Shown here: piece after piece, positions 1 to 64,000 of the stretch
Layout: every line of letters starts with the position of its first letter
Position numbering within the stretch: position 1 is the stretch's first letter
Source of the DNA: Nemertoderma westbladi
Lineage: Eukaryota > Animalia > Xenacoelomorpha
DNA length: 64,000 nt
Direction of reading: 5' to 3'
Assembly: GCA_032718475.1 (NCBI GenBank)
Contig: JAUCBJ010005191.1
Coordinates: forward strand, 1-64,000
Made by a program: the position numbers and the translations under genes
The notes under the pieces: generated by a model
Told to the model about the DNA's origin: nothing
Databases searched by the model: none
Seen by the model: only the letters and a program-made list of their open reading frames with translations

Positions 1-790
1 TTTCCAAGTAATTGTCTCAATATTTCCTCATTATTATCATTTTCATCCTCTTCTTCACTTTCCTGATCTTCACTTTCCTGATCTTCACTTTCTTCACCCT
101 CTTCCTGACCTTCACTTTCTTCATCCTCTTCCCCACCTTCACTTCTTCATCCTCTTCCTGTTCTTCACTTTCTTCATCTTCCTGACCTTCACTTTCTTCG
201 TCCTCTTCTTGAGCTTCACTTTCTTCATCCTCTTCCTGTTCTTCACTTTCTTCATTCTCTTCCTGACCTTCGCTTTCTTCACCCTCTTCCTGACCTTCAC
301 TTTCTTCGTCCTCTTCCTGTTCTTCACTTTCTTCATTCTCTTCCTGACCTTCGCTATCTTCACCCTCTTCTTGACCTTCACTTTCTTCATCCTCTTCCTG
401 ATCTTCCTGACCTTCACTTTCTTCGTTCTCAACTTCACTTTCTTCAACTTCATCCTGACCCTCACTATTTTCATTCTCCATCTCATCATCCTCTTCTTCT
501 CCATCTTTCTCACTCAAATTTTCTTCATTTTCTAGGGGTAACTGTTTTTGTATCCCTATCAAAATATTCATAACTTTATGAAATTTATTTTCCATTGTCT
601 GTTTTATCTTTAATATATCACGCTCATCTCTCTTTTTCTTTTCATCTTCACTAAAAATATCTTCGGATTTTTTAAATTTCTTTGGTAATGGATCCATTAG
701 TTTCTCCTTTCTATGTCTTTCCATATGACGAGATAGATTGTCTTGTCTCATTTCTTTATTACAAACCAAACATCTTTCATCTCTATGCAT
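1..790 (-). pseudogene. Frameshifted ORF with an N-terminal C2H2-type zinc finger followed by a Glu-rich 10-aa repeat; probably belongs to a mobile or viral-like element; runs off the window edge
   Basis: CLVCNKEMRQDNLSRHMERH fits C-x2-C-x12-H-x3-H, followed by (EEDEESEGQE)n. A 1-nt deletion near position 143 switches the ORF-track frame to a K-rich tail. The alternative frame continues SEGGEEDEESEGQ...NNEEILRQLLG with no stop up to base 1. Confidence 0.5.
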
Positions 791-1218
791 TATATAGTAA
801 TGTCAATTGATTGTTTTGAATTTTCGCTAAATGAATAAAACGTTTATGAAAATAAATAAAACTTTTAAAAATAAAAATTAGAGAATGAATGGGAATGCGG
901 TGAACGGGGGCTATTATAGAGGGAGGCTAGAATGGAGTTGTGAAAGAAGAATAATCTATTGCAAGCCAGATGTTTCTTGAATTTTTCTCAGGCGTATTTG
1001 GCAATGGTCGTGTGGTGTGTAATTAATGGTTGCAGTTGGCCTATGTGCGATTCGGGGTTACTGTTGGCGCGTAAGATGTAAACCTATGGTTTCCAATCTT
1101 ACATGGTAACGAAGCTGGAGGCTTAAATAATTTACAGCTCGATGCAACCCCCACGTACACTTTGACATACAGTACCTCTATAAGGCGCAGAAAGAGTCCC
1201 GACTCAAACAGACAGAAA

Positions 1219-1785
1219 ACGTAAGGGAAAGGCATGGGCAGCCTTGAATAGGCTTTCCAGGATTTGGAAGTCACAGAGAATTGATCGGAAACTTGAGGTC
1301 CGATTATTTAGAGCAGCAGTAGTTCCAGTACTCCTCTATGGGAGTCCATACTGGGCTCGAACTGCTGAGGACACCAAATCTCTGGATGGCACATTTACAA
1401 GCATGCTACGCCGGGTTCATTGTGTCAAGTACAATGCACACATCTCAAACTAGGCACTATATAACATTGGAGGTGTCTCATTGGTTCCCCCAAGCTTGAC
1501 CCTAGAACAAAGTCGACCCCGCTTTGCAGGACATTGCTTTCGCCGTGAGGACCAGCCAGTGCATAATCTTGTGCTTTGGCCACCTCATGGAGTGAATAAG
1601 CATGGTGGACAGCCCATGACTTTCTTGAGACGCATCTTAAAGGACACTGGTCTTGAAGATGCGGATGATCTAGCAAATGTCATGGGTGATAGGGAGTTGT
1701 GGCGGTGCAATTTTGTCGATAAGCCGGCACAGCATTCTTAAAAATACAGCTGCAATGCAACATGCCGATCCTAGTAGTAGTAGTA
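1219..1785 (+). mobile_element. 5'-truncated RTE-like non-LTR retrotransposon (3' end of ORF2 plus (TAG)n tail)
   Basis: Encodes RKGKAWAALNRLSRIWKS...RLFRAAVVPVLLYGS..W...RFAGHCFRR, the region C-terminal to RT, with an internal stop. Ends in ctagtagtagtagta. Closely matches the inverted copy at 34709-35692. Confidence 0.85.
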
Positions 1786-2665
1786 TGCCTCCAATGTTAC
1801 TAACTTTGTCTACTGTTCAACTTGAGTTTTTACACTAAATACCCAAATGTACTCAATCATTCTCTCTCAATGATAACATATCAAATTGAAACTGTAATCT
1901 ATGGGTAGTCACAGGCAGTAATTGTTACTTAACACTAATACCAGAATGGACGTCATACAAAACAACTCAACAGACAAATCACCCAATCAACTGACAGAGT
2001 TATGATACTGGAATATCTTTAGGTTCTTCCTGTTCTATCCTAAGTGCTTTTATATCACGTTAGATGGCGTGCGATGCCAAATGTATGTTTTAATATTGCG
2101 TAATCCATCTGATCTGCTGAGTGCTGATTCCTGATTGCTGACCAAGCTGCCAAGAACTATTCTAATTTGTTGTTTACTTTACACGTTCAGACGTTCTTAG
2201 CTTCTTGCTACCATAGTTATATAATTATTGCAATCGAAATAATCACGACACTGCACGACTGCACTACTGTTGTAGGTAAAGACTGAAAGAAGTAAAACTA
2301 ATCTTTATTTACACCAAGTAGGCCTTGATTTACACTTGAGACTTGACTACCTACTGGCCTACCGGTACTACTACGCAAACTACTGCATAATATTTGATTT
2401 TAAAATAAAAACTGTATATGAAACCTGTCTTTGCTGTTTGCGGGGTACTACTGCTGTAACTGAAACGGTGTAACCTTGTGCTCCATTACCGGTACCAGGT
2501 ACTGCCACAGTGCCACACCTGCACACCGACCTGCGGACTGCGGACAGACTATCTGACTATCAAGAGGTGCGCCCTCTATACCAAACGGCAAAACTGTATA
2601 ACAAAGGCGGAACTTGAAGTTAGACTCTATTTCTATAAAGGGCCTCAAATATCAACACCGAAATT

Positions 2666-3769
2666 ATGTTACCGGTACGATTTCTGATCGCCTCCCGTCC
2701 GATCTGCCGGTATCCCAACCGATTATCGACGCTCTCTTCCCGTTGTGTCAGCTCGCTCCCCGCCCGTTCCCATCTACCCTCTGTTGTACATAAACCCGTC
2801 CTACTTCGCGATCTCCCCGTCCACCGTCTCGCGTCTACCGGTACCGGTAGGCCTACAGCCCCCAGCGGTGCCGGTACCTGGTCCCGCATTAAGGAGCGCG
2901 CCACACGCCCAGCCACCGGGGAGGCCCATGCCTGGGGCCAGCTCGCCCTTATGGGCGCGGGCGCTCTGGGTCTGGCCGCCCTGTGTCTGTACGGCGTGCT
3001 GGGCGTCTCCGAGCAGGAAGGAGTGACCGAGCGGGCCGCGTTGTGGCCGGATTACGTGCGGCGACGGGTCCGCGCCACCTACGAGTACCTCGCTGCCGGG
3101 TTGGCCTTTACGACCGCCGGTGCCGTCGCAGCCACCCGCAGTCCCGTCGTTATGAACCTAATGATGCGCAACTCCCTGGTCTCCTTTGCCGTAACCATGG
3201 CGGCGATCATCGGTTCCGGGATGGTCGTCCGAAGTATTCCGTATAAACCCGGCGTCGGTGCCAAACAGTTGGCCTTCCTCGGCCACACCGCGCTGATGGG
3301 CGCTATTCTGGCGCCGTTGACGCTCCTCGGAGGCGCCGTAATGCTCCGCGCGGCGGCCTACACCGCAGGCGTTGTGGGCGGTCTCTCAGCCGTCGCGGTC
3401 TCCGCCCCTTCCGATAAGTTCCTCTACATGGGCGGGGCCCTCGGTATCGGGTTCGGGGTCGTCCTAGCGGCCACCGTCGCTAACCTCTTCCTCCCGCCCC
3501 ACACCGCCCTCGGCTCCGGCCTCTACGCTCTCGGTGTTTACGGCGGACTCATCCTCTTCTCCGGGTTCCTCCTCTACACGACCCAACGGGCCGTCCACCT
3601 CGCCGAAAGCTACCCGATGACCCCCGGGGAGCGACAGGCCACCTTCCAGTACCCGGGGATGCGCCAGTTCGATCCCGTAGATAACTGCATGGGGATCTAC
3701 GCCTCCATCCTAAACATATTCATTAGGATCGCCATGATAGTCGGTGGCGGCGGAGGCCGAAAGAAATAA
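2666..3769 (+). CDS. GHITM: Growth hormone-inducible transmembrane protein (GHITM/TMBIM5/MICS1), BI-1 family, intronless
   Basis: 367-aa GC-rich ORF with an Arg/Ser-rich mitochondrial-type presequence, GLAALCLYG, WPDYVRRRV..TY.Y, KQLAFLGHTALMGA, APSDKFLYMGG.LG and C-terminal FDPVDNCMGIY..ILNIFIRIA.I.GGGG.RKK. Confidence 0.95.
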   Translation: MLPVRFLIASRPICRYPNRLSTLSSRCVSSLPARSHLPSVVHKPVLLRDLPVHRLASTGTGRPTAPSGAGTWSRIKERATRPATGEAHAWGQLALMGAGALGLAALCLYGVLGVSEQEGVTERAALWPDYVRRRVRATYEYLAAGLAFTTAGAVAATRSPVVMNLMMRNSLVSFAVTMAAIIGSGMVVRSIPYKPGVGAKQLAFLGHTALMGAILAPLTLLGGAVMLRAAAYTAGVVGGLSAVAVSAPSDKFLYMGGALGIGFGVVLAATVANLFLPPHTALGSGLYALGVYGGLILFSGFLLYTTQRAVHLAESYPMTPGERQATFQYPGMRQFDPVDNCMGIYASILNIFIRIAMIVGGGGGRKK

Positions 3770-4031
3770 GTTGCTTTACTTGCAAAACTCGTTACTCTAA
3801 AACGCAGCTGTTACTACAAAGACAAACGAGTTCACTTTACATTTCTAGTAATATAAACTTACTTTACTAGTAATATAAACTTACATTACAGCGCTCCTAC
3901 AGCACCTAATGCATATTTATTATTAAATAATCGCGTTTTAGTCGCCTTCTTTCTATCAACTTAAACTTTTGCAACTCAATCGTCTATTTGAACGAATTCA
4001 TCCATTTTTGTTCTTGTAAGTTTTGTTTTGG

Positions 4032-6072
4032 TTCAGCCACCGCAATGTTATTAGTCACTGTGGTTTACGTGCAAGCCGCACTAATAATATATCATTCAGC
4101 CACCGCAATGTTATTAGTCACTGTGGTTTATGTGCAAGCTGCACTAATAATATATCATTCAGCCACCGCAATGTTATTAGTCACTGTGGTTTACATGCAA
4201 GCCGCACTAATATATCATTCAGCCACCGCAATGTTATTAGTCACTGTGGTTTACGTGCAAGCCGCACTAATAATATATCATTCAGCCACCGCAATGTTAT
4301 TAGTCACTGGTTTACATGCAAGCCGCACTAATAATAAATCATTCAGCCACCGTAATGTTATTAGTCGCTGTGGTTTACATGCAAGCCGCACTAATAATAA
4401 ATCATTCAGCCATCGCAATGTTATTAGTCATTGTGGTTTACATGCAAGCCGCACTAATAATATATCATTCAGCCACCTTAATGTTATTAGTCACTGTGGT
4501 TTACGTGCAAGCCGCACTAATAATATATCATTCAGCCACCGCAATGTTATTAGTCGCTGTGGTTTACGTGCAAGCCGCACTAATAATATATCATTCAGCC
4601 ACCGTAATATTATTAGTCACTGTGGTTTACGTGCAAGCCGCACTAATAATATATCATTCAGCCACCGCAATGTTATTAGTCACTGTGGTTTACATGCAAG
4701 CCGCACTAATAATAAATCATTCAGCCACCGTAATGTTATTAGTCGCTGTGGTTTACATGCAAGCCGCACTAATAATATATCATTCAGCCACCGCTATGTT
4801 TTTAGTCACTGTAGTTTACGTGCAAGCCGCACTAATAATATATCATTCAGCCACCGCAATGTTATTAGTCACTGTGGTTTACATGCAAGCCGCACTAATA
4901 ATATATCATTCAACCACCGCATTGTTATTAGTCACTGTGGTTTACATGCAAGCCGCACTAATAATATATCATTCAGCCACCGCAATGTTATTAGTCACTG
5001 TGGTTTACATGCAAGCCGCACTAATAATATATCATTCAGCCACCGTAATATTATTAGTACTGTGGTTTACGTGCAAGCCGCACTAATAATATATCATTCA
5101 GCCACCGCAATGTTATTAGTCACTGTGGTTTACATGCAAGCCGCACTAATAATAAATCATTCAGCCACCGTAATGTTATTAGTCGCTGTGGTTTACATGC
5201 AAGCCGCACTAATAATATATCATTCAGCCACCGCAATGTTATTAGTCACTGTGGTTTACATGCAAGCCGCACTAATAATAAATCATTCAGCCACCGTAAT
5301 GTTATTAGTCGCTGTGGTTTACATGCAAGCTGCACTAATAATATATCATTCAGCCACCGTAATGTTATTAGTCATAGTCACTGTGGTTTACGCGCAAGCC
5401 GCACTAATAATATATCATTCAGCCACCGCAATGTTATTAGTCACTGTGGTTTACATGCAAGCCGCACTAATAATATATCATTCAGCCACCGCAATGTTAT
5501 TAGTCACTGTGGTTTACATGCAAGCCACACTAATAATATATCATTCAGCCACCGCAATGTTATTAGTCACTGTGGTTTACATGCAAGCCGCACTAATAAT
5601 ATATCATTCAGCCACCGCAATGTTATTAGTCACTGTGGTTTACATGCAAGCCGCACTAATAATATATCATTCAGCCACCGCAATGTTATTAGTCGCTGTG
5701 GTTTACATGCAAGCCGCACTAATAATAAATCATTCAGCCATCGCAATGTTATTAGTCATTGTGGTTTACATGCAAGCCGCACTAATAATATATCATTCAG
5801 CCACCGCAATGTTTTTAGTCACTGTAGTTTACGTGCAAGCCGCACTAATAATATATCATTCAGCCACCGTAATGTTATTAGTCACTGTGGTTTACATGCA
5901 AGCTGCACTAATAATATATCATTCAGCCACCGCAATGTTATTAGTCATAGTCACTGTGGTTTACGTGCAAGCCCCACTAATAATATATCATTCAGCCACC
6001 GTAATGTTATTAGTCGCTGTGGTTTACATGCAAGCCGCACTAATAATATATCATTCAGCCACCGTAATGTTA
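4032..6072. repeat. 63-bp tandem repeat, about 32 copies
   Basis: Unit attcagccaccgcaatgttattagtcactgtggtttacatgcaagccgcactaataatatatc. It explains the 21-aa periodic ORFs. Confidence 0.97.
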
Positions 6073-6228
6073 TCGCACGCGATGCAAGTCGCATTTTTCC
6101 AAAATTCACTTTTTCTGGCTCTTATAAAATGCACTCTACCTAATGGTATAATCGAGAACACCGTATCTACTCTAGTTCTCGAGATGTTCAATGTAAAAAG
6201 GTCGTAAGTCACAACATATGTATGTATA

Positions 6229-6479
6229 GTGTTACAAAGGTAAAAGACCGTAAGTGCAATACAAAAGACCGCAACTACTTAAATTTATACAAAAAAACCG
6301 TCAGTCAACAAGACTTGTGGCTTTTTGTCATTGCAAAGATAATAAGAAAATGCACATCCGGTTTTATTGAAATATGTCTTTTGACTTGGTGGTTTTTTAA
6401 TATTTGCAGAAAGGCGCGAAATTCAAAATCGAAATTTCACCAAGTATATAACTTGCGGTGTTTTATCATCATATAGCTC
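6229..6479. mobile_element. Degenerate MITE with imperfect terminal inverted repeats (possibly Sola2-like)
   Basis: Left end gtgttacaaaggtaaaagaccgtaagt resembles the reverse complement of the right end, gagctatatgatgataaaacaccgcaagt. Internal aaaa(g/a)accg motifs occur in both orientations. The target-site duplication (TSD) is imperfect. Confidence 0.4.
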
Positions 6480-7002
6480 TATGCTACGGAACAATCTGCC
6501 TTCTAATGAACAGACATTGCATTGCATTAAGATAAACCCTAGGTAAACGTGACTACATTTTAATACTTAATTAGGGTTATATATCCTTGTAGTGGTAACA
6601 GTTTTGTTCTCATAATATTTATTGTGTATTATTATGCATATTGTTGACTTTTTGGGAAATTGTGTAGGAGGTGAAGGCGGTGGTGAAATCACCGCCTAAT
6701 AAAATTTCGAGTTATCACCGTTAAAATGTAAGTCCAGCCAGAGGCTGACCAATAGTCAAACAGATTAGATTCTACCGAACATAAAAATTACATCATAAAG
6801 GAAATTACAGACCTCGAAAACCACAATAATTTAGCTCTGGTGTGCTTCCTTCATGCCAGACATTATTAACCAACCAGACCCCATACAGGTAGTTTTGAGT
6901 GGGAAGATTTAAACTTTCAAGGCAATTTTCTCGGAATGAAATTTTCCAGGCAAAAAACACTACTCTCATTTAAACGTTTTTGTAATTTTTGCTTCATATG
7001 AT

Positions 7003-10000
7003 GGGTTTGTTTATAGTAAGTTTGTTTATATGTGTTCCATACCAATTAGGTATGTTTATATGCATTCCGTACCAGTTAGGTTTATTTATATGCATTCCAT
7101 ACCATTTTGGTTTATTTATATGCGTTCCATGTCGATTAGGTTTGTTTATATGCGTTCTGTACCAATTAGGTTTGTTAATATACATCCCATACCATTAGGT
7201 TTGTATATAAGCGTTCTGTACCAATTAGGTATGTTTATATGCGTTCCATACCAATTAGGTTTGTTTATAAGCATCCCATACCAATTAGGTTTATTTATAT
7301 GCGTTCTGTACCGATTAGGCTTGTTTATATATGTTCAGTATACTGATTAGGTTTGTTTATATGTGTTCTGTACCAATTAGGTTTGTTAATATACATCCCA
7401 TACCATTAGGTTTGTATATAAGCGTTCTGTGCCAATTAGGTATGTTTATATGTGTTCCATACCAATTAGGTATGTTTATATGCATTCCGTACCAGTTAGG
7501 TTTATTTATATGCATTCCATACCATTTTGGTTTATTTATATGCGTTCCATGTCGATTAGGTTTGTTTATATGCGTTCTGTACCAATTAGGTTTGTTAATA
7601 TACATCCCATACCATTAGGTTTGTATATAAGCGTTCTGTACCAATTAGGTATGTTTATATGCGTTCCATACCAATTAGGTTTGTTTATAAGCATCCCATA
7701 CCAATTAGGTTTATTTATATGCGTTCTGTACCGATTAGGCTTGTTTATATATGTTCAGTATACTGATTAGGTTTGTTTATATGTGTTCTGTACTAATTAG
7801 GTTTATTTATATGCGTTCCATACCAATTAGGTTTGTTTATAAGCATTCCATACCAATTAGGTTTATTTATATGCGTTCTGTACCGATTAGGTTTGTTTAT
7901 ATGCGTTCAGTATACCGATTAGGTTTGTTTATATGCCTTCCGTACCGATTATGTTTGTTTATAAGCGCTCCGTACCAATTATGTTTGTTTATAAGCGTTC
8001 CGTACCGATTAGGTTTGTTTATATGCGTTCAGTATACCGATTAGGTTTGTTTATATGCGTTCCATACCGATTATGTTTGTTTATAAGCGTTCCGTACCGA
8101 TTAGGTTTGTTTATATACGTTCAGTATACCGATTAGGTTTGTTTATATGCGTTCAGTATACCGATTAGGTTTGTTTATATGCGTTCCATACCGATTATGT
8201 TTGTTTATAAGCGTTCCGTACCGATTAGGTTTGTTTATATACGTTCAGTATACCGATTAGGTTTGTTTATAAGCGTGCCGTACCGATTATGTTTGTTTAT
8301 AAGCGTTCCGTACTGATTAGGTTTGTTTATATGTGTTCCGTACCGATTATGTTTGTTTATAAGCATTATGTTTGTTTATAGGCGTTTCGTACCAATTAGT
8401 TTGTTTATATGCGTTCTGTACCAATTAGGTTGGTTTATATGCATTCTGTACCAATTATGTTTGTTTATATGCGTTCCGTACCGATTATGTTTGTTTATAA
8501 ACGTTCCATACCAATTAGGTTTGTTTATATGCGTTCTGTACCGATTAGGTTTGTTTATAAGCGTTCCGTACTGATTAGGTTTGTTTATATACGTTCCGTA
8601 CCGATTATGTTTGTTTATAGGCGTTCCATACCAATTAGGTTTGTTTATATACGTTCAGTATACCGATTAGGTTTGTTTATATACGTTCAGTATACCGATT
8701 AGGTTTGTTTATATGCGTCCTGTACCAATTAGTTTGTTTATATGTGTCCCGTACCAATTAGTTTGTTTATATGCGTCCCGTACCAATTAGTTTGTTTATA
8801 TGCGTTCCGTACCGATTATGTTTGTTTATAGGCGTTCCATACCAATTAGGTTTGTTTATATACGTTCAGTATACCGATTAGGTTTGTTTATATACGTTCA
8901 GTATACCGATTAGGTTTGTTTATATGCGTCCCGTACCAATTAGTTTGTTTATATGTGTCCCGTACCAATTAGTTTGTTTATATGCGTCCCGTACCAATTA
9001 GTTTGTTTATATGCGTTCCGTACCGATTATGTTTGTTTATAAGCGTTCCGTACCAATTATGTTTGTTTATAAGCGTTCCGTACCGATTATGTTTGTTTAT
9101 ATGCGTTCCATACCAATTATGTTTGTTTATATGCGTTCCATACCGATTAGGTTTGTTTATATGCGTTCCATACCAATTATGTTTGTTTATATGCGTTCCA
9201 TACCGATTATGTTTGTTTATAAGCGTTCCATACCGATTAGGTTTGTTTATATGCGTTCTGTACCAATTATGTTTGTTTATATGCGTTCCATACCGATTAT
9301 GTTTGTTTATATGCGTTCCATACCGATTATGTTTGTTTATATGCGTTCCATACCAATTATGTTTGTTTATATGCGTTCTGTACCAATTATGTTTGTTTAT
9401 AAGCGTTCCATACCGATTAGGTTTGTTTATATGCGTTCTGTACCAATTATGTTTGTTTATATGCGTTTCATTCCAATTATGTTTGTTTATATGCGTTCCG
9501 TACCGATTATGTTTGTTTATAAGCGTTCTGTACCAATTATGTTTGTTTATAAGCGTTCCGTACCGATTATGTTTGTTTATATGCGTTCCATACCAATTAT
9601 GTTTGTTTATATGCGTTCCATACCGATTAGGTTTGTTTATATGCGTTCCATACCGATTAGGTTTGTTTATATGCGTTCAGTATACCGATTAGGTTTGTTT
9701 ATATGCGTTCTGTACCAATTATGTTTGTTTATAAGCGTTCCGTACCAATTATGTTTGTTTATAAGCGTTCCGTACCGATTATGTTTGTTTATATGCGTTC
9801 CATACCAATTATGTTTGTTTATATGCGTTCCATACCGATTAGGTTTGTTTATATGCGTTCCATACCGATTAGGTTTGTTTATATGCGTTCAGTATACCGA
9901 TTAGGTTTGTTTATATGCGTTCTGTACCAATTATGTTTGTTTATAAGCGTCCCGTACCAATTAGTTTGTTTATATGCGTTCCGTACCAATTATGTTTGTT

Positions 10001-10773
10001 TATATGCGTTCCATACCGATTATGTTTGTTTATATGCGTTCCATACCAATTATGTTTGTTTATATGCGTTCTGTACCAATTATGTTTGTTTATAAGCGTT
10101 CCATACCGATTAGGTTTGTTTATATGCGTTCTGTACCAATTATGTTTGTTTATATGCGTTTCATTCCAATTATGTTTGTTTATATGCGTTCCGTACCGAT
10201 TATGTTTGTTTATAAGCGTTCCGTACCAATTATGTTTGTTTATAAGCGTTCCGTACCGATTATGTTTGTTTATATGCGTTCCATACCAATTATGTTTGTT
10301 TATATGCGTTCCATACCGATTAGGTTTGTTTATATGCGTTCCATACCGATTAGGTTTGTTTATATGCGTTCAGTATACCGATTAGGTTTGTTTATATGCG
10401 TTCTGTACCAATTATGTTTGTTTATAAGCGTTCCGTACCAATTATGTTTGTTTATAAGCGTTCCATACCAATTAGGTTTGTTTATATGCGTTCCATACCG
10501 ATTAGGTTTTTTTATATGCGCTCCGTACCGATTAGGTTTGTTTATATGCGTTCCGTACCGATTAGGTTTGTTTATATGCGTTCTGTACCAATTATGTTTG
10601 TTTATAAGCGTTCCGTACCAATTATGTTTGTTTATAAGCGTTCCGTACCGATTGGGTTTGTTTTTATGCGTTCTGTACCGATTAGGTTTGTTTATAAGCG
10701 TTCCGTACCGATTATGTTTGTTTATAAGCGTTCCGTACCGATTGGGTTTGTTTATATGCGTTCCGTACCGATT
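7003..10773. repeat. About 30-bp tandem repeat (about 125 copies) with higher-order duplications
   Basis: Consensus ttgtttatatgcgttccataccgattaggt. The block starting at 7021 recurs at 7441 (420-bp period). The array ends about 20 bp before an ARFGEF3 acceptor. Confidence 0.97.
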
Positions 10774-10794
10774 AATAGTTCCCTACCGTTTCAG

Positions 10795-10969
10795 ATCATT
10801 TATATTCATTATCCTCCCACCCGAAGACGGAGGAGAACTTATATCGTCTCCAACAACTCGAACAACAATCCGAGTTCCTCTCAGAAACATCGTCGTCGGA
10901 TTGGTCGCTCACCAACTCATACTCCAGTTGCTAGGCAACCTGCTACTGGAGCTAAACCCACCCAACGAG
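10795..10969 (+). CDS. ARFGEF3: ARFGEF3/BIG3 (KIAA1244) internal exon; first exon recognised in the window
   Basis: Splice sites tttcag|A...GAG|gttagt. Encodes (R)SFIFIILPPEDGG...RVPLRNIVVGLVAHQLILQLLGNLLLE, resembling the BIG3 segment FREIVVSLLSHQVLLQNLYDILLE as I recall it. Confidence 0.85.
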
Positions 10970-11261
10970 GTTAGTTAATTAGTTGGTCTGAAATGGTGCG
11001 AATGGATATTTAGATCAATAAATTGCGACTATTACAATACAATTTATAATAATTTTGTATAATTAATATATTTATATATTAGCAACTCAACATACATGAA
11101 CATCAACAAAATGTAGGATAAGTTCACAATATACAAAAAAAGGGATTATAGCTTATAATAATGGGACGCAATTTAATAATAAATAATGCACTCTATGGCA
11201 CTGTACCAACATGTTGTGTAAGACTTCTTCAAATCGTTAATTCATTCATCAATCAAATTAT

Positions 11262-11575
11262 GTAACTATGACTGAATATGATTATCTATTTATGTAATTA
11301 TGACCTGAATATGATTATATATTTATGTAATTATGACCTGAATATGATTATTTATTTATGTAATTATGACTGAATATGATTATATATTTATGTAATTATG
11401 ACTGAATATGATTATTTATTTATGTAATTATGACTGAATATGATTATATATTTATGTAATTATGACTGAATATGATCATATATTTATGTAATTATGACCT
11501 GAATATGATTATATATTTATGTAATTATGACTGAATATGATTATATATTTATGTAATTATGACTGAATGAATATG
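11262..11575. repeat. AT-rich 32-33-bp tandem repeat, about 9-10 copies
   Basis: Unit tatgactgaatatgattatatatttatgtaat. Confidence 0.93.
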
Positions 11576-11774
11576 ATAATAAATAACTAGAGGATACTTA
11601 TTTATAAATAACTATATAAAATATTACACTTATAGAGATATAATATAACCAATATTAGCACAAACAGTGTAATTAATATACTCTACTCGGTAAATCAACA
11701 CCAAATAAATTGTGTACTTTTAGCAATGTTGTGCATAGCTAAAGTTGCTATCTCGAATCGCACCACCCAATCAA

Positions 11775-13433
11775 TTATACGGTAATTATTCGTACCGCGT
11801 TGTATATATTGGTTTTTATGAGGAGGCCGGACACACAGACCACAATGTCCCCGTCCCGCAGACCCCATCGTCTCTTACCCTCCCGCACCGCAGCTGCTAA
11901 GTAACCCCGCGTCATCGCGTCCCAGCCCCCATACTCCCTGGGCTCCACCCACACTGGGTGGATTCCTCGCCACAGAACCATCTGATTGGCTAACAACTCG
12001 TTATCCACCACCGCTATGATTGGCTTCTCGGGCCGCAGAGCTGCTATCAGCTGGGCCGTTCTACCCGTAGTCGATAGAACTATAATGGCCGCGGCGTTGC
12101 TATCGCCACAGCTCTCCACCGCCCCTACTACTATCGCCTTAGTATCCGAGGAGCTGTGTAACCGCTGTTTTAGGTTGTCGTACCGGTACTGTACCGACTC
12201 AGCCTGTCTGCATATCCGGTCCGTCATTCCGACACTGTGTGCCGGGTAGCTGCCGCGGGATGTCTCGTCGCTCAACATCACGCAGTCTGTCCCGTCCAGA
12301 ACCGCGTTGGCTACGTCCACACTCTCAGCTCGGGTCGGCAACGGACGCGTTGTCATCGATACCAACAGCTGACCCGCGACAACTACCGGCCGACCGCGCT
12401 CATTGGCTCGGGCTATCAGCGACTTCTGCGCTACGAACACTTTCTCTATGGTGATATCGGCCCCCAGATCCCCTCGGCCAATGAGAACTCCGTCAGCTGT
12501 CTCCAGGATATCGTCGTAGTTTCTTACCGCGACGATATTCTCAACTTTAGCTACAATATTTACGCCGCTGGTTCCAACTATATCCCTAACTAACTCGATA
12601 TCCTCTCTGCGTTCCACCCCCGTAAGGAACACAAACTCGACGCCCCGCTCAACCCCCCAACGTATATCCGCAGTATCCTTCTCGGATATCACGGGGATAT
12701 CTGTTAGATCGATATTCACTCGGAAACTCCCCGGGGATACCGGGCCCCCGCACGCGACCACGCATTGCAACTCCTCCGGCCCCACCGCAGCCACACGCAG
12801 CGCTATCATATAGCCGTCCAGGTAGACCGTCTGCCCTACTCGAACCCGTGAGAAAGCCACCCGGTTGTCTACCAGTATGCAGTGTCCCGTCGGTGCGGTA
12901 GGTGCACCAGTAGGTCGCAGCAGCACGCGGTCTCCTTGATACAGAACTCGTGATGAGTTACTGGTAAACGAGCCGTTGGTAACTCGACCCATCGTATCTA
13001 TAGCGATAGCTACGCGTTCATTGGTCGACGTACTGTTGCTATGGTTATTCACGGCTTCTCTAACCATCGCGATGGTTTCAGCGTGGTACTCCCGCGGTTC
13101 GTCCCGCATTAATACGCGGAATATATCGACTCCGCTGGCGATCATGTCGGTTAGGGTTGCTACTGAGCGACAGGCCGGCCCAATACTGGCTGCGATACCG
13201 GTTAATCGCAGCGCCGATACCGGGGCCTCCACTCGCAGACTGCAGACGTGGTCTAGTTCGGTGACGTCATAGACGGTTGCCAGGATACCGGCATCGTCCG
13301 GGGTCTGCAGTCCATCGTCGTCCTCTTCCCTGCAGGCGCAGGGGGTGTCTATCTGTCCGCCTCCCAGATTTGGTAGGCGGACTTTATTTAAACGTCTGCG
13401 TAATTCCGGTGTTAGACACTCACCGCCGGACAT
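11775..13433 (-). CDS. Pyk: Pyruvate kinase-like protein, intronless, with a degenerate active site; nested antisense in an ARFGEF3 intron
   Basis: 552-aa ORF with PK motifs RLTGI..SIGPA.RSV, EYHAETI..VREA, AKVEN, DG..IGRGDLG..I..EKVF.AQK, PTRAE..DVANAVLDG.DC.MLS.ET and C-domain STTGRTA. Confidence 0.93.
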   Translation of the reverse strand: MSGGECLTPELRRRLNKVRLPNLGGGQIDTPCACREEDDDGLQTPDDAGILATVYDVTELDHVCSLRVEAPVSALRLTGIAASIGPACRSVATLTDMIASGVDIFRVLMRDEPREYHAETIAMVREAVNNHSNSTSTNERVAIAIDTMGRVTNGSFTSNSSRVLYQGDRVLLRPTGAPTAPTGHCILVDNRVAFSRVRVGQTVYLDGYMIALRVAAVGPEELQCVVACGGPVSPGSFRVNIDLTDIPVISEKDTADIRWGVERGVEFVFLTGVERREDIELVRDIVGTSGVNIVAKVENIVAVRNYDDILETADGVLIGRGDLGADITIEKVFVAQKSLIARANERGRPVVVAGQLLVSMTTRPLPTRAESVDVANAVLDGTDCVMLSDETSRGSYPAHSVGMTDRICRQAESVQYRYDNLKQRLHSSSDTKAIVVGAVESCGDSNAAAIIVLSTTGRTAQLIAALRPEKPIIAVVDNELLANQMVLWRGIHPVWVEPREYGGWDAMTRGYLAAAVREGKRRWGLRDGDIVVCVSGLLIKTNIYNAVRIITV

Positions 13434-14377
13434 ATTTATGTCTATCTGTATTTATTTAATTTTGCTTTGATTTAAGTAGGCCTAGTGTAAGCTGTAAGTG
13501 GTTTAAGTTTTTTAATGTTTTTGGTTTAAGTGGATTTAGTAGTGACACGTACGGGAAAACAGCAGAAAACTGTAACTAAATATAATTAACTAATACCCCT
13601 AGTATTATTACTTAATTAGTTATATTACTGTATTACAGCACTAATGCTGTAAGTTAATAGTTCATTGCAATTTTATTACCAGTTCCGTACACGGAAGTAG
13701 GCCTAAGCCTAAACCTGTTCCTGTACATAAATATTAATATAGGCCTACCGATGACCTGTAGTTACCGGTGCTCAGATTCTATTCTATACCTTTACAATGA
13801 AGAGTTTAATTTTCCCTCCTCAGTATTTGGAAATGATTAACAACCAATCAATCACCAACTAAACAGGGCATGTCTCACGGGGCTGTAAATCAATTTCTTT
13901 TGAATAATTTAGATCATGCTGAAAATATTACATTTTGAATGTGGTTTGTTAAAAAAATAGAAACCTACGATTGATGTCTGATGATCAACTATGATTTGTA
14001 AAGAGAGTCAAAGCATTGTATATTAATTGGACTGTCAGTAGACAAACAACAAATATTGGTACACCTATGTACAGCTACACAAGGTAGACCATCTCTAAAG
14101 CAGATAGTATAATGTGATTGATAGGGGGGCAGTGCTACATGGATGGGAATATGAAATATATTCCAGCTCAAGGTAGTCTTGGAAACTAAGATTTACATTA
14201 GTCGTTAACGACATGCGACTGGGTGGTGGACGGGTTCCAGTCAGCCAAGTTCCCGACTCAGATTCCAGCCAATAACGGTAAATATTACCTTGAGCCAAAA
14301 GCTGCATAGATGAGCCTTGCCTATGCGTGTAGTATTAAAACCATATTGGATAAAACATTGCAATATATCTTAAGTTA

Positions 14378-14477
14378 CGGTGGCTGAATAATTGTTGAAA
14401 CTTTCAAGCTACTTTTTGGTTGACAAAAAATTAGCTAAAAAATATGAAGAGTATTTAGTGGCACAATTTAGCCACTG
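14378..14477. mobile_element. About 100-bp Tc1/mariner-type MITE
   Basis: ta|cggtggctgaataattgt ... acaatttagccactg|ta gives CAGTG-type imperfect terminal inverted repeats flanked by TA. Confidence 0.55.
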
Positions 14478-14663
14478 TAGTTAGTCACAAGGAGCCGAGG
14501 CCGAGCCCTTTTAATAATTTTATTTGTAATTTTGTTTACTCCACCACTCCACTCTATACCGCGGTTGTGACGAGTCCAGCTCGGCTCTGTAACATGGTGT
14601 TATTATTAAACCCAAATTATTTTGCTACATGATTGATAACCTGTTTAATATTCTTTTAATCAG

Positions 14664-14759
14664 GGCGACACCGAGAACGATTCATCCAAAGCCATTCCTA
14701 CTAATCTTACACAGGATCAGCAGAGGACAATGTTGGACTGTCTGCTTGACAGCTATAAG
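14664..14759 (+). CDS. ARFGEF3: ARFGEF3/BIG3 internal exon
   Basis: Splice sites ttttaatcag|GGC...AAG|gtatgt; 96 nt, phase 0-0. Encodes GDTENDSSKAIPTNLTQDQQRTMLDCLLDSYK (compare BIG3 DLLLDSYR). Confidence 0.85.
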
Positions 14760-14917
14760 GTATGTTAGTTATTATTGGTACTACGGTACTGTTGGTGAGT
14801 GGATTAAAGTTAAGTATGATTGATTGACAGTTGGGGAAGCCCTTAATTATAGACCTTCAACGCATTATACAGTATTATACTTTCAGTTCTACATTTTGCG
14901 TGAACCTTGGTGGGCTT

Positions 14918-17479
14918 TATTGGTGACTGGGTGGGTCTATTGGTGACTGGGTGGGTCTATTGGTGACTGGGTGGGCTTTATTGGTGACTGGGTGGGTCTA
15001 TTGGTGACTGGGTGGGTCTATTGGTGACTGGGTGGGTCTATTGGCTATTAGTGACTGGGTGGGTCTATTGGTGACTGGGTGGGTCTATTGGTGACTTGGT
15101 GGGTCTATTGGTGACTGGGTGGGTCTATTGGTGACTGGGTGGGTCTATTGGTGATTGGGTGGGTCTATTGGTGACTGGGTGGGTCTATTGGTGACTGGGT
15201 GGGTCTATTGGTGACTGGGTGGGTCTATTGGTGACTGGGTGGGTCTATTGGTGACTGGGTGGGTCTATTGTTGACTGGGTGGGTCTATTGGTGACTGGGT
15301 GGGTCTATTGGTGACTGGGTGGGTCTATTGGTGACTGGGTGGGTCTATTGGTGACTGTGTGGGTCTATTGGTGACTGGGTGGGTATATTGGTGACTGGGT
15401 GGGTATATTGGTGACTGGGTGGGTCTATTGGTGACTGGGTGGGTCTATTGGTGACTGGGTGGGTCTATTGGTGACTGGGTGGGTCTATTGGTGACTGGGT
15501 GGGTCTATTGGTGACTGGGTGGGTCTATTGGTGACTGGGTGGGTCTATTGTGACTGGGTGGGTCTATTGGTGACTGGGTGGGTCTATTGGTGACTGGGTG
15601 ACTATTGGTGACTGGGTGGGTCTATTGGTGACTGGGTGGGTCTATTGGTGACTGTGTGGGTCTATTGGTGACTGGGTGGGTCTATTGGTGACTGGGTGGG
15701 TCTATTGGTGACTTGGGTGGGTCTATTGGTGACTGGGTGGGTCTATTGTGACTGGGTGGGTCTATTGGTGACTGGGTGGGTCTATTGGTGACTGGGTGGG
15801 TCTATTGGTGACTGGGTGGGTCTATTGGTGACTGGGTGGGTCTATTGTGACTGGGTGGGTCTATTGGTGACTGGGTGGGTCTATTGGTGACTGGGTGACT
15901 ATTGGTGACTGGGTGGGTCTATTGGTGACTGGGTGGGTCTATTGGTGACTGGGTGGGTCTATTGGTGACTGGGTGGGTCTATTGGTGACTGGGTGGGTCT
16001 ATTGGTGACTTGGGTGGGTCTATTGGTGACTGGTGGGTCTATTGTGACTGGGTGGGTCTATTGGTGACTGGGTGGGTCTATTGGTGACTGGGTGACTATT
16101 GGTGACTGGGTGGGTCTATTGGTGACTGGGTGGGTCTATTGTGACTGGGTGGGTCTATTGGTGACTGGGTGGGTCTATTGGTGACTGGGTGGGTCTATTT
16201 GTGACTGGGTGGGTCTATTGGTGACTGGGTGGGTCTATTTGTGACTGGGTGGGTCTATTGGTGACTGGGTGGGTCTATTGGTGACTGGGTGGGTCTATTG
16301 GTGACTGGTGGGTCTATTGGTGACTGGGTGACTATTGGTGACTGGGTGGGTCTATTGGTGACTGGGTGGGTCTATTGGTGACTGGGTGGGTCTATTGGTG
16401 ACTGGGTGGGTCTATTGGTGACTGGGTGGGTCTATTGGTGACTTGGGTGGGTCTATTGGTGACTGGGTGGGTCTATTGTGACTGGGTGGGTCTATTGGTG
16501 ACTGGGTGGGTCTATTGGTGACTGGGTGGGTCTATTTGTGACTGGGTGGGTATATTGGTGACTGGGTGGGTCTATTGGTGACTGGGTGGGTCTATTGGTG
16601 ACTGGGTGGGTCTATTGGTGACTGGGTGGGTCTATTGGTGACTGGGTGGGTCTATTGGTGACTGGGTGGGTCTATTGGTGACTGCGTGGGTCTATTGGTG
16701 ACTGGGTGGGTCTATTGGTGACTGGGTGGGTCTATTGGTGACTTGGGTGGGTCTATTGGTGACTGGGTGGGTATATTGGTGACTTGGGTGGGTCTATTGG
16801 TGACTGGGTGGGTCTATTGTGACTGGGTGGGTCTATTGGTGACTGGGTGGGTCTATTGGTGACTATTGGTGACTGGGTGGGTCTATTGGTGTCTGGGTGG
16901 GTCTATTTGTGACTGGGTGGGTCTATTGGTGACTGGGTGGGTCTATTGGTGACTGCGTGGGTCTATTGGTGACTGGGTGGGTCTATTGGTGACTGGGTGG
17001 GTCTATTGGTGACTGGGTGGGTCTATTGGTGACTGGGTGGGTCTATTGGTGACTTGGGTGGGTCTATTGGTGACTGGGTGGGTCTATTGGTGACTTGGGT
17101 GGGTCTATTGGTGACTGGGTGGGTCTATTGTGACTGGGTGGGTCTATTGGTGACTGGGTGGGTCTATTGGTGACTGGGTGGGTCTATTTGTGACTGGGTG
17201 GGTCTATTGGTGACTGGGTGGGTCTATTGGTGACTGGGTGGGTCTATTGGTGACTGGGTGGGTCTATTGGTGACTGGATGGGTCTATTGTGACTGGGTGG
17301 GTCTATTGGTGACTGGGTGGGTCTATTGGTGACTGGGTGACTATTGGTGACTGGGTGGGTCTATTGGTGACTGGGTGGGTCTATTGGTGACTGGGTGGGT
17401 CTATTGGTGACTGGATGGGTCTATTGGTGACTGGGTGGGTCTATTGGTGACTGGGTGGGTCTATTGGTGACTGGGTGGG
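14918..17479. repeat. G-rich 20-bp minisatellite, about 125-130 copies, intronic
   Basis: Unit tattggtgactgggtgggtc, with occasional 1-nt indels and short variants. Confidence 0.97.
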
Positions 17480-17967
17480 GCCCATGAAGGCCACTTCCGG
17501 ACCTTCGTTTCGTTCAGACAATCTACTCAATACGAAATTGGCCGTAACTAGATAACGTAGACTATATTTTAAACTCTTAGTGAGGAGCAAAAATATAAAA
17601 TTAAAAATTTATTAATAATTTCACTAAAATGTTTAATATTGAAATTTATTTGCAATACTATAACTATAATTAATTACAACGTGCGATTTAAGTAACAAAT
17701 TAATTCGTTAAACATTCTGGGTTTTATTGTATTTTCAATAAATCGATAATTCAGATAAAATAAATTAAAGGTAACTTTTGAGATTAAAATGATATGTTCT
17801 AGAATATAGTATTATGTCCTTGTTTTTTTTTGAAGGAGATACGCCCTCAACGGGCAAAATTTCATTTAATTTAATTCTTATAAAAATATATATAATCCAT
17901 AATATAAAACACAATAAATATTAGTAAAATTATTTGTTAAGTAAAACTATTATTCAATACCGGGAGA

Positions 17968-18947
17968 GGAGTCCGGACAATTGCGACCGGGACAATTGCG
18001 ACCCGGACACTTGCGACCGGGACAATTACGACCGGGACAATTGCGACCCGGACAATTACGACCCGGACAATTGCGACCCGGACAATTGCGACCGGGACAA
18101 TTGCGACCGGGACAATTGCGACCCGGACAATTGCGACCGGGACAATTGCGACCGGGACAATTGCGACCCGGACAATTGCGACCCGGACAATTGCGACCCG
18201 AACAATTGCGACCGGGACAATTGCGACCGGGACAATTGCGACCCGGACAATTGCGACCGGGACAATTGCGACCGGGACAATTGCGACCGGGACAATTGCG
18301 ACCGGGACAATTGCGACCCGGACAATTGCGACCCGGACAATTGCGACCCGAACAATTGCGACCGGGACAATTGCGACCGGGACAATTGCGACCCGGACAA
18401 TTGCGACCGGGACAATTGCGACCGGGACAATTGCGACCCGGACAATTGCGACCCGGACAATTGCGACCCGGACAATTGCGACCCGAACAATTGCGACCCG
18501 GACAATTGCGACCCGGACAATTGCGACCGGGACAATTGCGACCGGGACAATTGCGACCCGGACAATTGCGACCCGGACAATTGCGACCCGGACAATTGCG
18601 ACCCGGACAATTGCGACCCGGACAATTGCGACCGGGACAATTGCGACACGGACAATTGCGACCCGGACAATTACGACCCGGACAATTGCGACCCGAACAA
18701 TTGCGACCGGGACAATTGCGACCGGGACAATTGCGACCCGGACAATTGCGACCGGGACAATTGCGACCCGGACAATTGCGACCCGGACAATTACGACCCG
18801 GTCAATTGCGACCCGGTCAATTGCGACCCATCAATTTTTTCTAAAATCATGGTTCGCAATTAACCGGGTCGCAATTGACCTGGTCGCAATTGTCCGGGTT
18901 GCAATTGTCCGGGTCGCAATTGTCCGGGTCGCAATTGTCCTAATATC
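17968..18947. mobile_element. Non-autonomous Foldback/MULE-like transposon with repeat-built inverted arms and a 9-bp TSD
   Basis: TSD accgggaga at 17959-17967 and 18948-18956. The left arm is about 57 copies of ggacaattgcgacc(c/g) and the right arm about 6 inverted copies (gggtcgcaattgtcc). Both ends read G-N6-GGACAA. Confidence 0.85.
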
Positions 18948-19245
18948 ACCGGGAGAGACTGGTTATTAAAGCGAGTCAAGCAGCCGCAGCCGGTTTGCAA
19001 GAGGCAAAGCATTCAGGGAGCTACAGGTATGTACCAGACATTGTATATTTCAGCAGGTTGTACACTAAAGGCGCATAAACATCTGTCTGGATCAGGATCG
19101 TAACTGGATCAGGATCCCAACAGTCCTTAAAACAGCATAACTTGGCATGAATTCCGTAAGTTGACGGTTTCTGTATTGGCTATTTTTACATTCGGTAAAG
19201 GCGAATGCTGGCCCGTCGGAATAACGTTCGATGTAAAAGTTAAGG

Positions 19246-20460
19246 AGCTGTGTGTAACACAGCTAGAATAGGTGCTGTGTGTATACAACAACAACAAGGT
19301 GCTGTGTGTAACACAGCTAGAATAGGTGCTGCGTGTAACACAGCAACAACAAGGTGCTGTGTGTAACACAGCTAGAATAGGTGCTGTGTGTAACACAGCA
19401 ACAACAAGGTGCTGTGTGTAACACAGCAACAACAAGGTGCTGTGTGTAACACAGCAACAACACGGTGCTGTGTGTAACACAGCTAGTATAGGTGCTGTGT
19501 GTAACATAGCAACAACAAGGTGCTGTCTGTAACACAGCTAGAATAGGTGATGTGTGTAATACTGCAACAACAAGGTGCTGTGTGTAACAGAGCAACAACA
19601 AGGTGCTGTGTGTAACACAACAACAAGGTGCTGTGTGTAACACAGCTAGAATAGGTGCTGTGTGTAACACAGCAACAACAAGGTGCTGTGTGTAACACAG
19701 CAACAACAAGGTGCTGTGTGTAACACAACAACAAGGTGCTGTGTGTAACACAGCTAGAATAGGTGCTGTGTGTAACACAGCAACAACAAGGTGCTGTGTG
19801 TAACACAGCAACAACAAGGTGCTGTGTGTTACACAGCAACAACAAGGTGATGTGTGTAACACAGCTAGAATAGGTGCTGTGTTTAACACAGCAACAACAA
19901 GGTGCTGTGTGTAACACAGCAACAACAAGGTGCTGTGTGTAACACAGCTAGAATAGGTGCTGTGTGTAACACAGCAACAACAAGGTGATGTGTGTAACAC
20001 AGCAACAACAAGGTGCTGTGTGTAACACAGCTAGAATAGGTGCTGTGTGTAACACTGCAACAACAAGGTGCTGTGTGTAACACAGCAACAACAAGGTGCT
20101 GTGGTTAACACAGCAACAACAAGGTGATGTGCGTAACACAGCAACAACAAGGTGTTGTGTGTAACACAGCTAGAATAGGTGCTGTGTGTAACACAGCAAC
20201 AGCAAGGTGCTGTGTGTAACACATCAACAACAAGGTGCTGTGTGTAACACAGCTAGAATAGGTGCTGTGTGTAACACAGCAACAACAAGGTGCTGTGTGT
20301 AATACAGCTCGAATAGATGCTGTGTGTAACACAGCAACAACAAGGTGCTGTGTGTAACACAGCTAGAATAGGTGCTGTGTGTAACACAGCAACAACAAGG
20401 TGCTGTGTGTAACACAGCAACAACAAGGTGCTGTGTGTAACACAGCAACAACAAGGTGCT
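19246..20460. repeat. Composite 27/28-bp minisatellite, about 44 units, with a palindromic core
   Basis: Core gtgctgtgtgtaacacagc is followed by either aacaacaag or tagaatag. The array ends about 36 bp before the exon at 20497. Confidence 0.95.
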
Positions 20461-20496
20461 GATTTAAGTTAAACGTTAAACGTTTCGGTTTCTCAG

Positions 20497-20937
20497 GTTT
20501 CCTGTGAATTCGATTCGCGACCTGGGTTAAAGTTCCTCGTACAGAAAGTCGCCCAACTGGACGTGGCCGCCAACCTGTACCGACAGACCGGCGCCAGTTA
20601 CTCATACTACTACCGCAGTCTAGTCAAGTTATGTTACAAACTCTCGGACGAACTAACAAACGATACCGTTAGAAAGATATTAGAACAGGATCATACTCTC
20701 AACTATAAGACGCTATCCCAGTTAGTACCGGTCAACGGAAGCGATACTACGTCATCACGTGTGAGTGGGGATCGCGCGCAGCTGGTTAATCAGGCCAACC
20801 AGCTGACTAAACGGAAGTCCAACTCGTCTGTGTCCGATGAGTTTAACGAACCGCCCGAGTTGTGTTTCAATCCAACGAGTTCCGAAGGTGACCGGGTTAA
20901 CTGGGTTCTCAAACGATTGTTTGCTATCTCTTACGAG
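20497..20937 (+). CDS. ARFGEF3: ARFGEF3/BIG3 internal exon
   Basis: Splice sites ttctcag|GTT...GAG|gtgaga; 441 nt. Encodes VSCEFDSRPGLKFLVQKVAQLDVAANLYRQ...VNWVLKRLFAISYE (compare BIG3 EFDTSPGLKCLLKKVSGIGGAANLYRQ and WLVKRL). Confidence 0.93.
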
Positions 20938-21103
20938 GTGAGATTTACTAATGTTACGTTTACATCGAATTATTTACAGATATTTGGGTTGTTTACGCAG
21001 TAAACAATACGTTGTAGTCAGCTGTTATCAATTACCAATACGTTCCTACATTTTGTATCCCATTAGATATATTGAGGTGCCTTTTGATATGATTTTATTA
21101 CAG

Positions 21104-21281
21104 GTGACCACTTCTTACGTAAATATGCATTTAGATCAACCGGGTGACCTCATAGATTCCCGTAAACTCGCCACTCAGCCCTTGTTCCTATTGGTTGCTG
21201 CCCATGACAACGAAAGTCCACTGAGTAAGAGTAAGAGATTCTTCCAGTCTACAATGTCCCGAAATCTAAAACAATACAGCG
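21104..21281 (+). CDS. ARFGEF3: ARFGEF3/BIG3 internal exon
   Basis: Splice sites ttattacag|GTG...AGCG|gtaagt. Encodes VTTSYVNMHLDQPG...QPLFLL (compare BIG3 YIQMHLD...DPFFIL). Confidence 0.88.
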
Positions 21282-21488
21282 GTAAGTCATTGTTGTTATG
21301 GCAACGGAAAAGTAAACAATACAGCGGTGAGTCAGTGTTGTTATAGCAACGAAAGTAAACAATGCAGCGGTGAGTCATTGTTGTTATAGCAACGAAAGTA
21401 AACATTACAACGGTGAGTCAGTGTTGTTATAGCAACGAAGGTAAACAATACAGCGGTGATTCATTGTTGTTATAGCAACGAAAAGTAA
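21268..21488 (+). repeat. 43-45-bp tandem repeat (about 5 copies) that duplicates the exon end and splice donor
   Basis: Unit aaacaatacagcg|gt(a/g)agtca(t/g)tgttgttatagcaacgaaagt, with GT donors at 21282, 21327, 21370, 21413 and 21456. Confidence 0.9.
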
Positions 21489-21509
21489 TCGGTGTAACTA
21501 AAACATGAA

Positions 21510-21690
21510 TCACGGGAAGCAACCTGAAGGCTCCTCTCTCTTATTTGTTACCTGTAAGGCTGGGATGGTGCCACACTAACTCCCAGGGGTGAGCACTTCG
21601 TATCTATTCAACCCTTTTCTTTACTCCCACAGTATACGCCAAGTTCCCCCAGCTCGAAGCGACGCGAGTGACCGCACCACCAGGCCGGAA
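21510..21690 (-). mobile_element. Possible degenerate SINE fragment
   Basis: GC-richer island in an AT-rich intron. The minus strand starts ccggcctggtggtgcgg (A-box-like) and ends aataagagagaggagccttcaggttgc. No clear B box. Confidence 0.25.
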
Positions 21691-21787
21691 GTGTAGCTGC
21701 TTCTCAACAGATTCACTGATATTCAGTAGACCTACAGTACGTATTATTGTTGAGTAAATATATTTGTTTTTCGTTTTCTATTTACAG

Positions 21788-21867
21788 TTGACGATGAAGG
21801 AGAGGAAATGGAGATTAAAGTTCGCTACCCAGCGGTCAACCAGGAAACCGACACATCTCAATCCAAG
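21788..21867 (+). CDS. ARFGEF3: ARFGEF3/BIG3 internal exon (poorly conserved linker)
   Basis: Strong polypyrimidine tract; splice sites tttacag|TT GAC GAT...AAG|gtttct. Phase 1 to 0 exactly bridges the neighbouring exons. Encodes (V)DDEGEEMEIKVRYPAVNQETDTSQSK. Confidence 0.75.
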
Positions 21868-22298
21868 GTTTCTTTATTCCAGTATTATGTGATTCTTTGT
21901 TATTATTTATTGGTTTGATTTGATGGCGAAATTTTACCAGTTTTAGAATCGCAAAAATATTAAGTTCCACATCTGTAAATTTCTGGAATTAAATTTCTGG
22001 GATTAAATTGGTATTGTTATGTTGTGTTTTATTATTAAATTATTTGATCTTGTTATATAATGTTAAAACTATAGATTACATTTGGAAGGGCCTCGTATTA
22101 AATAGTCAGCTATGTGACATTTCCTTCGATTTTTAATAGTATAGAGAACAGAATATGGATAAACATATCTATATAAGATAAGTAATAATAATTGGTGGCA
22201 TCGCTAATATATAAAGCGGTAAAAGTAAAGTCATGAAATACATTAACATAAATAAAATAATGTAAAAATAAAATAAAGTGTATTATATCCCGCATTAG

Positions 22299-22453
22299 AT
22301 GTACACCGTAGCAACCAATCAAACGATCGACAACCTAATGAAGGAATATAAGCGCCGCAAGGTGGCGCATTCTCGTTCTGTATTTGTCAGGAAATCCATG
22401 ATGGAAAGAAGTGATACAGAAGATCTAAGTGGACCAATAGAAGATAGAGTTAG
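22299..22453 (+). CDS. ARFGEF3: ARFGEF3/BIG3 penultimate exon
   Basis: Splice sites cattag|ATG...GTTAG|gtaagg. Encodes MYTVATNQTIDNLMKEYKRRK...PIEDRV(R) (compare BIG3 IYTMAADKTISKLMTEYKKRK). Phase 2 matches the last exon. Confidence 0.92.
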
Positions 22454-25400
22454 GTAAGGGTAGAGTTAGGTAAGGGTAGAGTTAGGTAAGGGTAGAGTTA
22501 GGTAAGGGTAGAGTTAGGTAAGGATAGAGTTAGGTAAGGGTAGAGTTAGGTAAGGGTAGAGTTAGGTAAGGGTATAGTTAGGTAAGGATAGAGTTAGGTA
22601 AGGGTAGAGTTAGGTAAGGGTAGAGTTAGGTAAGGGTAGAGTTAGGTAAGGGTTGAGTTAGGTAAGGGTATAGTTAGGTAAGGGTAGAGTTAGGTAAGGG
22701 TAGAGTTAGGTAAGGGTAGAGTTAGGTAAGGGTAGAGTTAGGTAAGGGTAGAGTTAGGTAAGGGTTGAGTTAGGTAAGGGTATAGTTAGGTAAGGGTAGA
22801 GTTAGGTAAGGGTAGAGTTAGGTAAGGGTAGAGTTAGGTAAGGGTAGAGTTAGGTAAGGGTAGAGTTAGGTAAGGGTAGAGTTAGGTAAGTAGGTAAGGG
22901 TAGAGTTAGGTAAGGGTAGAGTTAGGTAAGGGTAGAGTTAGGTAAGGGTAGAGTTAGGTAAGGGTATAGTTAGGTAAGGATAGAGTTAGGTAAGGGTAGA
23001 GTTAGGTAAGGGTAGAGTTAGGTAAGGGTAGAGTTAGGTAAGGGTTGAGTTAGGTAAGGGTATAGTTAGGTAAGGGTAGAGTTAGGTAAGGGTAGAGTTA
23101 GGTAAGGGTAGAGTTAGGTAAGGGTAGAGTTAGGTAAGGGTAGAGTTAGGTAAGGGTAGAGTTAGGTAAGTAGGTAAGGGTAGAGTTAGGTAAGGGTAGA
23201 GTTAGGTAAGGGTAGAGTTAGGTAAGGGTAGAGTTAGGTAAGGGTATAGTTAGGTAAGGATAGAGTTAGGTAAGGGTAGAGTTAGGTAAGGGTAGAGTTA
23301 GGTAAGGGTAGAGTTAGGTAAGGGTTGAGTTAGGTAAGGGTATAGTTAGGTAAGGGTAGAGTTAGGTAAGGGTAGAGTGGTAGGTAGAGTAGGTAAGGGT
23401 AGAGTTAGGTAAGGGTAGAGTTAGGTAAGGGTTGAGTTAGGTAAGGGTATAGTTAGGTAAGGGTAGAGTTAGGTAAGGGTAGAGTTAGGTAAGGGTAGAG
23501 TTAGGTAAGGGTAGAGTTAGGTAAGGGTAGAGTTAGGTAAGGAGGTAAGGGTAGAGTTAGGTAAGGGTAGAGTTAGGTAAGGGTAGAGTTAGGTAAGGGT
23601 AGAGTTAGGTAAGGGTAGAGTTAGGTAAGGGTAGAGTTAGGTAAGTAGGTAAGGGTAGAGTTAGGTAAGGGTAGAGTTAGGTAAGGGTAGAGTTAGGTAA
23701 GGGTAGAGTTAGGTAAGGGTAGAGTTAGGTAAGGGTAGAGTTAGGTAAGGGTAGAGTTAGGTAAGTAGGTAAGGGTAGAGTTAGGTAAGGGTATAGTTAG
23801 GTAAGGGTAGAGTTAGGTAAGGGTAGAGTTAGGTAAGGGTAGAGTTAGGTAAGGGTAGAGTTAGGTAAGGGTAGAGTTAGGTAAGTAGGTAAGGGTAGAG
23901 TTAGGTAAGGGTAGAGTTAGGTAAGGGTAGAGTTAGGTAAGGGTAGAGTTAGGTAAGGGTAGAGTTAGGTAAGGGTAGAGTTAGGTAAGGGTAGAGTTAG
24001 GTAAGTAGGTAAGGGTAGAGTTAGGTAAGGGTAGAGTTAGGTAAGGGTAGAGTTAGGTAAGGGTAGAGTTAGGTAAGGGTAGAGTTAGGTAAGTAGGTAA
24101 GGGTAGAGTTAGGTAAGGGTAGAGTTAGGTAAGGGTAGAGTTAGGTAAGGGTAGAGTTAGGTAAGGGTAGAGTTAGGTAAGGGTAGAGTTAGGTAAGGGT
24201 AGAGTTAGGTAAGGGTAGAGTTAGGTAAGGGTAGAGTTAGGTAAGGGTAGAGTTAGGTAAGGGTAGAGTTAGGTAAGGGTAGAGTTAGGTAAGGGTAGAG
24301 TTAGGTAAGGGTAGAGTTAGGTAAGGGTAGAGTTAGGTAAGGGTAGAGTTAGGTAAGGGTAGAGTTAGGTAAGGGTAGAGTTAGGTAAGGGTAGAGTTAG
24401 GTAAGGGTAGAGTTAGGTAAGGGTAGAGTTAGGTAAGGGTAGAGTTAGGTAAGGATAGAGTTAGGTAAGGGTAGAGTTAGGTAAGGGTAGAGTTAGGTAA
24501 GTAGGTAAGGGTAGAGTTAGGTAAGGGTAGAGTTAGGTAAGGGTAGAGTTAGGTAAGGGTAGAGTTAGGTAAGGGTAGAGTTAGGTAAGGGTAGAGTTAG
24601 GTAAGGGTAGAGTTAGGTAAGGGTAGAGTTAGGTAAGGGTAGAGTTAGGTAAGGGTAGAGTTAGGTAAGGGTAGAGTTAGGTAAGGGTAGAGTTAGGTAA
24701 GGGTAGAGTTAGGTAAGGGTAGAGTTAGGTAAGGGTAGAGTTAGGTAAGGGTAGAGTTAGGTAAGGGTAGAGTTAGGTAAGGGTAGAGTTAGGTAAGGGT
24801 AGAGTTAGGTAAGGGTAGAGTTAGGTAAGGGTAGAGTTAGGTAAGGGTAGAGTTAGGTAAGGGTAGAGTTAGGTAAGGGTAGAGTTAGGTAAGGGTAGAG
24901 TTAGGTAAGGGTAGAGTTAGGTAGTAGGTAAGGGTAGAGTTAGGTAAGGGTAGAGTTAGGTAAGGGTAGAGTTAGGTAAGGGTAGAGTTAGGTAAGGGTA
25001 GAGTTAGGTAAGGGTAGAGTTAGGTAAGTAGGTAAGGGTAGAGTTAGGTAAGGGTAGAGTTAGGTAAGGGTAGAGTTAGGTAAGGGTAGAGTTAGGTAAG
25101 GGTAGAGTTAGGTAAGGGTAGAGTTAGGTAAGGGTAGAGTTAGGTAAGGGTAGAGTTAGGTAAGGGTAGAGTTAGGTAAGGGTAGAGTTAGGTAAGGGTA
25201 GAGTTAGGTAAGGGTAGAGTTAGGTAAGGGTAGAGTTAGGTAAGGGTAGAGTTAGGTAAGGGTAGAGTTAGGTAAGGGTAGAGTTAGGTAAGGGTAGAGT
25301 TAGGTAAGGGTAGAGTTAGGTAAGGGTAGAGTTAGGTAAGGGTAGAGTTAGGTAAGGGTAGAGTTAGGTAAGGGTAGAGTTAGGTAAGGGTAGAGTTAGG

Positions 25401-28166
25401 TAAGGGTAGAGTTAGGTAAGTAGGTAAGGGTAGAGTTAGGTAAGGGTAGAGTTAGGTAAGGGTAGAGTTAGGTAAGGGTAGAGTTAGGTAAGGGTAGAGT
25501 TAGGTAAGGGTAGAGTTAGGTAAGGGTAGAGTTAGGTAAGGGTAGAGTTAGGTAAGGGTAGAGTTAGGTAAGGGTAGAGTTAGGTAAGGGTAGAGTTAGG
25601 TAAGGGTAGAGTTAGGTAAGGGTAGAGTTAGGTAAGGGTAGAGTTAGGTAAGGGTAGAGTTAGGTAAGGGTAGAGTTAGGTAAGGGTAGAGTTAGGTAAG
25701 GGTAGAGTTAGGTAAGTAGGTAAGGGTAGAGTTAGGTAAGGGTAGAGTTAGGTAAGGGTAGAGTTAGGTAAGGGTAGAGTTAGGTAAGGGTAGAGTTAGG
25801 TAAGGGTAGAGTTAGGTAAGGGTAGAGTTAGGTAAGGGTAGAGTTAGGTAAGGGTAGAGTTAGGTAAGGGTAGAGTTAGGTAAGGGTAGAGTTAGGTAAG
25901 GGTAGAGTTAGGTAAGGGTAGAGTTAGGTAAGGGTAGAGTTAGGTAAGGGTAGAGTTAGGTAAGGGTAGAGTTAGGTAAGGGTAGAGTTAGGTAAGGGTA
26001 GAGTTAGGTAAGGGTAGAGTTAGGTAAGGGTAGAGTTAGGTAAGGGTAGAGTTAGGTAAGGGTAGAGTTAGGTAAGGGTAGAGTTAGGTAAGGGTAGAGT
26101 TAGGTAAGGGTAGAGTTAGGTAAGGGTAGAGTTAGGTAAGGGTAGAGTTAGGTAAGGGTAGAGTTAGGTAAGGGTAGAGTTAGGTAAGTAGGTAAGGGTA
26201 GAGTTAGGTAAGGGTAGAGTTAGGTAAGGGTAGAGTTAGGTAAGGGTAGAGTTAGGTAAGGGTAGAGTTAGGTAAGGGTAGAGTTAGGTAAGGGTAGAGT
26301 TAGGTAAGGGTAGAGTTAGGTAAGGGTAGAGTTAGGTAAGGGTAGAGTTAGGTAAGGGTAGAGTTAGGTAAGGGTAGAGTTAGGTAAGGGTAGAGTTAGG
26401 TAAGGGTAGAGTTAGGTAAGGGTAGAGTTAGGTAAGGGTAGAGTTAGGTAAGGGTAGAGTTAGGTAAGGGTAGAGTTAGGTAAGGGTAGAGTTAGGTAAG
26501 GGTAGAGTTAGGTAAGGGTAGAGTTAGGTAAGGGTAGAGTTAGGTAAGGGTAGAGTTAGGTAAGGGTAGAGTTAGGTAAGGGTAGAGTTAGGTAAGGGTA
26601 GAGTTAGGTAAGGGTAGAGTTAGGTAAGGGTAGAGTTAGGTAAGGGTAGAGTTAGGTAAGGGTAGAGTTAGGTAAGGGTAGAGTTAGGTAAGGGTAGAGT
26701 TAGGTAAGGGTAGAGTTAGGTAAGGGTAGAGTTAGGTAAGGGTAGAGTTAGGTAAGGGTAGAGTTAGGTAAGGGTAGAGTTAGGTAAGGGTAGAGTTAGG
26801 TAAGTAGGTAAGGGTAGAGTTAGGTAAGGGTAGAGTTAGGTAAGGGTAGAGTTAGGTAAGGGTAGAGTTAGGTAAGGGTAGAGTTAGGTAAGGGTAGAGT
26901 TAGGTAAGGGTAGAGTTAGGTAAGGGTAGAGTTAGGTAAGGGTAGGTAGAGTTAGGTAAGGGTAGAGTTAGGTAAGGGTAGAGTTAGGTAAGGGTAGAGT
27001 TAGGTAAGGGTAGAGTTAGGTAAGGGTAGAGTTAGGTAAGGGTAGAGTTAGGTAAGGGTAGAGTTAGGTAAGGGTAGAGTTAGGTAAGGGTAGAGTTAGG
27101 TAAGGGTAGAGTTAGGTAAGGGTAGAGTTAGGTAAGGGTAGAGTTAGGTAAGGGTAGAGTTAGGTAAGGGTAGAGTTAGGTAAGGGTAGAGTTAGGTAAG
27201 GGTAGAGTTAGGTAAGTAGGTAAGGGTAGAGTTAGGTAAGGGTAGAGTTAGGTAAGGGTAGAGTTAGGTAAGGGTAGAGTTAGGTAAGGGTAGAGTTAGG
27301 TAAGGGTAGAGTTAGGTAAGGGTAGAGTTAGGTAAGGGTAGAGTTAGGTAAGGGTAGAGTTAGGTAAGGGTAGAGTTAGGTAAGGGTAGAGTTAGGTAAG
27401 GGTAGAGTTAGGTAAGGGTAGAGTAGGAGTAGGTAAGGGTAGAGTTAGGTAAGGGTAGAGTTAGGTAAGGGTAGAGTTAGGTAAGGGTAGAGTTAGGTAA
27501 GTAGGTAAGGGTAGAGTTAGGTAAGGGTAGAGTTAGGTAAGGGTAGAGTTAGGTAAGGGTAGAGTTAGGTAAGGGTAGAGTTAGGTAAGGGTAGAGTCAG
27601 GTAAGGGTAGAGTTAGGTAAGGGTAGAGTTAGGTAAGGGTAGAGTTAGGTAAGGGTAGAGTTAGGTAAGGGTAGAGTTAGGTAAGGGTAGAGTTAGGTAA
27701 GGATAGAGTTAGGTAAGGGTAGAGTTAGGTAAGGGTAGAGTTAGGTAAGGGTAGAGTTAGGTAAGGGTAGAGTTAGGTAAGGGTAGAGTTAGGTAAGGGT
27801 AGAGTTAGGTAAGAGTAGAGTTAGGTAAGGGTAGAGTTAGGAAGGGTAGAGTTAGGTAAGGGTAGAGTTAGGTAAGGGTAGAGTTAGGTAAGGGTAGAGT
27901 TAGGTAAGGGTAGAGTTAGGTAAGGGTAGAGTTAGGTAAGGGTAGAGTCAGGTAAGGATAGAGTTAGGTAAGGGTAGAGTTAGGTAAGGGTAGAGTTAGG
28001 TAAGGGTAGAGTTAGGTAAGGGTAGAGTTAGGTAAGGGTAGAGTTAGGTAAGGGTAGAGTTAGGTAAGGGTAGAGTTAGGTAAGAGTAGAGTTAGGTAAG
28101 GGTAGAGTTAGGTAAGGGTAGAGTTAGGTAAGGGTAGAGTTAGGTAATTGTAGAGTTAGGTAAGGA
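22445..28166 (+). repeat. 16-bp satellite (about 350 copies) whose unit is the exon/intron junction of ARFGEF3
   Basis: Unit tagagttag|gtaaggg. The first unit overlaps the last 9 nt of exon 22299-22453, and the array fills nearly the whole last intron. Confidence 0.98.
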
Positions 28167-28294
28167 TTAGTTAGTTAATTAATTAGTTAGGCATTACTTA
28201 TTAACAGACAAACGACTAAATGTTACAGATATCAGCCAGTTATTATTTCTATTACTGTTTTCGTTATTAGGTAATACACATTTGTTTATTGCAG

Positions 28295-28550
28295 ACAACA
28301 AGAAATTAACCGACAACAGCGGGTCAGTATAGTAGAAGACTCAGACGCCAGACAGCAGGCCTGGTCCGAGATGCTGCTCACCTACCTACAGTCCACCAAC
28401 GATCTACCGATTCACTTACATAAGACCTTACTTCCTATTATATTCCCGTGTTTGATTCAACTGGTTTGTCATGTTACTGACCCTGTGGTCCGGCGTTGTC
28501 TATATGATTGGCTAGCCACGGTCGCCGCCATCTATCACATTGTATCTTAA
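28295..28550 (+). CDS. ARFGEF3: ARFGEF3/BIG3 terminal coding exon
   Basis: Splice site ttattgcag|A. Encodes QQEINRQQRVSIVEDSDARQQAWSEMLLTYLQ...LLPIIFPCLIQLVCHVTDPVVRRCLYDWLATVAAIYHIVS* (compare the BIG3 C-terminus DAEAQIQAW...PAVFPCISQLTCHVTDIRVRQAVREWL). Confidence 0.93.
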
Positions 28551-28600
28551 CTCTGTCTCGATCGGTTAGCCAACATTTATTAAAACAATTTTTGTTTGCA

Positions 28601-28606
28601 AATAAA
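28601..28606 (+). promoter_or_regulatory. Polyadenylation signal of ARFGEF3
   Basis: AATAAA about 50 nt after the stop codon. Confidence 0.55.
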
Positions 28607-28677
28607 CGTTCTTATACATTCCAAATTTATTAACTTCATTAACTTAAACTCATACCGAGTGTATTAATATTTTGGTA

Positions 28678-28863
28678 AATTACAACCAGATGGAACATAC
28701 GTATGTTTAATTACAACCAGATGGAACATACGTATGTCTAATTACAACCAGATGGAACATACGTATGTTTAATTACAACCAGATGGAACATACGTATGTT
28801 TAATTACAACCAGATGGAACATACGTATGTTTAATTACAACCAGATGGAACATACGTATGTTT
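28678..28863. repeat. 31-bp tandem repeat, 6 copies
   Basis: Unit aattacaaccagatggaacatacgtatgttt, containing the palindrome aacatacgtatgtt. Confidence 0.95.
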
Positions 28864-29364
28864 AAGTTTTTTTGTTTATCTGTTTTCTGTGTATGAGTAT
28901 GTTTTTATGTTTTGGTTGCAATGATTTAAGTCAATAATATTTTAGAATAATTATTATATCTCTATTTAGTTAGAACTAATAAGATTTTTGTGTGACAGGG
29001 TTTTTACGTTTGTATATTTTATCCTGGTTCACTATTATATTGATGCATTTACTTTATTACAGTTTCTACTATTTTAACCAAATAATGTATTTCCCGGACT
29101 TTGCAGTATTCCACTTTACGGTGCTGGTAGTTGTATAAAGCAGTTTTTTTAGCAATTTTGTTTCGTATGAGGCCGATAGAGTTATTATTTATTTATAAAC
29201 AGCGGTACATTTATTTGATTATTTGATTCACCAGGTATTTTTTAACGTTTGTTTTATTTTCCCCTCCAATATTCATTGTTCATCTATTAATACAGGTAAT
29301 CCAAGTTATCCCAGTATCGTTGCATCTCATTATCTTATTGATATTTTATTTATATTCATTAAAT

Positions 29365-32300
29365 GGAACCACCGAACCGGATATTGTTTGAATGACTTTA
29401 TAGACTCCCACTCCAGGGTGTGATCGGAACCACCGAACCGGTTATTGTTTGAATGACTTTATAGACTCCCACTCCAGGGTGTGATCGGAACCACCGAACC
29501 GGTTATTGTTTGAATGACTTTATAGACTCCCACTCCAGGGTGTGATCGGAACCACCGAACCGGTTATTGTTTGAATGACTTTATAGACTCCCACTCCAGG
29601 GTGTGATCGGAACCACCGAACCGGTTATTGTTTGAATGACTTTATAGACTCCCACTCCAGGGTGTGATCGGAACCACCGAACCGGTTATTGTTTGAATGA
29701 CTTTATAGACTCCCACTCCAGGGTGTGATCGGAACCACCGAACCGGTTATTGTTTGAATGACTTTATAGACTCCCACTCCAGGGTGTGATCGGAACCACC
29801 GAACCGGTTATTGTTTGAATGACTTTATAGACTCCCACTCCAGGGTGTGATCGGAACCACCGAACCGGTTATTGTTTGAATGACTTTATAGACTCCCACT
29901 CCAGGGTGTGATCGGAACCACCGAACCGGTTATTGTTTGAATGACTTTATAGACTCCCACTCCAGGGTGTGATCGGAACCACCGAACCGGTTATTGTTTG
30001 AATGACTTTATAGACTCCCACTCCAGGGTGTGATCGGAACCACCGAACCGGTTATTGTTTGAATGACTTTATAGACTCCCACTCCAGGGTGTGATCGGAA
30101 CCACCGAACCGGTTATTGTTTGAATGACTTTATAGACTCCCACTCCAGGGTGTGATCGGAACCACCGAACCGGTTATTGTTTGAATGACTTTATAGACTC
30201 CCACTCCAGGGTGTGATCGGAACCACCGAACCGGTTATTGTTTGAATGACTTTATAGACTCCCACTCCAGGGTGTGATCGGAACCACCGAACCGGTTATT
30301 GTTTGAATGACTTTATAGACTCCCACTCCAGGGTGTGATCGGAACCACCGAACCGGTTATTGTTTGAATGACTTTATAGACTCCCACTCCAGGGTGTGAT
30401 CGGAACCACCGAACCGGTTATTGTTTGAATGACTTTATAGACTCCCACTCCAGGGTGTGATCGGAACCACCGAACCGGTTATTGTTTGAATGACTTTATA
30501 GACTCCCACTCCAGGGTGTAATCGGAACCACCGAACCGGTTATTGTTTGAATGACTTTATAGACTCCCACTCCAGGGTGTGATCGGAACCACCGAACCGG
30601 TTATTGTTTGAATGACTTTATAGACTCCCACTCCAGGGTGTGATCGGAACCACCGAACCGGTTATTGTTTGAATGACTTTATAGACTCCCACTCCAGGGT
30701 GTGATCGGAACCACCGAACCGGTTATTGTTTGAATGACTTTATAGACTCCCACTCCAGGGTGTGATCGGAACCACCGAACCGGTTATTGTTTGAATGACT
30801 TTATAGACTCCCACTCCAGGGTGTGATCGGAACCACCGAACCGGTTATTGTTTGAATGACTTTATAGACTCCCACTCCAGGGTGTGATCGGAACCACCGA
30901 ACCGGTTATTGTTTGAATGACTTTATAGACTCCCACTCCAGGGTGTGATCGGAACCACCGAACCGGTTATTGTTTGAATGACTTTATAGACTCCCACTCC
31001 AGGGTGTAATCGGAACCACCGAACCGGTTATTGTTTGAATGACTTTATAGACTCCCACTCCAGGGTGTGATCGGAACCACCGAACCGGTTATTGTTTGAA
31101 TGACTTTATAGACTCCCACTCCAGGGTGTGATCGGAACCACCGAACCGGTTATTGTTTGAATGACTTTATAGACTCCCACTCCAGGGTGTGATCGGAACC
31201 ACCGAACCGGTTATTGTTTGAATGACTTTATAGACTCCCACTCCAGGGTGTGATCGGAACCACCGAACCGGTTATTGTTTGAATGACTTTATAGACTCCC
31301 ACTCCAGGGTGTGATCGGAACCACCGAACCGGTTATTGTTTGAATGACTTTATAGACTCCCACTCCAGGGTGTGATCGGAACCACCGAACCGGTTATTGT
31401 TTGAATGACTTTATAGACTCCCACTCCAGGGTGTGATCGGAACCACCGAACCGGTTATTGTTTGAATGACTTTATAGACTCCCACTCCAGGGTGTGATCG
31501 GAACCACCGAACCGGTTATTGTTTGAATGACTTTATAGACTCCCACTCCAGGGTGTGATCGGAACCACCGAACCGGTTATTGTTTGAATGACTTTATAGA
31601 CTCCCACTCCAGGGTGTGATCGGAACCACCGAACCGGTTATTGTTTGAATGACTTTATAGACTCCCACTCCAGGGTGTGATCGGAACCACCGAACCGGTT
31701 ATTGTTTGAATGACTTTATAGACTCCCACTCCAGGGTGTGATCGGAACCACCGAACCGGTTATTGTTTGAATGACTTTATAGACTCCCACTCCAGGGTGT
31801 GATCGGAACCACCGAACCGGTTATTGTTTGAATGACTTTATAGACTCCCACTCCAGGGTGTGATCGGAACCACCGAACCGGTTATTGTTTGAATGACTTT
31901 ATAGACTCCCACTCCAGGGTGTGATCGGAACCACCGAACCGGTTATTGTTTGAATGACTTTATAGACTCCCACTCCAGGGTGTGATCGGAACCACCGAAC
32001 CGGTTATTGTTTGAATGACTTTATAGACTCCCACTCCAGGGTGTGATCGGAACCACCGAACCGGTTATTGTTTGAATGACTTTATAGACTCCCACTCCAG
32101 GGTGTGATCGGAACCACCGAACCGGTTATTGTTTGAATGACTTTATAGACTCCCACTCCAGGGTGTGATCGGAACCACCGAACCGGTTATTGTTTGAATG
32201 ACTTTATAGACTCCCACTCCAGGGTGTGATCGGAACCACCGAACCGGTTATTGTTTGAATGACTTTATAGACTCCCACTCCAGGGTGTGATCGGAACCAC

Positions 32301-33817
32301 CGAACCGGTTATTGTTTGAATGACTTTATAGACTCCCACTCCAGGGTGTGATCGGAACCACCGAACCGGTTATTGTTTGAATGACTTTATAGACTCCCAC
32401 TCCAGGGTGTGATCGGAACCACCGAACCGGTTATTGTTTGAATGACTTTATAGACTCCCACTCCAGGGTGTGATCGGAACCACCGAACCGGTTATTGTTT
32501 GAATGACTTTATAGACTCCCACTCCAGGGTGTGATCGGAACCACCGAACCGGTTATTGTTTGAATGACTTTATAGACTCCCACTCCAGGGTGTGATCGGA
32601 ACCACCGAACCGGTTATTGTTTGAATGACTTTATAGACTCCCACTCCAGGGTGTGATCGGAACCACCGAACCGGTTATTGTTTGAATGACTTTATAGACT
32701 CCCACTCCAGGGTGTGATCGGAACCACCGAACCGGTTATTGTTTGAATGACTTTATAGACTCCCACTCCAGGGTGTGATCGGAACCACCGAACCGGTTAT
32801 TGTTTGAATGACTTTATAGACTCCCACTCCAGGGTGTAATCGGAACCACCGAACCGGTTATTGTTTGAATGACTTTATAGACTCCCACTCCAGGGTGTGA
32901 TCGGAACCACCGAACCGGTTATTGTTTGAATGACTTTATAGACTCCCACTCCAGGGTGTAATCGGAACCACCGAACCGGTTATTGTTTGAATGACTTTAT
33001 AGACTCCCACTCCAGGGTGTAATCGGAACCACCGAACCGGTTATTGTTTGAATGACTTTATAGACTCCCACTCCAGGGTGTGATCGGAACCACCGAACCG
33101 GTTATTGTTTGAATGACTTTATAGACTCCCACTCCAGGGTGTGATCGGAACCACCGAACCGGATATTGTTTGAATGACTTTATAGACTCCCACTCCAGGG
33201 TGTAATCGGAACCACCGAACCGGTTATTGTTTGAATGACTTTATAGACTCCCACTCCAGGGTGTGATCGGAACCACCGAACCGGTTATTGTTTGAATGAC
33301 TTTATAGACTCCCACTCCAGGGTGTAATCGGAACCACCGAACCGGTTATTGTTTCAATGACTTTATAGACTCCCACTCCAGGGTGTAATCGGAACCACCG
33401 AACCGGATATTGTTTGAATGACTTTATAGACTCCCACTCCAGGGTGTAATCGGAACCACCGAACCGGATATTGTTTGAATGACTTTATAGACTCCCACTC
33501 CAGGGTGTAATCGGAACCACCGAACCGGTTATTGTTTCAATGACTTTATAGACTCCCACTCCAGGGTGTAATCGGAACCACCGAACCGGATATTGTTTGA
33601 ATGACTTTATAGACTCCCACTCCAGGGTGTAATCGGAACCACCGAACCGGTTATTGTTTCAATGACTTTATAGACTCCCACTCCAGGGTGTAATCGGAAC
33701 CACCGAACCGGATATTGTTTGAATGACTTTATAGACTCCCACTCCAGGGTGTAATCGGAACCACCGAACCGGTTATTGTTTCAATGACTTTATAGACTCC
33801 CACTCCAGGGTGTAATC
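29365..33817. repeat. Highly homogeneous 61-bp satellite, about 73 copies
   Basis: Unit ggaaccaccgaaccggttattgtttgaatgactttatagactcccactccagggtgtgatc. Variants are concentrated at the right end. Confidence 0.98.
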
Positions 33818-34094
33818 TATTAGATTAAAGGGTGGAGCCTTTCTATTAGTTGGCAACTACCATTTATTGTAACGGAGGTAGAGGATGTATTGTCGTTAAT
33901 ATTTTTTAACCTTTTAACTTTTATTCAACTATCTTCAGTCTTTTAAGTCTAATATACTAGTAAAATAATTTCAACATTAGTTAACTCCACTATTTACAGG
34001 TCATTATTATAATATTAGCACGTCATAATATTGAGTCATTTGGAATTCGATGGATTCTACTAGGCAAGAACTGATGTTAATTGTTATATTCTGA

Positions 34095-34386
34095 GTGTGC
34101 TGATTGCTTTTCAGTGTGCTGATTGCTTTTCAGTGTGCTGATTGCTTTTCAGTGTGCTGATTGCTTTTCAGTGTGCTGATTGCTTTTCAGTGTGCTGATT
34201 GCTTTTCAGTGTGCTGATTGCTTTTCAGTGTGCTGATTGCTTTTCAGTGTGCTGATTGCTTTTCAGTGTGCTGATTGCTTTTCAGTGTGCTGATTGCTTT
34301 TCAGTGTGCTGATTGCTTTTCAGTGTGCTGATTGCTTTTCAGTGTGCTGATTGCTTTTCAGTGTGCTGATTGCTTTTCAGTGTGCT
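34095..34386. repeat. 19-bp tandem repeat, about 15 copies
   Basis: Unit agtgtgctgattgcttttc. Confidence 0.96.
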
Positions 34387-34708
34387 TATTTCTTTTGATT
34401 ATTTTAGTATAATATATGCTTATAGTTGTTTGTTCTAATTAAGTACAAAAACGGTAACATTAGCATTTATTCAGTTTTCGCTTTGTAACATTAAAATATT
34501 GAAATTAAACTTCATACATACTTGCAAAGTATTTTATAGTGTTATGATTTATATCTGCCTTTTATTGGCGTTATTAATTGATCAAGGTCAAGGGGTTTTA
34601 GTGTTACAATTAAGGATGTCTTATGTTGGCTCTTACGTGTTACTGTCTCCCAACAGTTGAGGATAAAGATAAACATTGTTTATTGAAACGTCTGCAATAC
34701 ACTATGAC

Positions 34709-35692
34709 ACTACTACTAGGATCGGCATGCTGCATTGCAGCTGCATTTTTAAGAATGATATGCCGGCTTGTCGACAAAATTGCGCCGCCACAACTCCTTA
34801 TCACCCATGACATTTGCTAGATCATCCGCATCTTCAAGGCCAGTGTCCTTTAAGATGCGTCTCAAGAAAGTCATGGGCTGTCCACCATGCTTATTCACTC
34901 CATGAGGCTGCTAAAGTACAAGATTATGCACTGGCTGGTCCTCACGGCGAAAGCAATGTCCTGCAAAGCGGAGGCGATTTTGTTCTAGTGTCAAGCTTGG
35001 GGGAACCAATGAGACACCTCCAATGTTATATAGTGTCTGGTTGGAGATGTGTGCATTGTACTTGACACAATGAACCCGGCGTAGCATTCTTGTGAATGTG
35101 CCATCCAGAGATTTGGTGTCCTCAGCAGTTAGAGCCCAGCATGGACTCCCATAGAGGAGTACTGGAACTACTGCTGCTCTAAATAATCGGATCTTAAGTT
35201 TCCGATTAATTCTCGGTGACTTCCAAATCCTGGAAAGCCTATTCAAGGCTGTCCATGCCTTTCCCTTACGTATTTGAAGGTCCTCTGTCAAAATTTTGGT
35301 CTTTCTGGAGTTAATAAAAAGACCAACACTAGAAGCAGCATGTTCTAATGAGCTGAGGAGCCGTTGGGCTCCCTCTAATGATTCTGAGAGTACTCCTAAG
35401 TCATCAGCAAAGTCTAGATCAGTTAGGTACTTGGCAGGATTTCCTCGACTTCTGGAGCCAGTAGGTGGAGTTATCATCACCCCATCATCATTATGATGAT
35501 CTAAGGACATGCGTAGAACATAGTCAACCACAATTATGAACAAGAATGGTGCAAGTGTGTCTCCTGGAGGACGCCCCATAACACTTCGAATGGTTCTGTG
35601 TCACCGTCAACAGTAGACACAAATGTTGTCGAACCATCGTATACTGATCTGATTGCTGCAATAATTTCATCAGGAATCCCATATAATGAAAG
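34709..35692 (-). mobile_element. 5'-truncated, decayed RTE-like LINE (part of the RT domain to the 3' tail)
   Basis: Minus strand reads LSLYGIPDEIIAAIRSVY...GVLQ/GDTLAPFLFIIVVDYV (frameshifted)...LTDLDFADDL (RT catalytic motif)...GLFINSRKTK...RFAGHCFRR. The (TAG)n tail is at about 34709-34719. The usual KYLG segment is missing. Confidence 0.9.
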
Positions 35693-35754
35693 TACTACTA
35701 TAAACCACTATAACACCTTTTGTGGCTGAAAGTCCTTACACCATTGTTTTTTCT

Positions 35755-38700
35755 AAGGATGTCCTAGCTATAATGATCAATGTTTATGTTGGCTCTTACG
35801 TGTTACTGTCTCCCAACAGTTAAGGATGACCTAGCTATATAATGATCTATGTATATGTTGGCTCTTACGTGTTACTGTCTCCCAACAGTATTGGATGACC
35901 TAGCTATATAATGATCAATGTTTATGTTGGCTCTTACGTGTTACTGTCTCCCAACAGTATTGGATGACCTAGCTATATAATGATCAATGTTTATGTTGGC
36001 TCTTACGTGTTACTGTCTCCCAACAGTTAAGGATTAATGTTTATGTTGGCTCTTACGTGTTACTGTCTCCCAACAGTTAAGGATGACCTAGCTATATAAT
36101 GATCAATGTTTATGTTGGCTCTTACGTGTTACTGTCTCCCAACAGTTAAGGATGACCTAGCTATATAATGATCAATGTTTATGTTGGCTCTTACGTGTTA
36201 CTGTCTCCCAACAGTATTAGATGACCTAGCTATATAATGATCAATGTTTATGTTGGCTCTTACGTGTTACTGTCTCCCAACAGTTAAGGATGGCCTAGCT
36301 ATATAATGATCAATGTTTATGTTGGCTCTTACGTGTTACTGTCTCCCAACAGTATTGGACGACCTAGCTATATAATGATCAATGTTTATGTTGGCTCTTA
36401 CGTGTTACTGTCTCCCAACAGTATTGGATGACCTAGCTATATAATGATCAATGTTTATGTTGGCTCTTACGTGTTACTGTCTCCCAACAGTTAAGGATGA
36501 CCTAGCTATATAATGATCAATGTTTATGTTGGCTCTTACGTGTTACTGTCTCCCAACAGTTAAGGATGACCTAGCTATATAATGATCAATGTTTATGTTG
36601 GCTCTTACGTGTTACTGTCTCCCAACAGTTAAGGATGACCTAGCTATATAATGATCAATGCTTATGTTGGCTCTTACGTGTTACTGTCTCCCAACAGTTA
36701 AGGATGACCTAGCTATATAATGATCAATGCTTATGTTGGCTCTTACGTGTTACTGTCTCCCAACAGTTAAGGATGGCCTAGCTATATAATGATCAATGTT
36801 TATGTTGGCTCTTACGTGTTACTGTCTCCCAACAGTTAAGGATGACCTAGCTATATAATGATCAATGCTTATGTTGGCTCTTACGTGTTACTGTCTCCCA
36901 ACAGTTAAGGATGACCTAGCTATATAATGATCAATGTTTATGTTGGCTCTTACGTGTTACTGTCTCCCAACAGTATTGGATGACCTAGCTATATAATGAT
37001 CAATGCTTATGTTGGCTCTTACGTGTTACTGTCTCCCAACAGTTAAGGATGACCTAGCTATATAATGATCAATGTTTATGTTGGCTCTTACGTGTTACTG
37101 TCTCCCAACAGTTAAGGATGACCTAGCTATATAATGATCAATGCTTATGTTGGCTCTTACGTGTTACTGTCTCCCAACAGTATTGGATGACCTAGCTATA
37201 TAATGATCAATGTTTATGTTGGCTCTTACGTGTTACTGTCTCCCAACAGTTAAGGATGACCTAGCTATATAATGATCAATGTTTATGTTGGCTCTTACGT
37301 GTTACTGTCTCCCAACAGTATTGGATGACCTAGCTATATAATGATCAATGTTTATGTTGGCTCTTACGTGTTACTGTCTCCCAACAGTATTGGATGACCT
37401 AGCTATATAATGATCAATGTTTATGTTGGCTCTTACGTGTTACTGTCTCCCAACAGTTAAGGATGACCTAGCTATATAATGATCAATGTTTATGTTGGCT
37501 CTTACGTGTTACTGTCTCCCAACAGTATTGGATGACCTAGCTATATAATGATCAATGTTTATGTTGGCTCTTACGTGTTACTGTCTCCCAACAGTTAAGG
37601 ATGACCAGCTATATAATGATCAATGTTTATGTTGGCTCTTACGTGTTACTGTCTCCCAACAGTTAAGGATGACCTAGCTATATAATGATCAATGTTTATG
37701 TTGGCTCTTACGTGTTACTGTCTCCCAACAGTTAAGGATGACCTAGCTATATAATGATCAATGTTTATGTTGGCTCTTACGTGTTACTGTCTCCCAACAG
37801 TTAAGGATGACCTAGCTATATAATGATCAATGTTTATGTTGGCTCTTACGTGTTACTGTCTCCCAACAGTTAAGGATGACCTAGCTATATAATGATCAAT
37901 GTTTATGTTGGCTCTTACGTGTTACTGTCTCCCAACAGTTAAGGATGACCTAGCTATATAATGATCAATGTTTATGTTGGCTCTTACGTGTTACTGTCTC
38001 CCAACAGTTAAGGATGACCTAGCTATATAATGATCAATGTTTATGTTGGCTCTTACGTGTTACTGTCTCCCAACAGTTAAGGATGACCTAGCTATATAAT
38101 GATCAATGTTTATGTTGGCTCTTACGTGTTACTGTCTCCCAACAGTTAAGGATGACCTAGCTATATAATGATCAATGTTTATGTTGGCTCTTACGTGTTA
38201 CTGTCTCCCAACAGTATTGGATGACCTAGCTATATAATGATCAATGTTTATGTTGGCTCTTACGTGTTACTGTCTCCCAACAGTTAAGGATGACCTAGCT
38301 ATATAATGATCAATGCTTATGTTGGCTCTTACGTGTTACTGTCTCCCAACAGTTAAGGATGACCTAGCTATATAATGATCAATGCTTATGTTGGCTCTTA
38401 CGTGTTACTGTCTCCCAACAGTTAAGGATGACCTAGCTATATAATGATCAATGTTTATGTTGGCTCTTACGTGTTACTGTCTCCCAACAGTTAAGGATGA
38501 CCTAGCTATATAATGATCAATGCTTATGTTGGCTCTTACGTGTTACTGTCTCCCAACAGTTAAGGATGACCTAGCTATATAATGATCAATGTTTATGTTG
38601 GCTCTTACGTGTTACTGTCTCCCAACAGTATTGGATGACCTAGCTATATAATGATCAATGTTTATGTTGGCTCTTACGTGTTACTGTCTCCCAACAGTTA

Positions 38701-41700
38701 AGGATGACCTAGCTATATAATGATCAATGTTTATGTTGGCTCTTACGTGTTACTGTCTCCCAACAGTATTGGATGACCAGCTATATAATGATCAATGTTT
38801 ATGTTGGCTCTTACGTGTTACTGTCTCCCAACAGTATTGGGATGACCTAGCTATATAATGATCAATGTTTATGTTGGCTCTTACGTGTTACTGTCTCCCA
38901 ACAGTATTGGATGACCAGCTATATAATGATCAATGTTTATGTTGGCTCTTACGTGTTACTGTCTCCCAACAGTTAAGGATGACCTAGCTATATAATGATC
39001 AATGTTTATGTTGGCTCTTACGTGTTACTGTCTCCCAACAGTATTGGATGACCAGCTATATAATGATCAATGTTTATGTTGGCTCTTACGTGTTACTGTC
39101 TCCCAACAGTTAAGGATGACCTAGCTATATAATGATCAATGTTTATGTTGGCTCTTACGTGTTACTGTCTCCCAACAGTATTGGATGACCTAGCTATATA
39201 ATGATCAATGTTTATGTTGGCTCTTACGTGTTACTGTCTCCCAACAGTGTTGGATGACCAGCTATATAATGATCAATGTTTATGTTGGCTCTTACGTGTT
39301 ACTGTCTCCCAACAGTTAAGGATGACCTAGCTATATAATGATCAATGTTTATGTTGGCTCTTACGTGTTACTGTCTCCCAACAGTTAAGGATGACCTAGC
39401 TATATAATGATCAATGTTTATGTTGGCTCTTACGTGTTACTGTCTCCCAACAGTATTGGATGACCAGCTATATAATGATCAATGTTTATGTTGGCTCTTA
39501 CGTGTTACTGTCTCCCAACAGTTAAGGATGACCTAGCTATAATGATCAATGTTTATGTTGGCTCTTACGTGTTACTGTCTCCCAACAGTATTGGATGACC
39601 AGCTATATAATGATCAATGTTTATGTTGGCTCTTACGTGTTACTGTCTCCCAACAGTTAAGGATGACCAGCTATATAATGATCAATGTTTATGTTGGCTC
39701 TTACGTGTTACTGTCTCCCAACAGTTAAGGATGACCTAGCTATATAATGATCAATGTTTATGTTGGCTCTTACGTGTTACTGTCTCCCAACAGTTAAGGA
39801 TGACCTAGCTATATAATGATCAATGTTTATGTTGGCTCTTACGTGTTACTGTCTCCCAACAGTTAAGGATGACCAGCTATATAATGATCAATGTTTATGT
39901 TGGCTCTTACGTGTTACTGTCTCCCAACAGTTAAGGATGACCTAGCTATATAATGATCAATGTTTATGTTGGCTCTTACGTGTTACTGTCTCCCAACAGT
40001 ATTGGATGACCAGCTATATAATGATCAATGTTTATGTTGGCTCTTACGTGTTACTGTCTCCCAACAGTTAAGGATGACCTAGCTATATAATGATCAATGT
40101 TTATGTTGGCTCTTACGTGTTACTGTCTCCCAACAGTTAAGGATGACCTAGCTATATAATGATCAATGTTTATGTTGGCTCTTACGTGTTACTGTCTCCC
40201 AACAGTTAAGGATGACCTAGCTATATAATGATCAATGTTTATGTTGGCTCTTACGTGTTACTGTCTCCCAACAGTATTGGATGACCTAGCTATATAATGA
40301 TCAATGTTTATGTTGGCTCTTACGTGTTACTGTCTCCCAACAGTATGGATGACCTAGCTATATAATGATCAATGTTTATGTTGGCTCTTACGTGTTACTG
40401 TCTCCCAACAGTTATTGGATGACCTAGCTATATAATGATCAATGTTTATGTTGGCTCTTACGTGTTACTGTCTCCCAACAGTTAAGGATGACCTAGCTAT
40501 ATAATGATCAATGTTTATGTTGGCTCTTACGTGTTACTGTCTCCCAACAGTATTGGATGACCTAGCTATATAATGATCAATGTTTATGTTGGCTCTTACG
40601 TGTTACTGTCTCCCAACAGTTAAGGATGACCTAGCTATATAATGATCAATGTTTATGTTGGCTCTTACGTGTTACTGTCTCCCAACAGTTATGGATGACC
40701 TAGCTATATAATGATCAATGTTTATGTTGGCTCTTACGTGTTACTGTCTCCCAACAGTTAAGGATGACCTAGCTATATAATGATCAATGTTTATGTTGGC
40801 TCTTACGTGTTACTGTCTCCCAACAGTTAAGGATGACCTAGCTATATAATGATCAATGTTTATGTTGGCTCTTACGTGTTACTGTCTCCCAACAGTATTG
40901 GATGACCTAGCTATATAATGATCAATGTTTATGTTGGCTCTTACGTGTTACTGTCTCCCAACAGTTAAGGATGACCTAGCTATATAATGATCAATGTTTA
41001 TGTTGGCTCTTACGTGTTACTGTCTCCCAACAGTATTGGATGACCTAGCTATATAATGATCAATGTTTATGTTGGCTCTTACGTGTTACTGTCTCCCAAC
41101 AGTTAAGGATGACCTAGCTATATAATGATCAATGTTTATGTTGGCTCTTACGTGTTACTGTCTCCCAACAGTATTGGATGACCTAGCTATATAATGATCA
41201 ATGTTTATGTTGGCTCTTACGTGTTACTGTCTCCCAACAGTTAAGGATGACCTAGCTATATAATGATCAATGTTTATGTTGGCTCTTACGTGTTACTGTC
41301 TCCCAACAGTATTGGATGACCTAGCTATATAATGATCAATGTTTATGTTGGCTCTTACGTGTTACTGTCTCCCAACAGTTAAGGATGACCTAGCTATATA
41401 ATGATCAATGTTTATGTTGGCTCTTACGTGTTACTGTCTCCCAACAGTATTGGATGACCTAGCTATATAATGATCAATGTTTATGTTGGCTCTTACGTGT
41501 TACTGTCTCCCAACAGTTAAGGATGACCTAGCTATATAATGATCAATGTTTATGTTGGCTCTTACGTGTTACTGTCTCCCAACAGTATTGGATGACCTAG
41601 CTATATAATGATCAATGTTTATGTTGGCTCTTACGTGTTACTGTCTCCCAACAGTATTGGATGACCTAGCTATATAATGATCAATGTTTATGTTGGCTCT

Positions 41701-44700
41701 TACGTGTTACTGTCTCCCAACAGTTAAGGATGACCTAGCTATATAATGATCAATGTTTATGTTGGCTCTTACGTGTTACTGTCTCCCAACAGTATTGGAT
41801 GACCTAGCTATATAATGATCAATGTTTATGTTGGCTCTTACGTGTTACTGTCTCCCAACAGTTAAGGATGACCTAGCTATATAATGATCAATGTTTATGT
41901 TGGCTCTTACGTGTTACTGTCTCCCAACAGTTATGGATGACCTAGCTATATAATGATCAATGTTTATGTTGGCTCTTACGTGTTACTGTCTCCCAACAGT
42001 TAAGGATGACCTAGCTATATAATGATCAATGTTTATGTTGGCTCTTACGTGTTACTGTCTCCCAACAGTATTGGATGACCTAGCTATATAATGATCAATG
42101 TTTATGTTGGCTCTTACGTGTTACTGTCTCCCAACAGTTAAGGATGACCTAGCTATATAATGATCAATGTTTATGTTGGCTCTTACGTGTTACTGTCTCC
42201 CAACAGTATTGGATGACCTAGCTATATAATGATCAATGTTTATGTTGGCTCTTACGTGTTACTGTCTCCCAACAGTTAAGGATGACCTAGCTATATAATG
42301 ATCAATGTTTATGTTGGCTCTTACGTGTTACTGTCTCCCAACAGTATTGGATGACCTAGCTATATAATGATCAATGTTTATGTTGGCTCTTACGTGTTAC
42401 TGTCTCCCAACAGTATTGGATGACCTAGCTATATAATGATCAATGTTTATGTTGGCTCTTACGTGTTACTGTCTCCCAACAGTATTGGATGACCTAGCTA
42501 TATAATGATCAATGTTTATGTTGGCTCTTACGTGTTACTGTCTCCCAACAGTATTGGATGACCTAGCTATATAATGATCAATGTTTATGTTGGCTCTTAC
42601 GTGTTACTGTCTCCCAACAGTATTGGATGACCTAGCTATATAATGATCAATGTTTATGTTGGCTCTTACGTGTTACTGTCTCCCAACAGTATTGGATGAC
42701 CTAGCTATATAATGATCAATGTTTATGTTGGCTCTTACGTGTTACTGTCTCCCAACAGTATTGGATGACCTAGCTATATAATGATCAATGTTTATGTTGG
42801 CTCTTACGTGTTACTGTCTCCCAACAGTTATGGATGACCTAGCTATATAATGATCAATGTTTATGTTGGCTCTTACGTGTTACTGTCTCCCAACAGTATT
42901 GGATGACCTAGCTATATAATGATCAATGTTTATGTTGGCTCTTACGTGTTACTGTCTCCCAACAGTTATGGATGACCTAGCTATATAATGATCAATGTTT
43001 ATGTTGGCTCTTACGTGTTACTGTCTCCCAACAGTATTGGATGACCTAGCTATATAATGATCAATGTTTATGTTGGCTCTTACGTGTTACTGTCTCCCAA
43101 CAGTATTGGATGACCTAGCTATATAATGATCAATGTTTATGTTGGCTCTTACGTGTTACTGTCTCCCAACAGTTAAGGATGACCTAGCTATATAATGATC
43201 AATGTTTATGTTGGCTCTTACGTGTTACTGTCTCCCAACAGTATTGGATGACCTAGCTATATAATGATCAATGTTTATGTTGGCTCTTACGTGTTACTGT
43301 CTCCCAACAGTTAAGGATGACCTAGCTATATAATGATCAATGTTTATGTTGGCTCTTACGTGTTACTGTCTCCCAACAGTATTGGATGACCTAGCTATAT
43401 AATGATCAATGTTTATGTTGGCTCTTACGTGTTACTGTCTCCCAACAGTTATGGATGACCTAGCTATATAATGATCAATGTTTATGTTGGCTCTTACGTG
43501 TTACTGTCTCCCAACAGTTAAGGATGACCTAGCTATATAATGATCAATGTTTATGTTGGCTCTTACGTGTTACTGTCTCCCAACAGTATTGGATGACCTA
43601 GCTATATAATGATCAATGTTTATGTTGGCTCTTACGTGTTACTGTCTCCCAACAGTATTGGATGACCTAGCTATATAATGATCAATGTTTATGTTGGCTC
43701 TTACGTGTTACTGTCTCCCAACAGTATTGGATGACCTAGCTATATAATGATCAATGTTTATGTTGGCTCTTACGTGTTACTGTCTCCCAACAGTATTGGA
43801 TGACCTAGCTATATAATGATCAATGTTTATGTTGGCTCTTACGTGTTACTGTCTCCCAACAGTATTGGATGACCTAGCTATATAATGATCAATGTTTATG
43901 TTGGCTCTTACGTGTTACTGTCTCCCAACAGTATTGGATGACCTAGCTATATAATGATCAATGTTTATGTTGGCTCTTACGTGTTACTGTCTCCCAACAG
44001 TATTGGATGACCTAGCTATATAATGATCAATGTTTATGTTGGCTCTTACGTGTTACTGTCTCCCAACAGTATTGGATGACCTAGCTATATAATGATCAAT
44101 GTTTATGTTGGCTCTTACGTGTTACTGTCTCCCAACAGTTAAGGATGACCTAGCTATATAATGATCAATGTTTATGTTGGCTCTTACGTGTTACTGTCTC
44201 CCAACAGTATTGGATGACCTAGCTATATAATGATCAATGTTTATGTTGGCTCTTACGTGTTACTGTCTCCCAACAGTTAAGGATGACCTAGCTATATAAT
44301 GATCAATGTTTATGTTGGCTCTTACGTGGTACTGTCTCCCAACAGTATTGGATGACCTAGCTATATAATGATCAATGTTTATGTTGGCTCTTACGTGTTA
44401 CTGTCTCCCAACAGTTAAGGATGACCTAGCTATATAATGATCAATGTTTATGTTGGCTCTTACGTGTTACTGTTTCCCAACAGTTAAGGATGACCAGCTA
44501 TATAATGATCAATGTTTATGTTGGCTCTTACGTGTTACTGTTTCCCAACAGTTAAGGATGACCAGCTATATAATGATCAATGTTTATGTTGGCTCTTACG
44601 TGTTACTGTCTCCCAACAGTTAAGGATGACCTAGCTATATAATGATCAATGTTTATGTTGGCTCTTACGTGTTGCTGTCTCCCAACAGTTAAGGATGACC

Positions 44701-47700
44701 AGCTATATAATGATCAATGTTTATGTTGGCTCTTACGTGTTACTGTTTCCCAACAGTTAAGGATGACCAGCTATATAATGATCAATGTTTATGTTGGCTC
44801 TTACGTGTTACTGTTTCCCAACAGTTAAGGATGACCTAGCTATATAATGATCAATGTTTATGTTGGCTCTTACGTGGTACTGTCTCCCAACAGTATTGGA
44901 TGACCTAGCTATATAATGATCAATGTTTATGTTGGCTCTTACGTGTTACTGTCTCCCAACAGTTAAGGATGACCTAGCTATATAATGATCAATGTTTATG
45001 TTGGCTCTTACGTGTTACTGTCTCCCAACAGTATTGGATGACCTAGCTATATAATGATCAATGTTTATGTTGGCTCTTACGTGGTACTGTCTCCCAACAG
45101 TATTGTATGACCAGCTATATAATGATCAATGTTTATGTTGGCTCTTACGTGTTACTGTCTCCCAACAGTTAAGGATGACCTAGCTATATAATGATCAATG
45201 TTTATGTTGGCTCTTACGTGTTACTGTCTCCCAACAGTATTGGATGGCCTAGCTATATAATGATCAATGTTTATGTTGGCTCTTACGTGTTACTGTCTCC
45301 CAACAGTATTGGATGACCTAGCTATATAATGATCAATGTTTATGTTGGCTCTTACGTGTTATTGTCTCCCAACAGTTAAGGATGACCTAGCTATATAATG
45401 ATCAATGTTTATGTTGGCTCTTACGTGTTACTGTCTCCCAACAGTTAAGGATGACCTAGCTATATAATGATCAATGTTTATGTTGGCTCTTACGTGTTAC
45501 TGTCTCCCAACAGTATTGGATGACCTAGCTATATAATGATCAATGTTTATGTTGGCTCTTACGTGTTACTGTCTCCCAACAGTATTGGATGACCTAGCTA
45601 TATAATGATCAATGTTTATGTTGGCTCTTACGTGTTACTGTCTCCCAACAGTATTGGATGACCTAGCTATATAATGATCAATGTTTATGTTGGCTCTTAC
45701 GTGTTACTGTCTCCCAACAGTTAAGGATGACCTAGCTATATAATGATCAATGTTTATGTTGGCTCTTACGTGTTACTGTCTCCCAACAGTTAAGGATGAC
45801 CAGCTATATAATGATCAATGTTTATGTTGGCTCTTACGTGTTACTGTCTCCCAACAGTTAAGGATGACCTAGCTATATAATGATCAATGTTTATGTTGGC
45901 TCTTACGTGTTACTGTCTCCCAACAGTATTGGATGACCTAGCTATATAATGATCAATGTTTATGTTGGCTCTTACGTGTTACTGTCTCCCAACAGTATTG
46001 GATGACCTAGCTATATAATGATCAATGTTTATGTTGGCTCTTACGTGTTACTGTCTCCCAACAGTTAAGGATGACCTAGCTATATAATGATCAATGTTTA
46101 TGTTGGCTCTTACGTGTTACTGTCTCCCAACAGTTAAGGATGACCTAGCTATATAATGATCAATGTTTATGTTGGCTCTTACGTGTTACTGTCTCCCAAC
46201 AGTTAAGGATGACCTAGCTATATAATGATCAATGTTTATGTTGGCTCTTACGTGTTACTGTCTCCCAACAGTATTGGATGACCTAGCTATATAATGATCA
46301 ATGTTTATGTTGGCTCTTACGTGTTACTGTCTCCCAACAGTTAAGGATGACCTAGCTATATAATGATCAATGTTTATGTTGGCTCTTACGTGTTACTGTC
46401 TCCCAACAGTTAAGGATGACCTAGCTATATAATGATCAATGTTTATGTTGGCTCTTACGTGTTACTGTCTCCCAACAGTTAAGGATGACCTAGCTATATA
46501 ATGATCAATGTTTATGTTGGCTCTTACGTGTTACTGTCTCCCAACAGTATTGGATGACCTAGCTATATAATGATCAATGTTTATGTTGGCTCTTACGTGT
46601 TACTGTCTCCCAACAGTTAAGGATGACCTAGCTATATAATGATCAATGTTTATGTTGGCTCTTACGTGTTACTGTCTCCCAACAGTATTGGATGACCAGC
46701 TATATAATGATCAATGTTTATGTTGGCTCTTACGTGTTACTGTCTCCCAACAGTATTGGATGACCAGCTATATAATGATCAATGTTTATGTTGGCTCTTA
46801 CGTGTTACTGTCTCCCAACAGTATTGGATGACCTAGCTATATAATGATCAATGTTTATGTTGGCTCTTACGTGTTACTGTCTCCCAACAGTATTGGATGA
46901 CCAGCTATATAATGATCAATGTTTATGTTGGCTCTTACGTGTTACTGTCTCCCAACAGTATTGGATGACCTAGCTATATAATGATCAATGTTTATGTTGG
47001 CTCTTACGTGTTACTGTCTCCCAACAGTATTGGATGACCAGCTATATAATGATCAATGTTTATGTTGGCTCTTACGTGTTACTGTCTCCCAACAGTATTG
47101 GATGACCTAGCTATATAATGATCAATGTTTATGTTGGCTCTTACGTGTTACTGTCTCCCAACAGTATTGGATGACCAGCTATATAATGATCAATGTTTAT
47201 GTTGGCTCTTACGTGTTACTGTCTCCCAACAGTATTGGATGACCTAGCTATATAATGATCAATGTTTATGTTGGCTCTTACGTGTTACTGTCTCCCAACA
47301 GTATTGGATGACCTAGCTATATAATGATCAATGTTTATGTTGGCTCTTACGTGTTACTGTCTCCCAACAGTTAAGGATGACCTAGCTATATAATGATCAA
47401 TGTTTATGTTGGCTCTTACGTGTTACTGTCTCCCAACAGTATTGGATGGCCTAGCTATATAATGATCAATGTTTATGTTGGCTCTTACGTGTTACTGTCT
47501 CCCAACAGTTAAGGATGACCTAGCTATATAATGATCAATGTTTATGTTGGCTCTTACGTGTTACTGTCTTCCAACAGTATTGGATGGCCTAGCTATATAA
47601 TGATCAATGTTTATGTTGGCTCTTACGTGTTACTGTCTCCCAACAGTTAAGGATGACCAGCTATATAATGATCAATGTTTATGTTGGCTCTTACGTGTTA

Positions 47701-48120
47701 CTGTCTCCCAACAGTTAAGGATGACCTAGCTATATAATGATCAATGTTTATGTTGGCTCTTACGTGTTACTGTCTCCCAACAGTATTGGATGACCTAGCT
47801 ATATAATGATCAATGTTTATGTTGGCTCTTACGTGTTACTGTCTCCCAACAGTTAAGGATGACCTAGCTATATAATGATCAATGTTTATGTTGGCTCTTA
47901 CGTGTTACTGTCTCCCAACAGTATTGGATGACCTAGCTATATAATGATCAATGTTTATGTTGGCTCTTACGTGTTACTGTCTCCCAACAGTATTGGATGA
48001 CCAGCTATATAATGATCTATGTATATGTTGGCTCTTACGTGTTACTGTCTCCCAACAGTATTGGATGACCTAGCTATATAATGATCAATGTTTATGTTCG
48101 CTCTTACGTTACTGTCTCCC
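35755..48120. repeat. 69-bp satellite, about 180 copies (12.4 kb), with two main variants
   Basis: Unit ggatgacctagctatataatgatcaatgtttatgttggctcttacgtgttactgtctcccaacag(ttaa/tatt). One orphan partial unit lies at about 34611-34674. Confidence 0.98.
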
Positions 48121-48473
48121 AGTTTCACTGTTGTTTCTCTTAGTCCTTCATTGTATGTTATGTTAGCAATAATGCAGAATGTTATTTATTTACTGTTGTA
48201 TTTATTTATCATATAATTTATTTATTTAGTGTTTTGTTACTATAAGTGCTAAACTATCTGTAAATTAAAACTTTGGTTGAAATGGGGGAATTATATGCTT
48301 TTTAAACTGCTTCATCACCGATCGGGGAGGGGGGTCTTCAAGTTATCTTTACCGGAACCAAAGTAATTTAGGAAACAGAATGGAAGGGTTTACTGTTGAA
48401 GATCACCCATGGTGGTGAACAGGCATTCCTTTAGGAAACAGAGTGGAAGGGTTTACTGTGGAAGATCACCAAT

Positions 48474-48561
48474 GGTGGCTGAACTGGTTAGCGCTACAAC
48501 TGATGAGACCTGTTAGGCCGAAACGTACGAGTAGCGCTGGTTCAAACCCCGGTGACGTTTT
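48474..48561 (+). ncRNA. tRNA-like Pol III unit or SINE head containing a minimal type I hammerhead ribozyme motif (probably a slightly decayed copy)
   Basis: A box TGGCTGAACTGG (48476-48487); agcgctac-aa-CTGATGA-gacctgttaggcc-GAAAC-GTA-cga-gtagcgct; B box GGTTCAAACCC (48539-48549); TTTT at 48558-48561. Confidence 0.7.
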
Positions 48562-49226
48562 ATTACATCATGTTATAGAAAATCATTTCATATATATTAT
48601 TTTCTCAATAAATATTTTTAGCCAGTTATAAATAATATTTAAAATTAATTACAAACACAAATCATTTATAAATAATTTACTAAACGCGTGTTAAATTTTT
48701 TTAGCCCAGCACAAATAAATCGAAGGAACTACAAACACTAAGTAAAATCACATTTTAAATCCACTGCATTGTTCCAAGTATCTAAAAATAATTATTACAT
48801 AATAAATAATAATTGATACTACACTAAACATTGATACTTTATTCAGTCAATAATATATACGTTACCGGTACTTCATATTATTATCCATTGACTATTGTAC
48901 ATATGAGAGCGGATTATAGCGTCTCTATCAATTTAATTTGATAAATATATATTTGTTAGAAAATAGTATATTCAATTACCTTTATAAGGTAAGTAACCCA
49001 CAAACGACAAAATAAACTATATAATGTTGAATATACTTCCTCTGTAACATGTTCCTCCTTTACATCAATTAATAATTAACATTAATTAGCGTTAGTAATG
49101 GTTGTCGGTGTAGCTTTTAGAAGTATTGATTATTATTCTGGCGAACAGACAACGGTTAAACTAAACAAGTTATTTAGTTACTTTTGAAAGATATTCTTCT
49201 AACTAAAATGAATTCCAATCAGGAAA

Positions 49227-50099
49227 CTAAAGTTTTGAACTTTTGCGATCCATCATTCCTTGTATCAGATCGATAGGCAATGGGAATACAATAGTAGAGT
49301 TCTTCTCCGCCGATATGGTTGTCAGGGTCTGCATGTATCTCAGTTGCAGGGCTATAGGCGATTCAGAAATAACATCGGAAGCCTCTTTGAGGGCCTTCGA
49401 GGCTTTCCACTCACCTTCAGCAGCAATAACTTTAGCCTTAGCTTCACGAGCTGCTTCGGCCTCAGCTGCCATCGCTCGCTGCATTTGAACTGGTAAACGA
49501 ACATCTTTAACCTCAACCCTCTCAACCTTCACTCCCCAAGGATCAGTGGCCGAATCAAGCATGGTCTGCATGCTATGACTGATATGCTCTCGATCAGACA
49601 AAACCTCGAAAAGATTTTTGGTTCCCAGAACGTTTCGCAAGGTCGTGGCTGAGAGTAGACGTGTTGATCTGTCAAAATGCTCCACATTTGTTATGGAAAT
49701 AATGGGATTGAAGACCCTGTAGTAGACAACAGCATCAACAGCAACTGTAACAGAATCTTTGGTCAGGATCTCTTGGGGAGGCACGTCAAACGAGACGGTT
49801 CTTAGATCGACTTTTTGGTAGTTGTCGGTGCACGGTAGAATGCAGAAAAGACCGGGTCCTTTCGCCCCACCTTGGAGGATTCGACCCAGACGAAATATAA
49901 CAGCTCTTTCATATTCCTGTACGATTTTGAAACACATGAAGATGCTGATAGGGAAGGTAAGAACGACAGCGATAAAACTTAGGAAAATCAATATGTAGTC
50001 GCATATTCCTCTTTTGGGGGCTTGACCTCTGTCATTGTATAATTCGCCTTCACTGCCCACCCGAGCTGAGGTATTATCCATAATAGGTAAATCAATCAT
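49227..50099 (-). CDS. STOM: Stomatin (band 7/SPFH family), intronless
   Basis: 290 aa with a hydrophobic hairpin, then CFKIVQEYERAVIFRLGR..GGAKGPGLF.ILPC.D, VDLRTVSFDVPPQEILTKDSVTVAVDAVVY, WGVKVERVEVKDVRLP.QMQRAMAAEAEA and ALQLRY.QTL..ISAEKNSTIVFPLPID. Confidence 0.97.
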   Translation of the reverse strand: MIDLPIMDNTSARVGSEGELYNDRGQAPKRGICDYILIFLSFIAVVLTFPISIFMCFKIVQEYERAVIFRLGRILQGGAKGPGLFCILPCTDNYQKVDLRTVSFDVPPQEILTKDSVTVAVDAVVYYRVFNPIISITNVEHFDRSTRLLSATTLRNVLGTKNLFEVLSDREHISHSMQTMLDSATDPWGVKVERVEVKDVRLPVQMQRAMAAEAEAAREAKAKVIAAEGEWKASKALKEASDVISESPIALQLRYMQTLTTISAEKNSTIVFPLPIDLIQGMMDRKSSKL

Positions 50100-50576
50100 T
50101 TAGTTTGATAAGAAGAAATTGGTTACGGCCGAGAAAGAAACAAATGTAATTTATAGTTCAGTTAGGAAACAATTATTGCGATTAGTACTCCAATCAGTAT
50201 GCAGTACAATATATCTTGTATGTGCACTGTACATACATATAATGGGCATGTTATTTATAGACGCTATACAAACAAACCGTAGTGGAATTCACAAGGCAAT
50301 ATTCTATTAACTGTATAATATAGAGGTTTTGATATGCCAGGCGGTGTGTTGTATGATAAATTACCGAACAACGTCAGCAACAAATAGATATAATTGCATG
50401 TCGGATCATAAAATATCCCCAGTCCAGAGGACAATGTCTAATAAGCAATGAGATATATCTTGCCTTGAGAATGTATATTATTAGTAATATTTGATACGGC
50501 TATGTTAGCTATGGGTGAGAGGAGATACAATATCTGACGATATGAGATCGTGTGAGATGAGTGCATATAGTTACAC

Positions 50577-50889
50577 GTTCGTGGGGCCTTCGCGCAGCAC
50601 CAAGTGAGCAAAGCCTTTAGCATATGGGTACCATTAACGAGTTGTCTGCCGTTAGTCAGAAGTCTTCAACACAATTCTCGTCCTCCTCGTCTGCCTCGTT
50701 GCGTTCGTTCGATTTTGACGAAACTTCAGATTCATTCTAAACTTTTGACGGGCTACATACATACCAAGTTTCGTTTAATTTCATAAAGGAATTAGCGTTC
50801 AAAAATTTACGACGACAGACGACGACAGACAACTCGCCAATGGCACCCATATGCTAAGGCTTCGCTCACTTCGTGGCTCGCCCCACAAC
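50577..50889. mobile_element. MITE-like element with about 70-bp imperfect terminal inverted repeats
   Basis: Left end gtggggc...aagtgagcaaagcctttagcatatgggtaccattaacgagttgtctg matches the reverse complement of the right end, gtggggc...aagtgagcgaagccttagcatatgggtgccattggcgagttgtctg. Confidence 0.75.
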
Positions 50890-51200
50890 AGAGAGGTGAA
50901 TTGTAATTTGTAGTTAGCTAATGTTATCCTTTTAGCACATAGCGGGTTTTATCTGTTGGGGCATTATTGCATCTTACAGACTCACTGAATGGTAATACCT
51001 CAATTAATTATTAGCTCCATTCGTTCACCTGTTAGATATAGTAGATATTATTATTATATTGATATGATATTGGTGCTGCGTGTGTATAACATGATTAATA
51101 TCATTCCTGAAGGTGTCGTTATTGTGATAGACGTAACAAGTTGTGTTAGACCTTCGTAACTCACCTTAGGTGCGGCGATATAATAATTATGTACGAGACT

Positions 51201-54200
51201 TTATTGTTACAGTGAACATTGCTTTATTGTAACTCTTATTATTACAGTGAACATTGCTTTATTGTAACTCTTATTATTACAGTGAACATTGCTTTATTGT
51301 AACTCTTATTATTACAGTGAACATTGCTTTATTGTAACTCTTATTATTACAGTGAACATTGCTTTATTGTAACTCTTATTATTACAGTGAACATTGCTTT
51401 ATTGTAACTCTTATTATTACAGTGAACATTGCTTTATTGTAACTCTTATTATTACAGTGAACATTGCTTTATTGTAACTCTTATTATTACAGTGAACATT
51501 GCTTTATTGTAACTCTTATTATTACAGTGAACATTGCTTTATTGTAACTCTTATTATTACAGTGAACATTGCTTTATTGTAACTCTTATTATTACAGTGA
51601 ACATTGCTTTATTGTAACTCTTATTATTACAGTGAACATTGCTTTATTGTAACTCTTATTATTACAGTGAACATTGCTTTATTGTAACTCTTATTATTAC
51701 AGTGAACATTGCTTTATTGTAACTCTTATTATTACAGTGAACATTGCTTTATTGTAACTCTTATTATTAGAGGGAACATTGCTTTATTGTAACTCTTATT
51801 ATTACAGTGAACATTGCTTTATTGTAACTCTTATTATTACAGTGAACATTGCTTTATTGTAACTCTTATTATTACAGTGAACATTGCTTTATTGTAACTC
51901 TTATTATTACAGTGAACATTGCTTTATTGTAACTCTTATTATTACAGTGAACATTGCTTTATTGTAACTCTTATTATTACAGTGAACATTGCTTTATTGT
52001 AACTCTTATTATTACAGTGAACATTGCTTTATTGTAACTCTTATTATTACAGGGAACATTGCTTTATTGTAACTCTTATTATTACAGTGAACAGTGCTAT
52101 ATTGTAACTCTTATTATTACAGTGAACATTGCTTTATTGTAACTCTTATTATTACAGTGAACATTGTTTTATTGTAACTCTTATTATTACAGTGAACAGT
52201 GCTTTATTGTAACTCTTATTATTACAGTGAACATTGCTTTATTGTAACTCTTATTATTACAGTGAACATTGCTTTATTGTAACTCTTATTATTACAGTGA
52301 ACATTGCTTTATTGTAACTCTTATTATTACAGTGAACATTGCTTTATTGTAACTCTTATTATTACAGTGAACAGTGCTTTATTGTAACTCTTATTATTAC
52401 AGTGAACAGTGCTTTATTGTAACTCTTATTATTACAGTGAACATTGCTTTATTGTAACTCTTATTATTACAGTGAACATTGCTTTATTGTAACTCTTATT
52501 ATTACAGTGAACATTGCTTTATTGTAACTCTTATTATTACAGTGAACATTGCTTTATTGTAACTCTTATTATTACAGTGAACAGTGCTTTATTGTAACTC
52601 TTATTATTACAGTGAACATTGCTTTATTGTAACTCTTATTATTACAGTGAACATTGCTTTATTGTAACTCTTATTATTACAGTGAACATTGCTTTATTGT
52701 AACTCTTATTATTACAGTGAACAGTGCTTTATTGTAACTCTTATTATTACCGTGAACATTGCTTTATTGTAACTCTTATTATTACAGTGAACATTGCTTT
52801 ATTGTAACTCTTATTATTACAGTGAACAGTGCTTTATTGTAACTCTTATTGTTACAGTGAACAGTGCTTTATTGTAACCCTTATTATTACAGTGAACATT
52901 GCTTTATTGTAACTCTTATTATTACAGTGAACATTGCTTTATTGTAACTCTTATTATTAGAGGGAACATTGCTTTATTGTAACTCTTATTATTACAGTGA
53001 ACATTGCTTTATTGTAACTCTTATTATTACAGTGAACATTGCTTTATTGTAACTCTTATTATTACAGTGAACATTGCTTTATTGTAACTCTTATTATTAC
53101 AGTGAACATTGCTTTATTGTAACTCTTATTATTACAGTGAACATTGCTTTATTGTAACTCTTATTATTACAGTGAACATTGCTTTATTGTAACTCTTATT
53201 ATTACAGTGAACATTGCTTTATTGTAACTCTTATTATTACAGTGAACAGTGCTTTATTGTAACTCTTATTATTACAGTGAACATTGCTTTATTGTAACTC
53301 TTATTATTACAGTGAACATTGCTTTATTGTAACTCTTATTATTACAGTGAACATTGCTTTATTGTAACTCTTATTATTACAGTGAACATTGCTTTTTTGT
53401 AACTCTTATTATTACAGTGAACAGTGCTTTATTGTAACTCTTATTATTACAGTGAACATTGCTTTATTGTAACTCTTATTATTAGAGGGAACATTGCTTT
53501 ATTGTAACTCTTATTATTACAGTGAACATTGCTTTATTGTAACTCTTATTATTAGAGGGAACATTGCTTTATTGTAACTCTTATTATTACAGTGAACATT
53601 GCTTTATTGTAACTCTTATTATTACAGTGAACATTGCTTTATTGTAACTCTTATTATTAGAGGGAACATTGCTTTATTGTAACTCTTATTATTACAGTGA
53701 ACATTGCTTTATTGTAACTCTTATTATTACAGTGAACATTGCTTCATTGTAACTCTTATTATTACAGTGAACATTGCTTTATTGTAACTCTTATTATTAC
53801 AGTGAACATTGCTTTATTGTAACTCTTATTATTACAGTGAACATTGCTTTATTGTAACTCTTATTATTACAGTGAACATTGCTTTATTGTAACTCTTATT
53901 ATTACAGTGAACATTGCTTTATTGTAACTCTTATTATTACAGTGAACATTGCTTTATTGTAACTCTTATTATTACAGTGAACATTGCTTTATTGTAACTC
54001 TTATTATTACAGTGAACATTGCTTTATTGTAACTCTTATTATTACAGTGAACATTGCTTTATTGTAACTCTTATTATTACAGTGAACATTGCTTTATTGT
54101 AACTCTTATTATTACAGTGAACATTGCTTTATTGTAACTCTTATTATTACAGTGAACATTGCTTTATTGTAACTCTTATTATTACAGTGAACATTGCTTT

Positions 54201-54950
54201 ATTGTAACTCTTATTATTACAGTGAACATTGCTTTATTGTAACTCTTATTATTACAGTGAACATTGCTTTATTGTAACTCTTATTATTACAGTGAACATT
54301 GCTTTATTGTAACTCTTATTATTACAGTGAACATTGCTTTATTGTAACTCTTATTATTACAGTGAACATTGCTTTATTGTAACTCTTATTATTACAGTGA
54401 ACATTGCTTTATTGTAACTCTTATTATTATAGTGAACATTGCTTTATTGTAACTCTTATTATTACAGTGAACATTGCTTTATTGTAACTCTTATTATTAC
54501 AGTGAACAGTGCTTTATTGTAACTCTTATTATTACAGTGAACATTGCTTTATTGTAACTCTTATTATTACAGTGAACAGTGCTTTATTGTAACTCTTATT
54601 ATTACAGTGAACATTGCTTTATTGTAACTCTTATTATTACAGTGAACATTGCTTTATTGTAACTCTTATTATTACAGTGAACATTGCTTTATTGTAACTC
54701 TTATTATTACAGTGAACATTGCTTTATTGTAACTCTTATTATTACAGTGAACATTGCTTTATTGTAACTCTTATTATTACAGTGAACATTGCTTTATTGT
54801 AACTCTTATTATTACAGTGAACATTGCTTTATTGTAACTCTTATTATTACAGTGAACATTGCTTTATTGTAACTCTTATTATTACAGTGAACATTGCTTT
54901 ATTGTAACTCTTATTATTAGAGTGAACATTGCTTTATTGTAACTCGTATT
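51201..54950. repeat. 35-bp AT-rich satellite, about 107 copies
   Basis: Unit attacagtgaacattgctttattgtaactcttatt. The array lies between the divergently oriented stomatin and caveolin genes. Confidence 0.98.
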
Positions 54951-55678
54951 ATTGTTCCACCATTGATCTTTAAACTTCACAGAGGATTTACAATTCTGCA
55001 AAACCCTCCACTGGGACTTTTCCTTAATACAGGACCCCTGATCTAGGGCTTGTAAGGCGACGACAGATGCCGTTCACAACCTCTACTACTTTTTTAACCT
55101 TTTTTAAATTTTATTATAAAGTTTATAGTCGTTTCCCTTAAAATAAAGTGAGGCTGCATGACATGATGCGTTGAAACTTAAGCCAACTAATGTAGAGTTT
55201 CAAATATTAATATTGTTGTGAAATATTAATTGGAAAAAGTTCCGTAACACACCAAAATAACCTTTAAGGAAAAACATCCGAAATGCTGTTGTATCTCTCA
55301 AACAAACACTCCCTGTACATCCACACCTGCTGCATAAGTAAGTTATGAACCAATGTGAACCACGACATATCCAGTTTATTCTGACGTCAATCAATAATAA
55401 AACTGGAATCAGTAATAAGTTTCCAATGAATTATTAATATCATACCTCAATGCAAACTCCATAAGCTTAAATCGCATATTAGAATGGAAGATTGGTTGCC
55501 TGTGGCAACATTATCAGGTTAATAAGAAGCATGGGAGAGTGCCATGGTAATGAAATGCACAACAGTGAATATATTTAAATTGGCAACAATAAGTTGGGTT
55601 AATTAAATACTGACAGCTTGGGCCTACTGATCAATTGCTTCTTGTGACAAATTTGTGGAATATTATATTTGTTTCATA

Positions 55679-55738
55679 ATGGCCGACAGCTTGGACCTTG
55701 AAAACCGTGATCCAAATGAGATAAACATACACGTTAGA
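55679..55738 (+). CDS. CAV: Caveolin, first coding exon
   Basis: ATG...AGA|gtgagt encodes MADSLDLENRDPNEINIHVR, the caveolin D..NRDP..IN.HV motif. Too short for the ORF track. Confidence 0.9.
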
Positions 55739-56055
55739 GTGAGTATAAGTAAATAATATTATATACAAACCTGGGCCAACAATAAATTGTACATTTGGAG
55801 TTTTCATCAGAAATACTAGAAAAGCATTTCTTAGCAATCTTTCTTAGCGAAAGTAGTTGATTTTCTTTAGCTTTGTGGATAATATGACTTTTTACGATTA
55901 ACCAAAATTTTGTGTTCACGCCAAAAACTCCTGCTAACGAAAATGCCTGCTAACGTCAGTAGCCACGGAATAAAACGTTAACGATTTAAAGAATAAACAT
56001 AATTATTTACACTAAACCTATTATTTCAACCTAAGAGATTACTCTAACTTTATAG

Positions 56056-56394
56056 GCTCTATTTGAAGACGTACTTGCGGAGCCAGAAGGGGCCCATTCC
56101 ATCGACTGTCTATGGAAGCTAACCTACCAGTGTTTCACCGGTACAAAGTCGGTCTGCTATATGATACTGACCACGATATTGGGTCTACCTCTTGCTTTCG
56201 CTTGGGGCTTGTCTTTCGCCTGCATGTCGTTCGAATTGGTCTGGTGTGTGACCCCGCTGCTAAAGATATACTTTGTGGAGTTGGCGGCCTACAGAATGCT
56301 GTACACCAGCGTGATTCGTTGTGTTTGTGATCCCTGCTTCGAGTCATGTGGTCGTATATGTGGCGACATGAAGGTCACCCAAGTCAAAGGATAA
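56056..56394 (+). CDS. CAV: Caveolin, second coding exon (132 aa in total)
   Basis: Splice site ctaactttatag|GCT. Encodes ALFEDVLAEPEGAHSIDCLWK (FEDVIAEP signature), the hydrophobic segment ILTTILGLPLAFAWG...WCVTP and CDPCFESCGR. Confidence 0.95.
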   Translation, partial: ALFEDVLAEPEGAHSIDCLWKLTYQCFTGTKSVCYMILTTILGLPLAFAWGLSFACMSFELVWCVTPLLKIYFVELAAYRMLYTSVIRCVCDPCFESCGRICGDMKVTQVKG

Positions 56395-57187
56395 CATTAT
56401 TGCAGGATATATACAGAAGTTGTGCAGTACTGTAGGACGAGACTATAACTAACTAATATAAATTACATCAGTTAATCAGCCTTTTGAAATAACTTACCTA
56501 CATGACACTATAATTTTAAATTTTCCTCCACCCCAACAACCCCTCGTTTACTGTTTTGGTTAGAAAAGCCTTTGTCATTGTGACATGTTCCTTCCCATTA
56601 ATTATTATTGTTCAATATATATTTTTTCGTCAACCTGGTCAATCTCAGGTACATTAGCTGTGTATTACCATTAATGTAGGGTTACTACTAGCCCCACACC
56701 TCTGATTCCTATTTTATTTATTTTTCTTAAAATAGTTATTTAAGTTGTTGTCCTCCTTTGAGATAAAGTATATTAAAACCAACTATTTGTAGAGATTGGA
56801 TCCACATCAGCAATGCTGTACCCTGTACTGTACAATACAGGCCTACATATATGTTGGGGTTGGCCATAGATCCTTCAATGCCTCAATGGACAAAGTTACC
56901 ATAATATGGTGCAATTCCCAGATAGCACTACTACCTTATGGTAGAATGCCGGGGGGGGGGGGGGGGGGGGCTAACATACTGCTGTATATACTATTGTATA
57001 TATATATATATATTAACTGTGTGTGTTAATTGTTATGTGTATTTAGGGTTTAGGGAGAGATACAGTCTATAATAATATAAAGTTGTAAGCTTATATTCAA
57101 ATATTTACTGTTGCAGCATGGAAATAAAACATGTATTTAGCAATCCAGGGTGACAACCATTAAAAAAAAACATTTAATATATTATAA

Positions 57188-57584
57188 TGTTAAATTTCTG
57201 GATTACTTAACGCTAATCCACGGACGTTATTTCTCGCTCGGGTTCGGGTTAGCTAATAATATGTTCGTCAACATGTTAGCCATTATTTCTATCTATAATT
57301 CTATTACATTTTTTAAATTTCATATTTTTCAAAATTAATATATTAGCTAGTTTTTGTTATTATTATATTGTTGTTCTAGAAAATGTTTGGTGGTTTATAA
57401 AAATGTTCCAGAATTTTTTTCTGTAACCATTTTAAGAGGCTTAGAACATAGTTCTATAAATTTGATAGATAATAGCGAAAATGTTGGTGAATCGTGAACA
57501 AAACATACAAATATAAAAATAGGCCAATATTTTATATTTGTATTATATATTATACATCTTGTTAAGTAATCCAGAAATTTAACA
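57188..57584. mobile_element. Non-autonomous Ginger-like DNA transposon (TGT...ACA ends, perfect 24-bp inverted repeats, 4-bp TSD)
   Basis: ataa|tgttaaatttctggattacttaac ... gttaagtaatccagaaatttaaca|ataa. Confidence 0.85.
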
Positions 57585-57594
57585 ATAAAACAAC

Positions 57595-57728
57595 ATATTG
57601 TGTATAATCTACCTTTTTATCTCACTTCGGTCCCTCGTTTGAATATTTCACTCACTCGCTCCGCTCGTTCGTGTAGATATTAACACTCGGGACCGGCGTG
57701 AAATAAAGTCCTACATTATACACAATAT
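57595..57728. mobile_element. Palindromic (hairpin) MITE-like element
   Basis: Arms atattgtgtataat...cggtccc / gggaccg...attatacacaatat surround a central cactcgctccgctcgt. Confidence 0.7.
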
Positions 57729-58098
57729 AATAAATAGTTAAATTATTCTTAGTAATTAAAAAAATATATTACGTAACTTATATAAACTAAAATAATCATA
57801 AAATATACCGGTAACTATTTAACAATTACACCATATTGAATGTTCTTAAACATTAATCGAAATATATTTGGTATTAAAATATTACAGTTGAAAAATATTA
57901 CGAGAACAAAAATTATTTATAGAGTTACAAAAAAATAATTAACATCCTAAACCAAATCAATATAATCGCGCTTTTAGGATTGTTTTCCTCCTTTGGTTAT
58001 TAAAACATTTTCAAGCGCATTTATCAGCTATCGACACATTCGTATTGGGAACAATGTATTTTATTATCCTCCAATACAAAAGTACCCCGATAAGGCAT

Positions 58099-58665
58099 CG
58101 CAGTACAACCCAGTACGTCGCAGTACAACCCAGTACGTCGCAGTACAACCCAGTACGTCGCAGTACAACCCAGTACGTCGCGGTTCAACCCAGTACGTCG
58201 CAGTACAACCCAGTACGTCGCAGTACAACCCAGTACGTCGCAGTACAACCCAGTACGTCGCGGTTCAACCCAGTACGTCGCAGTACAACCCAGTACGTCG
58301 CAGTACAACCCAGTACGTCGCAGTACAACCCAGTACGTCGCAGTACAACCCAGTACGTCGCAGTACAACCCAGTACGTCGCAGTACAACCCCAGTACGTC
58401 GCAGTACAACCCAGTACGTCGCAGTAAAACCCAGTACGCCGCAGTACAACCCAGTACGTCGCAGTACAACCCAGTACGTCGTAGTACAACCCAATACGTC
58501 GCAGTACAACCCAGTAAGTCGCAGTACAACCCAGTACGTCGCAGTAAAACCCAGTACGTCGCAGTACAACCCAATACGTCGCAGTACAACCCAGTAAGTC
58601 GCAGTACAACCCAGTACGTCGCGGTACAACCCAGTACGTCGCAGTACAACCCAGTACGTCGCAGT
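58099..58665. repeat. 20-bp minisatellite, about 28 copies
   Basis: Unit cgcagtacaacccagtacgt. Confidence 0.97.
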
Positions 58666-58790
58666 CAGCTGGTGATGTATCCTTGACTGCAATTTTAGCA
58701 GCTGATTATCAGCTGGTGATGTATCCTTGACTGCAACTTTAGCAGCTGATAATCAGTTGGTGATGTATCCTTGACTGCAACTTTAGCAGC
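58666..58790. repeat. 44-bp tandem repeat, about 3 copies
   Basis: Unit cagctggtgatgtatccttgactgcaactttagcagctgataat. Confidence 0.9.
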
Positions 58791-58986
58791 TTGATATCTA
58801 CCATATCTACTCAAGATTATCCATATTGAGTTCTATTATTATATTCTCTTCACATGTAGCTGACAGAAGAAATGCAGAATAGTATTGGCTAGTGATATTT
58901 AAAGTAAAATTAAGAAATGTTTCAAATTTACCGGTAGAATAAAACGAAATACATTAAATTTACCTTACTGTGAAAAAAAATCGTAT

Positions 58987-60285
58987 TTATGTTGAGTTAA
59001 AATGCAGTCGGCTGCGCCCTATAGAACCACTGAGACCCTGGGTTGGTATGGCGATCTGTCTGGCTGGCGGAGTGGCGCCACCCAGCGACGGACCGCTGCA
59101 CATAGAACCTGTGGGAGAAGGACAGGGAGGAGTGCGTCCCCTGGGAGCTGGGCAGGTGGGAGTGCGTCCCTTGGGAGCTGGGCAAGGGGGAGTGCGTCCC
59201 TTGGGAGCTGGGCAGGGGGGAGTGCGTCCCTTGGGGGTGAGCCCCGGCAGCCTCCCAACGGGCTCCACTATACGCCCATCCACTATCACTCGTTTCATAC
59301 TGACCCGTTGCTGCTGGCTGCCGGGGGGCGTAGCGTTGTACCCTGCGGGCGGTGTGTAGACGTACCCCGGTGTAGAGCGGCCGGATCTCTGGGAACTACC
59401 TAGGTAGGGAGGGGTGCAGCCTGGTCTATCGCCCACCCTGTTGGGTAGGTAAGGGGGCGTGCACCCAGCATTGGCGAGGTTGATTGGTGGAGTGCAACTC
59501 TGTTGGAACGGGGAGTAATCCATAGGGGATACCGGGTATTTAATGGGCACCGAGGAGCCAGACATGGGGCTATATCTGTAAGAAGCACAACCGGGTGTGA
59601 CCACAACACGCTGCGATTGTTGCTGGTAGATATTCGCAGTCCCATTGGCACCCGTAGGTTGACTTTGTTGATTACCTCTCACCGCTATTGGTTGGCCACG
59701 CCCGCCAATAGCAGCAGCCGTATGGACGCCCAACCCACCAATAGCAGGTCGTTGCTGCACCTGAGTCCCACCACCTCGTCTGTATTGAATCACTTCGTTT
59801 CTAAGATTTAGGTTTTCCCTTTTCAGATCTTCCATTTCGCGTTGAAGCTTTTCCGTCCCGGTTTGACATGTTTGTAGCGTCTCCTTTTCACTTTGCAGTT
59901 TTTCGATTACCTTTTGCATACTTTTCATTTGCTCCCCATATTTCGATCTGTCTCTTTCGAGAACCTTATTTTTTGTCATTAGGAACGCCATCAGACGAGA
60001 TCTGTGTTGCTTCTGGAATTTAGTGACACGGCTGACTTCGGTCAAACACTTCTGAATATGCGCTTCCGCATCCGCAAAAAACGATTGAATTTCAGGCCTG
60101 AGTGGGTTGACCAATGGCACGAGGTTACATGGGGAGCAATCACACATGTAACATTTGTCCCGTTTAACCTCAACAGTACAGGTTTCGCAATAGAGATGAC
60201 CACACGCTGATAAGAAGAACTTTTTCTTTTCTGGTCCATTCGGTTGGATGCTACATTTATTGCAATGAACAATATCGATATTCAT
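58987..60285 (-). CDS. RNF212: RNF212/RNF212B-like (Zip3/ZHP-3/Vilya family) meiotic RING E3 ligase, intronless
   Basis: N-terminal VHCNKC...FFLSACGHLYCETC...C..C RING, then L.PEIQSFFAD, VTKFQKQHRSRL, a coiled coil and a long S/P-rich disordered tail. Confidence 0.88.
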   Translation of the reverse strand: MNIDIVHCNKCSIQPNGPEKKKFFLSACGHLYCETCTVEVKRDKCYMCDCSPCNLVPLVNPLRPEIQSFFADAEAHIQKCLTEVSRVTKFQKQHRSRLMAFLMTKNKVLERDRSKYGEQMKSMQKVIEKLQSEKETLQTCQTGTEKLQREMEDLKRENLNLRNEVIQYRRGGGTQVQQRPAIGGLGVHTAAAIGGRGQPIAVRGNQQSQPTGANGTANIYQQQSQRVVVTPGCASYRYSPMSGSSVPIKYPVSPMDYSPFQQSCTPPINLANAGCTPPYLPNRVGDRPGCTPPYLGSSQRSGRSTPGYVYTPPAGYNATPPGSQQQRVSMKRVIVDGRIVEPVGRLPGLTPKGRTPPCPAPKGRTPPCPAPKGRTPTCPAPRGRTPPCPSPTGSMCSGPSLGGATPPARQIAIPTQGLSGSIGRSRLHFNST

Positions 60286-61418
60286 CGCAACAAATTAATA
60301 CAAGGATCGATAATTGGATATAATACGAGCGTTTAGATAAACTACAGGATTAAGTTATGTTCAACAACGATGGTCCTGTCATTCGGTCAACCATCTTAGA
60401 ACGAAAACATCACATATTTGTTTATGGGTTTGCTACTGTCTCACAGTAGATATGATATGCGTTGCTGGTTACGTACAGAAATACAGTTATGACGATAACC
60501 TATAGCTTTTACACAAGCGGATTACAGTGTAAGAGCCTTAAAAGCGTAGTGAATAATAGTTACCCATATCACACAAGAAGCATTAAGAAATTGAAACTAA
60601 GCAAAACAGTGTCTAGTCTGACAGTGTCCGACAGATATATGCTTTTTTCCACTGAATCTTGCGCTTGCATGGGGGTATATTATAGTAAATGTTTTGGGTG
60701 ATTTTGGTGCGAAATTTTATTGTGATCAATAATCCGATGCCGACTGATGCCCAGCTTACATCATTGAGGATTTTGTGTAATTAACAATATAAAAAATTGT
60801 CCCCAGCAACGGTTAAGACAATTTATCCGATTGCTTCCATATATTTTAGTTTTTAAATTTACTGTTGAAAATGAACAAATGGTACGTAATTCCATTACAA
60901 TTAAACTTATATCACCGGAATCCCCATATTATGGCGCACTTTTAGACAATTTTCATTTCAGTCACACGTCACATAGGCCTATTTTTGCTCAAGTTAAAGA
61001 TAGGTTTTGAATGTATTTGGCTGCAAGTTTAAATTAATACATCCATTGTAATTTTGGACAGATTTTTTAAATATATTAAGATGCAAGCTGGAATTTAAGA
61101 TTGAAGTTGATGCAATGGTATGTTAGGCCTATTCAATTAATTTTTAAAATTAATTTCTGAATTTAACTGTACAAACTACCGATACAATATAGCACTCTTT
61201 ATAACTTGAAACCTGGGCTGCATCCATTGGAATAATAGTGAGTAAAAACGTTCTGGAACACACCCCTGTGGGTACATTTACTATATACTGTACTTCCATG
61301 CAAGGTATAATGCAATGCAATATCTTCCGGACTAGGCCTATTTGCCTATACAGTAGGCCTACTAAACCTCTAGAATCGGCAGATCGGTAGGCCTATTATA
61401 CTGCTATACAGCCATTCC

Positions 61419-63253
61419 AGCGTAACGGTCGTGACATTCCGCATGGGTTTCCGGTATTAATGAGTATTCTAAGGGCACATGGAAGAATGATATTGAAAAG
61501 ATATTACTATGATATGATCCTAAGATATGGACCTTTAATAAAATCGAAACCGCACTGGAATACATTACGTTTTATTGATTGTATTCCAGTTTAAAGTTGG
61601 CGTAACGGTCGTGACTGAAATGGACAAGCTTTTTAGAGACTCCTACACATTACAAATTTCTATCGAATTTACTGTACTTATTTAGCGTTACTTATGTCAG
61701 ACTAACATGTTAATAGATAGAGTTTAAAATGAAATTAACAGTATGGCAATATAATATCATTAGAGAATGTGGCAATCAATTAACCAGCGTAACGGTCGTG
61801 ACATAGTTTCGTAACGGTTGTGACATTATCGATTTTCACATAAATCTGAATTTCAAAAAATGGTAAGGTATTAGAGTTAGGTATTGCTATCGATTTCAGG
61901 CAGGTTTTCTTGTACGCTGATTTTAATGGAAGGCTTTTTACATTCCGCAATTGAACACATCTACCATTTTTGGTGCTAAAATGAAAAGTGCAAGTAACCA
62001 GCATTTTTCAAATTAATGAAAACAACTAGACTTGTAGGAATGGTGTTTATTTCAATTACATACAGGTTTACTGGTGCGCCGATTTCAATGGAAGGCTTTT
62101 GAAATTCCGCAGTTGAACACATCTGCGATTTTTGGTGAGAAAATGAAAAGTGCAAGTAACCAGCATTTTTCAAATTAGTGAAAACAACTAGAATTGTAGG
62201 AATGGTGTTTATTTCAATTACATCTGTACATACAGGTTTTCTGGTGCGCTGATTTCAATGGAAGGCTTTTTACATTCCGCAGTTGAACACACCTACCATT
62301 TTTGGTGCTAAAATGAAAAGTGCAAGTAACCAGCATTTTTCAAATTAGTGAAAACAACTAGGAATTGTAGGAATGGTGTTTATTTCAATTACATAAAGGG
62401 TTTCTGGTACGCCGATTTCAATGGAAGGCTTGGTACGCCGATTTCAATGGAAGGCTTTTTAAATTCCGCAGTTGAACACATCTACTGACCTACCATTTTT
62501 GGTGCTAAAATGAAAAGTGCAAGTAACCAGCATTTTTCAAATTAGTGAAAACAACTAGAATTGTACGAATGGTGTTTCTTTCTCTATTACATACAGTTTT
62601 CCTGCTGTTCTGGTACGCCGATTTCAATGGAAGGCTTTTTAAATTCCGCAGTTGACTGGTTGAACATACCTTCCATTTTTGGTGCTGAAATGAAAAGTGC
62701 AAGTAAACTCTTCGTTCGCAAGTAAAATGTTCTATGTAGTATTGTAAGCTGATATTTTGGTTATTATGTGTACTACCTGATTACAGTATAATTATAATTA
62801 CATCCCACTGCAGCAGTGGTATCATAAATGATACAAATTAATTTATACTGTATAATAATGATTCCTAAGGTTTGTCATTTGTGTCACAACCGTTACGGTC
62901 ATAAGTGCTGTTATGGCACATTATAGGTTAAGAAGAAACCTTTGTACACCCAATATTACAATTATCACTTTGTGTGGAATCATATTCCAAAATGTAATCT
63001 TAAATGGAGAGTAAAAAAGACGACCTTTCGCTCCTTGAATTATACATGCTATGCTAATATTCCCATTTCCCACATGTTAATGTCACGACCGTTACGCTGA
63101 TTACTACAACTGGAACATATAGTCAAGTTAAACTATATGACTCAAACAATTGATACGAACCACCTAACGATAGATATAAAAGATTATAACCATTACTGCC
63201 GGGGATCTGGAGATATTGGAAAAACTTGTTCTTCAGCGTAACGGTCGTGACAT
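61419..63253. mobile_element. Probable relic of a DNA transposon with dispersed subterminal motifs
   Basis: The motif gcgtaacggtcgtgaca occurs at about 61420, 61600, 61788, 61810 and 63236, and inverted (tgtcac(a/g)accgttacg) at about 62882 and 63081. Ends are not resolved. Confidence 0.5.
61901..62706. repeat. About 162-bp diverged tandem repeat, about 5 copies, inside the element above
   Basis: Recurring gatttcaatggaaggcttttt...ttccgcagttgaacac...aaaatgaaaagtgcaagtaaccagcatttttcaaatt. Confidence 0.92.
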
Positions 63254-64000
63254 ATTTTCCATCCACTCATTACAATGCTATTAGAAAAATATTTATTAGT
63301 TGTACATTATTTAACCGACATGGCTAATTACTATATACATATAAGATTCTGAAAAACATATGGCATTGCCAGTTTGGTAATGATCATGCCATTTTGGTTT
63401 GTATGTAATTAATGCCAAAAATATTGAATTTTTGGCATTTTTTAAATCACATTTTGCGGACGCCTTAAAAAAAATTGGCTAGGGTTATGGAACATTTGAA
63501 AACAGTTTTATGAAGCACAATATGTGTGCTACACACTCAATACAAAAGAAATTCATTTCTAAGTACTTTCATTTTTCACCAAAAGGTTTACTTTTGCTTG
63601 GAATGGCTGTATAGGTACCAGTAAAATTGGGAATTAGAACAATCTGACAATGCGACATACAACGGCTATTGTACTGTAGGTTTATTATGAGGGGCTGGGT
63701 TATGCCATATTGCAGTATTGGGAGTGTGGTGGTGGTAAACCTCAAATCATAAACACCAACCACTACGGTACCGGTACAGTATGTAGGTCTACTATCAGGG
63801 GGCAGTACTATAATGGGTACGGCAGTACGGTACGTTACTGGCACCATTCATTATACTATACGGTAGGCCTACACAAAAATGTTGATGTAAGATTGTAAAT
63901 TACCAGTACCGGTAGTAGGAGTAGCGTAGCAGGGCAATGCACAGGTGCTCCCGCTACCGAATTATGCTGTCTACCTAATGATGAGATTTTAATGTTATAA

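Follow-up and report, generated by a model that had tools for sequence, protein, structure and literature searches.

The window, a stretch of 64,000 nucleotides from Nemertoderma westbladi (contig JAUCBJ010005191.1, positions 1 to 64,000), carries several single-ORF genes, namely a Bax1-I/GHITM-like gene (2639-3769), pyruvate kinase (11775-13451), caveolin (56056-56394) and a RING gene (58987-60294), separated from one another by large tandem arrays. Positions 22445-28165 are filled by a 16-nt unit of extreme GC skew, repeated about 365 times; the unit contains TTAGG and we take the array to be telomere-like. At 17973-18940 lies a tandem array of a 15-bp unit, followed directly by a short inverted array of that same unit. 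A LINE-type reverse transcriptase fragment on the reverse strand (34911-35600; RVT_1, E 5.5e-9) adjoins a satellite with a 69-bp unit (36036-48121, about 175 copies), and part of this unit is also found on the other side of the fragment, near 34620. Further on, an intron-free stomatin/MEC-2-like gene occupies 49227-50099 of the reverse strand. Most of the best 120 of its 7,676 homologs are 70-80% identical, and they come from molluscs, cnidarians, flatworms, acoels and others. Its stop codon lies 669 nt from the element that concerns us here, which is antisense to the gene and could lie in its 3' UTR. The features of this element and of the repeat that adjoins it are the following.

48354..48487, + strand: a separate, far more abundant repeat with two internal units of 63 bp, recognised from contig depth and back-joints; it overlaps the A box
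48475..48558, + strand: damaged copy of a tRNA-hammerhead repeat; contigs of the family align across it and continue beyond both ends
48476..48487, + strand: A-box-like motif (D-arm region), from the sequence
48478-81/48489-92, + strand: D-stem remnant, 4/4 pairs
48490..48499, + strand: 5' arm of hammerhead stem I, including 48496-98, which are absent from most long family contigs of run X2
48500..48506, + strand: hammerhead core C3-A9 (CTGATGA), in the only such motif pair of the window
48507..48519, + strand: stem II, 5 bp with a 3-nt loop; position 48508 is A here and G in nearly all of the family
48520..48531, + strand: GAAAC core and palindromic stem III region, with ACGT at 48523-26 and CGTACG at 48524-29
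48531..48538, + strand: 3' arm of stem I, overlapping the 5' strand of the T stem, from sequence and fold
48539..48549, + strand: B-box-like motif (T-loop region), from the sequence; the T stem has 3/5 pairs in the window copy
48558..48561, + strand: run of four T, from the sequence; flank, or remnant of the T5-T8 run of the family

An earlier note on this DNA had listed these motifs, and on reading the sequence we found every one of them where the note had placed it: an 8-bp stem (48490-97/48531-38), GAAAC at 48520-24 and GTA at 48525-27. The core of a type I hammerhead, CUGANGA and GAAA around a stem II closed by G10.1-C11.1, is present. The copy is single, not tandem, and is damaged in several ways. 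It lacks the first 6 nt and the 3' end of the family, its stem II has 4/5 pairs with one A-C mismatch, and 2 nt (48498-99) stand opposite 3 nt (48528-30) beside the core. The TTTT at 48558-61 may be flank or a remnant, because the T-run of the family lies about 10 nt further on. Neither a target-site duplication nor a tail was seen at the window copy, and the tail motif of the family is absent from the window.

Chance is a very unlikely origin for this combination of motifs. The pattern of the two core motifs followed by a B box matched once in the window, for an expectation of 0.01, and this was reached in 1/100 shuffles; with the A box in front, there were 0 matches in 40 Mb simulated from the dinucleotides of the window. 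The window copy alone does not fold better than its shuffles (z from -1.2 to +0.1 over five stretches). A search with the hammerhead and tRNA models of Rfam had been proposed as a check, and neither of them matched this damaged copy at E up to 10; nothing in Rfam reached the gathering score on it, and the sole match at relaxed E was a weak C/D snoRNA (E 2.8). ARAGORN called no tRNA at the element, and no parent tRNA was identified by ARAGORN or Rfam. Relaxed ARAGORN with introns gave two overlapping low-grade calls on opposite strands, which were not taken as evidence.

The earlier note had also pointed to a tandem duplication in the 5' flank of the element. The duplication is real (48367-48423 and 48430-48487 are identical at 53/58 positions), and we rejected it as a part of the element: it belongs to a separate repeat whose summed contig depth reaches 2.9-4.1 million in runs X1, X2 and X4, for about 30 in the flanks. 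Even if every base had been counted 31 times, this amounts to at least 3,000-5,700 copies. Many contigs inside this repeat rejoin it 62-72 nt back. The end of its unit resembles an A box over a short similarity, and it is there that the two elements are fused, either by insertion or by later deletion. Its loose ends suggest short inverted motifs near the ends and a small 3' hairpin, a layout like that of MITEs or Helentron-type non-autonomous elements.

The evidence on the family of the hammerhead element comes from contigs of public DNA runs, four of them (X1-X4) from the same organism and at most three samples, X2 and X4 being one sample; in X3 only 11 contigs aligned on the element. Flank depth was 13-37 where the flanks were covered. 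The ratio of depth at 48508, a position upstream of where short contigs begin to overlap, to flank depth was 420 in X1, 1,094 in X2, 47 in X3 and 1,751 in X4. Summed contig depth is not true copy number, and a fair reading of these ratios is a family of hundreds to about two thousand copies. The copies are dispersed, because several contigs of single-copy depth lead into unlike flanks of 80 to 810 nt (X2 records 4, 6, 7 and 8; X3 records 11 and 14). The window element is hence one member of a dispersed family of high copy number, as had been supposed, and many dispersed copies are what a tRNA-derived SINE would show. The locus itself is real and not an artefact of assembly, because in X1, X2 and X4 its junction with the right flank is spanned by contigs of single-copy depth. 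In X2, the allele of the window copy differs by one letter and three gaps over 205 nt; 142 of the 258 contigs are less than 90% alike to the window copy and none of the 258 is 99% alike. No contig of runs X6 and X7, from organisms B and C, aligned to the element, which is not proof of its absence there.

The family also tells which of the defects of the window copy are its own. The prediction that relatives would repair stem II was borne out: position 48508 is G in 98-100% of the family depth in all four runs, and this restores the pairing. The three bases predicted before the core were not recovered. Around 90% of the X2 depth matches the A of the window at 48499, and 48496-98 are missing from 19 long X2 contigs that together make up about 1,100 of a depth of 1,350 (depth is about 1,350 at 48498 and jumps to about 29,700 at 48499). 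With these 3 nt absent from most copies, a 7-bp stem I abuts the core. In this majority form stem I has 7/7 and stem II 5/5 pairs, and the hammerhead part folds with a z of -3.98, a value as low being found in 0/500 shuffles. The strongest contig of X3 (depth 1,108) has one extra base in the stem I arm, and there are at least two forms in the family because this dominant contig carries the longer arm. Another contig of X3, record 12, is 95 nt long (65 + 30), aligns to 48499-48536 and has a depth of 241 versus 37. It fits a collapsed tandem array of a 65-nt unit with A box and hammerhead and without B box, in about six copies by depth.

The ends of the family complete the tRNA frame. In loose contig ends, GGGAAAG stands immediately 5' of the A box, and on the 3' side CTTTCTC is followed by A and by 5-8 consecutive T (20 contigs, with an agreement of 0.82 in X2). 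The two 7-mers form 7/7 pairs of an acceptor-like stem that is absent from the window copy; its 3' strand is set off from the T stem by 6-7 nt more than a real tRNA has. Among the longest contigs listed, three start 6-7 nt before 48475, i.e. at tRNA position 1. The strongest contig of X3 has a different 3' end, with a short hairpin ahead of the T-run, and extends beyond 48558 for 54 nt, of which about 40 nt lie past the T-run. The median length of loose ends behind 48557 is 20 nt. A and B boxes in a tRNA-like frame, a D stem with 4/4 pairs, acceptor-like 7-mers and a T-run are thus found together, as in tRNA-derived SINEs. The claim of a tRNA-like unit held for this frame, which in other copies extends to the acceptor-like stem and the T-run. 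It did not hold for the RNA, which is predicted to be a rod. Stem I draws one strand from each of the two tRNA stems, 3' from the D stem and 5' from the T stem, and in the predicted ensemble it has a probability of 0.95-1.0, the D and T stems one of 0.0. A cloverleaf was therefore rejected for the RNA of the element, and the tRNA would persist as promoter boxes and ends. The hammerhead does occupy the place that had been assigned to it, between the two boxes, where a tRNA has its anticodon and variable arms.

Where the hammerhead might cut depends on the register. Two cleavage triplets are conceivable, GTA at 48525-27, to which stem I is not adjacent, and GAG at 48529-31, to which it is adjacent in the majority form. 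The GTA register shows the layout of the minimal hammerheads of PMC4209133, and stem I abuts this site neither in the window copy nor in the majority form. In the latter, with stem I abutting 48531, the 6-nt palindrome 48524-29 makes up stem III and 48529-31 become the triplet. For that form we rejected the predicted cleavage after GTA at 48527, since the register moves to 48531. A stem I that lies beside both C3 and the cleavage site is lacking in the window copy and present in the majority form, for the 48529-31 register only. The palindromes have self-duplex energies of -3.7 (ACGT) and -8.6 kcal/mol (the 6-nt CGTACG). At 48529-31 the window copy has GAG, a non-NUH triplet with no U16.1 and with G17. 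In the predicted fold C3 pairs with 48531 at a probability of 1.0 and U4 with 48530 at 0.83, and the window copy is likely to be locked because its GAG is predicted to pair with these core bases. The suspicion that this copy is inactive is thus probably right. In G17 hammerheads a C3-G17 pair makes a trapped state, and G17 variants with tertiary contacts can still cut (PMC3884650). For the family no variant is listed at 48530 or 48531, in tables that are incomplete (48519 and 48527 stand in one listing and are missing from the other). The X3 contigs carry 1-6 unlisted differences, and one of 34 nt has three of them within 48521-54, so that the triplet of the family may differ from GAG.

With moderate confidence, we read the window element as a damaged copy of a tRNA-derived SINE that would be transcribed by Pol III and copied, as uncut RNA, by the reverse transcriptase of a Penelope element. 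What we observed directly is the order of the motifs, the dispersal of the copies, the restored stem II and abutting stem I of most copies, and the acceptor-like ends with their T-run; the steps that would join them are as follows. A type I hammerhead with palindromic stem III would have replaced the anticodon and variable arms of a tRNA and recruited strands of the D and T stems as its stem I, leaving the tRNA to persist as promoter boxes in the DNA. A palindromic stem III is a typical trait of the hammerheads of Penelope elements, and such hammerheads did not cut as monomers (PMC4209133). In this family a lone RNA would be unable to form stem III, and a GAG triplet would trap the core. Monomers would then stay whole, with A and B boxes together, and only whole RNA would give daughters with a working promoter. 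Because the hammerhead sits between the two boxes, a cut would split the promoter and leave neither piece with one. The dispersed copies open with tRNA position 1 and keep the A box ahead of the B box; they should therefore derive from uncut RNA or from more-than-unit copies of circles. The hammerhead fold might serve mainly as a mark of Penelope-type identity, with cutting rare or limited to dimers. For an active Penelope element assayed in vitro, PMC11167929 reports no impairment of insertion by hammerhead mutants. The tail of Penelope elements measures 30-40 bp (PMC8557442), similar to the roughly 40 nt found past the T-run in the strongest X3 contig, and animal retrozymes have been proposed to depend on Penelope elements (preprint 10.64898/2026.07.22.740005). 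Copies have sequence in common beyond the T-run, which a transcript ending at that run could not supply; this calls for read-through of the terminator or for an element longer than the one we see. Among the window ORFs of at least 100 aa, 7 of 56 of which were scanned for domains, we saw no Penelope ORF with reverse transcriptase and GIY-YIG, and no reverse transcriptase other than the LINE-type fragment.

One might speculate that the hammerhead is instead a self-destruct switch, whereby single transcripts would remain intact and be copied, and abundant ones would pair through the palindromic stem III and cut each other between the A and B boxes, leaving daughters without promoter; we find this unlikely. 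Subfamilies with a locked triplet would then be escape mutants and the family would limit its own RNA, which is part of the same reading and just as doubtful. On another reading, which is that of the earlier note, the family would be a retrozyme that actively cleaves itself and brings its own Pol III promoter, its young copies carrying an NUH triplet, cutting as dimers in read-through or tandem RNA and circularising, and only more-than-unit cDNA restoring the order of the boxes. This would agree with Sm-alpha and with the retrozyme model (PMC6765202, PMC7229834), with the intact core and stems of the majority form, with the stability of its 6-nt palindrome as a self-duplex and with unlisted differences in 48521-54 that could include the triplet. 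The 95-nt X3 contig, which joins 48536 back to 48499 through an A-box-like linker, would be its short tandem array; yet the unit of that array has no B box, and this host genome makes tandem arrays from many sequences. It is also at odds with a window copy that, like its X2 allele, has no usable site in either register, with the absence of any listed variant at 48530 or 48531 in the incomplete table, and with dispersed copies that start at tRNA position 1 and not at the cleavage site. On balance we hold such an active retrozyme to be possible, if rather improbable. Doubtful too is the idea of a longer Penelope terminal repeat that has this element as its tRNA-derived head, in which case the short copies would be what is left of a truncated protein-coding element and no independent SINE. 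Among the minimal hammerheads of animal genomes, most are single Penelope remnants (PMC4209133), and here common sequence does continue beyond the T-run. But the loose ends behind 48557 are short, and the T-run comes immediately after the acceptor-like strand, in the manner of a full Pol III unit. At the 5' end, where truncation is usual for Penelope copies (preprint 10.64898/2026.07.22.740005), this family begins sharply at tRNA position 1.

Spread at the level of DNA, as a passenger of the abundant neighbour or by tandem amplification, or descent from a family of host small-RNA genes, would make the hammerhead a fossil. The fusion with the abundant repeat at a short similar stretch, the sequence shared past the terminator and the tandem arrays that make up much of the window all speak for such a reading. 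In other copies, however, the acceptor-like 5' end stands in place of the abundant repeat. The X2 copies are too diverged for a conserved gene family, and nothing aligned in organisms B and C, which may be only distant relatives. Both variants together seem distinctly unlikely. Finally, the hammerhead look might be an accident, CTGATGA being an old anticodon loop or a C box and GAAA the loop of a variable arm. Prokaryotic tRNA-like loci do carry CTGAYGA and GAAAC between the boxes (an A box is present in 14 of 120 metagenome matches), and the sole Rfam match was to a C/D snoRNA. Yet none of these 14 loci has a stem II of at least 4 bp, whereas this family keeps a 5-bp stem exactly between the two core motifs, and no stem encloses CTGATGA directly as it would a loop. 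An accident is accordingly very improbable.

It is not settled what maintains hammerheads in Penelope elements and in their passengers: cutting is weak in vitro (PMC4209133) and, in the one active Penelope element tested, was not needed for insertion (PMC11167929). The cost of cutting is unusually clear in the present family, because cutting would destroy its promoter. If a large expansion carries the locked triplet, this would point to a role other than cutting, e.g. recognition by the reverse transcriptase. If the triplet is intact, it would point to cutting controlled by dimers or to copying from circles.

We also searched for the nested layout elsewhere. Neither the 120 metagenome loci (of about 190 estimated) nor the 120 viral loci (of about 560 estimated) included one with an A box and a stem II of at least 4 bp. 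A stricter viral scan gave one match, attributable to chance, the pattern specific to the family had 0 viral matches, and phage records gave none. The single prokaryotic match of the family pattern is a different hammerhead-like motif on a bacterial contig (L122:301-324, - strand), which has the same 5-bp stem II as the family form and lacks the tRNA frame. A viral contig (L177, + strand) carries a canonical-looking type I hammerhead outside any tRNA. Eight prokaryotic tRNA-like loci (L021, L051, L052, L072, L076, L093, L100 and L109) have an insert with CTGAYGA and GAAAC, and without stem II, in the anticodon region; these are probably tRNA introns that match by chance.

Among known systems, tRNA-derived SINEs have A and B boxes, a tRNA frame from position 1, a T-run and high copy number. 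The present family shares all of these. It differs in that the insert lies inside the tRNA head and not downstream of it, and no LINE-like tail, poly(A) or target-site duplication was identified. Engineered tRNA cassettes carry a hammerhead in the anticodon loop, between the A and B boxes, for expression by Pol III. Their topology is the same, but they are synthetic and cut other RNAs, whereas here the arrangement is natural and the substrate strand belongs to the same molecule.

The minimal, small-palindrome hammerheads of Penelope elements resemble ours in their intact core, the G10.1-C11.1 pair, the palindromic positions 15.2-16.2 and loop 3, and mostly single dispersed copies (PMC4209133). 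Unlike those described there, ours has no extra base before stem II, a stem I of at least 7 bp instead of 4-5, a tRNA frame, no linked ORF that we could see and, in the abutting register of the window copy, a non-NUH triplet. Metazoan non-LTR retrozymes are likewise non-coding repeats with type I hammerheads for which Penelope machinery has been proposed (PMC7229834, PMC7761336). They are defined as tandem, although monomers can form any share of a family (preprint 10.64898/2026.07.22.740005), and they are described as promoter-less; our family is mainly dispersed and has A and B boxes. In the literature covered, which included few subscription papers and no Repbase reports, and where preprint supplements might list some, no hammerhead nested between A and B boxes was found. 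The nearest relatives in composition are the Sm-alpha and Sj-alpha repeats of Schistosoma, also short non-coding invertebrate repeats with a Pol III promoter and a type I hammerhead. There the parts stand in series, promoter then hammerhead and often in tandem, as far as the layout is given in the review (PMC6765202). The window element does not follow that order, as its hammerhead lies between the boxes and shares strands with the D and T stems. The combination of a hammerhead with a Pol III promoter is thus known from Sm-alpha, and what is new here, as far as the reports found go, is the nesting of the one between the boxes of the other.
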